Source of the DNA: Candidatus Deferrimicrobiaceae bacterium
Lineage (GTDB): Bacteria > Desulfobacterota > Deferrimicrobia > Deferrimicrobiales > Deferrimicrobiaceae
Reading direction: 5' to 3'
NCBI GenBank assembly: GCA_963792415.1
Contig: CAWBVY010000001.1
Span: 224,001 to 288,000, forward strand
DNA length: 64,000 nt
Translations under genes and position numbers: made by a program
In this document: positions 1-64,000 of the stretch, one piece after another
Position numbering within the stretch: the stretch's first letter is position 1
How the letters are laid out: every line of letters starts with the position of its first letter
Notes under the pieces: model-generated
The model's database searches: none
Told to the model about the DNA's origin: nothing
What the model saw: the letters and a program-made list of their open reading frames with translations, nothing else

Positions 1-927
1 CTGCCGGTACACCTCGTCGAGGATCTCCCTGCCGCCTTGCGACAGGAGCTCCCCGGCCAGCGCGACCCCGACCGCCTCGGGATCGGAGATGGGGCCTTTC
101 CGGCTTCCCCGCAGGATCCGCGACCCGTCGGGCTTCCCGATCAGCCCCGAGAGGGCGACCGTGTCCCCGACAACCGTTCCGTGCGCCGCGATGGGGACCT
201 GGCAGCCGCCTTCCAGCCGCTTCAGGAAACCGCGCTCCGCCCGGACCGCCACGGACGTCTCCCGGTCGTCCAGGAACGCCACGGCCTCACGGGTTCTCGC
301 GTCCTCGCTCCGGATCTCGATCCCGAGCGCCCCCTGCCCGATCGCCGGGATGGAAACGTCGACGGGGATATACTGGCGGATCTTGCCGTCCCACCCGAGC
401 CGGCGAAGCCCCGCGGCGGCGAGGAGGATGGCGTCGTACTGCCCCTCCTCCATCTTCCGGATGCGCGAATCGAGGTTCCCCCGCAGCTGCCCGATCGAAA
501 GGTCGGGGCGCAGGCTCAACAGCTGGGTCTGCCGGCGCAGGGAGCTCGTTCCCACCCTGGCGCCGACCGGAAGGTCCTCGAACCGCGCGTGCTTCACGGA
601 AAGGAAGGCGTCGCGCGGGTCCTCCCTCCGCGTGATGCAGGAGATCTCGAGCCCGTCGGGAAGATCGGTGGGGACGTCCTTCATGGAGTGGACGGCGAGG
701 TCGATCCGGTTCGACAGCAGCGCCTCCTCGATCTCCTTGACGAAGAGCCCCTTCCCGCCCACCTTCGAGAGCGGGACGTCGAGGATCACGTCGCCGGTCG
801 TCTTGATCTTCGTGATCTCCACCGTTCGCCCGGTGCGCCGCTCGACTTCCGCCCGCACGTGTTCCGCCTGCCAGAGGGCGAGGGTGCTCCCCCGGCTCCC
901 GAGCCGGATGACGTCACTGCCTGCCAA
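1..927 (-). CDS. hemC: hydroxymethylbilane synthase (porphobilinogen deaminase), 3' end runs off the window
   Basis: TTG start at 927 after AGGAGG; N-terminus AGSDVIRLGSRGSTLALWQAEHV, also GGKGLFVKEIE and VHSMKDVP; downstream of and overlapping hemA. Confidence 0.95.
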   Translation of the reverse strand, partial: MAGSDVIRLGSRGSTLALWQAEHVRAEVERRTGRTVEITKIKTTGDVILDVPLSKVGGKGLFVKEIEEALLSNRIDLAVHSMKDVPTDLPDGLEISCITRREDPRDAFLSVKHARFEDLPVGARVGTSSLRRQTQLLSLRPDLSIGQLRGNLDSRIRKMEEGQYDAILLAAAGLRRLGWDGKIRQYIPVDVSIPAIGQGALGIEIRSEDARTREAVAFLDDRETSVAVRAERGFLKRLEGGCQVPIAAHGTVVGDTVALSGLIGKPDGSRILRGSRKGPISDPEAVGVALAGELLSQGGREILDEVYRQ

Positions 928-2251
928 CGTTTCCTCCTTGTTCGGGGGGTCGCTCCGCCGCATCCGGCGCCCCTTCCGCTTCCTCTTCCGGGAGGTTGAA
1001 GATCTCCCGCACCGCCGTCACCATCTCCATCGGGCTCCGGCCGTCGACATCGCGCTTCATCGAGGAGATCGGGGAGTGGAGCACCTTGTTGAGGATCGAG
1101 GCGGCGAGGGACTCCACCACCTTCCGCGTCTTCGGGTCGGCCGTCCCCAGCGCGGAGAGCGCCTTGGCCACCTCCGCCTGGCGCACCTCGTCGAACTTCC
1201 GCCGCAGGGAGACGATCGTCGGGGTCACCTGCTGCGCATCGAGCCAGCGGCGGAAGGCCGCCACCTCGGCGACGACGATCTCCTCGGCCAGCGAAGCCTC
1301 GCGCTGCCGCTCCTCGAGGTTCGTCTCGATCACGTTGTTCAGGTCGTCGATGTCGTAGACGTAGACGTTGTCGATCTGGTTGGCGTCCGGGTCGATGTCG
1401 CGCGGCACCGCCATGTCGATGAAGAACATCGGCCGGTTCCTGCGGATCCGGATGACCGCCTCCACGTCTTCCTTCTTCAGGACGAAGTGGGGGGCGCCGG
1501 TCGAGGAGAGGATGATGTCCGCGCGCTTCAGGTGGGTGGCCAGCTCCTCGAAGCGCACGGCCGTGCCGTCGAACTCCTCGGCGAGGTGAACGGCGCGCTC
1601 GAAGGTCCGGTTCGTCACGAGGATCCCCTTGGCGCCGGCGGAGAGCAGGTGCCGCGCCGCCAGCTCGCACATCTCCCCCGCCCCGATCAGCATCACCACC
1701 TTGTCCGGGAGGTCGCCCAGGATCTTCTTCGCGAGCTCCACGGCCGCGTACGAGACCGAGACGGCGCTGTTCGCGACCCGCGTTTCCGTGCGGACCCGCT
1801 TTGCAACCGAGAACGACTTCGTGAAGAACTTGTCGAGGACCGGCCCGATCGTCTTGAACTCGCAGGCGTACCCGTAGGCGTCCTTCACCTGTCCGAGGAT
1901 CTGCGGCTCCCCGAGCACCATCGAGTCGAGGCTGCTGGATACCCGGAACAGGTGCCGCACCGCGTCTTCCCCCAGGTAATGGTAGAGGTGGTCCGACAGC
2001 TCGCCGACCGGGATGCCGTGGAAGCCGGCGAGGAATTCCTTCACGAGCTCCACGCCCTTGTATCCGACATCCGAGAGAACGCAGGCCTCGACGCGGTTGC
2101 AGGTGGAGAGGATCACTCCTTCGGAGATCCCGTCCCGCTCCCGCAGTCCCCGGAGCGCGTGCCCCACCGTGTCCGCCGGGAACGCCAGGCGCTCCCGGAC
2201 CTCCACCGGCGCGGTCCGGTGGTTCAATCCGACGATGACGATCTCGCTCAT
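914..2251 (-). CDS. hemA: glutamyl-tRNA reductase
   Basis: VGLNHRTAPVEVRE, LSTCNRVE catalytic Cys, LDSMVLGEPQILGQVK, IGAGEM, DMAVPRDID. Confidence 0.97.
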   Translation of the reverse strand: MSEIVIVGLNHRTAPVEVRERLAFPADTVGHALRGLRERDGISEGVILSTCNRVEACVLSDVGYKGVELVKEFLAGFHGIPVGELSDHLYHYLGEDAVRHLFRVSSSLDSMVLGEPQILGQVKDAYGYACEFKTIGPVLDKFFTKSFSVAKRVRTETRVANSAVSVSYAAVELAKKILGDLPDKVVMLIGAGEMCELAARHLLSAGAKGILVTNRTFERAVHLAEEFDGTAVRFEELATHLKRADIILSSTGAPHFVLKKEDVEAVIRIRRNRPMFFIDMAVPRDIDPDANQIDNVYVYDIDDLNNVIETNLEERQREASLAEEIVVAEVAAFRRWLDAQQVTPTIVSLRRKFDEVRQAEVAKALSALGTADPKTRKVVESLAASILNKVLHSPISSMKRDVDGRSPMEMVTAVREIFNLPEEEAEGAPDAAERPPEQGGNVGRQ

Positions 2252-2270
2252 GCGGTGTTTCGCCGTTCCA

Positions 2271-3098
2271 TCAGCCGGAAAGGTTCGTGTAGGTGTGCAG
2301 GCCCGGCAGGAGAAGGTTCACGCCGAGGAAGGTGAACAGGATCGCGCAGAACCCGACGATGGCGAGGATCGCCGCCTTGCGGCCGCGCCAGCCGACGGTC
2401 ATCCGTCCGTGGAGCAGCGCGGCGTAGAGCAGCCACGTGATGAGGGACCAGACCTCTTTCGGGTCCCAGCTCCAGTAGGAGCCCCAGGCGAACGAAGCCC
2501 AGATCGACCCCGTGATGATCCCCAGGGTGAGCAGCGGGAAACCGATCGTCAGGCAGCGGTAGTTGATGTCGTCGAGGACGTTGAGGGACGGGAGGCGCTT
2601 GAAGATCGCCCCCATTTTCTTGGTCTTCAGCTCCCTCTCCATCAGCAGGTACATGATCCCCGCGCCGAACGCCACGGCGAAGACGGCGTTGCCGAAGAAA
2701 AGGAGCATTACGTGGACGGGGAGCCAGTACGAGTTGAGCGCGGGGGCCAGCGCCCGGACCTCGCCGGGCAGGAAGGCCGCGGAGACGCTGAACGCGAAGG
2801 CCAGCGGCGCCACAAAGGCGCCGAGCACCCTGAGGTGGTACCTGAGCTCGAAGGCGAGAAAGACGCACACGATCGCGAAGGCGGAGAAGGAGAGCGACTC
2901 GAAGAGGCTCGTGATCGGGGTGTACCCGGCGACGAAGTAGCGCGCGACGAACCCCACCCCGTGGAGGAGCACGCCGATCAGCAGGAGCATCCGCCCGAGC
3001 TTCGCGCTTCGTTCGTTCAGCGTGAAGACGAAGTGGAGGTACGCAAGCGCCCCGACGAGGTAGAAGAGGGCCGTGCCCTTGAGCAGGACGGTGTGCAT
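2271..3098 (-). CDS. ccsB: cytochrome c biogenesis protein CcsA/CcsB (HemX-like), system II
   Basis: multi-TM protein with WWD motif WGSYWSWDPKE and C-terminal GLHTY; start taken at MHTVLLK. Confidence 0.9.
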   Translation of the reverse strand: MHTVLLKGTALFYLVGALAYLHFVFTLNERSAKLGRMLLLIGVLLHGVGFVARYFVAGYTPITSLFESLSFSAFAIVCVFLAFELRYHLRVLGAFVAPLAFAFSVSAAFLPGEVRALAPALNSYWLPVHVMLLFFGNAVFAVAFGAGIMYLLMERELKTKKMGAIFKRLPSLNVLDDINYRCLTIGFPLLTLGIITGSIWASFAWGSYWSWDPKEVWSLITWLLYAALLHGRMTVGWRGRKAAILAIVGFCAILFTFLGVNLLLPGLHTYTNLSG

Positions 3099-3202
3099 CC
3101 GGATATAGTAGACCACCCGCGTCGCCCGGAACAAGCGTGGATTCCCGAGGTGCCCGGGTTCGGGGAGGATTCCACACCCCCGCCATGAGATAATCCATCG
3201 GC

Positions 3203-4099
3203 ATGGACCTCTCAACCGGTCTCCACCCTTTCCGTGCCTCTGCTCCCGCCCTCGCCGCCGCGCTGCTGCTCTCCCTTGCCTTGGGAGGGTGCGCCTCCAT
3301 GTTCTTCCATCCCACCCGGGAGCTCGCCGGTCCGCCGGAGCCCGCGGGGGGATCGCTGGAAGAGGTCTTCTTCCCCTCGACGGACGGCGTCCGGCTCCAC
3401 GGTTGGATCCTTCGCCCCTCCGCCCCTCCAAAGGGGACCGTCCTCTTCCTCCACGGGAACGCGGAAAACATGAGCACCCACGTGAACGCGGTCCTGTGGC
3501 TCGTCGAGGCGGGGTACCTGGTGTTCGCCTTCGACTACCGCGGGTACGGAACGTCCGACGGGACACCGGATATCCCCGGGGTGAACCGGGACGGCGTCGC
3601 CGCCCTGGATCTGGCGTTTCGCATCCGGAGCGGGGAAGGAGGCGGGGTCGTCGTGTTCGGGCAGTCCCTCGGGGGCGCGATTGCCGCATACGCCGTCGCC
3701 AACTCGCCGCGCAGGGGGGAGATCAAGGCGCTTATTCTCGACAGCGTCTTCGCCGGATACAGGCGGATCGTCCGGGACAAGCTCATCGCGGGGATCGTCA
3801 CCCTGCCGCTGGCGTGGCCCGCGAGCTGGACGGTCGAGGACGGGTACAGCCCGGAGCGATGGATCGGATCCGTCGCCCCCGTCCCCGTCGTGGTGATCCA
3901 CGGGACGGAGGACCAGGTCGTCCCCTTCTCCCACGGCGAACGGCTGTACCGGCTCGCCGGGCAGCCGAAGGGGTTCTGGAAGGTCGATGGAGGCGGGCAC
4001 GCGACCGCCCTGCGCCTGCCGGACGTTCGGGCCCGATTGCTCGGGGTCCTCGATTCCGTCCTTGCGCCCCCCGTCAGGAATCCGCCGTCTCCCGATTGA
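3203..4099 (+). CDS. alpha/beta hydrolase lipoprotein (YfhR/ABHD-like)
   Basis: lipobox LGG-C, HGNAEN oxyanion motif, DYRGYG, nucleophile GQSLG, HGTEDQVVP Asp, GGGH His. Confidence 0.88.
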   Translation: MDLSTGLHPFRASAPALAAALLLSLALGGCASMFFHPTRELAGPPEPAGGSLEEVFFPSTDGVRLHGWILRPSAPPKGTVLFLHGNAENMSTHVNAVLWLVEAGYLVFAFDYRGYGTSDGTPDIPGVNRDGVAALDLAFRIRSGEGGGVVVFGQSLGGAIAAYAVANSPRRGEIKALILDSVFAGYRRIVRDKLIAGIVTLPLAWPASWTVEDGYSPERWIGSVAPVPVVVIHGTEDQVVPFSHGERLYRLAGQPKGFWKVDGGGHATALRLPDVRARLLGVLDSVLAPPVRNPPSPD

Positions 4100-4163
4100 C
4101 CGGGTACCCGGGTGCGGGTAATATCAAATTATGTTTCAATTCCAATTCGCGAAGGAGACCGGG

Positions 4164-4628
4164 ATGAAAAAACTGTTGGTATTTGTTGCGGCCCTATCCC
4201 TGATCGCGGCGGGTACCGCGTTTGCCGCGGGGAATACGGGCTGCGGGCTGGGCACGACGATCTTCAAGGACACCCAGAACCAGTCGACACTCGTCCAGGT
4301 TGTCGCTGTAACCACGAACGGCACCCTCGGAAACCAGACCTTCGGCATCTCCTCGGGCACATCCGAATGCACCCAGCCGGCGAAGGTTGTGCGGAACGAG
4401 CGGCTGAACGAGTTCGTCCAGGCCAACCTGGATGAACTGGCCCGCGACATCTCGGCGGGGAAGGGCGAGACCCTCTCCACCGTCGCCGAGCTGATGGGCG
4501 TTCCGGCCGGGGATCGCGACGCGTTCAACGGCAAGTTGCAGGCGAACTTTCACCAGATCTTCCCGGCCCCCGGGGTCGAGTACGCGCACGTGGTGGACAC
4601 GATCGTCAGCGTGTCGAACCAGGGGTAA
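4164..4628 (+). CDS. secreted DUF3015-family protein
   Basis: AAGGAG RBS, signal peptide MKKLL...AFA, GCGLG and TTNGT..NQTFGISSGTSEC motifs. Confidence 0.85.
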   Translation: MKKLLVFVAALSLIAAGTAFAAGNTGCGLGTTIFKDTQNQSTLVQVVAVTTNGTLGNQTFGISSGTSECTQPAKVVRNERLNEFVQANLDELARDISAGKGETLSTVAELMGVPAGDRDAFNGKLQANFHQIFPAPGVEYAHVVDTIVSVSNQG

Positions 4629-4661
4629 GAGACGCCCGGGCGTCCGGCAAACGGAAGGGGC

Positions 4662-6570
4662 GTGCGCCACCGCGGCGCGCGCCCCTTCTTCCTTTTCCCA
4701 CTTCTTTTCCTTTTCCTGCTCCCCTCCCCCGCGCGGTCGGAAAACGACGATTACCTCGCCGAACTGAAGAAATCCGCGGAGCAGCGCCTTTTACAGAATG
4801 ACCGGTACTGGGACATCCTCCTCTTTTATAAACCGGCGGCGGGAGGCCGGAAGAGCCTCGTCGACGACCCGAGATTCTTCCTGGCTCCCGGCGGGAAGCG
4901 GGATCCCGGCGCCGAGCTGTCCGCGACCCTCGGCGCCATGTTCGACAATTCCATTTCGCCTCCGATCCGTTGCCGCTTTCCCGCGCGGTACGAATGGCTG
5001 AGGGAGACACTGACGATCGATCCCCTGCGGCTCCCCGCGCCGGAATGCCCCGAACTCGACAACACCCTGCGCGCGATCAACCCGAAGTCCGCCTCCCTGA
5101 TCTTCGCCTCGGGGCACATGAACGCCCCGGCGTCGATGTTCGGGCACACGTTCCTGCGCCTGGACGGCGACTACGAGAGCCCCCTCCTGTCCTACGCGGT
5201 GAATTACGCGGCGACGATCAACCCGAAGGACGGCGGGATCGCCTACGCCTTCAAGGGGATCTTGGGGTATTACCCGGGGTACTACTCCCTCCTCCCCTAC
5301 TACGCGAAGGTCCGGGAGTACGCGAACATGGACCAGCGGGACCTTTGGGAGTACCGGACGAACCTCACGGAAACCGAGGTCCGGCGGATGACCCTTCACA
5401 TTCTGGAAATGGAGGGGATCTACGCGGACTACTACTTCCTCGACGAGAACTGTTCGTACGACCTCCTCTTTCTCCTCGAGGCCGCGCGCCCTTCCGTCAC
5501 CCTCACCGACCGGAACAAAGGATTCTTCGTCGCTCCGATCGACACACTGCGCAGCGTGCTGGCGGAAGGGCTGATCGACAACGTCGTCTTCCGCCCGTCG
5601 ACCGCCCGGACGATCCGTCACAAGGCCGGGGAGGCGGGCGAGGCGGAGGTCGCCATGGCGAAGTCGCTCGCGGCGGGCGATGTCTTGCCCTCGACCGTGG
5701 TCGAAGGGCCGCTGCCGCCGCAGGGGAAGGCGAGAGTGCTCGACCTCGCGGCGGATTTCACCCGTTATCTGTACCTGAAAAAGGAAATGCCGAAGGATGC
5801 CTATCAAGGGCGTTACCTGCGGATCCTCGCGGCCCGGAGCACGGTGGCGGAACCGCCGCCCGAATCCCGGCCGCTTCCCGTGCCCGCCCCACCCGGAGTC
5901 CGGGCACCTCGTCTCGAGGGCGTCCCTCGCGGGGGGAGCCCGCGAGGGACGCCCGTTTCTCGAGGTCGCCTACCGCCCCGCCTACCATTCCCTGGAAGAC
6001 CCCGCGGAGGGGTTCAACGACGGCTCCCAGATCGTCTTCGCGGAGGCGGCGGTCCGTTGGTACCCCCGGGACGAAAAGGTCCGCCTGCAGCGACTGGATC
6101 TCATCGACATCGTCTCCCTCGCCCCGCGGGACGCGCTGTTCCGCCCCGTCTCGTGGAAGGTGAAGACCGGTTTCGCAAGCCGGGATTTCGCCGGCGGCGC
6201 GGAAGCGATCGTGTACGAAATCGCCCCGGGGGGCGGGTTCGCGTGGAAGATCCCTTCCGTGGGGATCGCCTACCTCCTCCTGGAAACGGACCTCGCGGTT
6301 TCCGGCAGGTACGACCGTTCGTACGCGTTCGGGATGGGGGGCTCCACGGGGATCGCCCGGCAGGTTTCCGACAGGTGGGGTCTCCTCGCCCAGGCGAGGT
6401 ACATCTACGGCCTGCTCGGCGACCGGGAGCAGGGGCGGCGATTCACGGCGTCGTTGAAGGTACCGGTCCGCCTCTCCCGGAACCGGTCCCTCGTCCTGGA
6501 TGGGGAACACACGGAGGGCCCGTCGGTTCACGTGGGCACGATCCGGCTCACGTGGAACGCCTACTTCTGA
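4662..6570 (+). CDS. DUF4105 (Lnb-like N-terminal domain) protein with C-terminal outer-membrane beta-barrel; +1 frameshift near 5892-5894
   Basis: signal peptide; CRFPARY, SMFGHT, YYFLDENCSY motifs; removing one C at 5892-5894 joins the two frames (PVPAPP-ESGH); ends RLTWNAYF (beta-signal-like). Confidence 0.8.
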
Positions 6571-7305
6571 CCGGTCGGACGCAGAACTACCAATCCCGTG
6601 ATCCCGAGAAAATAACGCCGTTCCGCCAGCACCTCGAACCGGTTCTCCCGGAAGATTCCCCGCAACCGGTTCCGGTCCGGGAAATCCCGCAGGCTCTCCG
6701 CGACATACCCGTGGATCTCCGGCGTCCCGTGGAGGAGGAGTCCCCAGAGACCGCACCAGCTCCGCAGAAGAAGGTACTGCAGATACCGCAGGGAGGGAAC
6801 GTTCCGGATTCGAAAAGTCGAGGAACGCCGCAACACCGCCGGGAGAAAGAACCCGGTGGACCTCGGCGACGGCTTTCCGAAGGTCGGGCGCGTTGCGAAG
6901 GGCGTAGCTTCCGGTCACGACGTCGGCGGAACCGTCGGGAAACGGGAGGTCGCACAGGTCGCCCCGCTCGAACCGGACGTTTGTGAACCGGTTGCGCTCC
7001 CGCGCGATCGCCAGCATGGGTGGCGAGAGATCCAGCCCTGTGACAACCCCGCCGGGGTAGCGTCCCGCGAGAAGGAAGGCCACGTCGCCGGTGCCGCACG
7101 CGAGGTCCACGCAAACGGGGGACGCGAAGTCCGGCAGGGCTGCGACAAACGCCCCCTTCCACGCCGCGTCCCGCCCGAGCGACATCATGCGTGTCGCGAA
7201 ATCGTACCGCGACGCGGCCTCGGCGAAGTGGAGTTCGTTGTAGGCCCGCTTCCGCTCGGGGACGTCGAGCCACTCCCGTGCCTTGAGGCGGAACCGTCCG
7301 CTCAT
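6561..7305 (-). CDS. UbiE/MenG-like class I SAM methyltransferase; +1 frameshift near 6798
   Basis: YDFATRMMSLGRDAAWK, VDLACGTGD, YALRN, FLDFS; C-terminus continues in another frame (YVAESLRDFP); ATGA-coupled to the PKS. Confidence 0.8.
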
Positions 7306-8465
7306 CGCGTCGGGAAGGGCGGCAAAGAGAGGGCGCCGGGGAAGCAGGCGACCTCCCGTGCGCCGACCGCTTCCATGGTCGCCGTCTCGACGGTCAACCC
7401 CGGCCCGAACGCAACGGCGCAGACCCGCTCCCTCCCTCCCCCGGTGGAACGATTGAGGATCTCCTCGAGGACGAAGAGGATGGTGGCGCTGCTCATGTTC
7501 CCGCACCGGCGCAGCACCTCGCGGGATGCGGTCACCTGGTCGGCGGAAAGCCCGAGGGTCCTCTGCACCTGGTCGATGATCGACTTCCCCCCGGGGTGGA
7601 CCGCCCACGTATCGACGTCGGGCAGCGACAGCCCCCCGGCGGCGAGCGCGGGCCCGACCAATTCGCGGATGTTCGAGCCGATGAGTTTCGGCACGTAGCT
7701 CGACAGGGCGATGTCGAACCCCTGGTCGCCGATCCGCCACGTCATGTCCTGCTCGCCGGCGGGAACCAGGGCGGAGCGGAATCCGTCCAGCCGGTAGGCG
7801 GGCGCTCCCGGATCCGGCTCCCGGGCGGAAACGATCGCGGCCCCCGCCCCGTCGGCGAAGAGCGAGTTCGCCAGCAGGCTGTCCTCCGATCCGTTCAACT
7901 GGAGGTGCAGGCTGCACAGCTCGAGGCACATGACGAGGACCACGGCGGACGGATCCGCCGCGCAGAACTGGGAGGCCATCCGCAAGGCGGGGAAGGCGGC
8001 GTAACACCCCATGAAGCCGAGGTGGTACCGCTGCGTGGCGTCGGACATGCCCAGCTCGCGCACGATGTAGTAGTCGGGGCCGGGGTTGTAGAACCCGGTG
8101 CACGACACGGTCACGACGTGCGTCACGTCGGCGGGGGTGACACGGGGACAGTTCCCGATCACCTTCCGGGCCAACGCCACCGACATCGAACGGGACTCGG
8201 CCGAAAAGATGTCGTTGCGGGCGGCGGTCCCTGGCCCTCGAAGTGCACCACCTGCGTCGCGCCGGAAGAAGGCGCCCTCCCCCTCCCCGTCGTAGTTGCG
8301 AAGCACGGAGTGGCGCCGTTCGATCCCCGAGTGCAGGTAGACGGCCCGCACCATGCGCCTCTCCCGGTCGTCTCGGGCCCACTCCTGCATCTTCACCATC
8401 GCCTCTTCCTGGGCAAAGGAAAAGTCGGGGAGCAGCGTGTCGATCCGGTGGATCCAGGCGGTCAT
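7302..8465 (-). CDS. type III polyketide synthase (chalcone/stilbene synthase family)
   Basis: Cys-His-Asn triad GFMGCYA / VHPGG / GNMSS; LFADGA; AFGPGLTVE. Confidence 0.95.
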   Translation of the reverse strand: MTAWIHRIDTLLPDFSFAQEEAMVKMQEWARDDRERRMVRAVYLHSGIERRHSVLRNYDGEGEGAFFRRDAGGALRGPGTAARNDIFSAESRSMSVALARKVIGNCPRVTPADVTHVVTVSCTGFYNPGPDYYIVRELGMSDATQRYHLGFMGCYAAFPALRMASQFCAADPSAVVLVMCLELCSLHLQLNGSEDSLLANSLFADGAGAAIVSAREPDPGAPAYRLDGFRSALVPAGEQDMTWRIGDQGFDIALSSYVPKLIGSNIRELVGPALAAGGLSLPDVDTWAVHPGGKSIIDQVQRTLGLSADQVTASREVLRRCGNMSSATILFVLEEILNRSTGGGRERVCAVAFGPGLTVETATMEAVGAREVACFPGALSLPPFPTR

Positions 8466-8498
8466 CGGTTGCCTCCGTCCATTGCGGTTAGATGCGTC

Positions 8499-9116
8499 TC
8501 AACGGGATGGGGATACGGTCAGGGTGAAGGCGGCCTTGACGGAGATATTGTCCCCTACACGTATGATCCCGAGGACGGAGGGGGGGGTCAGGTCGAACTC
8601 CCCCAGCGGTACGGTGAACTCGAGGTCGAAGGTGACCTGTTCGCCGGATTCCTTCAGGTTGCTCGCCGTGGCGCGTACCTTCCGTTCCACGTCCCGGATC
8701 CGGAGGACCAGGTCGATGGAGGCATCCCCCTCGCGTCCTTTTCCAATTTCCGCACGGAGTCGCTCGACATCCACATCATGCGCCGCCGCGTGGATTCGCG
8801 GAAACCGCTCCGACAGGAATATCTCGCGCATCTTCCCGTCGCGGGTTGCGTTCCGCGTGTCCATCCCTGCCACCGGCACGTCCACTTCCACGTTCGGGAT
8901 GACCTGTCTGCCCGCGGCGTCGCGAGCAAGGACCGCTGTAAAGGGCAGGCAACGGGCGGAGCCGGGAACGTCGTGCAAGGTGGCCGTGACGAGGAAAGCG
9001 ACGTCGCACACACCCCGGATCGACGACGGAGACGGGTCCGCAGGAGCGGCCCCGGCGGGGGAGGATGAAAAGGCAGCAACCAGAATCGCCAGCAACATTC
9101 CCGCGCGGATGTTCAT
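8499..9116 (-). CDS. YceI-family lipid/polyisoprenoid-binding periplasmic protein
   Basis: signal peptide; MDTRNATRDGKMR resembles the YceI DT.N..RD motif; FPRI; beta-rich C-terminus. Confidence 0.78.
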   Translation of the reverse strand: MNIRAGMLLAILVAAFSSSPAGAAPADPSPSSIRGVCDVAFLVTATLHDVPGSARCLPFTAVLARDAAGRQVIPNVEVDVPVAGMDTRNATRDGKMREIFLSERFPRIHAAAHDVDVERLRAEIGKGREGDASIDLVLRIRDVERKVRATASNLKESGEQVTFDLEFTVPLGEFDLTPPSVLGIIRVGDNISVKAAFTLTVSPSR

Positions 9117-9180
9117 CCCGGTTCGCTCCTTCTCCATTATCATATTGGATGCGGAAATCACGGGAAGGAGTCCTGGATCG

Positions 9181-10755
9181 ATGACATCCCTCGCCAGGCA
9201 TCGCCTTCTCCCCTGGTTCTTCCTGCCGGTCGTACTGATCGCAGGGTGGGGTTGCGCGCAGAAGCTGCCGATCGACGAGGGGCGGATGGTGATCGCGCTG
9301 CCGGGTGCGCCGGTGAACATCGACCCGCGGGTGGCGACCGACGCCTACGGCGAACAGATCCTCCAGATGACGCACGCCTCCCTCGTCGGCCGCGACGGCG
9401 CCGGGGACCCTCTTCCCGACCTCGCGCAGCGATGGGAGTCGCCGGATCCCCTGACGTACGTATTCCACCTTCGGCCGGGGGTGCGGTTCCACGACGGGCG
9501 CCCGCTCACCTCCGCCGACGTGCGGTACACCTTCACGTGGATCCTCGACTCCTCGAACCGGTCCCCCCACCGGGGGCTGTACCGGCACCTTGCCGCGATC
9601 GAGACCCCCGATCCGGGGACCGTCGTCTTCCGTCTCTCCGAGCCGTTCTCCCCGTTCCTCTCAACGATGGTGCGCGGGATCGTCCCCGCGGGAAGTCCGG
9701 CGCGCGGCTACGCGCCGCCCGTCGGGGCGGGCCCCTACAGGATCGACGACCTCTCTCCCGACGGCGAGGCGGTCCTTTCCGCATACGACGGGTATTACGG
9801 CGGTCCGGCCGCGATCCGGTCGGTGACGGTCAAGTTCGTTCCCGACAGCAACGTCCGCTTTCTCGAACTGAAGATGGGAAGCGTGAACTTCAGCCTCAAC
9901 GGGGTCGACCCCGACCTGCTCCCGGCGGCTTCGCGGGCCGGACGGCTCGTCGTCGAGGAAGGTCCCGGCGGGAACGTCACCTATCTCGGCTACAATCTCC
10001 GGGACCGGGCGCTCTCCGACGCAAGGGTGCGGGGCGCGATCGCCCTCGCGATCGACCGGGAGACGATCGTCCGGACGATCTGGAAGGGGCGCGCCGACCT
10101 CGTCTCCTCGATCCTCCCCCCCGGATCATGGGCGCACGATCCGGATCTTCCCGCGGTCCCGTTCGATCCGGCACGGGCGCGGCGGCTCCTCGACGAAGCC
10201 GGGTTCCCCGATCCGGACGGCGAGGGCCCTCTCCCCCGCCTCCGGTTGACGTACAAGACGTCGCAGAACGAGGTGCGCCGACAGGTCGCCACCGTGATCC
10301 AGGAGCAGCTCCGCCAGGTAGGTATTTCCGTTGAAATCCAGTCTCTTGAGTGGGGAACCTTCTTCTCCGACATCAAGAAAGGAAATTTCCAGATCTACAG
10401 CCTCACCTGGGTCGGGATCTCGGACCCCGACATTTTCCACCACGCCTTCCATTCACGGAGCGCTCCCCCCGACGGCGCGAACCGCGGGGGGTACTCCGAC
10501 GCCGACGTGGACCGCCTGACGGAGTCGGCGAGGCGCGAGCCGTCCCGTTCGATCCGCCGGGAAATGTACCGGCGGGTGCAGCGGATCCTCGCGCGCGACC
10601 TGCCGGTGTTCCCGTTGTGGGCGGGCCGGAACCTGCTGGTCCGGGACCGGAGGTTGACGGGATTCCGGCTCACCCCGGACGAAAGCTACGCGCCCGTCCG
10701 CGCGATGCGGATCGTCCCGGACCCGGGGACTCCTTCGACCGGGGGACCCCGGTGA
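9181..10755 (+). CDS. peptide/nickel ABC transporter substrate-binding lipoprotein (family 5)
   Basis: lipobox AGWG-C; PDLAQRWE, YVFHLRPGVRFHDGRPLTSADV, GAGPY. Confidence 0.92.
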   Translation: MTSLARHRLLPWFFLPVVLIAGWGCAQKLPIDEGRMVIALPGAPVNIDPRVATDAYGEQILQMTHASLVGRDGAGDPLPDLAQRWESPDPLTYVFHLRPGVRFHDGRPLTSADVRYTFTWILDSSNRSPHRGLYRHLAAIETPDPGTVVFRLSEPFSPFLSTMVRGIVPAGSPARGYAPPVGAGPYRIDDLSPDGEAVLSAYDGYYGGPAAIRSVTVKFVPDSNVRFLELKMGSVNFSLNGVDPDLLPAASRAGRLVVEEGPGGNVTYLGYNLRDRALSDARVRGAIALAIDRETIVRTIWKGRADLVSSILPPGSWAHDPDLPAVPFDPARARRLLDEAGFPDPDGEGPLPRLRLTYKTSQNEVRRQVATVIQEQLRQVGISVEIQSLEWGTFFSDIKKGNFQIYSLTWVGISDPDIFHHAFHSRSAPPDGANRGGYSDADVDRLTESARREPSRSIRREMYRRVQRILARDLPVFPLWAGRNLLVRDRRLTGFRLTPDESYAPVRAMRIVPDPGTPSTGGPR

Positions 10756-11672
10756 GGAGATATCTCCTCGGCCGCCTCCTCCGAACCATCCCCGTGGTGT
10801 TCGGGGTGGTGACCGTCGTCTTCCTTCTGATCCACCTTCTGCCGGGGGATCCCGTGGAGATCATGCTCGGGGAGAGCGCCGTCCCCGCGCAGAAGGAGGA
10901 ACTGCGCCGGGAGCTTCACCTCGACCGGCCGATCCTTTCGCAGTACGCCTCGTTTCTCGCCGGGATCCCGCGCGGGGACCTCGGGGTGTCGTTCCGCAGC
11001 CGGGAGCCGGTCCTCGGGGAGATCGCCCGACGGATCCCCGCCACCGTCCTCCTCGCGGCGACGTCCATCACCGTGGCGGTCCTCGTCGCAGTGCCGCTCG
11101 GGGCGCTGGCGGCGATGCGGCGTGGAAAGGCCGCGGACTACCTTTCGGGATTCGCCGCGATGCTCTCCCTGTCCATCCCGAACTTCCTCCTCGGTCCGTT
11201 GCTCGTGCTCCTCTTCTCCGTGCAGCTCGGGCTCCTCCCCGTGTCGGGGTACGGCGCGGGGCGTCCGCTGGCGCTGCCGGCCGTCACCCTCGGGACGGGG
11301 ATGGCCGCGCTGCTGACGCGGATGGTCCGGGCGACGCTGCTGGAGGAACTCCGGAAGGAGTACGTGACGGCCGCGATCGCGCGGGGCCTGCCGTACCGGT
11401 CCGCCGTCGCCCGCCACGCGTTGCGCAACGCGCTCGTCCCCGTCGTCACGGCGCTGGGGCTGTCGTTCGGCGCGGTGCTCGCCGGGAGCGTCATCACCGA
11501 GACGATCTTCTCGTGGCCCGGGATCGGCCGCCTGCTGATCCAGGCGATCGACGCGCGGGACTATCCCCTCGTCCAGGGGTGCGTCCTCGTCATCGCGCTC
11601 TCCACCGTGGCGGTGAACCTGGCGACGGACATCCTTTGCGCCCGCCTTGACCCGAGGATCCGCTATGAATGA
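10752..11672 (+). CDS. peptide ABC transporter permease (DppB/OppB-like)
   Basis: PGDPVEIMLG, GDLGVSF, EAA loop YVTAAIARGL, ETIFSWPGIG; GTGA-coupled. Confidence 0.93.
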   Translation: MRRYLLGRLLRTIPVVFGVVTVVFLLIHLLPGDPVEIMLGESAVPAQKEELRRELHLDRPILSQYASFLAGIPRGDLGVSFRSREPVLGEIARRIPATVLLAATSITVAVLVAVPLGALAAMRRGKAADYLSGFAAMLSLSIPNFLLGPLLVLLFSVQLGLLPVSGYGAGRPLALPAVTLGTGMAALLTRMVRATLLEELRKEYVTAAIARGLPYRSAVARHALRNALVPVVTALGLSFGAVLAGSVITETIFSWPGIGRLLIQAIDARDYPLVQGCVLVIALSTVAVNLATDILCARLDPRIRYE

Positions 11673-12516
11673 GGAATCCGGGTTCCTCGCCCTGATCCGC
11701 CGAACGGGCCGGCACCGGGGCGCCGCCGTCGGGATGGCCCTCCTCGTCCTGTTCCTCCTCGCCGCCGTCTTCGCGCCGGTGATCGCGCCGGGCGACCCGC
11801 TTGCCCAACAGCTCGACGAGGGACTGTCGGGACCTTCGGCTTCCCACTGGCTGGGGCAGGACAAGTTCGGGCGCGACGTTCTTTCCCGGCTGATCCACGG
11901 GGCCCGCCTCTCCCTCGCCGTCGGGTTGGGGACGGTCGGCATCTCGCTCCTCATCGGCCTTGCCGCCGGATCCCTCGCCGGCTTCCTCGGCGGCGCCGTC
12001 GACCGGGTCTTCACCGGCGCCTGCGACGTCCTGCTGGCGTTCCCGGGGATCCTGCTCGCCATCGGGATCGCCGCCGTGCGCGGTCCCTCGTTCGGGAACG
12101 TCCTGTTCGCCCTTTCGGTCCTCGGGTGGGTGGGGTACGCCCGGGTGATCCGCGCGCAGGTGCTCTCCGTGAAAACGAGGGAGTTCGTCGAGTCGGCCCG
12201 CGCCGTCGGCGGTTCCCCTGCGCGCCTGCTCCTGCGCCACATCCTCCCCAACGCGATCTCCCCGATCCTCGTCGAGGCGACCTTCGGGATCGCCCGCGCC
12301 ATCGTCGCGGAGGCGGGACTCTCCTTCCTGGGGCTGGGCGTCGCGCCGCCGGCGGCGTCGTGGGGGTCGATGATCGGCGAGGGCAGGCACTTCCTGTTCA
12401 TCGCGCCGCACCTCGTGACCGCACCCGGCGCCGCGATCCTTCTCACGGTGATGGCGTTCAACTTCGTGGGGGACGGGCTGCGCGACGCACTCGACGTGCG
12501 GGTCGAAACGGGGTAG
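11665..12516 (+). CDS. peptide ABC transporter permease (DppC/OppC-like)
   Basis: HWLGQDKFGRDV, EFVESARAVG, HILPN, EAGLSFLGLG, GDGLRDALD. Confidence 0.93.
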   Translation: MNEESGFLALIRRTGRHRGAAVGMALLVLFLLAAVFAPVIAPGDPLAQQLDEGLSGPSASHWLGQDKFGRDVLSRLIHGARLSLAVGLGTVGISLLIGLAAGSLAGFLGGAVDRVFTGACDVLLAFPGILLAIGIAAVRGPSFGNVLFALSVLGWVGYARVIRAQVLSVKTREFVESARAVGGSPARLLLRHILPNAISPILVEATFGIARAIVAEAGLSFLGLGVAPPAASWGSMIGEGRHFLFIAPHLVTAPGAAILLTVMAFNFVGDGLRDALDVRVETG

Positions 12517-12528
12517 ATTTTCGGGACG

Positions 12529-13668
12529 ATGAAGAATGGATCGGAAACCATCGCCTCCCCCCTGTGGGTCGGCTTCGACGGGAAGTCGCTCCCCGCCCCG
12601 CTGTCGGGATGGCTCGCGCGCGGGCAGGTCGGGGGCGTCGTCCTCTACTCCCGCAATATCGAGAGCCCCGACCAGGTGCGCGGATTGTGCAGAGAGATCC
12701 GATCCGCCGCGGGCCGCGGCAATCCCCCCCCGCTGATCGCCGTCGACCAGGAGGGAGGCCGCGTGGCGCGTTTCAAGGAGCCCCCGTTCACCTGGTTTCC
12801 GCCGGCCCGCGCCTGCTCCCTCTTCTGCTGCCGGAACGAGAGCCTGGCGGAAGCCGTGGGCGCCGCGACCGCCGCCGAACTCCGCGCGGTCGGGATCGAC
12901 GTGGACTTCGCCCCGGTCCTCGACGTGGACAGCAACCCGGCAAACCCGGTGATCGGCGACCGGGCCTTTTCCGGGGACCCGCACACCGCGGCCGCTCTCG
13001 GGATCTCGTTCGCGAAAGGTTTGCTCTCCCGTGGGATCCTCCCGGTCGGGAAACATTTCCCGGGGCACGGAGACACGTCCGCCGACTCCCATGAAGAGCT
13101 GCCGGTCGTCCGCGCGGGAATGCGGACGCTCCTTCGCCGCGAACTGCTCCCCTTCCGCCGCGCCGCGCGCGCGGGGATCCCGGCGCTCATGACCGCCCAC
13201 GTGGTGTATACCGCGCTCGACCGCGCCCTGCCGGCCACCCTGTCCCGGAAGATCCTTCACGACCTGTTGCGGGAACGCCTGCGGTTTCGCGGGGCGCTCT
13301 TTTCCGACGCGCTGGAGATGAAGGCGATCGCGGACCGGTACGGCCTCGGGGAGGCGGCGGCCCTCGCCGTGACGGCCGGGTGCGACGTCGTGCTCGTTTG
13401 CCGTGGAGAAAACGACCAGGCGGAGGCGATCGACCGCCTGGCCCGGGAGACTATTGACCGTCCGGCGTTCCGGCGGGCGGTGGCGGCGGCGGCGGTTCGA
13501 TCGGGGAGGCTTCGTGCGTGGGCGGCGGCGAAAGAACGTTGTCGCCCGGCACCCCGGGCGGTGGGAGCGGCGCGGCATCGGCTGCTTTCATCACTTCTGC
13601 GGGAGGCTTGGGAAAGTGCCGGGCAAACCTTTCCGGCCGGTAAATCCGGTAATATTGGAGAAGGTTGA
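12529..13668 (+). CDS. nagZ: beta-N-acetylhexosaminidase (GH3)
   Basis: DQEGGRVAR, KHFPGHG..DSH NagZ signature, SDALEMKA. Confidence 0.92.
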   Translation: MKNGSETIASPLWVGFDGKSLPAPLSGWLARGQVGGVVLYSRNIESPDQVRGLCREIRSAAGRGNPPPLIAVDQEGGRVARFKEPPFTWFPPARACSLFCCRNESLAEAVGAATAAELRAVGIDVDFAPVLDVDSNPANPVIGDRAFSGDPHTAAALGISFAKGLLSRGILPVGKHFPGHGDTSADSHEELPVVRAGMRTLLRRELLPFRRAARAGIPALMTAHVVYTALDRALPATLSRKILHDLLRERLRFRGALFSDALEMKAIADRYGLGEAAALAVTAGCDVVLVCRGENDQAEAIDRLARETIDRPAFRRAVAAAAVRSGRLRAWAAAKERCRPAPRAVGAARHRLLSSLLREAWESAGQTFPAGKSGNIGEG

Positions 13669-15718
13669 GGAAGACGTACCGCATGTAGGAGCGCGTCTCG
13701 CGGTAGGAGATCCGTTCGAGAAACGCCGCCGGATCGCCGTTCGACGGTTTCCACCACCGTTCCACCGCCGCCTCCCCCGCGTTGTACGCCGCCACCGCAC
13801 GGAAGTAGTCCCCCCCGTATCCCTTCATCAGGCCTGACAGGTACGCCGCGCCGAGACGGATGTTCACGTCCGGACGCAGCAGATCGTTCCTGTGGGGCTT
13901 CGGCATCTTCTCCTTCCGCGCCACCTCCGCCGCCGTCCGGGGCATCAGCTGCATCAGTCCCACGGCGCCGGCGGAGGAGAGGACGTCCGACTGGAAACGC
14001 GACTCCTGGCGGATGACCGCGTTGAGGAGGAACGGGTCGATCCCGGAGCGTCGGCGATCGCAATCCGGGAGGAACTCGGGGGCGATAGGATACTGGATCT
14101 GATCCGTGAGCCCCGGGCGCTCCGGGTCGAGGCGGACGTTCGCCGTTTCGCGGATCGCCCCTTTCAGGTCGCCGGCAAGGTACCGGAAGAGGCCCTGCGT
14201 CCCGCCGTCTCCCGTCCCGATCGCCTTCCGCGCCGCCGCGCGGTCGACCAGCGAAGCCTCGAGGACGGCGTAGTCGATCACCCCCAGGAGAGTGAGCCGT
14301 TCCGCCCGCCGGACCCTCTCGGCGTCGTCCGCTCCCCAGTCCGCCTGGTGGATCCGCTCCCAAAGCCGGGCCCGCTCCTCGCCGCACGCCTTCGTCTCCT
14401 CGCTGGAGGGAGCGTCGAGGAACCGGAACGCTTCCTCTCCCCGCTCCCTCGTTGCGAAGATCCCGTAGATTCCGGCGAACGCGTCTCCGCCGAGATCCGC
14501 GAAGATCGGCTCCGCCTCGGCTCCCCTGCCGGCGTCGCGAAGCGCCCTCGCCTTCCAGTACCGGTGCCGGGCGCGCTCCACCGTTCCGCCCCCCCCGGTC
14601 TCCCCGACTTCGAACGCAGCGATCGCCTCGGCGAGTCGTCCCGTCCGATACAACCCGTAGGCGTAGCGGAACCGCGCTTCCTGCCGGATCGAATCGTTCC
14701 CCGCGTTCCCCAGGCGCCCGAACGATTCGGTCGCCCCCGCGAGATCCCCCTCGTCCTCGGCAATCCACGCCGCAAAGTAGCGGGCCCGGTCCGCCGTCCC
14801 CGGAAGGGCATCCCCCTCCGCGATTTCGAGAAACTCCTTGCGCGCCTCGGCGAGGCGTCCGGCCTTCCAATCGACCCGTGCGCGGAGAAAGCGGGCCTCC
14901 GACCGGAACGCCGGGGGTGCGTCCGCCAGGTGCTTTTCCAGAAGCGCGGCCGCCGCCGTGGTATCCCCCTTCTTCCTGAGGAACTCGCCATAGTCGAGGA
15001 CCAGGGCGAAATACTCCTCCGAAGCGGGGAATCGGGCGACCGCCTCTTCGAAGAGCGCCCTCGCCCGTTCCGCTTCCCCGGCCAGTGCGGCCGCCTTGGC
15101 GAACTTCGCGTAGAACCCGGGCGACAGGCTCCATCCCGTCAGCAGGCCGTCGGCCCGCCACTCCCAAAGGCGATCGAAGGAGAGGATCCCGGCCTCCCGT
15201 GCCGCGTATGCCGAGAAATTCTCCAGGTGCAGCGCCGCCGCTTGCGGCGTGGGGGACCCGTCGCCCGAGAGAAACGCGGCGATATACCCTTCCTCCGCCT
15301 TTCGTCGACTGCCGCTCACCTTCCCGCGGGAGAGTCCGAACGCTTCGCGGGACCCGGCGACGTCGTTGTCGAGGACCGCCGCGTAGGCGACGTCGTGCCG
15401 GAGATACGGGAGCAGGGGGGACCCGGGGAACTTCTCCTGGAGCAGACGCAACGACTCTTCCGCTTCGGGCCGCTTCCCCTCGCGCGCGGCGGCCTCCCCG
15501 CCGAAGTACACCACGTAATCCCCGAGGTCGTATTCGAGGGGAGGAATCGTCGCGAATGCCGCGCGGGCCTCCGCGTTCTGTTCCTTCTGCAGAAGGGACC
15601 ACCCCTCCCGAAACGCGGCGTCGTGTCCCGGCACGGAAGCGGAGGCGACCGCGAAATCCGGGCACAGGGAGAGGAAGGCGAGAATCCAGAGCATGTGAAG
15701 TCGTTTCGGCAACGGCAC
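13451..15718 (-). CDS. soluble lytic murein transglycosylase (Slt70-like, TPR/helical N-terminus)
   Basis: signal peptide; RQESRF catalytic Glu, GAVGLMQLMP, AAYNAG, ETRSY. Confidence 0.9.
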   Translation of the reverse strand: MPLPKRLHMLWILAFLSLCPDFAVASASVPGHDAAFREGWSLLQKEQNAEARAAFATIPPLEYDLGDYVVYFGGEAAAREGKRPEAEESLRLLQEKFPGSPLLPYLRHDVAYAAVLDNDVAGSREAFGLSRGKVSGSRRKAEEGYIAAFLSGDGSPTPQAAALHLENFSAYAAREAGILSFDRLWEWRADGLLTGWSLSPGFYAKFAKAAALAGEAERARALFEEAVARFPASEEYFALVLDYGEFLRKKGDTTAAAALLEKHLADAPPAFRSEARFLRARVDWKAGRLAEARKEFLEIAEGDALPGTADRARYFAAWIAEDEGDLAGATESFGRLGNAGNDSIRQEARFRYAYGLYRTGRLAEAIAAFEVGETGGGGTVERARHRYWKARALRDAGRGAEAEPIFADLGGDAFAGIYGIFATRERGEEAFRFLDAPSSEETKACGEERARLWERIHQADWGADDAERVRRAERLTLLGVIDYAVLEASLVDRAAARKAIGTGDGGTQGLFRYLAGDLKGAIRETANVRLDPERPGLTDQIQYPIAPEFLPDCDRRRSGIDPFLLNAVIRQESRFQSDVLSSAGAVGLMQLMPRTAAEVARKEKMPKPHRNDLLRPDVNIRLGAAYLSGLMKGYGGDYFRAVAAYNAGEAAVERWWKPSNGDPAAFLERISYRETRSYMRYVFLNLLQYYRIYRPERFARHFPKPPAEVMKAADAAPLPPPGVPGDNVLSPPPTHEASPIEPPPPPPPAGTPDGQ

Positions 15719-15849
15719 CTCCAGGCGGCAACTGCCCGGAGGCAGACCGTCATGATATTATCGCGAAGTAGAGCGCAATAACACAAGGTTCGTGCAGCGT
15801 CTCGCACATATCAGGACATTTGCCGGCCGCTGCGCCCGGGAAGGACTCC

Positions 15850-16695
15850 TTGAACGTTTCCCTGTCGACGCACCTGTTCGCCTTCCACGACCTGGACGAG
15901 GCGATTTTTCCGCTCTTTCCCCGGTACGGTTTCTCCCTCGCGGAGATCTGGGCGATGCCGCCCCACTTCCCGTCCGGCGACTTCACGGCCGCCGACGCGG
16001 TCGCCCGGCGGATGGCTTCGCTCGGCATCCGTGTGGCGAGCGTCCATGCTCCCCTGTACCCGGACGTCCGGACGTACAAGAAGGACCGATGGTACTCCCT
16101 CTCCTCCGTGGACGAGGCGCACCGCCTCGAGTCCGTCGCGGTGACCGCACGGGTCGCCGGGTGGCTGGCGCGCAACGGCGGGGGAACGGTCGTCCTCCAC
16201 ACCTCGTTTCCTGCCGGACAGTGGTACCCGCACCGGTGGGGCGCCTTCCTCTCCTCGATGAACGAGCTCCTCGACGCCGTCCCCGCCGGCGTCCGCTTCG
16301 CGGTAGAGAACACCCCGGTCGACTCCGGCCAGGTGGGCGTCATCCTCGACATCGTGGAACGGTACCCGGCGGAGAGGGTGGGCGTCTGCCTGGACCTCGG
16401 CCATGCGCACATCGAGGAGAACGTGCTTTCCGCCGTGCGCGCGGCGGGTCCCCGCCTGATCCACGTCCACGCCTCGGACAACCGCGGGGAAAAGGACGAA
16501 CACCTCGTTCCGGGAAAGGGGGGGATCCCGTGGAACGGCGTCACGGCCGCGCTTCGGGAAGCCGGCTTCGGCGGTCCCTTCACCGTGGAGCTTCGGGACT
16601 ACACACGCGGGGAGAAGCCGGCGTACAAGGACTTCGACCGGATCCTCGCCGAGTGCCGCGCCTCCCTCGACCGGATGTTCCGGGAAACCCCGTGA
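15850..16695 (+). CDS. sugar phosphate isomerase/epimerase-like TIM barrel (AP endonuclease 2 / xylose isomerase-like family)
   Basis: metal ligands VEN, LDLGH, HVHASD, TVE; TTG start after AAGGA. Confidence 0.82.
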   Translation: MNVSLSTHLFAFHDLDEAIFPLFPRYGFSLAEIWAMPPHFPSGDFTAADAVARRMASLGIRVASVHAPLYPDVRTYKKDRWYSLSSVDEAHRLESVAVTARVAGWLARNGGGTVVLHTSFPAGQWYPHRWGAFLSSMNELLDAVPAGVRFAVENTPVDSGQVGVILDIVERYPAERVGVCLDLGHAHIEENVLSAVRAAGPRLIHVHASDNRGEKDEHLVPGKGGIPWNGVTAALREAGFGGPFTVELRDYTRGEKPAYKDFDRILAECRASLDRMFRETP

Positions 16696-17780
16696 CGGAG
16701 GGGGTCGACCTCGCGGCGCTGCGCGCCGGGCTCGCCGCCCTCTTCCCCGGCACGGACCCGATGTCGGCCAAGGTGTCCGAACTCGCGGGGGACGCATCCA
16801 CCCGCCGTTACTACCGCGTCGGGATCGCCCCCGGGGCCCCCGTCCCGTCCGTCGTCGTGATGCGGTACCCGGACGCGCCGCCGCCGGAGGAGGAGCTCCC
16901 CTTCCTGAACGTCCACCGCTACCTGGCGGCCGCCGGGGTCCCAGTCCCTGTCGTGTACCGTTCCGACCCGAAGGCGAACCTCCTTTTCCTCGAGGACGCG
17001 GGGGATACGATGCTGGAGGACGCGGTCCGCGACCTTGGCGTGAACGGCTCCCTGCCGCTCTACGAGCAGTGCGTGGAGATCCTGGTCCGGATCCAGTCCG
17101 AGGGTACCGCCGCGCTCGACGGAAAGGCGATCCCCGCGCGGCTCGCCTTCGACGTCGCGAAATTCACCGGGGAGATCGACTTCTTCTTCCGGCACGCCGT
17201 GCGGGAATTCGGCGGGATCCCGCTGTCCGATCGGGAAGAGCGGGCGATCGGGGACCTTTTCCACCCGTTCCTCGAGCAGCTGTCCGCCTTCCCGCGAGTG
17301 CTCTCCCACCGGGATTACCACAGCCGCAACGTGATGGTGATCGGCTCCGCGAAGGTCCCCGCACACCGGAACCTGCGGGTCCTCGACTTCCAGGACGCAC
17401 GGATGGGAAACGTCTTCTACGACCTCGCCTCGCTGCTGCGCGATTCCTACGTCACCTTGCCGGAGGGCGCGGTCGAGGACCTTCGCTACGCCTGGCGGCA
17501 CGCCGCCACGGCGGAGCTGCGAGGCGCCGCCGGGGACCCCGGCGCCTTCGCCTGGCGGTTCGATCTGGCCGCGCTTCAGCGCAACGTGAAGGCGATCGGG
17601 ACCTTCGGCAACCAGGCGCACAACCGCGGGAAGCGGATCTACCTTCGCTTCATCCCGCCCACGGTCGCCCACCTGCGGGGGAACTTCGAACGGAACCCGC
17701 CGATGCGCGCCCTCGCGGGAAGGCTCCTCCCGATCCTGTCGGCGCTTGCCGAAAAAGCCGCGGCGGGGAACCCGTCGTGA
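16692..17780 (+). CDS. amgK: anomeric MurNAc/GlcNAc kinase (APH family)
   Basis: LAGDASTRRYYR, HRDYHSRNVM, LDFQDA, YDLASLLRD, QRNVKAIGTF; directly upstream of a MurU-like gene. Confidence 0.85.
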   Translation: MTEGVDLAALRAGLAALFPGTDPMSAKVSELAGDASTRRYYRVGIAPGAPVPSVVVMRYPDAPPPEEELPFLNVHRYLAAAGVPVPVVYRSDPKANLLFLEDAGDTMLEDAVRDLGVNGSLPLYEQCVEILVRIQSEGTAALDGKAIPARLAFDVAKFTGEIDFFFRHAVREFGGIPLSDREERAIGDLFHPFLEQLSAFPRVLSHRDYHSRNVMVIGSAKVPAHRNLRVLDFQDARMGNVFYDLASLLRDSYVTLPEGAVEDLRYAWRHAATAELRGAAGDPGAFAWRFDLAALQRNVKAIGTFGNQAHNRGKRIYLRFIPPTVAHLRGNFERNPPMRALAGRLLPILSALAEKAAAGNPS

Positions 17781-18688
17781 AGGCGATGATCCTCGCCGCC
17801 GGGCTTGGAACGCGCCTTCGGCCCCTCTCCCTCGAGATCCCGAAGCCGGTCATCCCCGTGCTGGGCCGGCCGCTGTGCGGCCACGCGATGGCGTTCCTCC
17901 GCGGACACGGCGCCGAATCGTTCCTCCTCAACCTCCACCACGGGCCGGAGACGGTCCGGGAGAAGGTGACGGCGTGGGCGGCGAACCGGTTTCCGGTCGA
18001 ATTCACGCACGAGCCGGAGATCCTCGGGACCGGGGGCGGGATCGGAAACGCGAGGGAGTACCTGCGCGGCGAAACGTTCCTGACCGCCAACTCCGACGCG
18101 GTCGCGCGGTTCCCGCTCGGGAACGCCCTCGCCCGTCACCGTGCGAACGGCGCACTGGCCACCCTCGTCCTCCTTCCCGACCGATCGAAGCGGTACACCC
18201 CCGTCCGTGTTCGGGACGACGGGCGGATCGCCGGGTTCGGCACGGCCGCCCCCGCCGGGGCGTTCGAGGGGTTCTACACCGGGTACCTGATCGCGGAACC
18301 CGAGTTGCTCGACCGGATCCCGCGCGGCCGGCCGTCCTGCATCGTCCGGGACACGTTCCTCCCGCTGATCGCGACGGGGGCGCCGATATTCGCCTTCATG
18401 ACGGAGGGGACTTTCCTCGACTTCGGGACGCCGGCGGATTACCTGCGCGGAACGCTTGCCCTTCTCGCGGAGCGCGAGGCCGGCGAGGGACCGCACTTCC
18501 TCGCGCACCCGCGGGCGTCGATCGGAAAAGGCGCGACCGTCGGACCCGACGCGGTCGTCGAGGAGGGCGCCTCCGTGGGGGCCGGCGCCACCGTCCGCCG
18601 CGCGATCCTCTGGCCCGGCGCCGTCGTTCCGCCCGGTGCGCTCGTCGAGAACGGGATCCTCACGCCGCGCGGGTTCGTCCCGGCTTAG
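17777..18688 (+). CDS. murU: nucleotidyltransferase, MurNAc-1-P uridylyltransferase-like, with C-terminal hexapeptide repeats
   Basis: KAMILAAGLGTRLRP..PKP, EPEILGTGGG, DFGTP; GTGA-coupled to amgK. Confidence 0.8.
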   Translation: MKAMILAAGLGTRLRPLSLEIPKPVIPVLGRPLCGHAMAFLRGHGAESFLLNLHHGPETVREKVTAWAANRFPVEFTHEPEILGTGGGIGNAREYLRGETFLTANSDAVARFPLGNALARHRANGALATLVLLPDRSKRYTPVRVRDDGRIAGFGTAAPAGAFEGFYTGYLIAEPELLDRIPRGRPSCIVRDTFLPLIATGAPIFAFMTEGTFLDFGTPADYLRGTLALLAEREAGEGPHFLAHPRASIGKGATVGPDAVVEEGASVGAGATVRRAILWPGAVVPPGALVENGILTPRGFVPA

Positions 18689-20254
18689 GCGCAGGCCGGG
18701 TCGCCGGGGAGGCACGCTTTTCCCGGGTTCCCCTTCGTGTAGAGGAGGAGTGCGCTGCCGTAAGAAGCGGCAAACGCGCCCCGCCGTTCGAACTCCGCCG
18801 ACAACCCGCACAGCGTCCGCACCCCGATGGCGAAGAGATCCTCCCTCCCCGTCGCCCGCGCGCAGCGCAGCAGGGCGGACGCGGTGTGCGCGTTGGGAGC
18901 GAACGGGTACAGCGGCTGCGAAAGTCCGCCGAAATCCCCCTCCGAGGGGAGGCGGTCGAGAAAACCGGCCGCTTCCGGCCGGTACAGAACCGGGATGGCA
19001 TCGGAGAGGGCCTCCTCCGCCCACCGCAGGTACTCTTCCTTCCCCGTGGCGTCGTGCAGGTCGAGATACGAGGTGGCCATGGCCGCGTGATCGGCGAGCC
19101 AACCGATGGGGAACCTTCCCCTCTTCCCCGGGAGGCGCAAGGAATCGCGCCACTCCCGCCTCCCGGGAGGTCATCCTCTCCCGGAGGAAACGGCCGAGCC
19201 GTTCCGCCCGGGCCAACAGGGAGTCTCCCCCCCCGGAGGCCGGGGCGCCGAACGCCCGGTGCGCCGCGACGAGGCCGGAAACCGCCTTCGCGTTGTACTC
19301 GGAGAAGATCGTCCGGTCGACCGACGGCGCCGTCCGGAGCGCCCGTTCCCCTTCCGGCAGGGGGTAATACGTCTCGTCCGCGTCCTGGCTTCCGAAGAAG
19401 GCGCCGGTGGAGGGATCGTACAGCCTCGTGAGGAGGAACCGGAGGACGTCGCGGACGGCGGCGGCGAACGACTCCTCCGCGGTCAACTCGTACGCGGAGG
19501 CAAACAGCCAAAGCAGTTCCGCGTTATCGGCCAGCATCTTCTCGTAGTGCGGGACGGTCCAGTCCCGGCGCGTTGCATACCGGAAAAATCCGCCTTCCAC
19601 CCGGTCCAGCAGTTCCGATCCCGCCATCCTCCGGAGCACCGCCAGCAGCGTCTCCCCCGCCTCGTGGTTCCCCTCGGCGATCCACGCGTCCCGGAGGAAG
19701 GCGAGGATCTCCGTGACGGGGAACTTCGGCTCCCGGAAGAACCCCGGGTGGGCCGGATCGTATTGCGACAGGACGGCGTGCTTGACGAGCGGAAGGTCTT
19801 CCGGCCGCGGCGCCTCCGGAGCCTCGGACCGCTCCGCGGCTCCCGCGGTCCCCGGGTTCCCCGCGTCCCGGAGGTAGGCATCGACCCGCTCACGGTCCCG
19901 ACGGTAGAAGTCCCGGCACTTCTCGAGCAGGCCGGCCAGCGCGTCCGGGGGAAGATACGTCGCGCCCGTCAGGAGCCTCCCGTCCGGCAGGAGCACCGCC
20001 GTGGTGGGCCACCCGCCCTGGTTGTACCGGTCGTTGATGTCCGGTCTCCGGTCGGTGTCCACACGGATGGCGATGTAATCGTCGTTCAGCATCCGGACCA
20101 CCCGCGGGTCGGCGAGGGAGGTCCGGTCCAGCACGTGGCACCAGTGGCACCACGTGGCGCCGATGTCGAGGAAGATCAGCTTCCCCTCGGTCCCCGCCCG
20201 CGCCAGCGCCCCGGGCTCCCACTCGTTCCAACGGATGTCCGCGGGTATCTTCAT
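18685..20254 (-). CDS. DUF255/YyaL (SPATA20-like) thioredoxin-domain protein; +1 frameshift at 19108-19111
   Basis: WCHWCH, RPDIN, QGGWPTT, PKFP, PHYEKML; removing one G of GGGG joins to GWLADHAAMA. Confidence 0.85.
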
Positions 20255-20317
20255 GAAATTTATCCCCTCCCTGCTTCGATGTTCGGAACCGGCGGACGGT
20301 TCGCGGCAACGCGCGGA

Positions 20318-21115
20318 TCAGCCGTGAAATTGCAGGTAGAAGCAGAGGGCCGCGAGGCAGGCGGTGTACGGGGCGAAGCGATGGAAGCGCCCCTTCACGA
20401 CGAGGCGCTCGACCAGCAGGAGAGCGATGTACCCGACGACGAGGGCCACGAGAAACCCCGCGACGGACAGGGTGACGCCCGGCAGGTGGGAGACCCCTTT
20501 CATCATGGTGAAGAGGGCCCCGCCGAGGATCGCCGGGATGGAGATGAGAAAGGAGAACTTCGCCGCGCGGCGCGGGGCGATCCCCAGCATGAGGGCCAGG
20601 ACGATCGTGGAGCCGGAACGGGACAGTCCCGGGAAGACCGCCAGACCCTGGATGACGCCGATCGCGGCCGCCTCCCACCCGTCGATCCGCTCGGGGTTCT
20701 CCTTGTGGCGGAACCGCAGGTTCGTCAGGAGGAGCAGCGTGGTCAGGACGAGGTAGCGCGCGCCGACGCCCCCGAACGTGAGCCCCGTCTCGACGGTCCG
20801 GTGGAAGGCGACCCCGATGATGCCGGTGGGGATCGAGGCGGCGAGGACCAGCCAGATATCGCGGTGGCCCCACTCCGACGGCGCCGCCCACGGATCCCGC
20901 CGAAACAGGGACGCCACGATCGAGGCGATCTCGAAGCGCAGGAAGAAGAGGACGGCGACCAGCGTCCCGAGGTGGAGCAGCAGGTCGAACGCGAGTTCGG
21001 GCTCGCGGATCCCGAAGAGGCGCTGGGCAAGGAGCAGGTGCCCCGAGCTGCTGACGGGGAGGAACTCGGTCGCGCCCTGGAGCAGCCCGAGAAGGACCGA
21101 CTGGAGGAAGGTCAT
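20318..21115 (-). CDS. uppP: undecaprenyl-diphosphate phosphatase (BacA)
   Basis: QGATEFLPVSSSGH, PGLSRSGSTI. Confidence 0.95.
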   Translation of the reverse strand: MTFLQSVLLGLLQGATEFLPVSSSGHLLLAQRLFGIREPELAFDLLLHLGTLVAVLFFLRFEIASIVASLFRRDPWAAPSEWGHRDIWLVLAASIPTGIIGVAFHRTVETGLTFGGVGARYLVLTTLLLLTNLRFRHKENPERIDGWEAAAIGVIQGLAVFPGLSRSGSTIVLALMLGIAPRRAAKFSFLISIPAILGGALFTMMKGVSHLPGVTLSVAGFLVALVVGYIALLLVERLVVKGRFHRFAPYTACLAALCFYLQFHG

Positions 21116-21125
21116 CGGGAGGGAA

Positions 21126-22496
21126 TCACGCGCGGACCGCCGCGCGGGCGCGCTCCACGGCTTTCTCCATCACGCCGCGGATCCGCCGCACGGCCGCCTC
21201 GTCCCGCCCCTCGAACCGCAGCACGAGCACCGGTTGGGTGTTGGAGGCCCGGACCAGTCCCCACCCTCCGTCGAAAAGGGCCCGGATCCCGTCGACGTCG
21301 ATCACCTCCCGCGCCTGCGGCGCGACGATCCGCGCCACCTCTTCCACCACCCGGAACTTGATCTCGTCGGGGCAATCGACGCGGATCTCGGGGGTGGACA
21401 CGACGGGCGGCAGGTCCGACAGGAGGGCGCTCAACGGACGCCGTTCCTTCGCGAGGATCTCGAACAGCCGCGCGGAGGCGTAGATGGCGTCGTCGAACCC
21501 GAGATACCGGTCCCGGAAGAAGACGTGCCCGCTCATCTCCCCCGCCAGTTCGGCGTTTTCCTCCTTCATCTTCGCCTTGATGAGGGAGTGCCCCGCCTTC
21601 CACATCACCGGGCGCCCGCCGTGCCGCGCGATGTCGTCGTAGAGGTTCTGCGACGACTTCACCTCGGAGATGATCGCCGCTCCCGGCTTGCGCGACAGGA
21701 TCTCCCGCGCGAACAGGACCAGCAGGTAATCCCCGTAGATCACGTTCCCCTTTTCGTCGACCGCCCCGATCCGGTCTGCGTCGCCGTCGTACCCGACCCC
21801 GACATCGGCCCCGACCTCCCTCACTTTTTCCACGAGGGACCGGAGGTTCTCCGGAACCGTCGGGTCCGGGAAGTGGTTGGGGAACCGGCCATCCGGGTCG
21901 CAGAACAGCTCGGTGACCTCCATCCCCATCTCCCGGAACAGGGCGGGGGCCACCGCTCCGCCCGTTCCGTTTCCCGCGTCGACGACCACCTTGAGCTTCC
22001 GCGGGATCGAAAGGTTCTCCGCGACGAACTTCATGTACGCGGGAATGATCTCCCGGGAGACGATTTCCCCCTTCCCTTCGCGGAACACACCCCTCTCGAT
22101 GACGCGCCGGAGCTCCTGGATCCGCTCCCCGTAAAGCGTGCCGGCCCCGACGCACAGCTTGAAGCCGTTGAACTCGGGGGGGTTGTGGCTCCCTGTTATC
22201 ATGACGCCTCCGTCGGCGCCGAAATGGTGGATGGCGAAATAAAGGAGGGGCGTCGGGCAGACGCCCACGTCGATCACCTTCAGTCCGGCGGAGAGGAGCC
22301 CCTCCGCGATCGCATCCCGGAACCCGGGCGACGAAAGGCGGATGTCGCGTCCGAGCGCCACCGTCCGGACGCCGACCAAAGCCGCGAGCGTGGCGTACCC
22401 CTTCCCGAGCAGGACGACCGCGTCCCGGTGAAGATCCCTCCCCACCAGGCCGCGGACGTCGTACTCGCGGAAGATCTGCGGATTGAGCGGCGCCAT
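21126..22496 (-). CDS. phosphomannomutase/phosphoglucomutase (AlgC-like)
   Basis: IFREYDVRG, TGSHNP phosphoserine loop, DGDADR, GEMSGH, VRASNT. Confidence 0.95.
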   Translation of the reverse strand: MAPLNPQIFREYDVRGLVGRDLHRDAVVLLGKGYATLAALVGVRTVALGRDIRLSSPGFRDAIAEGLLSAGLKVIDVGVCPTPLLYFAIHHFGADGGVMITGSHNPPEFNGFKLCVGAGTLYGERIQELRRVIERGVFREGKGEIVSREIIPAYMKFVAENLSIPRKLKVVVDAGNGTGGAVAPALFREMGMEVTELFCDPDGRFPNHFPDPTVPENLRSLVEKVREVGADVGVGYDGDADRIGAVDEKGNVIYGDYLLVLFAREILSRKPGAAIISEVKSSQNLYDDIARHGGRPVMWKAGHSLIKAKMKEENAELAGEMSGHVFFRDRYLGFDDAIYASARLFEILAKERRPLSALLSDLPPVVSTPEIRVDCPDEIKFRVVEEVARIVAPQAREVIDVDGIRALFDGGWGLVRASNTQPVLVLRFEGRDEAAVRRIRGVMEKAVERARAAVRA

Positions 22497-23941
22497 CAGT
22501 CGATGTGGATTTCCATGTAGGCCTTCGCCACGCGGCGTGCGACCTTGGTCCGGTGGGCGGCGCGGGCGACCTCCTTGGCGACCATCACCGGGACTTTCCG
22601 GTTGAACATCGACGGGATGATGTAGTCCTCGGTGAGCTCCTCCTTCCCGACGCAGGAGGCGATGGCGTAGGCCGCCGCCAGCTTCATCTCCTCGTTGATG
22701 CAGGAGGCCCGCGAATCGAGCGCCCCGCGGAAGACCCCCGGGAAGACCAGGGAGTTGTTGATCTGGTTCGGATAGTCGGAGCGGCCCGTCGCCATGACCC
22801 GCACGTACGGCAACGCCTCCTCCGGATGGATCTCGGGATCGGGGTTCGCCATCGCGAAGACCAGCGGGTCCTTCGCCATCTTCTTCAGGTCGTCCACCGT
22901 GATGAGCCCGGGGCCGGCCAGCCCGAGGAACAGGTCCGCTCCCGCCATGATGTCCGACAGCTTCCCCTTCTCGTTGAACGGGTTGGTGTGCGCCGCGTAC
23001 CAGTCCTTCATGAAGTTCATATGCTGCTTGCGTCCCTTGTAGATCGCCCCGATGCGGTCCACGCCGATGATGTTCCGCGCCCCGGCGTTCAGGAAGATCT
23101 TGCTGCACGCCACGCCCGAGGCCCCCACGCCCGCCACCACGATCTTCATGTCCTCGATCCGCTTCTTGACGATCTTCAGGGAGTTCAGCAGCGCGGCCAG
23201 CACGACCACCGCCGTCCCGTGCTGGTCGTCGTGGAAGACCGGGATCCCCATCTCGGCCTTCAGGCGATCCTCGATCTCGAAGCAGCGCGGCGCGGAGATG
23301 TCCTCGAGGTTGATCGCCCCGAAGGTGGGCTCGAGCGCCTTGACGATCCGGATGATCTCCTCGGTGTCCTTTGTCTTGAGGCAGATCGGCCAGGCGTCGA
23401 TCCCGCCGAACTCCTTGAAGAGCATCGCCTTCCCTTCCATGACGGGCATCGCGGCCTCGGGACCGATGTCGCCCAGGCCCAGGACCGCCGTCCCGTCCGA
23501 AACGACCGCGACGGAGTTCCGGCGGGTGGTGAGGGAGAACGACTTCTTCACGTCCTTTGCGATCGCCATGCAGACGCGGGCCACCCCGGGGGTGTACGCC
23601 ATGGAAAGGTCGTTCCGGGTCTTGATCGGAACCTTGGGGTGGATCTCGATCTTCCCCCCCAGGTGCATCAGGAAGGTCCGGTCGGAGACGTTCACGATCT
23701 TTATCCCCGGGATCGCTTTCACGACGTTGATGATCTCCTGGGCATGGTCGAGACCGCGGGCCCGGGCCGTAACGTCCCGGATCACCGTCCCCTTTCCGTG
23801 GCCGGAGAGGTCGACGGCTCCGATGTCGCCGCCCACACTGCCGATCGCGGTGGTAACCAGGCCGAGCATGCCGACCTTGTTCTGGATCTCCAGCCGCATC
23901 GTGATGCTGTAGCTTTCGCTTGGGGCGAGCATTGGTGCCAT
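22496..23941 (-). CDS. NAD(P)-dependent malic enzyme with N-terminal ACT domain
   Basis: YTPGVA, DGTAVLGLGDIG, VMEGKA, NLEDI, HDDQHGT, TGRSDYPNQINN. Confidence 0.93.
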   Translation of the reverse strand: MAPMLAPSESYSITMRLEIQNKVGMLGLVTTAIGSVGGDIGAVDLSGHGKGTVIRDVTARARGLDHAQEIINVVKAIPGIKIVNVSDRTFLMHLGGKIEIHPKVPIKTRNDLSMAYTPGVARVCMAIAKDVKKSFSLTTRRNSVAVVSDGTAVLGLGDIGPEAAMPVMEGKAMLFKEFGGIDAWPICLKTKDTEEIIRIVKALEPTFGAINLEDISAPRCFEIEDRLKAEMGIPVFHDDQHGTAVVVLAALLNSLKIVKKRIEDMKIVVAGVGASGVACSKIFLNAGARNIIGVDRIGAIYKGRKQHMNFMKDWYAAHTNPFNEKGKLSDIMAGADLFLGLAGPGLITVDDLKKMAKDPLVFAMANPDPEIHPEEALPYVRVMATGRSDYPNQINNSLVFPGVFRGALDSRASCINEEMKLAAAYAIASCVGKEELTEDYIIPSMFNRKVPVMVAKEVARAAHRTKVARRVAKAYMEIHID

Positions 23942-24032
23942 GATTCCTCCCTCCGTGAGTTGGTAGTGCGGTATCAACCGGGTATTCTAGGCGGGCCGGA
24001 CCCCGCAATTCAAGGAAATTGCCCTCTCGGTG

Positions 24033-24287
24033 TCACCTCGCCATTTCGCGGCGGTAGACCATCACATCGAACCCCTGGACGTCAACCTCGAAGACGAATT
24101 CCTGAACGGCGCAGGTGAAGAGTTCCCCGTGCTCGTGCGCACCGGGACCGGCGGCGAACGCCCCCATGGCGACGAGCGCGTCGATCAGCCCGCGCACCTC
24201 GCGGAACGTCAAATCCATGGCGGTGATGATGTTGTAGACGCGCCCGTTGTGGTAGATCGGGTACACGTCGAAATCGTCCGATTCCAT
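24033..24287 (-). CDS. small hypothetical protein (84 aa)
   Basis: ATG after AGAGG-like RBS, genome-typical codon usage, fills the gap; no motif recognised. Confidence 0.7.
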   Translation of the reverse strand: MESDDFDVYPIYHNGRVYNIITAMDLTFREVRGLIDALVAMGAFAAGPGAHEHGELFTCAVQEFVFEVDVQGFDVMVYRREMAR

Positions 24288-24400
24288 CCCCTGCCTCTTT
24301 CCGCGCTTCGGTCGTGACAGTCTACCACGCGGGATTGAAAGAACCTTTCCCGTCTGCTACCTTCAATGCACCCGCGTTCCGCGAAAACCGGAGGGATCCC

Positions 24401-25929
24401 TTGCTCATCCAGGACGTCCTCGAGCACAACGCCCGCACCCATCCCTCCCGGCCCGCCCTCGTCTCGGCGAAGGAGGTGGTGACCTACCGGGAACTGCGCG
24501 ACCAGGTCGGAGGCTACGCCGCCGTTCTCCGTTCGGGGGGGATCGGCAAGGGGGACCGCGTCGCGATCCTCGCGCAGAACTCCATCCTCTACCTGGAAGC
24601 CCTTTTCGCGGTGACCCGGGCGGGCGCCGCCCTCGTTCCCCTGAACCACCTGCTGATCGGACGGGAACTTGTCGCCATCCTCGAGAACGCGGATGTGAAG
24701 GCGCTCCTGTTCACGGAGGAGTTCCGCGACCGGGTCGAAGAGATCCGCCCTTCCCTGCCGGGAATCGGCTGCTTCGTGCGCATCGACGATCCGGACCTGC
24801 CGAAGAAGAGAGCGGACGACGTGCCGGATCCGTCTCCCCCGTCCTCGAGACGGACATCGCGATGGTGATCTACGACGGCGGGATATCGAGCCGTCCGCGG
24901 GGAGCGATGCTCTCCCACCGGAACCTGCTGGCCGCCTCGGCCTCCTCGGCGCTCGAGCTTTCCCTGTCGCGGAACGACGTCTTCCTTTCGTGCGCCTACC
25001 TCCCCTTCCTCGGCGGGACGGGGCGGCTCCTGCGATTCCTCTACGTGGGTGCGACGATGGTCCTGCAGCCCGAGTTCGACCCCGAGGAGGCGCTGCGCGC
25101 GATCGAACGCCGGTCCGTGACGCGGGTGCTCCTCACCCCGACGATGATGGCGCAGATCCTCGCCCTCCCCTCCGCGGGGAAGTTCAACCTGTCCACCCTG
25201 AGGACCGTCCTGTACGGCGGCGCGGTGATCCCGCTGGACCTGCTCAAGCGCGCGATCCGGTTCTTCCCGTGCGGTCTCGTCCAGTCCCACGGCCAGGTGG
25301 AGTCCACCGGCATCCTGACGGTCCTTCATGCGGAGGACCACTCTCTGGACGAGGGCACCCCCTACATGCGGAAGCTCATGTCCATCGGGAAAGAGGCGAT
25401 CGGCGTCGAGGTCCGCGTGGTCGACGGGGACGGCATGGAGATCGCCCCGAACGAGGTGGGTGAGGTGGTGGCCCGCGGGCCGAACGTTTTCGAGGGGTAC
25501 CGGAACGACCCGGCCCTCACCGCGAAGGTTTTGCGGGACGGCTGGCTCCGGACGGGGGACGTGGCCTCCATCGACGAGGAGGGGTACATCTACGTCGTCG
25601 ACCGGAAACGGGACACGCTGACCGTCGAGGGGATCTCGATCTCCCCGCGGGAGATCGAGAACATCCTGTGCGAGCACCCCTCCGTGAAGGAGGCCGCCGT
25701 GGTGCCCCGGCCCGACTACGCGATGGGCGAAGTGCCCGTGGCCGTGATCGTGCTGCGGGAGGGAGCGAAGGAGGACCCCGAGGAGATCCTGCGCCACTGC
25801 CGGCGGAACATGGCCCCTTTCAAGGTACCGCGCGCGATCGAGTTCGTGCCCGTCCTTCCGAGGAACGCCCAGGGGAAAGTGCTCAAGGCGAGGCTTCGCG
25901 ACCGCCAGGCGGCCCTGCGGCGCAACTGA
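24401..25929 (+). CDS. AMP-binding long-chain acyl-CoA ligase homologue with non-canonical P-loop; frameshift at 24836-24840
   Basis: GDRVAILAQN, GWLRTGD, VDRKRD, EIENIL, PRNAQGKVLK; adding one C to the C5 run joins the two ORFs. Confidence 0.85.
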
Positions 25930-26511
25930 TCACGCCCCGTTCTTCTCCTCTCCGAACACTTCCGCGGTAAACGCCCGGAGCGTCGCCCCGTGCCTCCACG
26001 CGGAAGGGGGAAGGCCGGCCTTCACGCAGACCTGGTCGAGGAACATCTCCCGATCCCACCCCCACTCGACGGGGACCTGCGGCAGCAGCAGGCCCCGCAT
26101 CCCCTCCTTCGCGACCATCAACCCGTGCCTGCCGATCACGACCTCTTCGGGCCGGATGGGGAACAGGGGGGTGAGGACGGAGATCTCGACGCGCAGGGAG
26201 GGTAGTTCCTCCGGGGAGACGGGGGGAAAGCGCGGATCCTCGGTGGCCGCGGCCACCGCGCACTCCTGAACCACCTTGAAGAGCGGCGCCACCGCCTCGG
26301 TGTAGCCGATGCAGCCGCGCAGCCGCCCGTTCTTCGTGAGGGTCACGAAAGCGGCTCCGTGCGCGGCCAGCTTTCCCCGAACGCCTTCCTCGGGCGGGAT
26401 CTTCCCCGCGCCGAGGTACCCGTCCAACGCCCTCCGGGCGATCCCGAGCAGGCCTTTTCGCTGCGACGCGTCCAGGTACGTCCCGGGCACCGTTCCGACG
26501 GCCTCCGTCAT
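25930..26511 (-). CDS. AMMECR1-domain protein (AmmeMemoRadiSam system protein A)
   Basis: AFVTL..LRGCIG, DPRFPPV, GLLLPQV, KAGLP. Confidence 0.93.
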   Translation of the reverse strand: MTEAVGTVPGTYLDASQRKGLLGIARRALDGYLGAGKIPPEEGVRGKLAAHGAAFVTLTKNGRLRGCIGYTEAVAPLFKVVQECAVAAATEDPRFPPVSPEELPSLRVEISVLTPLFPIRPEEVVIGRHGLMVAKEGMRGLLLPQVPVEWGWDREMFLDQVCVKAGLPPSAWRHGATLRAFTAEVFGEEKNGA

Positions 26512-26530
26512 GGGTTCCCCTCCGCCCGGG

Positions 26531-27652
26531 TCAGGGCTGGGGGCGATACTCCGCCGGAATCGCCTCCTCGTACCCCTCCGGCAGGCTCACGTCGCCCGGG
26601 ATGACGATCTTCGAATGGCAGGCGAGGAACGCGGGGACGATGTCGGGATCGAACTGGGTCCCGGAGCAGCGCCGGATCTCGGCGATTGCGTCGGCAACGG
26701 GGAGCGCCTTCCTGTACGCGCGGGTGGAGGTCATGGCGTCGAAGGTGTCGGCGATCGACATGATACGGGACGCGAGAGGGATGCGGCTCCCCGCCAGGCG
26801 CGAGGGGTACCCCTTCCCGTCGAACTGTTCGTGGTGGTGCAGGATGGCGGGGAGCAGGGGCCGGAAGAAGGGGATCGGTTCGAGGATCCGGACGGCCGTA
26901 TCGGGATGGCGGACGATATCCGCGAACTCCTCGTCCGAAAGCCTTCCGGGCTTGTTCAGGACCGCCTCCCGGACGCCGATCTTCCCGAGGTCGTGCAGCA
27001 TCGACGCCCGGCGAAGGTCTTCCAGCTCCTGCCCCGTCATCCCCAATTCCTCCGCGATGGCCAGGGAGAAGAGCGTCACACGCTGCGAGTGACCGCGGGT
27101 GTAGAAGTCCTTCGCCTCGAGCGCCTTGATCATCGCGTCGATGGACCGGACGTACATCGAGTTGATGGTGTCGGTCTGCTCTTTCACCTTTTCCTCGAGG
27201 TTCGCGCGGTAATCGTCGAGCTGCCGCTCGAGATCCTTCTTGCGCAGCGCATTCTCGATGGTGATCAGCAGGACGTCGAAGTTGAACGGTTTCGTGATGT
27301 AATCGCACGCCCCCATCTTGAGCGCCTGGACGGCGGTGTCGAGTTCGGTGTTGGCGGACATCACGATGCCGGCGGTCCTGGGCCATCTCCTCGCCCACTC
27401 GGAGAGGAGGGTGATCCCGTCCATGACGGGCATCCGGACGTCGGTGAGCAGGACGTCGTACGGGCCGTGGCCGTTTACCGCCATGGCGAGCGCCTCGCGC
27501 CCGTTGGACGCCTCTTCCACGAAATACCCAGCGATTTGGAGGCGTTCCCGGACGATGGCCCGGAGGAATTCCTCGTCATCGACCACGAGGATACTCGCTT
27601 TCGGGGGGCATTCCGTGGCTTCCGGAATGTCGGTTGCATGACCCATGGGCAT
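26531..27652 (-). CDS. response regulator with HD-GYP c-di-GMP phosphodiesterase domain
   Basis: REC (VDDE, TDVRMP, KPF); GHSQRV, HDLGK, HHE..GKGYP; start codon uncertain. Confidence 0.92.
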   Translation of the reverse strand: MPMGHATDIPEATECPPKASILVVDDEEFLRAIVRERLQIAGYFVEEASNGREALAMAVNGHGPYDVLLTDVRMPVMDGITLLSEWARRWPRTAGIVMSANTELDTAVQALKMGACDYITKPFNFDVLLITIENALRKKDLERQLDDYRANLEEKVKEQTDTINSMYVRSIDAMIKALEAKDFYTRGHSQRVTLFSLAIAEELGMTGQELEDLRRASMLHDLGKIGVREAVLNKPGRLSDEEFADIVRHPDTAVRILEPIPFFRPLLPAILHHHEQFDGKGYPSRLAGSRIPLASRIMSIADTFDAMTSTRAYRKALPVADAIAEIRRCSGTQFDPDIVPAFLACHSKIVIPGDVSLPEGYEEAIPAEYRPQP

Positions 27653-27725
27653 CTTATCGTCACCGAATCCTGAAAACTTCACCGGAAAACCGCCGCCGGA
27701 AAAGGGATTCGTTCCGCCGACGAAT

Positions 27726-28766
27726 TCACACATTGAACCGGACGTGTACGATTTCCCCGTCCTTGACGACGTACTCCTTTCCCTCGAGCCGCAGCTTCCC
27801 TTCCGTCTTCGCCTTCGCCATCGAACCGCACCGGAGGAAATCGTCGGAGGAGATGACCTCCGCCCGGATGAACCCCTTTTCCAGGTCGGAGTGGATCTTC
27901 CCGGCCGCCGTCGGCGCGGTGCTCCCCTCCCGAACGTTCCAGGCGCGGACCTCGTCCTCCCCCACCGTGAGGAAGGAGATGTACCGCGTCGCCTCGAAGG
28001 CCCCGCGAACGAGCTGGTCCCGGGCGGACCGCGCGATTCCCATCTCCTTCAGGAAGTCGGCCTGCTCGGCCGGCGACAGCTGGGCGATCTCCTCCTCCAC
28101 CTTCGCGCACAGGCGCACCAGGGGGACCTTCGCCTTCTCCGCCTCCTTCGTCACCTCGGGGTACGTCTCCGCCGCCCCCTCCGCTTCGCCGACGTTCAGG
28201 ATCAGGAGCGTCGGGAGACGACTCACGAACCGGAACCCCGACAGGACCTTTTCCTCCTCGACCGACAGGTCGACGTTCCGAAGGGGAATCCCCCGCTCGA
28301 ACGCCGCGATCGCCTTGTGCAGCGAGGTCCACTCCGCGTCCCGCTTCGCCTCCTTCGTCATCCGCTCGATCCGCTTCTGCGCGACGAGGTAGTCGGAGAG
28401 GACGAGGGCGGAGGAGAGTTCGCGGAATTCCGCCACAGGGTCCAGGCCGCCGGGAGGCGCCGGGTGGAAGTCGTCGGCGAAGGCCCGGACGACCAGCGCG
28501 AGGACCTCGATGCTCCGAAGCTCCGTGAGGGCCTGCGGGGAGAGAAGATCCGTCTCGCCGGCATCGATGTCGTGGAACGCCATCGAGATGTAGGTGACCT
28601 TCTTCGGGTGGAAGATCTCCGCCAGCCGGTCGACCCGCTCGTCCGGGACCTTGATGGCGCACACCCCCGCGCCCTTCCCCTGGGCGCCCGCCTGCGCTGC
28701 GCCCGAAAGCGAACCGAACAGCGTGCTCTTCCCCGATCCCGTGTTTCCGAAGATCCCGACGTCCAC
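27726..28766 (-). CDS. ychF: YchF/OLA1-family ATPase (divergent)
   Basis: GSGKSTLF, VPDERVDRL, NVGE, EVRAW, AGKIHSDLEKGFIRAEV, EGKEYVVKDG. Confidence 0.88.
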   Translation of the reverse strand: MDVGIFGNTGSGKSTLFGSLSGAAQAGAQGKGAGVCAIKVPDERVDRLAEIFHPKKVTYISMAFHDIDAGETDLLSPQALTELRSIEVLALVVRAFADDFHPAPPGGLDPVAEFRELSSALVLSDYLVAQKRIERMTKEAKRDAEWTSLHKAIAAFERGIPLRNVDLSVEEEKVLSGFRFVSRLPTLLILNVGEAEGAAETYPEVTKEAEKAKVPLVRLCAKVEEEIAQLSPAEQADFLKEMGIARSARDQLVRGAFEATRYISFLTVGEDEVRAWNVREGSTAPTAAGKIHSDLEKGFIRAEVISSDDFLRCGSMAKAKTEGKLRLEGKEYVVKDGEIVHVRFNV

Positions 28767-28815
28767 CGTGCTGCCCCCTCCTTAAAATAGCTGTGCCCCC
28801 CGTTCTTCCTACTGC

Positions 28816-28944
28816 GGGGGTACCCCAGGGAGCGCGAGCTCGTACTGGGGCGCCCCCCCTCCTGCGGCGACTCCGCCGGACCCCCCCGTTGCGACTGCCT
28901 TCCGAACTGTCTCCCCGATGCGTTAGCGTGTTTATGAAACGCTA
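28816..28944. repeat. GC-rich multi-hairpin intergenic element (REP/MITE-like or structured RNA)
   Basis: GGGGGTACCCCAG...CTGGGGCGCCCCC stem capped by GAGC-GCGA-GCTC; CGGCG-ACTC-CGCCG; TAGCGT...ACGCTA. Confidence 0.45.
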
Positions 28945-28947
28945 CAC

Positions 28948-29706
28948 TTAGTGATCGTCGGGAATTCCCGCGAGCAGGTCATCCTCGGGCAAGGGTAGCC
29001 CGGGAAGCCGCGTCCTGGCAAGGACGTACGTTTCCTGCCGCGCGAACTCCCGGTAGCCGGGACGCTCGAGGAGCCGCCGCGTGTCCTTCTCCTGGGTCTT
29101 GTGGCAACCGAAGGCGCGGATCTTCGTCTCCACCTGCTCCGAGGTGTCGATGAAGGCGGTGAGCCTCGCCCGCGGAACCCCGGAAAGGGGGGCGTCCCAC
29201 CCCGCGAAGATCTCCTGCGCGATCTCGAATTGGTAGAGCTTGAAGGGCGGCCAGGGGGCGCCGTCTCCGGGATGCCACGTCGGATCGGCGGAGCGGTCGA
29301 AGGCGGACAGCGCCACCTCGCACATGACCTTGTGGTCGGGGTGTCGAGACACCCCGTCGGGGCCGAACCCGACGAGGACGTGGGGCCGAACCCGCCGGAT
29401 CAGCTCGACGGCGCGCTCCACCAGCTGCTCCCGGGGCACGCTCGCCAGCTGCCCGTCGATGAACCCGAGGAAGTGGACCTTCGCGATCCCGAGGATCTCC
29501 GCCGCCGCCATCAACTCCCCGGTGCGGACCTCCCCCAGGTGATCCCGGTCGGTCACGGGGGGATCGCCGACCATCCCGGCCTCCCCCCGCGTCGCCGTCG
29601 CCAGGTGCACCTCCGTCCCCGAACGGGCATACCGGGCGATCGTCCCTCCGGTGCCGAACGTCTCGTCGTCGGGATGGGCCAACAGGAACAGGATCCGTTT
29701 CCGCAT
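28948..29706 (-). CDS. PIG-L/LmbE family deacetylase
   Basis: AHPDDE, TRGEAG, HPDH, HKTQ. Confidence 0.92.
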   Translation of the reverse strand: MRKRILFLLAHPDDETFGTGGTIARYARSGTEVHLATATRGEAGMVGDPPVTDRDHLGEVRTGELMAAAEILGIAKVHFLGFIDGQLASVPREQLVERAVELIRRVRPHVLVGFGPDGVSRHPDHKVMCEVALSAFDRSADPTWHPGDGAPWPPFKLYQFEIAQEIFAGWDAPLSGVPRARLTAFIDTSEQVETKIRAFGCHKTQEKDTRRLLERPGYREFARQETYVLARTRLPGLPLPEDDLLAGIPDDH

Positions 29707-29770
29707 GATCTTCCCCTTTCCGCACAGACTCCTATGATACTTCAGGGCCCGGAAAAGGTTCCGACTCGAC

Positions 29771-29801
29771 AAAAACGAAGGGCGCCGCGGATGCGGCGCC
29801 C
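29771..29801 (-). terminator. intrinsic terminator downstream of amtB
   Basis: GGGCGCCGC-ATCC-GCGGCGCCC stem followed by TTCGTTTTT on the minus strand. Confidence 0.7.
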
Positions 29802-29877
29802 CCCTCCTCCGTCAGGTGAGGTCGGCCCCATCACCCCTGGAGGATCCTGCATTCTTTCCGGCCGAAACCCGGCCGGG

Positions 29878-31098
29878 CTACCAGTTGTATCCGGCCTCGC
29901 CGTGCTCCGAGAGGTCCAGCCCCATCATCTCGTCTTCCCGCGATACGCGAAGCCCCATGAGCCTGTCGAGGATCTTGAGCAGCCCGTAGGTCACGGCGAA
30001 GGAGTAGATCAGCACGACCGCGACCGCCAGAAACTGGATCGCGAGCAGCTTCGCGTTCCCGTAAAAGAGGCCGTTCGCCCCGCCCGCGTTGACCACCGTG
30101 GTGGCGAGCAACCCCGTGGCCAGCGCGCCAAGGGTTCCGCCCACGCAGTGCACTCCGACGACGTCGAGGGCGTCGTCGTACCCGAGGCGGCCTTTCATCA
30201 TGACGGCCCCGTAGCAGACCGCCCCCGCCGCCAGCCCGATCGCGATCGCGGAAAGCGGCGTGACGAACCCGGAGGCCGGCGTGATCGCCACCAGCCCGGC
30301 GACGCATCCCGAGGCCGCCCCGAGGACGGTGGGCTTGCGCCGGTGGATCCACTCCGTGCCCAGCCATGAGAGCGTCGCGGACGCCGCCGCAAGATGGGTT
30401 GCCACGAAGGCACTCGTTGCGAGCTCGCCTGCCGCCAGGGCGGATCCGGCGTTGAAGCCGAACCACCCGAACCAGAGGATGGCGGCGCCGATCACCGTCA
30501 TCGGAAGGTTGTGCGGCGCCATGTTGTCCGACCCGAACCCCTTCCGTTTCCCGACGACGAGGGCCGCCGCAAGAGCCGAGACCCCGGACGTGATGTGGAC
30601 GACGGTCCCGCCTGCGAAATCGAGCGCACCGAGGTTCCGGATCCACCCGCCGATCCCCCAGACCCAGTGGGCCACGGGGTTGTACACCAGCAGGGCCCAG
30701 AGCAGGCTGAAGACGAGGAAGGCCGAGAAACGGAACCGCTCCGCGAACGCCCCGGTGATCAGCGCCGGGGTGATGACCGCGAACATCATCTGGTAGACCA
30801 TGAAGGCCTGGTGCGGAACCGTGGCGGCGTACTCCTTGTACGGGGCGAGCCCGACCCCGGAGAGACCGAACCAGGAGAGGTCCCCGATGATCCCCCAGTG
30901 GTCGGGCCCGAAGGCCATGCTGTAGCCGACCAGCGCCCACTCGACGCTGATGAGGCCGATGATGACGAGCGATTGGACGATCGTCCCCAGGATGTTCTTC
31001 CTGCGGACCATCCCCCCGTAGAACAGCGCGAGCCCCGGCGTCATGAACATGACCAGGGCCGCGGACACGAGCAGCCAGGCGGTATCTCCGGTGTTCAT
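29878..31098 (-). CDS. amtB: ammonium transporter
   Basis: GDTAW, MTPGLALFYGG, DFAGGTVVH, WFGWFGFNAGS, DDALDVVGVH. Confidence 0.97.
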   Translation of the reverse strand: MNTGDTAWLLVSAALVMFMTPGLALFYGGMVRRKNILGTIVQSLVIIGLISVEWALVGYSMAFGPDHWGIIGDLSWFGLSGVGLAPYKEYAATVPHQAFMVYQMMFAVITPALITGAFAERFRFSAFLVFSLLWALLVYNPVAHWVWGIGGWIRNLGALDFAGGTVVHITSGVSALAAALVVGKRKGFGSDNMAPHNLPMTVIGAAILWFGWFGFNAGSALAAGELATSAFVATHLAAASATLSWLGTEWIHRRKPTVLGAASGCVAGLVAITPASGFVTPLSAIAIGLAAGAVCYGAVMMKGRLGYDDALDVVGVHCVGGTLGALATGLLATTVVNAGGANGLFYGNAKLLAIQFLAVAVVLIYSFAVTYGLLKILDRLMGLRVSREDEMMGLDLSEHGEAGYNW

Positions 31099-31146
31099 CT
31101 TCGTTTCCTCCCGTTCGTGATGGGTGCCGACCCTCGCATGATGGAT

Positions 31147-31162
31147 AGCAACGGGCGTGCCA
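31147..31162 (-). promoter_or_regulatory. sigma54 (-24/-12) promoter of amtB
   Basis: minus strand TGGCACG-CCCG-TTGCT, matching GG-N10-GC, about 50 bp upstream of the ATG. Confidence 0.88.
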
Positions 31163-31206
31163 CGGGCTGATTCGCCGGAATCCGTGGGATTTTTCCAGGA
31201 CCGCCG

Positions 31207-31234
31207 AAACAGGACAGACAATTTTGTCTTGTTT
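31207..31234. promoter_or_regulatory. candidate enhancer-binding-protein site for amtB
   Basis: inverted repeat AAACAGGACA-N8-TGTCTTGTTT containing GACA-ATTT-TGTC, upstream of the sigma54 promoter. Confidence 0.5.
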
Positions 31235-31379
31235 GCGACATTCATGGCCGACAGGAGACACTTATTTCCGTCATCACGAAGGACCGTTCCATGCAAAGAT
31301 AGCCATCATGCGCCTCCTTGATTCCTTCCGGCACCGCCGGCACCGTTAGCCGATTCGAATCGGATCAGGACCGAGAGCG

Positions 31380-31997
31380 ATGGGTCTCTACACGCGCTTC
31401 CTCCTCCCGAAAATCGTGGACTTCACCTGCCGCACGAAGCCGTGCATGCGGCAGCGCGCGAAAGTCGTTCCCTCCGCCCTGGGGTGCGTCCTCGAGGTGG
31501 GTTTCGGTTCGGGGCGGAACCTGCCCTTCTACGACACGGCGAAGGTACGGCACGTCTGGGCGCTCGATCCCTCCAGGGAGCTGTGGGCCATGGCCGGGGA
31601 GAGGGTCCGCGGCGCCGGCTTCCCCGTCGAGTTCCTGCAGGCCGGGGCCGAGGAGATCCCCCTGCCCGGCCGGAGCGCGGACACCGTTCTCGTGACATTC
31701 ACGCTGTGCACCGTTCCCGACGTCCCGCGGGCGCTTCGCGAGATGGCGCGGGTCCTCAAGCCGGGCGGGGAACTCGTCTTTTCCGAACACGGGCTGGCGC
31801 CGGACGAGAGTGTCCGGCGGTGGCAGAATCGCCTGAACCCGATCTGGAGCGCTTTCGGCGGCGGCTGCAACCTCAACCGGCACATCCCCTCTCTCCTGGA
31901 GGAGGGGGGCTTCCGATTGCACGAGATCTCCTCGATGTATCTCCCGGGGTGGAGACCCGCGAGCTTCACCTACTGGGGGCGCGCCTCGGCAATGTGA
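31380..31997 (+). CDS. class I SAM-dependent methyltransferase (METTL7/PmtA-like)
   Basis: VLEVGFGSGRN, TFTLCTVPD, RVLKPGG, EHG, GGCNLNR. Confidence 0.9.
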   Translation: MGLYTRFLLPKIVDFTCRTKPCMRQRAKVVPSALGCVLEVGFGSGRNLPFYDTAKVRHVWALDPSRELWAMAGERVRGAGFPVEFLQAGAEEIPLPGRSADTVLVTFTLCTVPDVPRALREMARVLKPGGELVFSEHGLAPDESVRRWQNRLNPIWSAFGGGCNLNRHIPSLLEEGGFRLHEISSMYLPGWRPASFTYWGRASAM

Positions 31998-32017
31998 CGG
32001 CCACGAGGGATTTTTCT

Positions 32018-32049
32018 TTGTGGGTGCGGGGCGGGTGAATTACAATCAC
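32018..32049 (+). promoter_or_regulatory. candidate sigma70 promoter of the acs operon with an overlapping palindrome
   Basis: TTGTGG-17 bp-TACAAT; GTGA-N7-TCAC at 32035-32049 overlaps the -10. Confidence 0.45.
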
Positions 32050-32095
32050 TTCCTGTTTGCCCGCCGTGACGCGACCACCGAAGGGAGCCCGCCCG

Positions 32096-34216
32096 ATGCA
32101 CGAACCGCTGTTTTCCGCCTGCCTGCGCGGCGCCGCCGCCGTCCTCTCTCTCACCCGGACCACCCTCGACGCCGCCGCGGCCCGCCGGGGGAAGGACGCG
32201 CCGCTGGCGTACCCCGATACCGCCTACGAACTGCCGGTCGCCTTCGGGCTGACCGACCTTCGGGTGGCGACCCTGGCCGACGCGGGGAAGCTGCTCGACC
32301 TCGCGGGGACGCTCGTGCGGGACGGCGCCACGGCGGAGAACGCCCTCGACGCCGGCGCGGCCACGCTCCTCGCCGCGGACGTGCTCGGGGCGCTCTCCCA
32401 CGAAAAAGGGAACCCGTACCCGCCACCCGCGGTCGGCTTCGTCCCGGACTCCACCCTGCGCAAACTCGGGATCTATCTCGTGGACGGCTCCGTTCCCGGG
32501 GTCGCCGTCCTGATCGGGAAGGCGACGGACCCCGCGGCCGCGGCGGCGATGGTCCGGCAGTTCCAGGAGATCGGGCTCCTCGTCTTCCTCGCGGGGGACG
32601 TCGTCGCGCAGCTCGACGCGCAGGGCGTGAAGCTCGGGGAGGATTTCAAGACGTTCCCACTGGGGCCGCTCCCCGCGGTGATCCACGCCGTCAACTTCGC
32701 CGTCCGCGCCGGGCTCACCTTCGGCGGCATCGGCCGCGGCCAGGGAGCCGCGATGCTCTCCTACCTCGGCAACCGCGTGAAGGCGTTCGTGTGCGCCCTC
32801 GGGCCCCTGGACGACGTCGCCCTCGCCATCGCCGCGGGCGCGATGAAGGCGGGGCTGACGGTCCTGTCCGACCAGCCCGTGCCGGAGATCCCCGGGCTGC
32901 TCCTCTCGCGCCCAGCGGGCGACGGAATGGTTCAAGCGGGGATGGAGGCGCGGGGCATCAAGGTGAAGATGGTGAAGGTGCCGATCCCGATCGCCTTCGG
33001 TCCCGCCTTCGAGGGGGAGCGGATCCGGAAGTCCGACACGCACATCGAGTTCGGAGGCGGGCGCTCCGTGGCCTACGAACTCGTCCGCAGCGCCCCCCCG
33101 GAAGAGGTGATCGACCGGGAGATCGTCGTGGACGGCCCGGATCTCGGGGAACTGCCGGTCGGGAGCGTCCTCCCGCTGGGAATCGTCGTCCGGGTCGCCG
33201 GCGCGCGGATGCAGCACGACTTCGAATCGGTCCTGGAGCGCCGCATCCACCGGATCGTCAATTACGGCGAGGGGACGATGCACGTCGCCCAGCGGGACAC
33301 CACCTGGATCCGCGTCTCGACGGAGGCGGTGGGAAAGGGATTCTCCCTCGCGGACCTCGGCCTCATGCTCTACGCCAAGCTGCACGCGGACTTCGAGAAC
33401 ATCGTGGACAAGGTCGCGGTTTCGATCACGACCCGGCTCGAGGACGTGCAGGCGGGGCTGGCCGGGGCGCGGGCCGCCTACGCCGAGCGCGACGCGCGGG
33501 CGCGCACGCTGACGGACGACGCCGTCTCCGAGTTCTACTCCTGCACCCTGTGCCAGTCGTTCGCCCCCAACCACGTCTGCATCGTCTCCCCCGAGCGCCT
33601 CGGGCTCTGCGGGGCGATCAACTGGCTCGACGGGAAGGCGGGGTTCGAGATCACCCCGACCGGCCCCAACCAGCCGGTGCTGAAGGGGGCGGTCCGGGAC
33701 GCCGTGAAGGGATCGTTCGACGGGGTGAACGCGTTCGTCCGGGAGAATTCGCGCAACACCGTGACCGAGATGAACCTCTACTCCATCATGGAGGCGCCGA
33801 TGACCTCGTGCGGCTGCTTCGAATGCGTCCTCGCCGTCATCCCCGAGGCGAACGGCGTGATGGCGGTCAACCGGGAGTTCACCGGGCTCGAAACGCCGTG
33901 CGGGATGGGGTTCTCGACCCTGGCCGGCTCCGTCGGCGGCGGCGTGCAGACCCCGGGCTTCATGGGAGTGGGGAAGCATTACCTGCTGAGCCGGAAATTC
34001 CTCGGGGCCGAGGGGGGGCTTCCGCGCGTCGTCTGGATGACGCGGGAGATGAAGGAATACCTCGGCCCGCTCCTGCGGGAGCGTGCGGCGGAGATCGGGA
34101 TGCCCGACCTCGTCGATCAGATCGCGGACGAAACGGTCGCGGTGACGCCCGACGCGCTCGTCGAACACCTGGTGAAGGTGGGACACCCCGCCCTCAAGCT
34201 CCCTCCCCTCCTGTGA
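32096..34216 (+). CDS. acsB: acetyl-CoA synthase/decarbonylase subunit (ACS, A-cluster)
   Basis: YPDTAYELP N-terminal domain; AFEGERIRK; A-cluster Cys CTLCQSFAPNHVC..GLCG and PMTSCGCFE. Confidence 0.97.
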   Translation: MHEPLFSACLRGAAAVLSLTRTTLDAAAARRGKDAPLAYPDTAYELPVAFGLTDLRVATLADAGKLLDLAGTLVRDGATAENALDAGAATLLAADVLGALSHEKGNPYPPPAVGFVPDSTLRKLGIYLVDGSVPGVAVLIGKATDPAAAAAMVRQFQEIGLLVFLAGDVVAQLDAQGVKLGEDFKTFPLGPLPAVIHAVNFAVRAGLTFGGIGRGQGAAMLSYLGNRVKAFVCALGPLDDVALAIAAGAMKAGLTVLSDQPVPEIPGLLLSRPAGDGMVQAGMEARGIKVKMVKVPIPIAFGPAFEGERIRKSDTHIEFGGGRSVAYELVRSAPPEEVIDREIVVDGPDLGELPVGSVLPLGIVVRVAGARMQHDFESVLERRIHRIVNYGEGTMHVAQRDTTWIRVSTEAVGKGFSLADLGLMLYAKLHADFENIVDKVAVSITTRLEDVQAGLAGARAAYAERDARARTLTDDAVSEFYSCTLCQSFAPNHVCIVSPERLGLCGAINWLDGKAGFEITPTGPNQPVLKGAVRDAVKGSFDGVNAFVRENSRNTVTEMNLYSIMEAPMTSCGCFECVLAVIPEANGVMAVNREFTGLETPCGMGFSTLAGSVGGGVQTPGFMGVGKHYLLSRKFLGAEGGLPRVVWMTREMKEYLGPLLRERAAEIGMPDLVDQIADETVAVTPDALVEHLVKVGHPALKLPPLL

Positions 34217-35133
34217 GCGTGGCGCTTCCCATCCCGGCCTTTCCCGGGAGGATCCTCGCGGTCACGCTGCCCGCCGGGCCGGGGGGAACCCCCGTCACCG
34301 TGGGGGGGCAGAACGCCTTGCCGCTCCTGCCCGAGGGGGAGCACCCCAACGCTCCCGCGGTGGGGATGGAGGTTCCCACGGGGCCGCTGGAGCTCCCCCC
34401 GGCGCTGGCCGCGGCGATCGGGCCCTTCGCGGGGGACCCCGTCGCGATGGCCCGCAAGTGCGCCGGCGACTGGGGAGCGCGCTTCCTTTTCCTCTCGCTC
34501 GCCGGCTGCCATCCCGACGCGGGGGGGCAGAGCGTTTCGGAAGGCGCGACCATCGTCCGGGAGGTTCTTTCCGCGACGCCCGCCCCGGTGATCGTGGGGG
34601 GATGCGGCGACGAGGAGGTGGACGCCCGGCTCTTCCCCGCCGTCGCGGAGGCGGCCGGACGTCCGGTCTTCCTCTCGTACGCGGAGGAGAAGAACCACCG
34701 TCTCGTCGCGGGCGCGGCGCTTGCGTACGGCCACGGCGTGGTCTCCTGGTCCCCCATCGACATCAACATGGCCAAGCAGATGAACCTCCTCCTCGCCGAC
34801 CTCGGGTTCCCCCCCGATCGCGTCCTCATCGACCCGCTGACGGGAGGCCTCGGCTACGGGATGGAGTACACCTTCTCCATCGTCGAGCGGATCCGCCTTG
34901 CCGGCCTCTCCGGGGATGTGGCGCTCGCCCGCCCGATCTTCTGCCACCTCGGGGACGCGTGGAAGGCGCGGGAGGCGACCGACCCGTCGGAAGGGAGCTG
35001 GGGCGACGCCGGCGCGCGGGGCCCCCGGTGGGAGGAGACGACGGGACTGGCGTGCCTGGCGGCCGGGGCCGACCTGCTCGTCTGCCGCCACCCCTCGAGC
35101 GTGGCGCGCCTGTCGGGGGCAGCGTGGCGCTGA
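34213..35133 (+). CDS. acsD: corrinoid iron-sulfur protein small subunit
   Basis: VTVGGQNALP, SPIDINMAKQMN, DPLTGGLGYGMEY, ERIRLAGL, RHP; GTGA-coupled. Confidence 0.95.
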   Translation: MSVALPIPAFPGRILAVTLPAGPGGTPVTVGGQNALPLLPEGEHPNAPAVGMEVPTGPLELPPALAAAIGPFAGDPVAMARKCAGDWGARFLFLSLAGCHPDAGGQSVSEGATIVREVLSATPAPVIVGGCGDEEVDARLFPAVAEAAGRPVFLSYAEEKNHRLVAGAALAYGHGVVSWSPIDINMAKQMNLLLADLGFPPDRVLIDPLTGGLGYGMEYTFSIVERIRLAGLSGDVALARPIFCHLGDAWKAREATDPSEGSWGDAGARGPRWEETTGLACLAAGADLLVCRHPSSVARLSGAAWR

Positions 35134-36476
35134 CCGCGATCGACATCTACAAGCTGCTTCCGAAGACCAACTGCAAGGAGTGCGGCCAGCCGACGTGCCT
35201 GGCCTTCGCGATGCAGATCGCGGCCGGGAAGGCGTCGATCGACCTGTGCCCGCCCGCCTCGGAAGAGGCGAAGGAGAAGCTGTCCGCCGCCGCCGCGCCG
35301 CCGCTGCCGAAGGTGACGATCGGAACCGGGGAGCGCGAGGTCGTCCTCGGCGACGAGACGGTCCTCTTCCGGCACGAGAAGACCTTCTACCACCCGACGG
35401 CGATCGCCGTTTCGATCCGGGACGACGCGTCGGACGGGGAGTTCGCATCGCGGCTCGCGGCGATCCGGAGCCTCTCGTTCGAGCGGGTCGGACAGCGGAT
35501 CTCCGTCGACCTCGTCGCCCTCCGCTGCGCCTCCGGGGACGCGGGCCGGTACTCCCGCGCGGCCGCCGCCGCGCTCGAGGCGACGGGACTCCCCCTCGTC
35601 CTCCTCGCACCGGCGGGACCGCTCGCCGCGGCGGTGGAGGCGGTGGCGCCTTCCCGGCCGCTCCTCGCGCCCCCGCCGGAGGACCTCGTCCCCGCGGCGA
35701 AGCTCGCCGCGGAAAGGAAACTCCCCCTGCGGGTGCGGGCCCGGGGAATCGAGGGACTTTCCGTCGCGCTGGCCGACGCCCGCGCCGCCGGGGCCGCCTC
35801 GCTGGTCGCCGACCCCTCCCCGGAAACGCCCCGGGAGGCCGTCTCCCTTTCCACGGACCTGCGACGGCTGGCGATCCTCGGAAGGGTCCGCGACCTCGCG
35901 TACCCATCCGCGTTCGACCTCGGCGGCGGGTTCCCGGACCCGTTCCTCGCCGCGGCGCTCCTCGTGGCGAAGTACGGCTCGCTCCTCGTGCTGGACTCCG
36001 CGGACCCGGCGGACCTGCTGCCGCTGCTCACGCTTCGGCAGAACCTGTTCACCGACCCGCAGCGCCCGATCCAGGTGGAACCCGGCGTCTACCCGATCGG
36101 TGGACCGTCCGAATCGTCGCCCGTCATCATCACCACCAACTTCTCCCTCACCTACTTCACCGTCCGTGGCGACGTCGAGGCGGCGAAGGTCCCCGCGCAC
36201 CTCCTCATCGCCGACGTCGACGGCATGTCCGTCCTGACCGCGTGGGCGGCCGGGAAGTTCACCGGCGAGTCGATCGCGAAGATGCTCGCCGAGTGCGGGA
36301 TCGGGGAGAAGGTGGCCCACCGGACCCTCGTCCTTCCCGGCATGGTCGCGCGCCTCTCCGGCCGGATCGAGGAGCTGTCCGGGTGGCGGGTCCTCGTCGG
36401 CCCGCAGGAGTCGTCCGCCCTCCCGTCGTACCTGCGCCGCCTTCCGCCGGACGCCTTCCTCCCCGTTCATGGTTGA
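35124..36476 (+). CDS. acsC: corrinoid iron-sulfur protein large subunit
   Basis: IYKLLPKTNCKECGQPTCLAFA..CP [4Fe-4S]; FRHEKTF; TDPQRP; TTNFSLTY; SVLTAWAAGKF. Confidence 0.96.
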   Translation: MALTAIDIYKLLPKTNCKECGQPTCLAFAMQIAAGKASIDLCPPASEEAKEKLSAAAAPPLPKVTIGTGEREVVLGDETVLFRHEKTFYHPTAIAVSIRDDASDGEFASRLAAIRSLSFERVGQRISVDLVALRCASGDAGRYSRAAAAALEATGLPLVLLAPAGPLAAAVEAVAPSRPLLAPPPEDLVPAAKLAAERKLPLRVRARGIEGLSVALADARAAGAASLVADPSPETPREAVSLSTDLRRLAILGRVRDLAYPSAFDLGGGFPDPFLAAALLVAKYGSLLVLDSADPADLLPLLTLRQNLFTDPQRPIQVEPGVYPIGGPSESSPVIITTNFSLTYFTVRGDVEAAKVPAHLLIADVDGMSVLTAWAAGKFTGESIAKMLAECGIGEKVAHRTLVLPGMVARLSGRIEELSGWRVLVGPQESSALPSYLRRLPPDAFLPVHG

Positions 36477-38145
36477 CGGTCGGGGGGCGATCCGCTTCCA
36501 CCCCGAGGGGATCGACGTCCCCTTCGTCCCCGGGGAATCGCTGCTCGCCCACGCAATCCGCGGCGGCGTCCCGCTCCTCTCTCCGTGCGGCGGGGAGGGC
36601 CGGTGCGGGAAGTGCCGGGTCCTGGTGAGCGGCGGGACCCGCGGCGGGGAGGACCCGGGGGCGCTCACCCGGGCGGAAATCGCCGCGGGAATCCGCCTCG
36701 CGTGCCGCTGCATCCCCTCCTCCGGCGACGTCTCCGTGACGATCCTTCCCGGGAGCCGGCCCGCCCGCCTCGCGGCGTACCTCGACGGAAAGGACCTGGC
36801 GGGGGACGAGCCGTTCCTTCCCCTGTCCCGCGCCGCGTCGGGGGGCGCCCCGCTCGGCGTGGCGCTGGACCTGGGGACGAGCACCCTGGCGGGCACGCTC
36901 GTGGATCTCTCGGACGGAACCGTCCTGGCCCGCGCGACGGGGGACAACCCGCAGATGGCGTGCGGCGAGGACCTCATCTCCCGCGTGGTGTTCGCCGAAG
37001 AGACGACCGGCGGGTTCGAACTGCTGCGGGGGCAGCTCCTTTCGGGGGTGGACGGCCTGGTGCGAAGACTCCTCGAAGCCTCGCCGGCGCCGGGGGAAGT
37101 CACCGACGTCGTCGCCGCGGGAAACACCGTCATCTCCCACTTCCTGTACGGGATCTCCCCCTCCCCGATCCGGCGGCCGCCGTACCATCCGGTCCGGAAG
37201 GAGTACCCCGTCGTCCCGGGGGAAACCCTGGGGACCGGCCCGGAGACGGCGCGGGCCCTATGGCGGATCTTCCCGTCCCTCGGGGGATTCGTCGGCGGCG
37301 ACGTGGTGGCGGGGATTCTCGCCTCGGGGATGCACCGGCAGGAGGAGGTCAGCCTGCTCTTCGACGTCGGCACCAACGGCGAGGTGGTGCTGGGGAACCG
37401 GGAGTGGCGGATCGCCTGCTCCTCCTCGGCCGGGCCCGCCTTCGAAGGGGGCGAGGTCGGCTGCGGCATGCGCGCGTACCCGGGGGCGATCGAGTCGGTC
37501 CGGATCGAACCGGGGACCGCGGCGGCGGAGTGGACGGTGATCGGGCGGGGCCGGCCGGCCGGCCTGTGCGGCTCGGGAATCCTCGACCTGTGCGCGGAGC
37601 TGTTCCGGGCCGGGATCGTCGATCGGGCGGGACGGTTCACCTCGCGCGGCTCCGGGGGGCGCCGCCTCACGGAACGCGGCGAAGCGTTCGTCGTGGTCCC
37701 CGGGGAGAAGAGCGCCACGGGGCGCGACGTATCCTTCCGCGAGTCGGACCTGAAAAGCATCCTTCGGACGAAAGCCGCCCTCTGCGCGGCCGCCGAGGCG
37801 CTGCTCGCCGCGGTGGGGCTCCCGCTGGAGGCGGTCGCGCGCGTCTACGTCGCCGGGGGGTTCGGCAACTTCCTCGACCTGCGCTCCGCCCTCACCATCG
37901 GGCTCTTCCCCCCCATCCCCCTCGCCCGGTTCGTTCCGCTGGGAAACGCGTCGCTGGCCGGCGCGCTCGGCGCGCTGCGCAACCGGCGGCGCTGGAAGGA
38001 GGCGCTTTCGCTCGCGACCGGGACGGTGTACCACGACCTGTCGTCCGATCCGGGCTTCATGGAGCTGTACCAGCGCGGCCTCTTCCTCCCCCACACCGAC
38101 GAGGAGAGCTACCGTTCCGTGCTCGCCGCGGAGGTGACGGCATGA
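36469..38145 (+). CDS. acsV: ATP-dependent reductive activator of corrinoid protein (RACo/AcsV, ASKHA/DUF4445)
   Basis: N-terminal [2Fe-2S] CGGEGRCGKC...LAC; DLGTST; DVGTNGE; SAGPAFEG; AGGFGN; FLPHT. Confidence 0.93.
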   Translation: MVDGRGAIRFHPEGIDVPFVPGESLLAHAIRGGVPLLSPCGGEGRCGKCRVLVSGGTRGGEDPGALTRAEIAAGIRLACRCIPSSGDVSVTILPGSRPARLAAYLDGKDLAGDEPFLPLSRAASGGAPLGVALDLGTSTLAGTLVDLSDGTVLARATGDNPQMACGEDLISRVVFAEETTGGFELLRGQLLSGVDGLVRRLLEASPAPGEVTDVVAAGNTVISHFLYGISPSPIRRPPYHPVRKEYPVVPGETLGTGPETARALWRIFPSLGGFVGGDVVAGILASGMHRQEEVSLLFDVGTNGEVVLGNREWRIACSSSAGPAFEGGEVGCGMRAYPGAIESVRIEPGTAAAEWTVIGRGRPAGLCGSGILDLCAELFRAGIVDRAGRFTSRGSGGRRLTERGEAFVVVPGEKSATGRDVSFRESDLKSILRTKAALCAAAEALLAAVGLPLEAVARVYVAGGFGNFLDLRSALTIGLFPPIPLARFVPLGNASLAGALGALRNRRRWKEALSLATGTVYHDLSSDPGFMELYQRGLFLPHTDEESYRSVLAAEVTA

Positions 38146-39182
38146 CCGCGTTGCCGGGCCTCTTCCCGTGCACGGGCGTGGGGTCCCTGCCGCACCTCGA
38201 TCCCCGCGCCGCCGTGGCGGAGGTCCTGTCCCGTTTCCGGGAAATCCCGTACTGGCCGCAGCTCCCGCGCCGGACGCCGCTCGAGCACATGTACCCGCAA
38301 TTCGCCGCGGCCCTCCCCGGGGCTTCGGTCGTCGGGGAGCGCCTGACGATGAAGAGCGGGGAGGAGCTTCTCCCGGACGCGGAGGCGTTCTACGGGAAGT
38401 TCCTCTCGGACGATCTCTCCCCCTTCGCCGTCCCCGCGGAGCGCGCGGCCGGCCTGCACGCCATGCTGGAAGCCGGCGGCGGCCCCTTCCCCGCGGTGAA
38501 GGGCCAGGTGACCGGGCCCGTCTCCTTCGGGCTCATGGTGTGCGACCGGGAGAAGAAACCGGTCTTCTACGACCCCGTGGGCCGGGACATCCTGGTCAAG
38601 TACCTGCTCCGCGTCGCCCAGTGGCAGGCCGAACAGCTTCGCCGCCTCTCCGGAACCGTGATCCTGACGCTGGACGAGCCGTACCTCGCCTCCGTGGGAT
38701 CCGCCATCGTCGCGCTCCCGCGGGAGGAGGTGATCGCCGCCCTCGACGAGATCTTCGACGGGCTGCCCGGCGTCCTGTGCGGGATCCACTGCTGCGCGAA
38801 CACCGACTGGGGGCTGGTCCTCGCCTCGAAGGTCCGGTACCTCTCCTTCGACGCCTACGAGTACGCCGACTCGCTCCTCCTCTACCCGGAGGAGGTCTCC
38901 GCGTTCCTCGCCCGCGGCGGGGTGCTCGCCTTCGGGGTGATCCCCACCGCGCGCGAGGCGATCGCGGCCGAGACGCCGGAATCGCTCGCCGAACGGATGG
39001 AGCGGATTCTCGACCGGTACGCCTCCCGGGGGATTTCACGGGAAGCGATGGTCCGTGCCTCCGTGATCACCCCGGCGTGCGGTCTCGGGACCTTGCCCGA
39101 GGAGTCCGCGGAGCGCGCGCTGCGGCTGACCGTGGAGCTGTCGGGCCTGCTGCGGACCCGGTACGGGGGGAGCCCATCGTGA
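38142..39182 (+). CDS. core (single-barrel, folate-independent) methionine synthase, MesB-like
   Basis: 346 aa MetE C-terminal-like barrel: TGVGSLPH, WPQLP, KGQVTGP, DEP; Zn ligands GIHCCANTDW, SFDAY, TPACGLG; no N-terminal folate-binding barrel. Confidence 0.85.
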   Translation: MTALPGLFPCTGVGSLPHLDPRAAVAEVLSRFREIPYWPQLPRRTPLEHMYPQFAAALPGASVVGERLTMKSGEELLPDAEAFYGKFLSDDLSPFAVPAERAAGLHAMLEAGGGPFPAVKGQVTGPVSFGLMVCDREKKPVFYDPVGRDILVKYLLRVAQWQAEQLRRLSGTVILTLDEPYLASVGSAIVALPREEVIAALDEIFDGLPGVLCGIHCCANTDWGLVLASKVRYLSFDAYEYADSLLLYPEEVSAFLARGGVLAFGVIPTAREAIAAETPESLAERMERILDRYASRGISREAMVRASVITPACGLGTLPEESAERALRLTVELSGLLRTRYGGSPS

Positions 39183-39930
39183 CATTGCGGATCGCCGTCG
39201 CCGGCAAGGGGGGGGTCGGCAAGACCACCTGCTCCGCGCTGCTGCTGCGCGCGCTGGCGTTGTCGGGCGTCCGTCCCCTTCTCGCCGTGGACGCCGACCC
39301 CAACGCGAACCTGCACCAGCTCCTCTCGCTCCCTCTCCCCGAGGGGCTCGGCTCCCTCCGGGAGGAACAGCGGACGGCGGCGGGCGGGGCGGTTTCCCTC
39401 CCGGACCGGATCGCCTCCGAGGTGGAGCGGCGGGTATCCGAGGGGGAAGCGGTGGATCTCATCGCGATGGGGCGCGGCGAGGGGCCGGGGTGCTACTGCT
39501 ACGTGAACAACCTGCTCCGCGAGGCGCTCGACCGGATCGAGGGCGGCTACCGGGCCGTCGTGGTGGACAACGAGGCGGGGATGGAGCACCTCTCCCGGCG
39601 GTCGACGCGGCGGATCGATCACCTCGTCCTGGTGGGCGACCCTTCCCGGCGCGGCATGGATGCCGTGGCGGCCCTGCGGGAGCTGGCCGCGGAGCTCGCC
39701 CTCCCGGTCGGGAAGACGTGGCTCCTCCTCAACCGCCCGTACGGCGTCCACGGCAACGCCCCGTCGGAGGCCCTCGGGCTCCCGCTCCTGGCGGCGCTCC
39801 CGCACGACCCGCGGCTTCCCTCCTGGGAAACGGAGGGGCGGTCGTTCCTCGCCCTTCCCCCCGGGGAGTCCCCCGCGGCGGACGCCGTCGCGGCCGCTCT
39901 CCGGACCTCCCTTCTCGGATCCGCCCGTGA
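39179..39930 (+). CDS. cooC: CooC/AcsF nickel-insertion ATPase; probable frameshift near 39900
   Basis: AGKGGVGKTT, DADPN, GPGCYC, DNEAGMEHLSR; as read the frame stays open to 40639, but one extra base near 39900 gives a stop at 39930 coupled to the next gene. Confidence 0.88.
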
Positions 39931-40607
39931 AGGTCCTCTTCGCGACCCAGGGGAAGTACGGCGAGCGGATCGCGGACTACATCGCCGCGAACCGACCGGA
40001 AGGGTGGGAGACCCTCCGCCTGCCGCTGCGACGAACCCTTCCGTTGGTGATCGACGATCCGGACGAGGTCCTGCCGGCCGCGATTCCCCCCGCCGACCTG
40101 CTCGTCTCCCTCCACGAGTCGGCGGGGGCCGCGGAACTGATCCCCGACATCGCGCGGCGGTGCGGCGCCGCCGCCGTCCTCGCCGCCGTCGACGACCGGG
40201 CCGCCTGCCCGCGCGGGCTGGAGAACCAGATCGGGAAGCGGCTCGGGGCGATGGGGGTGGCGTTCGCCTTCGCCCGGCCCCTGTGCGGGTTCGACGGCGG
40301 GCCCCACCCGCTGCTGTCGGCGTTCGCGGAGCGGTTCGGACGGCCGAGGATGCGGATCGACGCCGACGGGGACCGGGTCGGCCTCGTGACGGTCGAGCGG
40401 GACTGCCCGTGCGGCGCGGGACGGTTCGTGGCGAAGGTCCTGCCGGGGACGCGCCTGTCGGAGGCGGCGGACACCGGCGCGCTGCGGCACCACCACCACC
40501 CGTGCATGGCGTCGATGGAGGTCGACCCGGAATTGTCCGACACGCTGATGCACCTGTCGGGCTACATCTTCCGAGCCGCCATCAACGCGGGTTTGCGGCG
40601 GAAGTGA
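39927..40607 (+). CDS. DUF166-family protein (Cys/His-rich, function unknown)
   Basis: GKYGERI, VIDDPDEVLP, RPLCG, FGRP, RDCPCG, HHHHPCMAS, LMHLSG match my recollection of DUF166. Confidence 0.75.
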   Translation: MKVLFATQGKYGERIADYIAANRPEGWETLRLPLRRTLPLVIDDPDEVLPAAIPPADLLVSLHESAGAAELIPDIARRCGAAAVLAAVDDRAACPRGLENQIGKRLGAMGVAFAFARPLCGFDGGPHPLLSAFAERFGRPRMRIDADGDRVGLVTVERDCPCGAGRFVAKVLPGTRLSEAADTGALRHHHHPCMASMEVDPELSDTLMHLSGYIFRAAINAGLRRK

Positions 40608-40690
40608 CGGCGATTCGGGACGACGGAAGGGGCGGCTGAGTTCCCTAACCAGATAACGGGTCTACTGGACCGTCACACCATTTTGGGTTG

Positions 40691-40728
40691 AAAAAAAGGA
40701 CGGAGCCTTGCGGCCCCGTCCTTTTTCT
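40691..40728. terminator. bidirectional intrinsic terminator
   Basis: A7-GGACGGAGCC-TTGC-GGCCCCGTCC-T5 between convergent transcription units. Confidence 0.8.
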
Positions 40729-40760
40729 TAATCAAGCACGTTAGGAAACAAGCCCTCTTA

Positions 40761-42305
40761 TTACCACCCGACCGCAGCTCCGTCCTTTCTCAGTTCCGAC
40801 CCCGCGCGGTAGATCCCGTTGAGCGGTTCCTGGTGCGCAACACCTTTTCCGCCCTTGCCACCGGGGACCGTCGGCTCCGGCAGGCTGTAATCCCTCTCGA
40901 ACAGGATCCCCTGGTAGCCGCCGCCGAGCCCTCTGGACCGTCTCGTCGTATGCCCCCAGGCCGTCATTTCCGTATTGACGATATCGTACAGGTAATAATC
41001 CAGGCTCACCCTGTCGGATCCCTGGTCGTGATCGAACCGGGCTGCATCAGAGGTGGCCTGCACGTTATAGGCTAGGTCGATCATGTTGACGACGGCGGCG
41101 AGATCAAACGGTTTTGCCTCGGCGCACACCTCGAGGATGTTGAGCATCTCCAGCGCGGCCCACCCTTGGCTCGGGGGCGGCGTTTCGTAGATGTCATACC
41201 CGTGGTAACTGGTCTTGAGAGGGTCCTCCCATCTCGCCTCGTATTTCTTCAGGTCGTCCATGGTCCAAAACTGTTTTACGCCCGGAGGGAGAATGACTCC
41301 CAAAGAATTCGCCTTATTCACGATCGCCTGGGCGATCTCCCCCTTGTAAAAGGCGTCGACGCCTTTTTTCTGGAGCACTTCGAACGTGTGCCCCATGTCC
41401 GGATTCTTGAAGATGCTGTACAACCCTGGCACACTTCCTCCCTTGCAGTACACATTGGGGGTGTCGGGATCGACAGCCGAATTACACAGGGTGTTCCTGT
41501 TACTGTAAAAGTTGGCCGCAAGCACCTCATGCACCGGGAACCCTTCAACGGCACTCTTGCGAGCGGGTTCGAGCACTTCCTTGAAGGTCATGGTGCCGAA
41601 TTCCAATTGCTTCACAAGGCGGCAGAGATGTTGCGGTGTAAGGGCCAGCAGCTGTGCCACCTCCCAATTCTTCAAGATCATTTGAATCTTTATCGGTTTA
41701 TTTTGATCGGACCCGTTTTGGGTCTGGACCAACTTCCAAAGGAACTTCTCCAGGCGGTGTCTTCCGGAGAGGCACGACTTCTCGATAATACCGAGCATGC
41801 TGTATCTCACCGCTCTGCTTAAGAGGATCGATATCCATCGGGAGAATTCCGGATTTGTATCCATCAACTTATTGAACGTTTCTATCGGGACAAAGCACAA
41901 TTTGCTCCGGGTGATCGCCTCGGCAGTAACTGCATAAGGCATCTTTAGAAAGAATGAAACAACACCCAACATAGCCCCCCGCTCCCGTATCCCGACGATT
42001 ATCCGGCTACCATCGGATTCAGTGCGGGTCAGCTTCACCAGTCCGCTGCATATGAAGCATACGGAGTGGGGAGATTCGCCTTGGGAAAAGATCTCGTGTT
42101 CCGGAGAAACGACTCTTACCGTTTTACAGTTGAAAAACTTCTTGAGTTGTCCCAGGCAAGGGAGGTTGGGTTCGCCTCCGTGGGTGTCATGATTATTTTC
42201 AACGGGGCGGAGATTCCCGTTGAAGGACGCTGGGGACGTAGAGGTAGTGGATTCAGGTTGGAGAGCGGGGTCTTTTCCGGGAAAGGAATCCACCATTCCA
42301 GGCAC
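40761..42305 (-). CDS. chimeric ORF: Crp/Fnr-family regulator fused in frame to an internally deleted gamma-glutamyltransferase (possible pseudogene)
   Basis: IFSQGE..ICSGLVKL..GAMLG and HTH VAQLLALTPQHLCRLVKQLE, then GGT motifs FGTMTF..EGFPV, AFYKGEIA, PPPSQG, RKDGAAVGW; catalytic Thr segment absent; start uncertain. Confidence 0.75.
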   Translation of the reverse strand: MPGMVDSFPGKDPALQPESTTSTSPASFNGNLRPVENNHDTHGGEPNLPCLGQLKKFFNCKTVRVVSPEHEIFSQGESPHSVCFICSGLVKLTRTESDGSRIIVGIRERGAMLGVVSFFLKMPYAVTAEAITRSKLCFVPIETFNKLMDTNPEFSRWISILLSRAVRYSMLGIIEKSCLSGRHRLEKFLWKLVQTQNGSDQNKPIKIQMILKNWEVAQLLALTPQHLCRLVKQLEFGTMTFKEVLEPARKSAVEGFPVHEVLAANFYSNRNTLCNSAVDPDTPNVYCKGGSVPGLYSIFKNPDMGHTFEVLQKKGVDAFYKGEIAQAIVNKANSLGVILPPGVKQFWTMDDLKKYEARWEDPLKTSYHGYDIYETPPPSQGWAALEMLNILEVCAEAKPFDLAAVVNMIDLAYNVQATSDAARFDHDQGSDRVSLDYYLYDIVNTEMTAWGHTTRRSRGLGGGYQGILFERDYSLPEPTVPGGKGGKGVAHQEPLNGIYRAGSELRKDGAAVGW

Positions 42306-42495
42306 CCCTGACGAAGCAGATAAGCGGTTGTCTCCAGATTGCCGGAACGGTGACGGGTGATCGGACTGGTTAACTGTCCAGACGAATTCTAACCTTTAGT
42401 CTGGACTGACTATGTTTCGTGTCAAGGGACATTTTTGTCCACCCGGGTTTCCCCCGAACCTCAGGGAAGGATGAGGATGGAAGGAAGCCGACCCC

Positions 42496-45249
42496 TCAGG
42501 CCGGCCGGGGGGTGTCGAGGGCGGAGCGAACGACCTTCGCCAGCGTTTCCGCGCGATACGGCTTCGGAAGGAAGATCGTTCCGGGAACCGGCTCGGGGGG
42601 GGAGCTGCCGCTGGAGAGGATGACCCTTGCGCCCGGGTCGATGTCCCGGATCGCGCGAAGGACCTCCATCCCGGAGCGCTGGGGCATCGTGAGGTCGAGC
42701 ACCACCAGGTCGATCGCCCCCCGGTTCGACCGGAACAGATCGATCGCCCGCATGCCGTCCTCGGCCAGTAGCACCTTGTACCCGTGCATCTCCATCACCT
42801 GGCGGCCAAGGTCGCGGATCAGCTCCTCGTCGTCCGCGAACAGCACGGTCTCCTTCCCTCTTCGGGAAGGGGCGGTCTCCTGTACCACCGGCGCCTCCTC
42901 CGTCTGGCCCGTCGCCTCGGGGAAGTAGACGCAAAAGGTCGTCCCCTTCCCCTCGCGGCTCTCCAGGTTGATCCACCCGTCGTGCTGCTTGATGATGCCG
43001 TACACGGTGGACAGCCCCAGCCCCGTTCCCCGCCCCATCTTCTTCGTGGTGAAGAACGGCTCGAACACCCGCCGCTGCGTCGCCTCGTCCATCCCGGCGC
43101 CGTTGTCGCCGATGGAGAGCCGGATGTAGCGCCCTTTCCGCGCGTACGGGAAGATCCGGCAGTAGTCGTCGTCCACCTCGACGTTCTCCGCCCGGATGTA
43201 GATCCAGTACCCCGTCAGCGGCCGCCCCCCCGCCTTCCCCTCGGCCTCGAGGCTCTCCATGATGGCGTCCCTCGCGTTGACGCACAGGTTCATGAGGACC
43301 TGGTGGACCTGGTTGGGATCGACGAAGGCCGGGAGCAGGTCGTCCGCGATGGAGCAGGTCGTCCCGATCCGGCGGTCGATCGTCTGGGAAAAGAGGGCGG
43401 TCACCTCCCGGACCACGTTCCCGAGGTTCACGGGCCGGCACTCCGCCGGGGCGCGCCGGGAGAAATCGAGGAGCTGGCGCACGAGCTGCACCGCGCGTTC
43501 CGAGGCCTTGATCCCCTCGGCGATCGGGACCGACGCCGGGGAGCCGGGCGGCACGAACCCGCGGGCCATGTCGAGACTGCCGAGGATCCCCGTGAGGATA
43601 TTGTTGAAGTCGTGCGCGATCCCCCCGGCCAGCGTCCCGACGGCTTCCATCTTCTGCATCTCGATCAGCTGCTTTTCGAGGAGTCGCCGTTCCGTGACGT
43701 CGATCCCGGTCACGATGACGGAGAGGATCGTTCCGTCCCCGTCGTGCAGCGGGGCGTGGTTCCAGGCGATCATCCGCGGGTAAGCGTGGGCCGTGGTGGC
43801 AATCGAGGTTTCGAGAGGGGGAGGCGTGCGTCCGGCCGCGACCGCGTGGATGGCGTCGCGGTGGAGGTTCCGGGCCGGCTCCCCGATCACCAGGTCCCAC
43901 ATCCGCTTCCCCGACGCGTCCCGGGCGGCGATCCCGGTCACCTCCTCGCACTGCCGGTTGAAGAGCAGGATTTCCCCGGCCCTGCTCACCTGCAGGACGA
44001 GCGCCCCGGAGATGTCCAGGATCCGGTTCGAGAAATCGCGCTCCTTCCGGAGCTCCCGGAGGACCCGCGCCCTCTCGGCCACGTCGCGGAACACGATCAT
44101 CCCGAGGGGGCCGGATCGTTTCGGGACGAAGGAGTCGTTCCGTTCTTCCCGGGGCGCCCAGGTGATGCGGATCTCCCCGGGGAAGGTCGAGCCGTCCATG
44201 CGCAGAAGAGAGGCTTCCCACTCGCGCCGGGGCTCTCCCGTGCCGGGTTCCCGCAATTCGTCCCGCAGGCCGGCCACCGCGTCGGGCTCCGCCAGAATCG
44301 AAACCGGGTCGGCGTCGAACAGCAGCCCCGGGGAAGCGTACCCGAGCATCTCGGCCGCCGCCGGATTGGCGCGCACCACCTTCCTCTCGCGCACGAGGAT
44401 GACCCCGTCCCGCTGGTTCCGCAGCAGTTCGTCGTAGGACGCCTTCGCGGCGACGAAGACCTCGTGGCGCCTGGCCCCCTGGATTGCGCTTCCCACCCGG
44501 CGGGCCATCGCGGCGAGCGCCTCGATCTCGACCGCGTCGAAGGCGGCGGCGATGTCCGCGTGCACGACGAGAACCTTGTGCGGGAAACCAGGCTGCTCGA
44601 TCCGGGCCGCGGCGCAGCGAACGAGCCCGTGACGCCGGCAACCCTCCTGCCACGCGGCGGGGGGCGTGCCGCCGACCTCCCGCAAGGTGATCGTACCGCC
44701 CGTCCGCAAGGCGTTCCCGGGCGGCGTCTGCCCTTCGGGCGTGTCGTCCCAGCGGAGAGCGACCCCCCGGAGACACTCCGCGGCGTCCCCCGCGCTGCAC
44801 TCCACGCGGATCGTTCCGTCGGATTCGGCGGCTCCCACCCACACGAGGCGGTACCCGCGGGAGCGGGAGAGGATGTCGCACACCAGGGAGAGGATCTTCT
44901 CCTCCTCCAGGACGCCCACCAGGGACCGCTCCACCTCGGCGATCAGGGCGAACCGCGCCTCGAGGCGCTCCCGGAAGCGGAACCATTGGCCGGTGAGGAG
45001 GAAGCCCGCGGCGAGGAGCAGGGAGATGAAGAATTCGGCGATCACGACCGGCTGGTCGGTGACCAGGGTGGCCGTGGACCAGGAAGAGAAGAAGATCCCC
45101 CAGACCGAGAGAAGCCCCTTCAGGAAGAGGGCAAGGGAGACGAAGGACCAGACGCGGCCGAGCCGGCCTGTCGATAGAAACACGACGGACTGCCACGCGG
45201 CGACGAACTGGAAGAAGGCCGAGACGCACTGGATCGCAGGAAGAACCAT
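42496..45249 (-). CDS. membrane-bound hybrid sensor histidine kinase (TM-GAF-PAS-PAS-HisKA-HATPase-REC)
   Basis: GIAHDFNN H-box, NLCVNARDA, FEPFFTTK, GTGLGL, REC DLTMP. Confidence 0.93.
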   Translation of the reverse strand: MVLPAIQCVSAFFQFVAAWQSVVFLSTGRLGRVWSFVSLALFLKGLLSVWGIFFSSWSTATLVTDQPVVIAEFFISLLLAAGFLLTGQWFRFRERLEARFALIAEVERSLVGVLEEEKILSLVCDILSRSRGYRLVWVGAAESDGTIRVECSAGDAAECLRGVALRWDDTPEGQTPPGNALRTGGTITLREVGGTPPAAWQEGCRRHGLVRCAAARIEQPGFPHKVLVVHADIAAAFDAVEIEALAAMARRVGSAIQGARRHEVFVAAKASYDELLRNQRDGVILVRERKVVRANPAAAEMLGYASPGLLFDADPVSILAEPDAVAGLRDELREPGTGEPRREWEASLLRMDGSTFPGEIRITWAPREERNDSFVPKRSGPLGMIVFRDVAERARVLRELRKERDFSNRILDISGALVLQVSRAGEILLFNRQCEEVTGIAARDASGKRMWDLVIGEPARNLHRDAIHAVAAGRTPPPLETSIATTAHAYPRMIAWNHAPLHDGDGTILSVIVTGIDVTERRLLEKQLIEMQKMEAVGTLAGGIAHDFNNILTGILGSLDMARGFVPPGSPASVPIAEGIKASERAVQLVRQLLDFSRRAPAECRPVNLGNVVREVTALFSQTIDRRIGTTCSIADDLLPAFVDPNQVHQVLMNLCVNARDAIMESLEAEGKAGGRPLTGYWIYIRAENVEVDDDYCRIFPYARKGRYIRLSIGDNGAGMDEATQRRVFEPFFTTKKMGRGTGLGLSTVYGIIKQHDGWINLESREGKGTTFCVYFPEATGQTEEAPVVQETAPSRRGKETVLFADDEELIRDLGRQVMEMHGYKVLLAEDGMRAIDLFRSNRGAIDLVVLDLTMPQRSGMEVLRAIRDIDPGARVILSSGSSPPEPVPGTIFLPKPYRAETLAKVVRSALDTPRPA

Positions 45250-45440
45250 CCGGCAGTTCCACTCCCCCGTTTTCTCTCGAATAAACCCCCGTGATCCGTA
45301 TCGGCGGAACGCCCTCGGAACTTCACGGGAGTTCCCCGATCCGACGGCATTCTATCAAACCACGGGTCCCTGACGCGATTATGGCGGACAAATCCGAAAA
45401 TATGTACACTGTCGACAATATCATGTAACGGGAGATGCGG

Positions 45441-46826
45441 ATGGCGAACGGGGCACGAAGCGACTCCATCGTGAGGGGATTCGTCCACTCTTCGGTGTTC
45501 TGGCTGCTGGTCGGGCTGGTGGTCGGTCTGTGGCTGGCGGCCGAGATGATCTATCCGGCCCTGAACCTTGCGCCGTGGCTCGCTTTCGGGCGCCTGCGCG
45601 TGGTCCACACCAACGGGCTGATCTACGGGGCCACGCTCGGCGGGATCTTCGCCTGCAGTTATTACATGCTCGAAAAGTTGACCCGGAGCCCGATCGCGTT
45701 CCCGGGCCTCGCGAAAACCCAGCTCTGGCTGTTCAATATCGCGATAGCGCTCGCGGCCCTCTCGCTGTTCGCCGGGTGGAACACCTCCAAGGAGTACGCG
45801 GAGCTCGAGTGGCCCCTCGACATCGTGGTGGTGGCCCTGTGGGTGATGTTCGCGGTCAACGTGATGGGAACGCTCGTCAAGCGGCGGGAGAAGCAGATGT
45901 ACGTCTCCCTCTGGTTCATCATCGCCTGCGTGGTCACGGTGGCGGTCGTCTACATCCTCAACAACCTGGCGATCCCGGTCAGCCTCTCCAAATCGTACTC
46001 GGCGTACGCCGGCGTAAACGACGCCAACGTCCAGTGGTGGTTCGGGCACAACGCCGTCGCCTCGGTCTTCACCTTCCCGATCCTCGCGATGTTCTACTAC
46101 TTCCTCCCGAAGTCCACCGGCCTGCCGATCTACAGCCACCGCCTCTCCATCATCGCCTTCTGGTCCCTCGTCTTCGGCTACCTGTGGACCGGGGCGCACC
46201 ACCTGATGCTGAGCCCGGTGCCCGAGTGGATCCAGACGGTCGCGCTGGGCTTCAGCCTGTTCCTCATCGCCCCCTCCTGGGCCTCGGTCATCAACGGCTT
46301 CTACACGATGAACGGGAACTGGGACCAGATGAAGTCGAACTACCTGGTCAAGTTCTTCATTCTCGGGATCACCTTCTACGGGCTCCAGACGATCCAGGGG
46401 CCGACCCAGGCGATCCGGGCGCTTTCCGCCCACCTCCACTACACCGAGTACATCCCCGGCCACGTCCACATGGGGACGATGGGGTGGGTGACGATGACCA
46501 TCACGGCGTCGATGTATTTCATGATGGCGAAGATCTCCGGCCGGGAGGTCCACAGCGTCAGGCTGGCGAACGTCCATTTCTGGCTGATCCTCGTGGGGCA
46601 GCTCCTGTTCACCGTGACCTTGTGGATCGCCGGCATCGTCCAGGGGGCCATGTGGAAGGCCACCAACCCCGACGGATCCCTCATGTACACGTTCCTCGAC
46701 TCCGTGGCGGCGATGTACCCGTACTGGGCCGTGCGGCTCCTCGGCGGCCTTCTCTACTTCGCCGGGATCGCGGTCTTCACCTACAACCTCTACATGACGT
46801 CACGGCCGAAAGCCCGGGCGGTGTGA
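45441..46826 (+). CDS. ccoN: cbb3-type cytochrome c oxidase subunit I
   Basis: FGRLRVVHTN, KEYAELEW, QWWFGHN, YLWTGAHH, GHVH. Confidence 0.95.
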   Translation: MANGARSDSIVRGFVHSSVFWLLVGLVVGLWLAAEMIYPALNLAPWLAFGRLRVVHTNGLIYGATLGGIFACSYYMLEKLTRSPIAFPGLAKTQLWLFNIAIALAALSLFAGWNTSKEYAELEWPLDIVVVALWVMFAVNVMGTLVKRREKQMYVSLWFIIACVVTVAVVYILNNLAIPVSLSKSYSAYAGVNDANVQWWFGHNAVASVFTFPILAMFYYFLPKSTGLPIYSHRLSIIAFWSLVFGYLWTGAHHLMLSPVPEWIQTVALGFSLFLIAPSWASVINGFYTMNGNWDQMKSNYLVKFFILGITFYGLQTIQGPTQAIRALSAHLHYTEYIPGHVHMGTMGWVTMTITASMYFMMAKISGREVHSVRLANVHFWLILVGQLLFTVTLWIAGIVQGAMWKATNPDGSLMYTFLDSVAAMYPYWAVRLLGGLLYFAGIAVFTYNLYMTSRPKARAV

Positions 46827-46829
46827 CCG

Positions 46830-47816
46830 ATGAAAATCGACAGCCTCTATGAAAAGCCGGTTCTCTTCGCCCTCGCGGCGGTGGTCGTCATCTCGGTCGG
46901 GACGCTGGTCACGACCTTCATCCCCCTCTTCCTCCCGTCGACCCAGCCGGTCAGCCCCCTGATCAAGCCGTACACGGCCGTCGAGACGGAAGGGAGGGAC
47001 ATCTACATCCGTGAAGGGTGCAACAATTGCCACACCCAGACGGTGCGGCCGCTGCGCACCGAAGTCGCCCGGTACGGCGAATACTCCAGGGCGGAGGAGT
47101 CGGCCTGGGACCGCCCGTTCCTCTGGGGTTCCCGTCGCACGGGGCCGGACCTCGCCCGCGCGGGGGGAAAGTATCCCGACGCGTGGCAGTATCGCCACAT
47201 GGCGAACCCGCAGTCGATGTTCTCAACGTCGAACATGCCCGCGTACCCCTGGCTCGCGAAAGCGAAGCTCGACACCTCCCTGACGGCCAGGAAGGTGAAG
47301 ACCCTCGGATTCGGCTACGACGAGGCGGAGGTCGCCCGGCAGCTGGCCGACTTCCGGCAGGCGGTCACGGCGCCGACCTATCCGTCCGCGCAGGTCCGCG
47401 CCCAGGTGACGCCGCCCGCCCTTCGGGGGGAGATCACCGAGCTCGACGCGCTGGTGGCGTATCTCCAGAAGCTGGGGCGGGACCTGAAATCGGCGCAGAA
47501 ACCCCCGGCGGGGCCCGCGACCGCCGAGGCGGCGGAGGCGAAGAACCCGTACGCCGGAAATCCCGCGGCCGAGGAGGAAGGCGAGAAGATCTTCGAGCAG
47601 AATTGCCGGAGCTGCCACGGTGAAAAGGGCGCCGGGGGGTTCGGCCCGAAGCTGGCGACGACCGCCCACAAGTTCGGAGGATCGGACGCGGATCTGTTCG
47701 CCTCCGTCGCCGGGGGCCGCCCCGGAGGGATGCCCGCGTTCCTTCCGCAACTGGGGAAGGAACGGGTCTGGAAGGCGGTCGCCTACATCCGGCACCTGGA
47801 ACGGGAAGGTCGATGA
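46830..47816 (+). CDS. ccoO: cbb3 oxidase subunit II fused to an extra C-terminal cytochrome c domain
   Basis: GRDIYIREGCNNCHTQ, WGSRRTGPDL, MPAY, LVAYLQKLG; second heme CRSCH..GMPAF. Confidence 0.92.
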   Translation: MKIDSLYEKPVLFALAAVVVISVGTLVTTFIPLFLPSTQPVSPLIKPYTAVETEGRDIYIREGCNNCHTQTVRPLRTEVARYGEYSRAEESAWDRPFLWGSRRTGPDLARAGGKYPDAWQYRHMANPQSMFSTSNMPAYPWLAKAKLDTSLTARKVKTLGFGYDEAEVARQLADFRQAVTAPTYPSAQVRAQVTPPALRGEITELDALVAYLQKLGRDLKSAQKPPAGPATAEAAEAKNPYAGNPAAEEEGEKIFEQNCRSCHGEKGAGGFGPKLATTAHKFGGSDADLFASVAGGRPGGMPAFLPQLGKERVWKAVAYIRHLEREGR

Positions 47817-47992
47817 CGCCGCGCGCGCTGGCGTACCTCCTCTTCACGCTGCTCCTCGCCGGGGTCTTCGCCGGGATCATCGCCCATTATTTCAACCGGA
47901 AGCGGCACGACCGCGTGGAAGCCCCGAAGTACCGGATGCTCGACGACGACGATCCGCCGCCCGACTCGACGGGCGGCCACCGGGAGGGATGA
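47813..47992 (+). CDS. ccoQ: cbb3 oxidase small subunit (CcoQ-like), 59 aa
   Basis: single TM helix plus VEAPKYRMLDDDD; ATGA-coupled to ccoO; below the ORF-track size cutoff. Confidence 0.75.
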   Translation: MTPRALAYLLFTLLLAGVFAGIIAHYFNRKRHDRVEAPKYRMLDDDDPPPDSTGGHREG

Positions 47993-47996
47993 TCCC

Positions 47997-48479
47997 ATGG
48001 ACGAGCCGATCGGGAAGATGGAGGCGCACAACAAGGTTCCCCGCGGTTTCCTCGTCCTGCTGTTCGGGCTGATCGCGTTCGGCGTCTACTACATCGCCGC
48101 GTACACGCCGGAGATCAGCGGCTGGTCGCAGTACAAGGTGCTCTCGAAGGAGATGGAGGCGGAGACGGCGAAAGCCGCCGCCGGCGCCGCGAAGATGACC
48201 GAGAACCCGTACGAGCGGGACGAAAAAGCCGTGGCGGAGGGACAGGGCATCTACGCCGGAAAATGCGCCGAGTGCCACGGAAAAGACCTGAAAGGAACGG
48301 ACGGCCCGTCCCTGGTCGGCCACCTGAAGTTCGGCGAGCAGGATCCCGAAAAATTCGAGTCGATCGCCAAGGGCCGCCCGGGCGGGATGCCCGCGTTCGA
48401 GACGGAACTCGGACGGGAGCGGATCTGGAAGGTGCTGGCCTACATCGACTCGGTCCGGGAGTACGGGAAGAAGCCGTAA
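47997..48479 (+). CDS. ccoP: short monoheme CcoP-like cytochrome c
   Basis: N-terminal NKVPRGF + TM (CcoP-N-like); single CAECH; GMPAF. Confidence 0.8.
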   Translation: MDEPIGKMEAHNKVPRGFLVLLFGLIAFGVYYIAAYTPEISGWSQYKVLSKEMEAETAKAAAGAAKMTENPYERDEKAVAEGQGIYAGKCAECHGKDLKGTDGPSLVGHLKFGEQDPEKFESIAKGRPGGMPAFETELGRERIWKVLAYIDSVREYGKKP

Positions 48480-48520
48480 CCGGTCCTCCTCCCTCCCCGT
48501 CTCCGGGTTACACTCGACCC

Positions 48521-49624
48521 ATGTGGAAAAACCGCCGAAGGATCGTCGCCCTCCTCGGGGGGGCGGCAATTCTCCTCCTCCCGTTCCTCCGGATCCGCGG
48601 GCGCAGCGCGGCGCGCTTCGACCTTCCCACCCTCTCGCTCCACTTCTTCGGGGCGGTCGTCCCGATCGACGAGTTCTACCTGGTGCTCCTGGGCACGCTC
48701 TTCCTCGTGGCGCTCACCCTCTGGGTGACGGTCGTCTTCGGCAGATTGTGGTGCGGCTGGCTCTGCCCGCAGACGGTGATCCGGGAGATCGGCGAGTGGA
48801 TCGCCTCCGCGCTCCCGGCCCGGTTCCGCCGCGCAGGAAAGACGCTGGTGCTCCTCCCCTTCTCCGCCCTGGTGTCCCTCTCCCTCCTTTGGTACTTCGT
48901 CCCGCCGGCCGAGGCGACCCGCGACCTCTTCCGGTCCCCGGTCCTCCTCGGCTTCTTCCTGTCGCAGTGGGGAGTGATCTACATCATGGTGGCCGTCGTC
49001 GGACCCCGCTTCTGCAAAACGGCGTGCCCGTACGCGATGCTCCAGAACGTCCTCGCCGACCGGGAGACGCTCGCGGTCGCGTACGACCCGGCGCGACCGG
49101 AGTGCCTCCGGTGCGACGGGTGCATCCGGGCCTGCCCGGTGGGGATCGACATCCGTGCGGGCGTGCAGCGGGAGTGCATCGCCTGCGCGTCGTGCATCGA
49201 CGCCTGCCGGGAAGCGACGTCGGGCCATGACATCGCGCCCTTCATCGCCTACCGGGGAACGGTCCTGCGCGGGAAAGCGACCCTCTTCGCGGGGGGGTGC
49301 CTCGCCGCCTCGCTCGTCCTCCTCGCCGCGATGTGGATCCGTCCCGACGTCCGGTTCGCCGTGCAGTGGGAAGGGAAAGCCGGGACGCCGCGGGGGAACG
49401 TCTACCGGTACTCCGTCCGGAACGACTCGGACCGGCCGGTCGCGCTCGCGCTGTCCGTGGGGCGGCCGGCGCGTCTCCTCGACGATCCGGAGGTCGCGGT
49501 CCCCTCCCGGGGGCGCGTGACAGGCACGCTCACGGTGCAGGGGGGGAGCGGGACACCGGGGGAGATCCTCTTCACCGCCGAGGGGCGGGGGTTCCGCATC
49601 GTCCGGAAGGCGGCGTTCCCGTGA
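48521..49624 (+). CDS. ccoG: CcoG/FixG 4Fe-4S accessory protein
   Basis: GRLWCGWLCPQT, CKTACPY, CLRCDGCIRACPVGIDIR, CIACASCIDAC. Confidence 0.92.
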   Translation: MWKNRRRIVALLGGAAILLLPFLRIRGRSAARFDLPTLSLHFFGAVVPIDEFYLVLLGTLFLVALTLWVTVVFGRLWCGWLCPQTVIREIGEWIASALPARFRRAGKTLVLLPFSALVSLSLLWYFVPPAEATRDLFRSPVLLGFFLSQWGVIYIMVAVVGPRFCKTACPYAMLQNVLADRETLAVAYDPARPECLRCDGCIRACPVGIDIRAGVQRECIACASCIDACREATSGHDIAPFIAYRGTVLRGKATLFAGGCLAASLVLLAAMWIRPDVRFAVQWEGKAGTPRGNVYRYSVRNDSDRPVALALSVGRPARLLDDPEVAVPSRGRVTGTLTVQGGSGTPGEILFTAEGRGFRIVRKAAFP

Positions 49625-50052
49625 AGCGGCTGATCGGGGGACTGTTCGCCGCCTTCGCGCTCCTGATCGGCGCGACGGTCTACATCTCCTACCATTCCCG
49701 GGACGGCCTCGTCGATCGCCGCCCTTCCGAAACGGCGGGCCTCCTGCGCGGCGCCGTCGGCGGACAGGAGGTCCTCCTCTCGATCACCCCGTGGCCGCCG
49801 GTAACGATGCGTGACGTCGATTTCACCGTATCCCTTCCGGGATACGCGGGAAAAGCCCCACCGTACGTGGACCTGTCGATGGCCGGAATGGAGATGGGAC
49901 GGAACCGCGTCGATCTCTCCCGCGGGGCCGACGGCCGATACCGCGGGACGGGGGTGTTCGTCCGGTGCCCGAGCGGAAGGCACGACTGGGAAGCGACGGT
50001 GGCGGCCCCGGGCGCCGGGAAGGTGGTGTTCCGCTTTGCCGTGGCCGACTGA
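49621..50052 (+). CDS. FixH/YtkA-like membrane-anchored protein (ccoH position)
   Basis: N-terminal TM then DGLV; DLSMAGMEMG; position between ccoG and ccoI. Confidence 0.6.
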   Translation: MKRLIGGLFAAFALLIGATVYISYHSRDGLVDRRPSETAGLLRGAVGGQEVLLSITPWPPVTMRDVDFTVSLPGYAGKAPPYVDLSMAGMEMGRNRVDLSRGADGRYRGTGVFVRCPSGRHDWEATVAAPGAGKVVFRFAVAD

Positions 50053-50731
50053 CTCCCTCCCGTGGATCCTGTTCGTCACCGGGCTGGTGGGCGGCGCCGG
50101 CCATTGCGTCGGGATGTGCGGCCCGCTGGTCGCCGGATACGCGATCACGCTGCGGAACCGCGCGGCCACCCTTCCGCACCTCCTCTTCCACCTGGGCCGG
50201 GTGACCACGTACGGCATCGCCGGGGGGATCGTCGGGGCGTCGGGCTCCTTCGTCCGCGTCGCGGCGTGGGTCGCCCCCCTCCAGTCGTTTCTCCTCGCCG
50301 CGACCGGCGTGCTGATCGCGCTCATGGGGCTTTCGGTCGGCGGCTGGCTGCCGTGGGCGCGACGGATCGAGGGGAGCGGCCCTTTCCGGGGGGTCCTGGC
50401 CGGGGTCGCGCGACGCGCGGCCGAGGCGGGCGGCCCGGGCGCCGCCTTCCCCCTCGGCATGGCGACGGGACTGCTCCCGTGCGGGCTGGTCTACACCGCG
50501 CTCCTTTCGGCGGCGCGTTCCGGGATGGAGGGAGGCTCCCCGGCCGACGGGTTCGCCAGGGGATTCCTCGCGATGGCCGCCTTCGGGGCGGGAACGTTCC
50601 CCGCCCTGTTCCTGTTCGGCAAAGTGGTCGCGGCAACGGGCCCTCGCCTGCGCGGGGCGCTGGAGAAGGTCGCCGCCGCCCTCCTCGTCGCCGCCGGGGT
50701 GATGTTCACCGCGCGCGCGTTTCTCCATTGA
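50036..50731 (+). CDS. DsbD_2/TauE-SafE-like membrane protein of cbb3 assembly
   Basis: GHCVGMCGP, HLGRVTTY, GLLPCGLVY, FGAGTFP; start uncertain. Confidence 0.85.
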   Translation: MPWPTDSLPWILFVTGLVGGAGHCVGMCGPLVAGYAITLRNRAATLPHLLFHLGRVTTYGIAGGIVGASGSFVRVAAWVAPLQSFLLAATGVLIALMGLSVGGWLPWARRIEGSGPFRGVLAGVARRAAEAGGPGAAFPLGMATGLLPCGLVYTALLSAARSGMEGGSPADGFARGFLAMAAFGAGTFPALFLFGKVVAATGPRLRGALEKVAAALLVAAGVMFTARAFLH

Positions 50732-50745
50732 GAGGAGGCCGGGCC

Positions 50746-53151
50746 ATGGCGGTCTGCGCGCACTGCCTACTTGAGGTGTCGGAGGAGTCCGCGACCCGGG
50801 AGACGATCGACGGGAAAGATACGATCTTCTGCTGCCCCGGGTGCCGTGCGATCCACGGCCTCCTGCGCTCCGAGGGGTTGACCGGCTTCTACGCCCGACG
50901 CCACGGGTGGACCCCCGGCCCCCCGGAGAGCGCCCGGGTTCCGCTCGACGCGTTCGACGGGGTCGTCCGCACCTCGGGCCGACAGGCCGAGGCCGACCTC
51001 GTCCTCTCCGGGATCCGGTGCGCCTCCTGCGTCTGGCTCATCGAGCGGTATCTCGGGGGGCGCCCCGGCGTTCTCTCCACGCGCGTCAATTTCGCCACCG
51101 GCAGGGCCCGAATCTCCTGGAACCCGTCGGAAACCGGGATCGGAGACGTCATCCTCGCGATCCGCGCCCTCGGGTACACGCCGTATCCCCCCGACGCGCT
51201 CCCCGTCGGAGACGCCCTTCGGCGGGAAACGTCGGATCTGCTGCTGCGCTTCGGAACCGCGGCGTTCCTCTCGATGCAGGTGATGCTCTTCACCGCCGGG
51301 CTCTACGCCGGCTACTTCCAGGGGATCGACGCGCGGTACGAGCAGCTTTTCCGTTGGCTCTGTTTCCTCCTCTCCACTCCGGTCGTCTTCTACTCCGGCG
51401 CGCCCTTCTTCCTCGGCGCCCTCCGCGGAGCGCGCCACGGGGCGTTCGGGATGGACGCCCTCGTCTTCCTCGGCGCCTTCTCCGCGTACGGCTACAGCAC
51501 CGCCTCGCTGTTCCTCGGGGGGGAGGTGTATTTCGACACGGCCACGATGATCCTGACCCTGATCCTCCTTGGCCGGTACATCGAGGCGGGGGCGCGGTCC
51601 CGCGCCGCCGACGGGATCTCCAGGCTCGTGCGGCTCGCGCCCCTGATGGCCCGGAAGACGGTACCGGGCGGCGGGACCATCGACGTCCCGGTCGCCTCCC
51701 TTTCTCCGGGGGACCTCGTGGAGATCGTCCCCGGGGAGCGGATGCCGGCCGACGGGGACGTGATCGAAGGGAATTCGGAGGCGGACGAGTCGATGCTGAC
51801 CGGGGAGTCGACCGCCGTGTCCAAAATCGCGGGCGATCCGGTCGTCGCCGGGTCGCTGAACGGTACGGGACGGCTCCTCGTCCGCGTCGTCCGGACCGGC
51901 GGGGAGACCGTCCTGTCCCGCGTCGTGCAGGCGGTGGAGGAGGCGCAGGCGCGAAAGGCGCCGATCCAGCGTGTGGCCGATCGCGTGGTCCACTTCTTCG
52001 TGCCGGCGATCCTCCTCGTCGCCGCGGGGACGGTTTTCCTGGGACTTCACGGCGGTTCGCTCCCCCGCGCCGCGCTGATGGCGGGAATCTCGGTGCTGGT
52101 GATCGCCTGCCCGTGCGCCCTCGGGCTGGCCACGCCGCTCGCCGTCCTCGTGGGAACCACCTCCGCGCAGGCGCGCGGGATCCTGGTCCGCGGGGGGGAC
52201 GTTCTCGAGCAGGCGGCCGGGGTGCGATGCGTCCTGTTCGACAAGACGGGGACGCTCACTCTCGGCCGCCCCCGGCTCACCGACGTCGAGGGGATCGGGA
52301 TCGGACGCGAGGACGCCCTCCGGATCGCCGCGTCCCTCGAGGCGTCTTCGGAGCATGCGATCGGACGCGCGATCACGGATGCGCTTCCGGCCGACCGGCG
52401 CCTTCCGGTCCAGGGGTTCCGGGCGCACCCGGGGGAAGGGATCGAAGGGGAGATCGACGGGGTGCGCTACCTGCTGGGCCGCCCGGAACTGCTCGAGCGC
52501 TTCGGGGTCCCCGTGGACGGGGAGGCGTCCCGGGCGTACGCGGCGCATTCGGCCTTGCTTCGGACCGCGGTCCTCCTCTCCGACGGCTCGAGGCCCCTCG
52601 CGGTCCTCGCCACGGAGGACGCCCTCCGGCCGGAGGCGGCCGCGGCCGTTTCCCTCCTGCGGACCTCCGGGACCGCCGTCGCGATGGTCACGGGGGACGA
52701 CCCGGGCGTCGCGGCGCGCGTGGCCGGGGAGGTCGGAATCGGAGAGATCCGCGCCCGCATCACGCCGGAAGGGAAGCGCGAGGAGGTGCGCCGGGCGCGG
52801 GAACGGTTCGGCCCCGTCCTCGTCGTCGGCGACGGCGTCAACGACGCCCCCGCCCTCGCGGAGGCGGACGTCGGGGTCGCGATGGGACGCGGAACGGGAC
52901 TTGCGATCCACAGCGCCGGCGCGACGCTGATGACGGAGGACCTGCTGCGGATCCCCGCCTTCCTCGCGCTCTCCCGCGCCACGATGCGGGTGATCCGGCA
53001 GAACCTGTTCTGGGCTTTCTCCTACAACCTGGTGGCGGTACCGCTCGCGGTGGCGGGGAAGCTCCACCCGATCGCCGCCGCGGCCTTCATGGCCGTGAGC
53101 TCCCTCATCGTGGTGGGGAACTCGCTGCGATTGCGGAGAGGGGGCCGGTAG
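50746..53151 (+). CDS. ccoI: P1B-type copper ATPase for cbb3 assembly
   Basis: CAHC..FCCPGC, CASC, TGES, CPCALGLATP, DKTGTLT, GDGVND. Confidence 0.95.
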   Translation: MAVCAHCLLEVSEESATRETIDGKDTIFCCPGCRAIHGLLRSEGLTGFYARRHGWTPGPPESARVPLDAFDGVVRTSGRQAEADLVLSGIRCASCVWLIERYLGGRPGVLSTRVNFATGRARISWNPSETGIGDVILAIRALGYTPYPPDALPVGDALRRETSDLLLRFGTAAFLSMQVMLFTAGLYAGYFQGIDARYEQLFRWLCFLLSTPVVFYSGAPFFLGALRGARHGAFGMDALVFLGAFSAYGYSTASLFLGGEVYFDTATMILTLILLGRYIEAGARSRAADGISRLVRLAPLMARKTVPGGGTIDVPVASLSPGDLVEIVPGERMPADGDVIEGNSEADESMLTGESTAVSKIAGDPVVAGSLNGTGRLLVRVVRTGGETVLSRVVQAVEEAQARKAPIQRVADRVVHFFVPAILLVAAGTVFLGLHGGSLPRAALMAGISVLVIACPCALGLATPLAVLVGTTSAQARGILVRGGDVLEQAAGVRCVLFDKTGTLTLGRPRLTDVEGIGIGREDALRIAASLEASSEHAIGRAITDALPADRRLPVQGFRAHPGEGIEGEIDGVRYLLGRPELLERFGVPVDGEASRAYAAHSALLRTAVLLSDGSRPLAVLATEDALRPEAAAAVSLLRTSGTAVAMVTGDDPGVAARVAGEVGIGEIRARITPEGKREEVRRARERFGPVLVVGDGVNDAPALAEADVGVAMGRGTGLAIHSAGATLMTEDLLRIPAFLALSRATMRVIRQNLFWAFSYNLVAVPLAVAGKLHPIAAAAFMAVSSLIVVGNSLRLRRGGR

Positions 53152-53153
53152 CC

Positions 53154-53309
53154 GTGTGGACGACGCTTCTGCTGATCGCCGTGTCGCTGGCGCTGGGATT
53201 CGCCGCCTGGCTGCTCTTCCTATGGGCGGTGAAAAGCGATCAGTACGACGACGTGGAGCGCCCCAAGCACCGCATGCTCGACGACGATCCGGAGGATCGT
53301 GACCGATGA
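53154..53309 (+). CDS. ccoS: cbb3 assembly protein CcoS
   Basis: TM + FLWAVKSDQYDD signature. Confidence 0.88.
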   Translation: MWTTLLLIAVSLALGFAAWLLFLWAVKSDQYDDVERPKHRMLDDDPEDRDR

Positions 53310-53396
53310 CGAAAGGGTTCTTCGAGCCGGTTCCGGAAACTTTCCGGCGGTGGAAGGAACCTAATGGGATATTTCGCACAGGAAAGGAGCGAACGG

Positions 53397-54407
53397 ATGA
53401 TTGCCGCGGTGTGTGACGCCTTCGGGAAGCCGCTCACGATCAGGGAAGTTCCGACCCCCTCCCCCGGGCCCGGGGAGCTTCTGGTCAAGGTCCACGCGTG
53501 CGGGGTCTGCCACAGCGACCTTCACCTGGTCGACGGGGACTGGGCGGCGTGGGGAACCCCCCTTCCGATCATCCCCGGACACGAAGTGACCGGAATCGTC
53601 GAAAAGGTCGGCGACGGCGTGACCGCGTTCGCCCCGGGCGACCGCGCGGGAGTGCCGTGGATGCAGTACGCCTGCGGGCGGTGCGCTCCGTGCAAGGCCG
53701 GGGCGGAGATGCTGTGCGCGGCCCAGCGGAGCACCGGGGTGACGGTGAACGGCGGCTATGCCGAGTACGTTTCCGCGCCGGAGGCGTTCGTCCACAGGAT
53801 CCCCGAAGGGCTGGACCTGGTGGAGGCGGCCCCCCTGCTCTGCGCGGGCGTGACTGTGTTCGCCCCGCTGCGGCGGGCGGGGAACCTTGCCGGAAAGACC
53901 GTCGCGGTGGCCGGGATCGGGGGGCTGGGGCACCTCGGCGTCAGGATCGCGGCGGCGATGGGCGCCCACGTGGTCGCCATCGTACGCGGACCGGGGAAGG
54001 CGGAGCTCGCCCGCTCGCTCGGAGCCCACGACGTCATCGACTCCGAGAAGGAGAAGATCGGCCGGGCGTTGACGAAGATGGGCGGCGCCGACGTCATCCT
54101 GCTCACCGCGATCTCCGCACGGCTCTTCGAGCAGTGCATCCCGGGGCTGGGGCCGAACGGGACGCTGGTGATCCTCGCGGCGATCGCCGAGAACGCCTCG
54201 GTCCTCCCGGCGGGGATCATCGCGGGACAGAAGCGGATCGTCGGGTCGCTGATCGGCACCCGGGACGACATGGACGCGATGCTCCGGTTCGCCGCGGACC
54301 ACGGCATCCGGTCGACGGTGGAGCGGCACCCCCTCTCCGCGGTCAACGAGGTGCTCGGGAAGCTGCGGGACGGCAAGGTCCGCCTGCGGGCGGTGCTCAA
54401 CCCGTAG
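53397..54407 (+). CDS. Zn-dependent alcohol dehydrogenase (AdhP-like)
   Basis: CGVCHSD, GHE, structural Zn CGRCAPC..C, GIGGLG. Confidence 0.93.
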   Translation: MIAAVCDAFGKPLTIREVPTPSPGPGELLVKVHACGVCHSDLHLVDGDWAAWGTPLPIIPGHEVTGIVEKVGDGVTAFAPGDRAGVPWMQYACGRCAPCKAGAEMLCAAQRSTGVTVNGGYAEYVSAPEAFVHRIPEGLDLVEAAPLLCAGVTVFAPLRRAGNLAGKTVAVAGIGGLGHLGVRIAAAMGAHVVAIVRGPGKAELARSLGAHDVIDSEKEKIGRALTKMGGADVILLTAISARLFEQCIPGLGPNGTLVILAAIAENASVLPAGIIAGQKRIVGSLIGTRDDMDAMLRFAADHGIRSTVERHPLSAVNEVLGKLRDGKVRLRAVLNP

Positions 54408-54453
54408 CCCGCCGCTCCGGAGAAGCGCGGCTGCTGCGGGCAGGGGCGGCGGG

Positions 54454-55686
54454 TTACCGCGAGGCGAGGACCGCCAGCGCCTCGACGTGGTGGGTGTTGG
54501 GAAAGAAGTCGTGCATCTCGAGCGAAACGAGATCGTACCGGTCCGACAGGGAGCGGACGTCCCTCGCCAGGGTCGCCGGGTCGCACGAGACGTAGAGGAC
54601 GATTCCGGCGGCGACCTCCCGGACCCGCGCCAGCGCGCGTCCCGAAAGGCCCGCCCGCGGGGGATCGAGAACCAGCGCGTCGAACCGCCCTTCCGGCCGG
54701 AACGTTTCGACGCTCGAGCGGACGATCCGCACGTTCCCGAGGGCATTCTCCCGGACGTTCCCGCGCAGCTCCCGGAACGACCGCGCCTCCCCTTCGACCG
54801 CGACGACCTCCCGGACCGTGGCCGCCAGGGGAAGCGCGAAGTTCCCGGCGCCCGCGTAGAGATCGAGCAGACGCGCTCCCGCGGACACCCCGCGGTCCCC
54901 GAGGATCGCCCCGATCCGGCGCACCATCGCCTGGTTCATCCGCCAGTTCGCCTGGAAGAAGCCGCGGGGCGAGACGGAGTACGAAATCCCGTCCAGCGGG
55001 AGCGTGATCCGTTCCTCCCCCCAGGAACGATCCTCGAACCGCGCGCCGGAGAGGACGCCCCCGGTCCGCCCGGCGAGGTGCTCGAGCATCCCTTTTCCGA
55101 ACGGGACCCCGGGGAAGGCGGCGGACGCCCGGACGCCGTCGGTGGCCACCTGGACCTCGGAGACCTTCGCGAAGCGGCCGAGCCCGCGCAGCCCGGGGAG
55201 GACGGCGTTGATCGCGTCGAGCATCAACGGGCAGCGGGATATCGCCACGAGGCGGTGGGACCTCTCCCCGTGGAACCCGACCGCCTCCCCGTCCACCCGG
55301 AACCTCCCGCGGTACCGGTACCCGAACGGCTCCGACGGGGGTGCGATCTCCGGCGCGACGTCCATCTTCCCGATCCGGCGGAACGCCTCCCGCAGGATCT
55401 CCCGCTTCATCTCGAGCTGATACGGGTAGTCCGAGTGCTGCAGCTGGCATCCCCCGCACAGCCCGTACACCTCGCACGGGGGGGCCACGCGGCGCGGCGA
55501 GGGGGAAAGGACCTCCACCGCCTCGGCGAAGGCGTACTCCCGCTTCCTCCCCACGAGGCGCACCGAGACGATCTCTCCCGGGAGGGCCCACCGGACGAAC
55601 AGGACCCCCATCCCTTCCGGGCGCGCGAGGGCGTATCCCCCGTGCACCGGCGCGCCCGTCGTCACCGTCATCCGGCCTACCGTCAC
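54454..55686 (-). CDS. rlmD: 23S rRNA m5U methyltransferase (RlmD/TrmA family, TRAM domain)
   Basis: C..YG.CGGCQLQH, FFQAN, DLYAGAG, DPPRAG, YVSCDPATLARD, FFPNTHHVE. Confidence 0.88.
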   Translation of the reverse strand: MTVGRMTVTTGAPVHGGYALARPEGMGVLFVRWALPGEIVSVRLVGRKREYAFAEAVEVLSPSPRRVAPPCEVYGLCGGCQLQHSDYPYQLEMKREILREAFRRIGKMDVAPEIAPPSEPFGYRYRGRFRVDGEAVGFHGERSHRLVAISRCPLMLDAINAVLPGLRGLGRFAKVSEVQVATDGVRASAAFPGVPFGKGMLEHLAGRTGGVLSGARFEDRSWGEERITLPLDGISYSVSPRGFFQANWRMNQAMVRRIGAILGDRGVSAGARLLDLYAGAGNFALPLAATVREVVAVEGEARSFRELRGNVRENALGNVRIVRSSVETFRPEGRFDALVLDPPRAGLSGRALARVREVAAGIVLYVSCDPATLARDVRSLSDRYDLVSLEMHDFFPNTHHVEALAVLASR

Positions 55687-55855
55687 ACGGTGCCCCCCGT
55701 TATTCCTGCAGTTCCTCCAACGACCGTCATCTTACCGTTTTCGCGGGAAGGAAGCTCCGGACAGCGGGGAGGAAGTGGAGCGCGTCGAGAATACATCGTG
55801 TATACACCGTGCTAAAATCCATAGAATTGTCGGACATTTCGTCAGGAGGATGCGC

Positions 55856-58849
55856 ATGGAAGCCGCCGCCGAACGCAGGATGGACCGGGACGTCCTTCGG
55901 AACCTCCGGGCCACCACCGGAGCCGCCAGGGAAAATCTCGCCTGGCTCCACGCCAACATGGCGCCGATCTTCTTTCACACGATGCGGGAGGAGCCGGAGG
56001 CGGTCGCATCCCTCTGCCTCCACCTGCGCGACCTCTCCCGGAACCGTCACCTGGTCCTCGCCGACCGCGAGAAGGAGCTGATGCTCGCGAGTCTCTCCGT
56101 GCCCGGCTCCCTGTACGAGACGCTGCGGCACCTCAACCGCGAGATCTCCTACGCGCAGATCACCCATTCGTATTCGAACGTCCCGGGGGCGGACAAGGAG
56201 CTCGAGTTCCAGCGGTACCAGTTCGACCGGAAAGCGGAGTCCGAGATCTCCGTCTCGGAAGACCCCGGCATTCCGGACCGGATCCGGCGAGGCATCTTCG
56301 CCTCCCTGCGGAGCTTCTCCCCCCCTGTCCCTTCATCGGCCCGGGAGGATCTGCTGCGCATGCTGTGGTGCAACAACCCGGGGTACGTCCGCGTTTCCCC
56401 GCCGGAGCGCGTTGCCCGGATCCTGTGGCTCCTCCACCAGGCGAAAAGCCGCATGGGGATCCACATCGGGGTGGAGGAAGCCCACACGGGGGGAGGCGAG
56501 GGATCGCGGGAGAGCCGCGTGTACTTCGCCGTCGGGAACCCGCCGCAGAAGGACCACCTGCTCCAGGTGATGGAAGTGTTCAACCGGCTCAACCTCGGCG
56601 TCCGGCGCGCGTACACCCTCACGATCTCCACCGGCTCCTTCCCCTACTTCCTCGGGACGTTCTACGTGATCCGCCGCGAGGGGGGACTCCTCGAGAAGGA
56701 TTCCCCCCTCTTCCGCCGGCTGTGCCGCGAACTCTACAACACGCAGATCCTGACCACCAGCTGGGGGGTGTACCAGGAGTTCGTCCTCACGCGCCTGATG
56801 ACGGGGGAGGAGGCGTCCCTCGTGAACGCCTTCATCGGCTTCTGCCACACGAGCCTCGCCCACAACCAGCCCCACCAGTTCACCTTCGAGGACGTTTCCC
56901 GGGCGTTCCACTCCCACCCCGACATCGCCCTCCAGCTCACGCGCCTCTTCGAGCTGCGGTTCGACCCGGAGATCGCCGACCGGGAACCGGCGTATGAAGC
57001 GGCGCTCGCGGCCGCGACGAAGGAGATCGAGGAGTACAACACGGGCCATCGGCAACTGGACGAGTTCCGCCGGACGATCTTCCGGTCCACCCTCTCCTTC
57101 ATCCGCCGGACGCTCAAGACGAACTTCTTCGTCCCGGAGAAGCACGCGCTCGCCTTCCGCCTCGACCCGGCCTACCTCGACGATCTCGGCCCCGAATTCA
57201 CCTCGGACCTTCCCGCGGGCCGGCCCTTCCGGGTCACCTACTTCTTCGGGCGCAACGGCCTCGGGTACCACATCGGCTTCTCCGACATCGCCCGCGGGGG
57301 GTGGCGGACCCTGGTCACCCGGACCCGCGACGACTACGTCACGGTGGCGAACACCCTGTTCCGCGAGAACTACGTCCTCGCCCACACGCAGCACCTGAAG
57401 AACAAGGACATCTACGAGGGCGGCTCGAAGATGGTGGTCGTGATCAACGCGCCGGACCTTCAGACGAAGGACCGGGTGACCCTGCGGCTCCACAAGGTCC
57501 AGTACGCCTTCATCAACGCCTTCCTCGACATCTTCGTGACGGAAGACGGGAAGGCGAAGGATCCCCGGGTGGTCGACTATTACGGCGAGGACGAGCCGAT
57601 CGAGCTGGGACCCGACGAGAACATGCACGACGAGATGATCGAGATGATCGCGGAGCTTTCCCTCCGGAGGGGGTACCTGCTCGGGATCGGCATCATGTCC
57701 AGCAAGCGGGTGGGGATCAACCACAAGGAGTACGGCGTCACCTCGACCGGGGTGGTGAAATTCGCCGAGATCGCCATGCGCGAGATGGGCGTCGACATCC
57801 GGACCGACCCGTTTTCGGTGAAGTTCACCGGGGGGCCGAACGGGGACGTGGCCGGGAACGCGATGCGGATCCTCCTCGGCCGGTGTCCGAAGGCGGAGAT
57901 CCGGCTGATCCTCGACGGCACCGGCGCCCTCTGCGATCCGGCGGGGATCGACCGCGGCGAGCTCTCCCGCATCGTCCTGAACGGCGACGTCGAGGCGTTC
58001 CGACCCGAGAAACTCCACCCGGGGGGATTCCTCCTCTACCGGAACGAGCGGCGCACGGAAGGGCTGCGGGAACTGTACAAGCGGGTGGACCGGACCGAGG
58101 CGGGCGTCGTTCCGTCGTGGGTCACGGTGGACGAGTTCAACAAGGAGTTCGGGCGGCTCCTCTTCACCGTCCCCGCCGACCTCTTCCTCCCGTCGGGGGG
58201 ACGGCCGGAAACCGTCGACGCCACGAACTGGAAGCGCTTCTTCGGGGAGGACGGGACGCCCACGGCGCGCGTGATCGTCGAGGGGGCGAACTCCTTCCTC
58301 ACCCCGGAGGCCCGGACGGAGCTCCAGAAGCGGGGCATCGTGGTCCTTCGGGACGCCTCCGCGAACAAGTGCGGCGTCATCTCCTCCTCCTACGAGATCA
58401 TCGGCAACCTGCTGATGAAGGAGAGGGAGTTCCTCGCGCACAAGGAGGAGTACGTCCGGGACGTGCTGGCGATCCTCGAAAAGCGGGCGGAGGACGAGGC
58501 GCTCCTCATCTTCCGGCGCAAGAGGGAGGCGGGGGCGTCGCTGTCGTATACCGAGATCTCCGACGCGATCAGCGTGGAGATCAACGGCCACTACGCCCGG
58601 CTGTTCGATTTCTTCCGGTCGCGGCCCGCGCTGGCGCAGTCGCCTCCGTACCGCCGCGCGCTCCTGTCGCACCTGCCGCGGTTCCTCCGCGCGAACGTCA
58701 GGTTCCGGCGGAGGATCGCGAACCTGCCCGTCAAGTACGGGTGGGCGATCCTGGCGAGCGAGATCGCGTCGACGATCGTCTACCGGGGCGGGTTCGAGCG
58801 GGACCTCGAGGGGGACCTGAACCGGTACGCGGAGAAGATGTTCCCCTGA
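55856..58849 (+). CDS. large NAD-specific glutamate dehydrogenase
   Basis: DIARGGWR, KNKDIYEGGSK, GPDEN, GINHKEYGVTS, TGGPNGDVAGN, EGANSF, ANKCGVISSSYE; AGGAGG RBS. Confidence 0.92.
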   Translation: MEAAAERRMDRDVLRNLRATTGAARENLAWLHANMAPIFFHTMREEPEAVASLCLHLRDLSRNRHLVLADREKELMLASLSVPGSLYETLRHLNREISYAQITHSYSNVPGADKELEFQRYQFDRKAESEISVSEDPGIPDRIRRGIFASLRSFSPPVPSSAREDLLRMLWCNNPGYVRVSPPERVARILWLLHQAKSRMGIHIGVEEAHTGGGEGSRESRVYFAVGNPPQKDHLLQVMEVFNRLNLGVRRAYTLTISTGSFPYFLGTFYVIRREGGLLEKDSPLFRRLCRELYNTQILTTSWGVYQEFVLTRLMTGEEASLVNAFIGFCHTSLAHNQPHQFTFEDVSRAFHSHPDIALQLTRLFELRFDPEIADREPAYEAALAAATKEIEEYNTGHRQLDEFRRTIFRSTLSFIRRTLKTNFFVPEKHALAFRLDPAYLDDLGPEFTSDLPAGRPFRVTYFFGRNGLGYHIGFSDIARGGWRTLVTRTRDDYVTVANTLFRENYVLAHTQHLKNKDIYEGGSKMVVVINAPDLQTKDRVTLRLHKVQYAFINAFLDIFVTEDGKAKDPRVVDYYGEDEPIELGPDENMHDEMIEMIAELSLRRGYLLGIGIMSSKRVGINHKEYGVTSTGVVKFAEIAMREMGVDIRTDPFSVKFTGGPNGDVAGNAMRILLGRCPKAEIRLILDGTGALCDPAGIDRGELSRIVLNGDVEAFRPEKLHPGGFLLYRNERRTEGLRELYKRVDRTEAGVVPSWVTVDEFNKEFGRLLFTVPADLFLPSGGRPETVDATNWKRFFGEDGTPTARVIVEGANSFLTPEARTELQKRGIVVLRDASANKCGVISSSYEIIGNLLMKEREFLAHKEEYVRDVLAILEKRAEDEALLIFRRKREAGASLSYTEISDAISVEINGHYARLFDFFRSRPALAQSPPYRRALLSHLPRFLRANVRFRRRIANLPVKYGWAILASEIASTIVYRGGFERDLEGDLNRYAEKMFP

Positions 58850-60982
58850 TCAGGCTCCTGCCGCCGACGCGCGGAGCAGGTTTCTCCTGCGGATCCACTG
58901 GCTTCCGATCGCCACGGTTCCGAGCCCCAGCCCGACGGAGTCCGTGAGCCACCCGGGAACGATGAGACAGAGCGCGGCCGCGACGAAGACGGCGCGCTCG
59001 TAATGTTTCGCCTGGGTCACGAAGTACCCGATCGACCCCGCCCCCAGGAAGACGATCCCCACGACGGCGGTCAGCGTGATCTCGATCGCGCCGATCGTGG
59101 TCGTGTTGAGGAGAAGAAGCGAGTTGTCGTAGACGAAGATGAAGGGAACCAGGAAGCCGGCCAAGGCCAGTCGGAACGCGATGAGCCCGGTCTTCGTGGG
59201 ATCCGCCTTCGCGATCCCGGCGGCGGCGAAGGCCGCCAGCGCGACCGGGGGGGTGAGATCGGCGAGCAACCCGTAGTAGAAGACGAACATGTGCGACACC
59301 AGGGGAGGCACGGCGAACATCGCGAGCGCGGGCGCGGCCATCGTGGAGGTGATGATGTAGTTCGGGATCGTGGGGACGCCCATCCCCAGGACCAGCGAAG
59401 CCAGCATCGTGAAGCAGAGGGTAAGGAACAGCTTCCCGTGCGCCAGCGAGGTGATGGCGCCGGAGAGCTTGACGCCGAACCCGGTCATGGTCGCCACTCC
59501 CACGACGATCCCGATCACGGCGCAGGCGATCGCCACCCCGAGCGCGCTCCGGGCGCCGTTGTGGAGGCTCCGGATCAGTTCGACCAGGGTTTTCCGGGTT
59601 TCGGGCCGGAACAGACAGAGGGCGATCAGGAACCCGTGGAGGGCCAGGACCCCGGGCAGGTTGTACCGGTAGATCAGGATCCCGCCCGCCGCCACCGCCG
59701 CCGCGGTCAGCCCGCGGAACGCGGCGCCTTTGTGGACCTCCACCAGCTTCCGGACCATGATCAGGGCGACGGCGAGGACGATGCCGTAGAATCCCGCGAA
59801 CAGGGGGGTGTACCCCGCCAGGAGCAGGTAGATCAGCGCCGCCAGCGGGACCAGGAGGAACCACCCGTTCGCGATGACGCGGGAAAACTTCGGCAGGTCG
59901 GCCCGGGGCAGCCCTTTGAGCCCGGTCCTCCCGGCCTCGAAATGGACCATCACCGCCACTCCGAGAAAGTACAGGACGGCGGGGATCACGGCGGCCTTGC
60001 AGATCTCGATGTACGGAATCCCCAGGGTGTCCGACATGATGAAGGCCACGGCGCCCATGACCGGCGGCATGATCTGCCCCCCCATGGAGGCGGTCGCCTC
60101 GACGGCGCCGGCGAACTCCGCCCGGAATCCGGTCCGCTTCATGAGGGGGATGGTGAACGCGCCGGTGGTGACGACGTTGGCGATGGCCGACCCGTTCACC
60201 GTCCCCAGCAGGGCGCTCGAGAAGACGGCGACCTTCGCCGGCCCCCCTTTCGTGTGTCCCGCCAGGCACATCGCGAGATCGGAGAAGAAACCGATGATCC
60301 CCGCCTGCTCGAGGTAGGCCCCCAGCAGGATGAACAGGAAGATGTAGGTGGAGGAGACGCCGAGCGGGATTCCGAAGATCCCTTCCGTCGTCAGGTACAT
60401 GTACTCCGCGATCTCGTTGATCGCGTACCCCCGGTGCCCGAAGATTCCCGGCATGTGGGGGCCGAAGTACGCGTACAGCAGGAAGACGGCGGCGAGGATC
60501 CCCATCGGCAGGCCGACGACCCGCCGGCTGGCCTCCATGACGAGGAGGATGCAGGCGAAGGCCAGGGCCAGATCCGTCGTCGACGGGATTCCGGCGCGAA
60601 GGACGATCTGCTGGTAATCCCAGAAGATGTACAGACCGACCCCGGCACCCGCCACCGCCAGCGCGAGGTCAAAGAGCGGGACCCCTTCGGCCCGGGTCTT
60701 CCGCCCGGGCCGAAGGGGGAACAGCAGGAAGGCGAGCGACAGGATGAAGGCGAGGTGGATCGACCGCTGCACGTGGGCGTTGAGGAGCCCGAACCCCGCC
60801 GTGTAGACCTGGAAGAGGGACATCCCCACCGCGATGGCGAAGACGACCCACTTCCAGACCCCGCCCAGGTCCCGGAAGCGGAACTCCGGGTCGTACTTCG
60901 CGATCGTCCGCTCGATGTCGAGGTGATCGATTTCCGTGACCACCTCGAGGTCCCGGCGAACCTCTTCCCCGAACTCCGTCAT
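58850..60982 (-). CDS. TRAP transporter fused 4TM/12TM permease (TAXI type)
   Basis: GGPAKVAV, GSAIANV, EATASMGGQIMPPVMG, LGMGVPT, TPPVALAA. Confidence 0.94.
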   Translation of the reverse strand: MTEFGEEVRRDLEVVTEIDHLDIERTIAKYDPEFRFRDLGGVWKWVVFAIAVGMSLFQVYTAGFGLLNAHVQRSIHLAFILSLAFLLFPLRPGRKTRAEGVPLFDLALAVAGAGVGLYIFWDYQQIVLRAGIPSTTDLALAFACILLVMEASRRVVGLPMGILAAVFLLYAYFGPHMPGIFGHRGYAINEIAEYMYLTTEGIFGIPLGVSSTYIFLFILLGAYLEQAGIIGFFSDLAMCLAGHTKGGPAKVAVFSSALLGTVNGSAIANVVTTGAFTIPLMKRTGFRAEFAGAVEATASMGGQIMPPVMGAVAFIMSDTLGIPYIEICKAAVIPAVLYFLGVAVMVHFEAGRTGLKGLPRADLPKFSRVIANGWFLLVPLAALIYLLLAGYTPLFAGFYGIVLAVALIMVRKLVEVHKGAAFRGLTAAAVAAGGILIYRYNLPGVLALHGFLIALCLFRPETRKTLVELIRSLHNGARSALGVAIACAVIGIVVGVATMTGFGVKLSGAITSLAHGKLFLTLCFTMLASLVLGMGVPTIPNYIITSTMAAPALAMFAVPPLVSHMFVFYYGLLADLTPPVALAAFAAAGIAKADPTKTGLIAFRLALAGFLVPFIFVYDNSLLLLNTTTIGAIEITLTAVVGIVFLGAGSIGYFVTQAKHYERAVFVAAALCLIVPGWLTDSVGLGLGTVAIGSQWIRRRNLLRASAAGA

Positions 60983-61016
60983 TCGCCGCTCGACATCCCT
61001 CGCGGTCCGCGATCCG

Positions 61017-61979
61017 TTACTTTATCAGGCCCTTCTCCCGGTAATACCTCGCCGCCCCGGGGTGCAGCGGCACGGGCAACCCTTTCGTCGCGTTCTCCAG
61101 CTTGATCCCCTTCGCGGCCGCGTGCGCCTGCACGAGCCGGTCGAGGTTCTCGAACATGGCCTTCGTGATCTCGTACACGGTCTGCTCGTCCAGGTCCCCC
61201 CGTACGATCAGGAAGTTCGGGATGCCCACGCTCGACACGTCGTGGTCCTGCCCCTTGTAGGTCCCCTTCGGGATGACGGCGGGCACGAAGAAAGGGGTCT
61301 CCTTGTCCAGGACCTTCAGCAGTTCGCCCTCGATCGGGACGAGCGTGATGTCCTGGGACGTGGCGATGTCCATGATCCCGGGGTTGGGCAGGCCCGAGCT
61401 CATCAGGGTCACGTCGATCGCCCGGTTCTTCATCTGGTCGGCGCTCTCCGTGAAGCTCAGGTAGTCGGTCCGGCCGAAATCCCCGTAGGACATCCCGGCG
61501 GCCGTGAAGATCTGGCGCGCGTTGATCTCGGTGCCGGAGCCCGGCGCCCCGACGGAGACCTTCTTCCCTTTCAGGTCGGTGAGCTTCACGATCCCGGAAT
61601 CCTTGCGCGCCACGATCTGGATCGTGTTCGCGTAGATGTTCGCGAGGACCCGGAGGTTCGTCAGCGGCTTGGTGAAGCCGCCGAGCTTCTCCCCCTTGAA
61701 GCCGTACGACAGCGTGTCGCCCAGCACGAGGGCGATGTCGCTCTTCCCGTCGTTGACCATGATGCAGTTGACCTTCGACGCCGCCGTCACTTCCGCGGAG
61801 GCGTTGTACCCGACAAGCTTCTTGTTGATCACGTCGGCCAGCCCCGCGCCGATCGGGAAGTACGCGCCCCCGGTGCCGCCGGTGGCGATGGAGATGAATT
61901 TCGGCGCGGCCCACGCCGCGGTCGACAGAACCAGAACGCACGCGAGGGCGATCCCCAACACCGTCTTGAACCGCTTCAT
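61017..61979 (-). CDS. TAXI-family TRAP solute-binding protein
   Basis: signal peptide; IATGGTGGAYFP, GAPGSGTE, PLHPGA. Confidence 0.94.
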   Translation of the reverse strand: MKRFKTVLGIALACVLVLSTAAWAAPKFISIATGGTGGAYFPIGAGLADVINKKLVGYNASAEVTAASKVNCIMVNDGKSDIALVLGDTLSYGFKGEKLGGFTKPLTNLRVLANIYANTIQIVARKDSGIVKLTDLKGKKVSVGAPGSGTEINARQIFTAAGMSYGDFGRTDYLSFTESADQMKNRAIDVTLMSSGLPNPGIMDIATSQDITLVPIEGELLKVLDKETPFFVPAVIPKGTYKGQDHDVSSVGIPNFLIVRGDLDEQTVYEITKAMFENLDRLVQAHAAAKGIKLENATKGLPVPLHPGAARYYREKGLIK

Positions 61980-62458
61980 TGACAACCCCCTTTTTGTGTT
62001 TTTTCCTGCTCCACCCTTATCGCTACTACGCCTTCACCGAACACGGAATTCAGGTCGACGGCCCGCTCCCCCACGTGGAGGAGGTGCGGGGAAACGTCGG
62101 AAAGCCGCACCCGCAGATCGGCGACCGGAACCCGCCGCCCCTCGATGCGCATCTTCCCGTCCTCCAGCCGGAATACCTCCCCGTCGGCAAGCCGGTCCGG
62201 CAGCCCCGCGCCCGCGGATTCGAACGTCGACGCCGTGAGAAGAATCTCCCCGCCGGGTCCGACGGTGTACGTCTCGCGCCACTCCGTCCTCTCGACGGAG
62301 TGGACCCACGAGAGGTCGAAAACGTTGCAGGGGATCGGAAGGCGTACGCTCTTCCCGGCGCCGTCGATCCGGAGGGTGAACCCTCCGGCGAAGGAAGCGG
62401 CCGCCCACGCCATCGCCGCGATCCACAGGAATCCGGAAGCTGTCGTCTTGCGATTCAC
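61976..62458 (-). CDS. DUF1850-family protein (TAXI-associated)
   Basis: WVHSVERTEWRE, FESAGAGLP; start uncertain. Confidence 0.82.
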   Translation of the reverse strand: MNRKTTASGFLWIAAMAWAAASFAGGFTLRIDGAGKSVRLPIPCNVFDLSWVHSVERTEWRETYTVGPGGEILLTASTFESAGAGLPDRLADGEVFRLEDGKMRIEGRRVPVADLRVRLSDVSPHLLHVGERAVDLNSVFGEGVVAIRVEQEKTQKGGCQ

Positions 62459-62595
62459 CGCAACGATTTCCCGCCCCCGCCGCCACGCGGCGGCACGACG
62501 CATAATACACCATAGGAAACGTCGTTTCAAAAAGTTCGTCACGACCCTTCCCGGAGATTCGCGCTCCCAACCCCGGCACCTGCACACTGTATCCA

Positions 62596-62625
62596 TTGAC
62601 ATCGCCTCGGAGTTCGGCCTATTCT
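62596..62625 (+). promoter_or_regulatory. candidate sigma70 promoter of sdhCA
   Basis: TTGACA-18 bp-TATTCT, 66 bp upstream of sdhC. Confidence 0.55.
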
Positions 62626-62691
62626 TAGCGCATTCCGGCATCTTGTCGCGACCCGATAGGCAGCAGAAATCCACGAAAGAGGGAAGGGCGC

Positions 62692-63357
<666 letters not shown>

Positions 63358-63370
63358 GGGAGGAAACAAC

Positions 63371-64000
<630 letters not shown>

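Follow-up and report, generated by a model that had tools for sequence, protein, structure and literature searches.

The window analyzed here, a stretch of 64,000 nucleotides from a sediment bacterium, carries seven genes on one strand (+) at positions 32096–40607, which Pfam and NCBIfam profiles identify as acsB, acsD, acsC, RACo (acsV), mesB, cooC, and DUF166. The first, acsB (32096–34216), encodes a bacterial-type acetyl-CoA synthase of 706 residues with an N-terminal domain of the CODH-docking type. Its product scores 906.7 bits against NF040764 (cut-off 800) across residues 11–705, also matches PF18537, PF03598, and PF19436, retains the cysteine cluster C483/C486/C495/C505 and the C572-G-C574 motif, and is ≈50% identical over its full length to AcsB of Sporomusa and Acetonema. 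The delta (small) subunit of the corrinoid iron–sulfur protein (CoFeSP) is encoded by acsD (34213–35133; GTG start, 306 residues; 281.5 bits against NF003376, cut-off 280, with a PF03599 match), and the gamma (large) subunit by acsC (35124–36476), which combines an N-terminal Fe–S motif with a C-terminal corrinoid domain (516 bits against NF003195, cut-off 306; PF04060 and PF03599). RACo (36469–38145), which activates the corrinoid protein by ATP-dependent reduction, has 2Fe–2S and ASKHA domains; all three of its Pfam domains were found (PF00111, PF17651, and PF14574), and it scores 420 bits against NF040756, under the cut-off of 800. The remaining genes are mesB (38142–39182), a homolog of the core methionine synthases; cooC (39179–39930), for a CooC/AcsF-type nickel-insertion ATPase with a PF01656 match and a P-loop and C-x-C motif in its translation; and the gene for a DUF166 protein of 226 residues (39927–40607; PF02593, 141 bits), the conserved partner of the cooC that precedes it.

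The genes were originally described as seven overlapping and coupled frames, and their identities, their shared strand, and most of the overlaps stand. Four nucleotides are shared at acsB/acsD, RACo/mesB, and mesB/cooC, and eight at acsC/RACo. The start of acsC is most likely the in-frame GTG at 35124, since position 35130 is a CTG, and it therefore overlaps acsD by 10 nt. What is missing from the assembly is the stop/start overlap of cooC and DUF166: the TGA at 39928–39930 does not fall in the cooC frame because 39179–39930 is not a multiple of three, and that frame (frame 2) stays open as far as 40639. In all nine orthologous loci examined, one extra base is present and cooC terminates in frame within an NTGA overlap, so the lack of an in-frame stop here traces to a 1-nt deletion relative to them. 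An additional G after 39924 is present in environmental contigs, and GC3 shifts to the DUF166 frame at ≈39930. The other open reading frames of the operon are intact and free of internal stops.

Downstream, an intrinsic terminator hairpin at 40686–40733 (+), followed by a U tract, bears out the strong terminator proposed at first reading (ΔG −27.1 kcal/mol, z −4.68; 0 of 200 shuffled sequences were equally stable). The promoter proposed upstream of acsB fared differently. A consensus scan of 31000–41200 returned no promoter-like site, and the candidate −35/−10 pair at 32019–32046 (+; TTGTGG, a 17-nt spacer, TACAAT) was picked out by eye only and is unsupported. An Rfam search found neither an RNA element or riboswitch upstream of acsB nor any other regulatory tie to methionine. 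Profile searches of the neighborhood of the operon in the window agreed with the initial reading that it contains no cooS, acsE, fhs, folD, or metF.

The closing gene pair resembles cooC2–DUF166 of Methanococcus maripaludis, which is reported to be required for CODH/ACS-dependent autotrophy (bioRxiv 10.1101/2024.03.05.583561). In both organisms, a CooC paralog lies directly 5′ of DUF166 and adjoins ACS genes, a likeness of gene order. Unlike the M. maripaludis pair, however, the one described here closes an operon without CODH, so that its putative client can only be AcsB. The CooC of the operon shares only 35% identity with the CooC found in a separate cooS island of related genomes.

The single-barrel methionine synthase homolog

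The mesB product scores 18 bits against PF01717, under the cut-off of 21, a profile that misses the MesB family in general (0 of 3 genomes above cut-off). [quoted passage not shown] Its structural model (pLDDT 95) has as its top PDB match the MetE of T. maritima with Zn and homocysteine, followed among the top matches by catalytic barrels of MetE from fungi and plants and by the MesD structure 3RPD. Among 37 family sequences, H216, C218, and D237 never vary and C313 is kept in at least 90%; their motif context marks them as the zinc ligands, for which section 11 of Price 2021 (PMC7857596) gives the order His-x-Cys...Asp/Glu...Cys, with Asp third in MesB. D178 of the DEP motif is likewise invariant and S15 nearly so, and by motif context they are the homocysteine-binding residues, which in E. 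coli MetE are Ser433 and Asp599 (Price 2021, PMC7857596).

The same study assigns proteins to MesB when phmmer gives them 130 bits or more against DET0516 and the genome encodes AcsC and AcsD (Price 2021, PMC7857596). Here, acsC and acsD lie in the same operon as mesB. Against proxies for DET0516, 28 of the 30 best matches score 250–292 bits at 38–45% identity; these are mostly single hits, from 30 of the 41 genomes of a family titled Dehalococcoidaceae. A cluster from the Methanomassiliicoccales, an order described as having MesB only (Price 2021, PMC7857596), served as another proxy and gave 282 bits. In a phylogenetic tree, the MBNT15 MesB proteins form a clade whose stem is long (0.62) and which is separate from the other Desulfobacterota MesB, with a weak placement between these and the Chloroflexota sequences. 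The Pfam score is weak, but the conserved zinc and homocysteine residues, the MetE-like barrel, and the matches of 250–292 bits support the initial assignment to the core MetE (MesB) family, whose predicted activity in this protein is methylcobalamin:homocysteine methyl transfer.

Gene inventory of the source genome and its class

We searched 97.5% of an assembly rated 100% complete, with 72 kb of contig C6 lying outside the search. This readable part yielded no cooS/acsA (the only match was Hcp at 19 bits), no acsE (the sole pterin-binding proteins are DHPS and MetH), no fhs, and no full-length metE, and Mo-CODH was not found in it either. It does encode MetH (982.5 bits on 1070 residues), an adjoining fusion of homocysteine methyltransferase and MetF (MTHFR; 705 bits, cut-off 453), and FolD. 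Measured against the canonical Wood–Ljungdahl pathway, the readable genome thus lacks a CODH partner for AcsB, AcsE, and Fhs, and has FolD and MetF. Because cooS, AcsE, and Fhs are missing from it, the combination that would indicate an ordinary pathway with scattered genes, namely cooS and acsE with a complete methyl branch elsewhere, does not occur there.

We surveyed 77 genomes of the class (Deferrimicrobiaceae/MBNT15). None of them has AcsE above cut-off and none has Fhs, which leaves MesB as the only methyltransferase encoded with the corrinoid protein and is consistent with the proposal that the methionine synthase occupies the place of AcsE. The two genes acsB (50/77) and mesB (46/77) co-occur, and with strong AcsB matches in 48 genomes, the operon has a patchy distribution in the family. 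Its full gene order was found in 10 of the 80 loci retained in the synteny survey, all of the MBNT15 type, with mesB embedded and coupled on both sides; locus L120 shows it as well, and L121 follows it as far as cooC, with no DUF166 match.

Of the 48 genomes with a strong AcsB, 26 also have an unlinked cooF–cooS–oxidoreductase–cooC island, so the absence of CODH characterizes the source genome rather than the lineage of the operon. CooS was found in those 26 genomes versus 4 of the 29 without a strong AcsB match, counts that come from related and therefore not independent genomes. In five of the six cooS loci examined from the same genus, the sequence upstream of the island follows contig C10 of the source genome in collinear order down to 27909–28333, and in four of them it stops at 27909–27921. 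At the matching site, inside the contig, C10 runs on without cooS.

MetH is present in 63 of the 77 genomes. Together with MetH, MetF, and FolD in the source genome, this makes the module dispensable for methionine. No genome of the class was found in which MesB is the sole candidate methionine synthase; G197 and G247 lack MetH, and each has a second MetE-like open reading frame. G136, a member of the same genus, has lost the acs genes but retains mesB by itself, so MesB may have no strict need for the CoFeSP of the operon. All seven genes are under purifying selection, with dN/dS of 0.07–0.32 in five pairwise comparisons with five relatives. Each of the 30 bins into which the operon was divided is matched by contigs from two RNA libraries, which we take as a weak hint only.

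Proposed methyl route and its alternatives

We consider it reasonably probable that the operon serves an accessory route in which acetyl-CoA is split, CO is set free, and the methyl group reaches homocysteine by way of the corrinoid protein. It would form a self-contained module supplying methyl groups from acetyl-CoA. The methyl group obtained by the split would pass to the corrinoid protein, from which the zinc enzyme MesB would hand it to homocysteine to give methionine; RACo would re-reduce oxidized corrinoid with ATP, and the cooC–DUF166 pair would mature the nickel site of AcsB. Since no CO-oxidizing enzyme was found in the readable part of the source genome, the CO would leave the cell, and in about half of the relatives the unlinked CooF–CooS–oxidoreductase module could recover its electrons. 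We infer the direction of flow, the release of CO, the transfer from CoFeSP to MesB, and the physiological role. The first-pass annotation had proposed a stand-alone, folate-independent route. It would be folate-independent, but the presence of MetH, the fused MetF, and FolD means that this accessory route would neither be the only one to methionine nor replace the folate route.

The alternative that best survives, although we regard it as unlikely, is that MesB acts on a substrate other than homocysteine or with another corrinoid protein, ACS and CoFeSP having a different methyl partner. Price 2021 (PMC7857596) warns that MesB-like proteins in genomes with other methionine synthases might have another function, and this genome has MetH; the persistence of mesB in G136 and the long stem of the MBNT15 clade point the same way. 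Against it, the serine and the DEP aspartate assigned by motif context to homocysteine binding are conserved, as are all four zinc ligands, the gene is translationally coupled on both sides within the operon in the 10 loci of conserved order, and the class encodes no other methyltransferase with CoFeSP.

Decay or inactivity of the module in the source genome seems more doubtful still. The lost cooC stop, the deletion of most of the operon in G136, its patchy distribution, and the absent cooS island would all fit such a history, but only the final residues of CooC are altered by the deletion, for which an assembly error at a G/C run may be responsible. The intact state of every other frame, the dN/dS values, and the preserved catalytic motifs of AcsB and MesB also argue against decay.

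Less probable again is a flow in the opposite direction, also without folate, in which MesB, acting as a thiol-methyl:CoFeSP methyltransferase, loads CoFeSP from methionine or methylated sulfur compounds and AcsB joins the methyl group with CO to form acetyl-CoA. This would draw on environmental CO or, in relatives, on CO made by the unlinked CooS, which accompanies the operon in the 26 genomes noted above. AcsB is indeed a full-length canonical synthase close to the acetogen enzymes, and RACo would be needed either way; were it true, this reading would give a respiring bacterium a new minimal way to use CO and methyl groups. In the readable part of the source genome, however, we found no CO source, neither cooS nor Mo-CODH. 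Thioethers, methionine among them, donate methyl groups poorly, which further counts against this direction. Moreover, the characterized MesB runs from methylcobalamin to homocysteine (Deobald 2020, PMC7005905).

An ordinary Wood–Ljungdahl pathway with its remaining genes elsewhere in the genome is very improbable: the 72 kb outside the search, the cooS of relatives, and the presence of FolD and MetF leave it some room, but cooS, AcsE, and Fhs are missing from the 97.5% searched, the latter two from all 77 genomes, and the syntenic site on C10 is continuous.

The physiological methyl donor of MesB-type methionine synthases is itself a prediction, and Price 2021 (PMC7857596) calls for a biochemical test of CoFeSP in this role. 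A single bacterial operon here offers all parts for that test, namely AcsB, both CoFeSP subunits, the activator, MesB, and the nickel-maturation pair, with no CODH or AcsE to confound it. It also offers a concrete reading of the "incomplete Wood-Ljungdahl pathway" of MBNT15/Deferrimicrobiota genome papers (Begmatov 2022), and acsB, acsC, and acsD should not be scored as evidence of autotrophy. Since close relatives differ in whether they have CooS, the CO by-product may be lost in some strains and recovered in others.

Relation to known systems

The idea of a path from acetyl-CoA to methionine is not new: methyl supply from acetyl-CoA has been proposed for Dehalococcoides (Deobald 2020, PMC7005905; Price 2021, PMC7857596), where the core MetE/MesB of D. 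mccartyi is cbdbA481 (DET0516), and mesB–acsC–acsD operons have been described in methanogens (Price 2021, PMC7857596, Figure 3B legend and text). Like D. mccartyi, the source genome has AcsB and AcsCD without CODH or AcsE in its readable part (26 of 48 relatives have cooS), and in both the methyl group of CoFeSP is proposed to go to a single-barrel synthase of the MesB type, with CO as by-product. On the incomplete Wood–Ljungdahl pathway of Dehalococcoides, these papers cite Zhuang 2014. The two systems differ in gene arrangement, since core-metE of D. mccartyi lies with SAM-cycle genes and mesB lies here inside the acs operon (PMC7005905). They also differ in context: D. mccartyi lacks MetF, MetH, and MetE, and its pathway figure includes Fhs (PMC7005905), whereas here MetH and the fused MetF are present, MetE and Fhs are absent from the readable genome, and MesB is not the sole methionine synthase.

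As in the methanogen operons, mesB is found in one cluster with the CoFeSP genes. The Methanomassiliicoccaceae locus L079 comes closest in arrangement, with RACo, mesB, and cooC in the same order and acsC, acsD, and acsB adjoining, but its acs genes lie on the opposite strand, no DUF166 match was found, the host is archaeal, and the proteins are 40–52% identical. With the acs operons of Sporomusa and Acetonema, the operon shares its AcsB, AcsC, AcsD, RACo/AcsV, and CooC-type maturases. Unlike the CODH/ACS operons of acetogens, however, neither it nor the readable genome contains acsA/cooS, acsE, or Fhs, and the operon carries a MesB gene instead.

Gene content and boundaries of the operon

Seven genes lie on the + strand between 32096 and 40607 of the window, in a region of 70–74% G+C, and they meet in overlaps of 4 nt or 8 nt. 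The first, acsB (32096–34216), matches NF040764 over its full length at 906.7 bits (cut-off 800) and carries the Pfam domains CODH_A_N, CdhC, and ACS_CODH_B_C; its product keeps the four-cysteine cluster (C483, C486, C495, and C505) as well as a C572-G-C574 motif. AcsB is an ordinary bacterial enzyme: its nearest counterparts outside the clade, with ≈50% identity, belong to Sporomusa, Acetonema, and other Bacillota. Next come acsD (34213–35133; NF003376, 281.5 bits, cut-off 280) and acsC, which ends at 36476, carries a Fe-S domain at its N terminus, and matches NF003195 at 516 bits (cut-off 306). Since a CTG stands at 35130, acsC more probably starts at 35124, where there is a GTG in frame. 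The remaining genes encode a RACo/AcsV-type activator with Fer2, RACo middle, and RACo C-terminal domains (36469–38145), a MetE-like protein of 346 aa (38142–39182), a CooC-type ATPase (from 39179), and a DUF166 protein (39927–40607). A terminator hairpin with a U run follows on the same strand at 40686–40733 (dG −27.1 kcal/mol, z −4.68, none of 200 shuffles as stable). These profile matches and the hairpin bear out the seven genes and the terminator of the first-pass annotation; the candidate promoter that it placed before them was not recovered, a scan of 31000–41200 returning no sites. No Rfam family reached its gathering score in the whole window, nothing credible was seen upstream of acsB, and this search of the window linked no SAM or cobalamin riboswitch to the operon.

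The operon order is well conserved. It recurs in full in 10 of the 80 loci kept, all from the Deferrimicrobiaceae/MBNT15 lineage and with 63–97% protein identity, and again in a further locus, L120; another, L121 (G252:C4:90000–109900), has the same order from acsB to cooC and no DUF166 match in the 6.6 kb downstream. All seven genes are under purifying selection, with dN/dS of 0.07–0.32 against five relatives. Directly upstream of acsB, a SAM-dependent methyltransferase gene (31380–31997) was considered as a member of the unit. Its one match among the 80 loci, at 31%, lies in locus L043 on the opposite strand and ≈3.6 kb from mesB, and none of the related loci covering acsB and the DNA upstream of it has a match beside the operon; the gene was therefore left outside.

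The coupling of all seven genes, as first described, holds at the overlapping junctions but fails between cooC and DUF166, where cooC is out of frame with the TGA at 39928–39930. The span 39179–39930 is not divisible by three, and the cooC frame stays open to 40639. All nine orthologous loci examined have one base more right before the NTGA overlap with DUF166, giving a CooC of 249–250 aa. Third-position G+C (GC3) follows the cooC frame up to ≈39930 and that of DUF166 beyond it, so the long cooC extension is noncoding by composition. An extra G behind 39924 is present in environmental contigs, at 16.7/16.7 depth in X2, 12.3/26.6 in X15, and 4.71/10.6 in X16; these are contigs of relatives from three runs and have no bearing on error versus mutation in the source organism. 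The 1-nt deletion (39900–39935) reflects either a mistake in the assembly or a genuine frameshift, and the latter would lengthen CooC by ≈237 out-of-frame residues across DUF166. Sequencing runs contained at most 0.62 of the sampled words, and all matches were contigs, which hold no transcript ends or expression level.

Two neighboring features are recorded here. An ORF on the − strand at 40761–42305 has an odd pairing of a cyclic-nucleotide-binding domain with a partial gamma-glutamyltranspeptidase domain (profile positions 96–246 of 512). Five kilobases downstream of the operon, at 45429–47816, lie ccoN and a ccoO/ccoP-like gene of a cbb3-type cytochrome oxidase; such genes near an operon for oxygen-sensitive nickel enzymes suggest a facultative or microaerobic lifestyle.

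Identity of the MetE-like protein

The product of 38142–39182 scores 18 bits against PF01717, below the cut-off of 21, and in none of three genomes carrying its homologues does this profile exceed its cut-off. PF01717 misses MesB-type sequences in general, and Pfam and NCBIfam by themselves give no placement. An exhaustive homologue search at E ≤ 0.001 gave 2013 cluster representatives, of which 430 reach E ≤ 1e-30; most have ≈345 aa. An alignment of 37 of these representatives shows no variation at D178-E179-P180, H216, C218, and D237, and at least 90% of them share S15 and C313. Mapped by motif context rather than by alignment to E. coli MetE, these residues match the zinc pattern His-x-Cys ... 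Asp ... Cys and the homocysteine-binding Ser and Asp described for MesB (Price 2021, PMC7857596).

In the PDB, the AlphaFold model (pLDDT 95) best matches the zinc- and homocysteine-bound MetE of T. maritima; further MetE structures and 3RPD, a MesD, come next, and MtaA-like and UroD barrels rank below them. A PDB search by sequence returned only de novo designed repeat proteins, which we discarded as chance matches to an Ala/Leu-rich helix. Among 41 genomes of a family titled Dehalococcoidaceae, 30 contain matches, mostly one per genome, and for 28 of these 30 the best match is 250–292 bits with 38–45% identity. A cluster named Methanomassiliicoccales, a group reported to have MesB only (Price 2021, PMC7857596), scores 282 bits. 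A FastTree phylogeny built from 98 sequences places the window's relatives in a single monophyletic clade (support 100) whose stem is long (0.62); the clade is weakly attached beside a Chloroflexota clade, apart from other Desulfobacterota MesB. On the strength of the motifs, the model, these scores, and the tree, we file the protein as a probable MesB-family member, the bit-score comparison with the Dehalococcoides reference protein DET0516 being made by proxy only; the core methionine synthase proposed from the first reading of the operon is thereby retained. A predicted complex of MesB with AcsD and the corrinoid domain of AcsC (residues 312–450) scored 0.24 against a mark of 0.32 and is neutral on binding.

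Methionine and one-carbon genes in the source genome and its class

The source genome (2.84 Mb, 11 contigs) is rated 100% complete, and our searches covered all of it except 72 kb of contig C6 (792001–864000). Within this scope, cooS, Fhs, full-length MetE, and Mo-type CO dehydrogenase were not found; the single match of the cooS search, at 19 bits, is a hydroxylamine reductase/Hcp, a protein that reaches 815 bits with the model for its own family. DHPS (303 bits, cut-off 162.6) and MetH are the sole proteins with a pterin-binding domain, and therefore the searched part encodes no AcsE. MetH is present (982.5 bits on 1070 aa), a fused homocysteine methyltransferase/MTHFR adjoins it (705 bits, cut-off 453), and FolD is also encoded. 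The genome holds the full folate-dependent route from methylene-THF to methionine, which makes the operon an extra route. An ordinary pathway split between loci, with cooS, acsE, and a complete methyl branch elsewhere, is accordingly not what the searched genome contains, and the folate-independent route first proposed is upheld in lacking cooS, AcsE, and Fhs, but it does not stand alone.

Across the 77 genomes of the class, mesB was found in 46, AcsB in 50 (48 with a strong match), and MetH in 63, with or without the operon. Neither Fhs nor an AcsE-model match over the cut-off occurs in any of them; the best AcsE-model matches (107–123 bits) are ORFs of 588–851 aa in genomes without the acs operon. 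No relative in the class was found to have the operon MesB as its sole methionine-synthase candidate: G197 and G247 lack a match for MetH, but each has another MetE-C-terminal-like ORF. Such second ORFs occur in some genera of the family, are distinct from the operon MesB, and score 77–93 bits to the MetE model; they lie at G197:C55:4819–5913, G247:C7:7837–8862, and, in a third genome, G246:C98:32292–33344.

The cooS gene is over the cut-off in 27 of the 77 genomes and in 30 when three partial genes are included; where AcsB is strong it occurs in 26 of 48 genomes, and elsewhere in 4 of 29, in counts drawn from related genomes that are not independent. In the same-genus locus L087 (G215:C19, 10346–19917), the order is cooF-cooS-pyridine-nucleotide (FAD/NAD) oxidoreductase-cooC, after which come napA-like, ferredoxin, and napB-like genes, and the CooC of this island is 35% identical to that of the operon. 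In five of the six same-genus cooS loci examined, the upstream DNA is collinear with contig C10 of the source genome, ending at 27909–27921 in four and at 28333 in the fifth; the sixth preserves the other flank, C10 27222–27871. Contig C10 runs continuously through this point without cooS, leaving an empty site at ≈27871–27921 from which the whole island is absent. The lack of cooS in the source genome is therefore a genuine difference in gene content at a collinear site, not an assembly gap. The absence of CODH is a trait of the source genome and 21 other AcsB-bearing relatives rather than of the operon's whole lineage.

Proposed methyl transfer and comparison with known systems

Because the class is without AcsE and Fhs, no methyltransferase other than MesB is left alongside this corrinoid protein. 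A caveat from Price 2021 (PMC7857596) is that a MesB-like protein may have a different role when its genome holds other methionine synthases, and MetH is present in the source genome and widespread in the class irrespective of the operon. The same-genus genome G136 (99% complete) also points this way: at its syntenic locus L119 (G136:C51:64500–84400, corresponding to window 19761–44675), mesB survives, and acsB-acsD-acsC-RACo and cooC-DUF166 are absent. There, a 776-bp stretch resembling G000:C7:230397–231172 of the source genome lies directly upstream of mesB, and ≈4.8 kb of unrelated DNA follows it.

The simplest reading remains the scheme proposed for Dehalococcoides, in which we infer the direction of flow and the protein-to-protein transfer from gene content. 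AcsB would split acetyl-CoA and pass the methyl group to Co(I) of AcsCD, from which MesB would transfer it to homocysteine, with CO as the by-product. RACo would repair oxidized cobalt, and the cooC-DUF166 pair probably matures the AcsB nickel site. The CO would be lost from the cell of the source organism; in relatives, its electrons could be recovered by the unlinked CooF-CooS-oxidoreductase, whose greater frequency among operon-bearing relatives fits such recovery.

A direct transfer from AcsCD to core MetE was proposed for Dehalococcoides by Deobald 2020 (PMC7005905), where it served to explain the absence of CODH, AcsE, and MetF, and Price 2021 (PMC7857596) defined MesB, used phyletic patterns to tie it to CoFeSP, and described methanogen operons of the mesB-acsCD type. 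Among the articles searched, these two were the only relevant ones on core MetE/MesB, CoFeSP, acetyl-CoA synthase, and methionine synthase. Begmatov 2022 describes MBNT15 genomes as lacking Fhs and a complete CODH/ACS, and the word methionine is absent from its text; no paper on MBNT15 with this reading of the operon was found in a search of main article texts. In Methanococcus maripaludis, a cooC2-DUF166 pair adjoins the CODH/ACS genes, with which it is cofit, and is needed for autotrophy (bioRxiv 10.1101/2024.03.05.583561), whereas the pair in the source genome has no CODH to serve. Outside the Deferrimicrobiaceae lineage, mesB is usually apart from acs genes: these lie within 10 kb in 1 of the 20 best loci of other Desulfobacterota, and the Chloroflexota among the 80 loci mostly have mesB alone. 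In a Methanomassiliicoccaceae locus, RACo-mesB-cooC adjoins acsC, acsD, and acsB. Overall, the operon is a real feature of an already proposed, still hypothetical kind. To this the present analysis adds that AcsE and Fhs are absent throughout the class, that the operon coexists with MetF as well as MetH, and that the cooS island varies among relatives, with an empty site in the source genome. It further adds the purifying selection seen for each of the seven genes, the frame defect in cooC, and the G136 locus reduced to mesB. The operon is chiefly of value as a compact test bed for the CoFeSP-to-MesB hypothesis.
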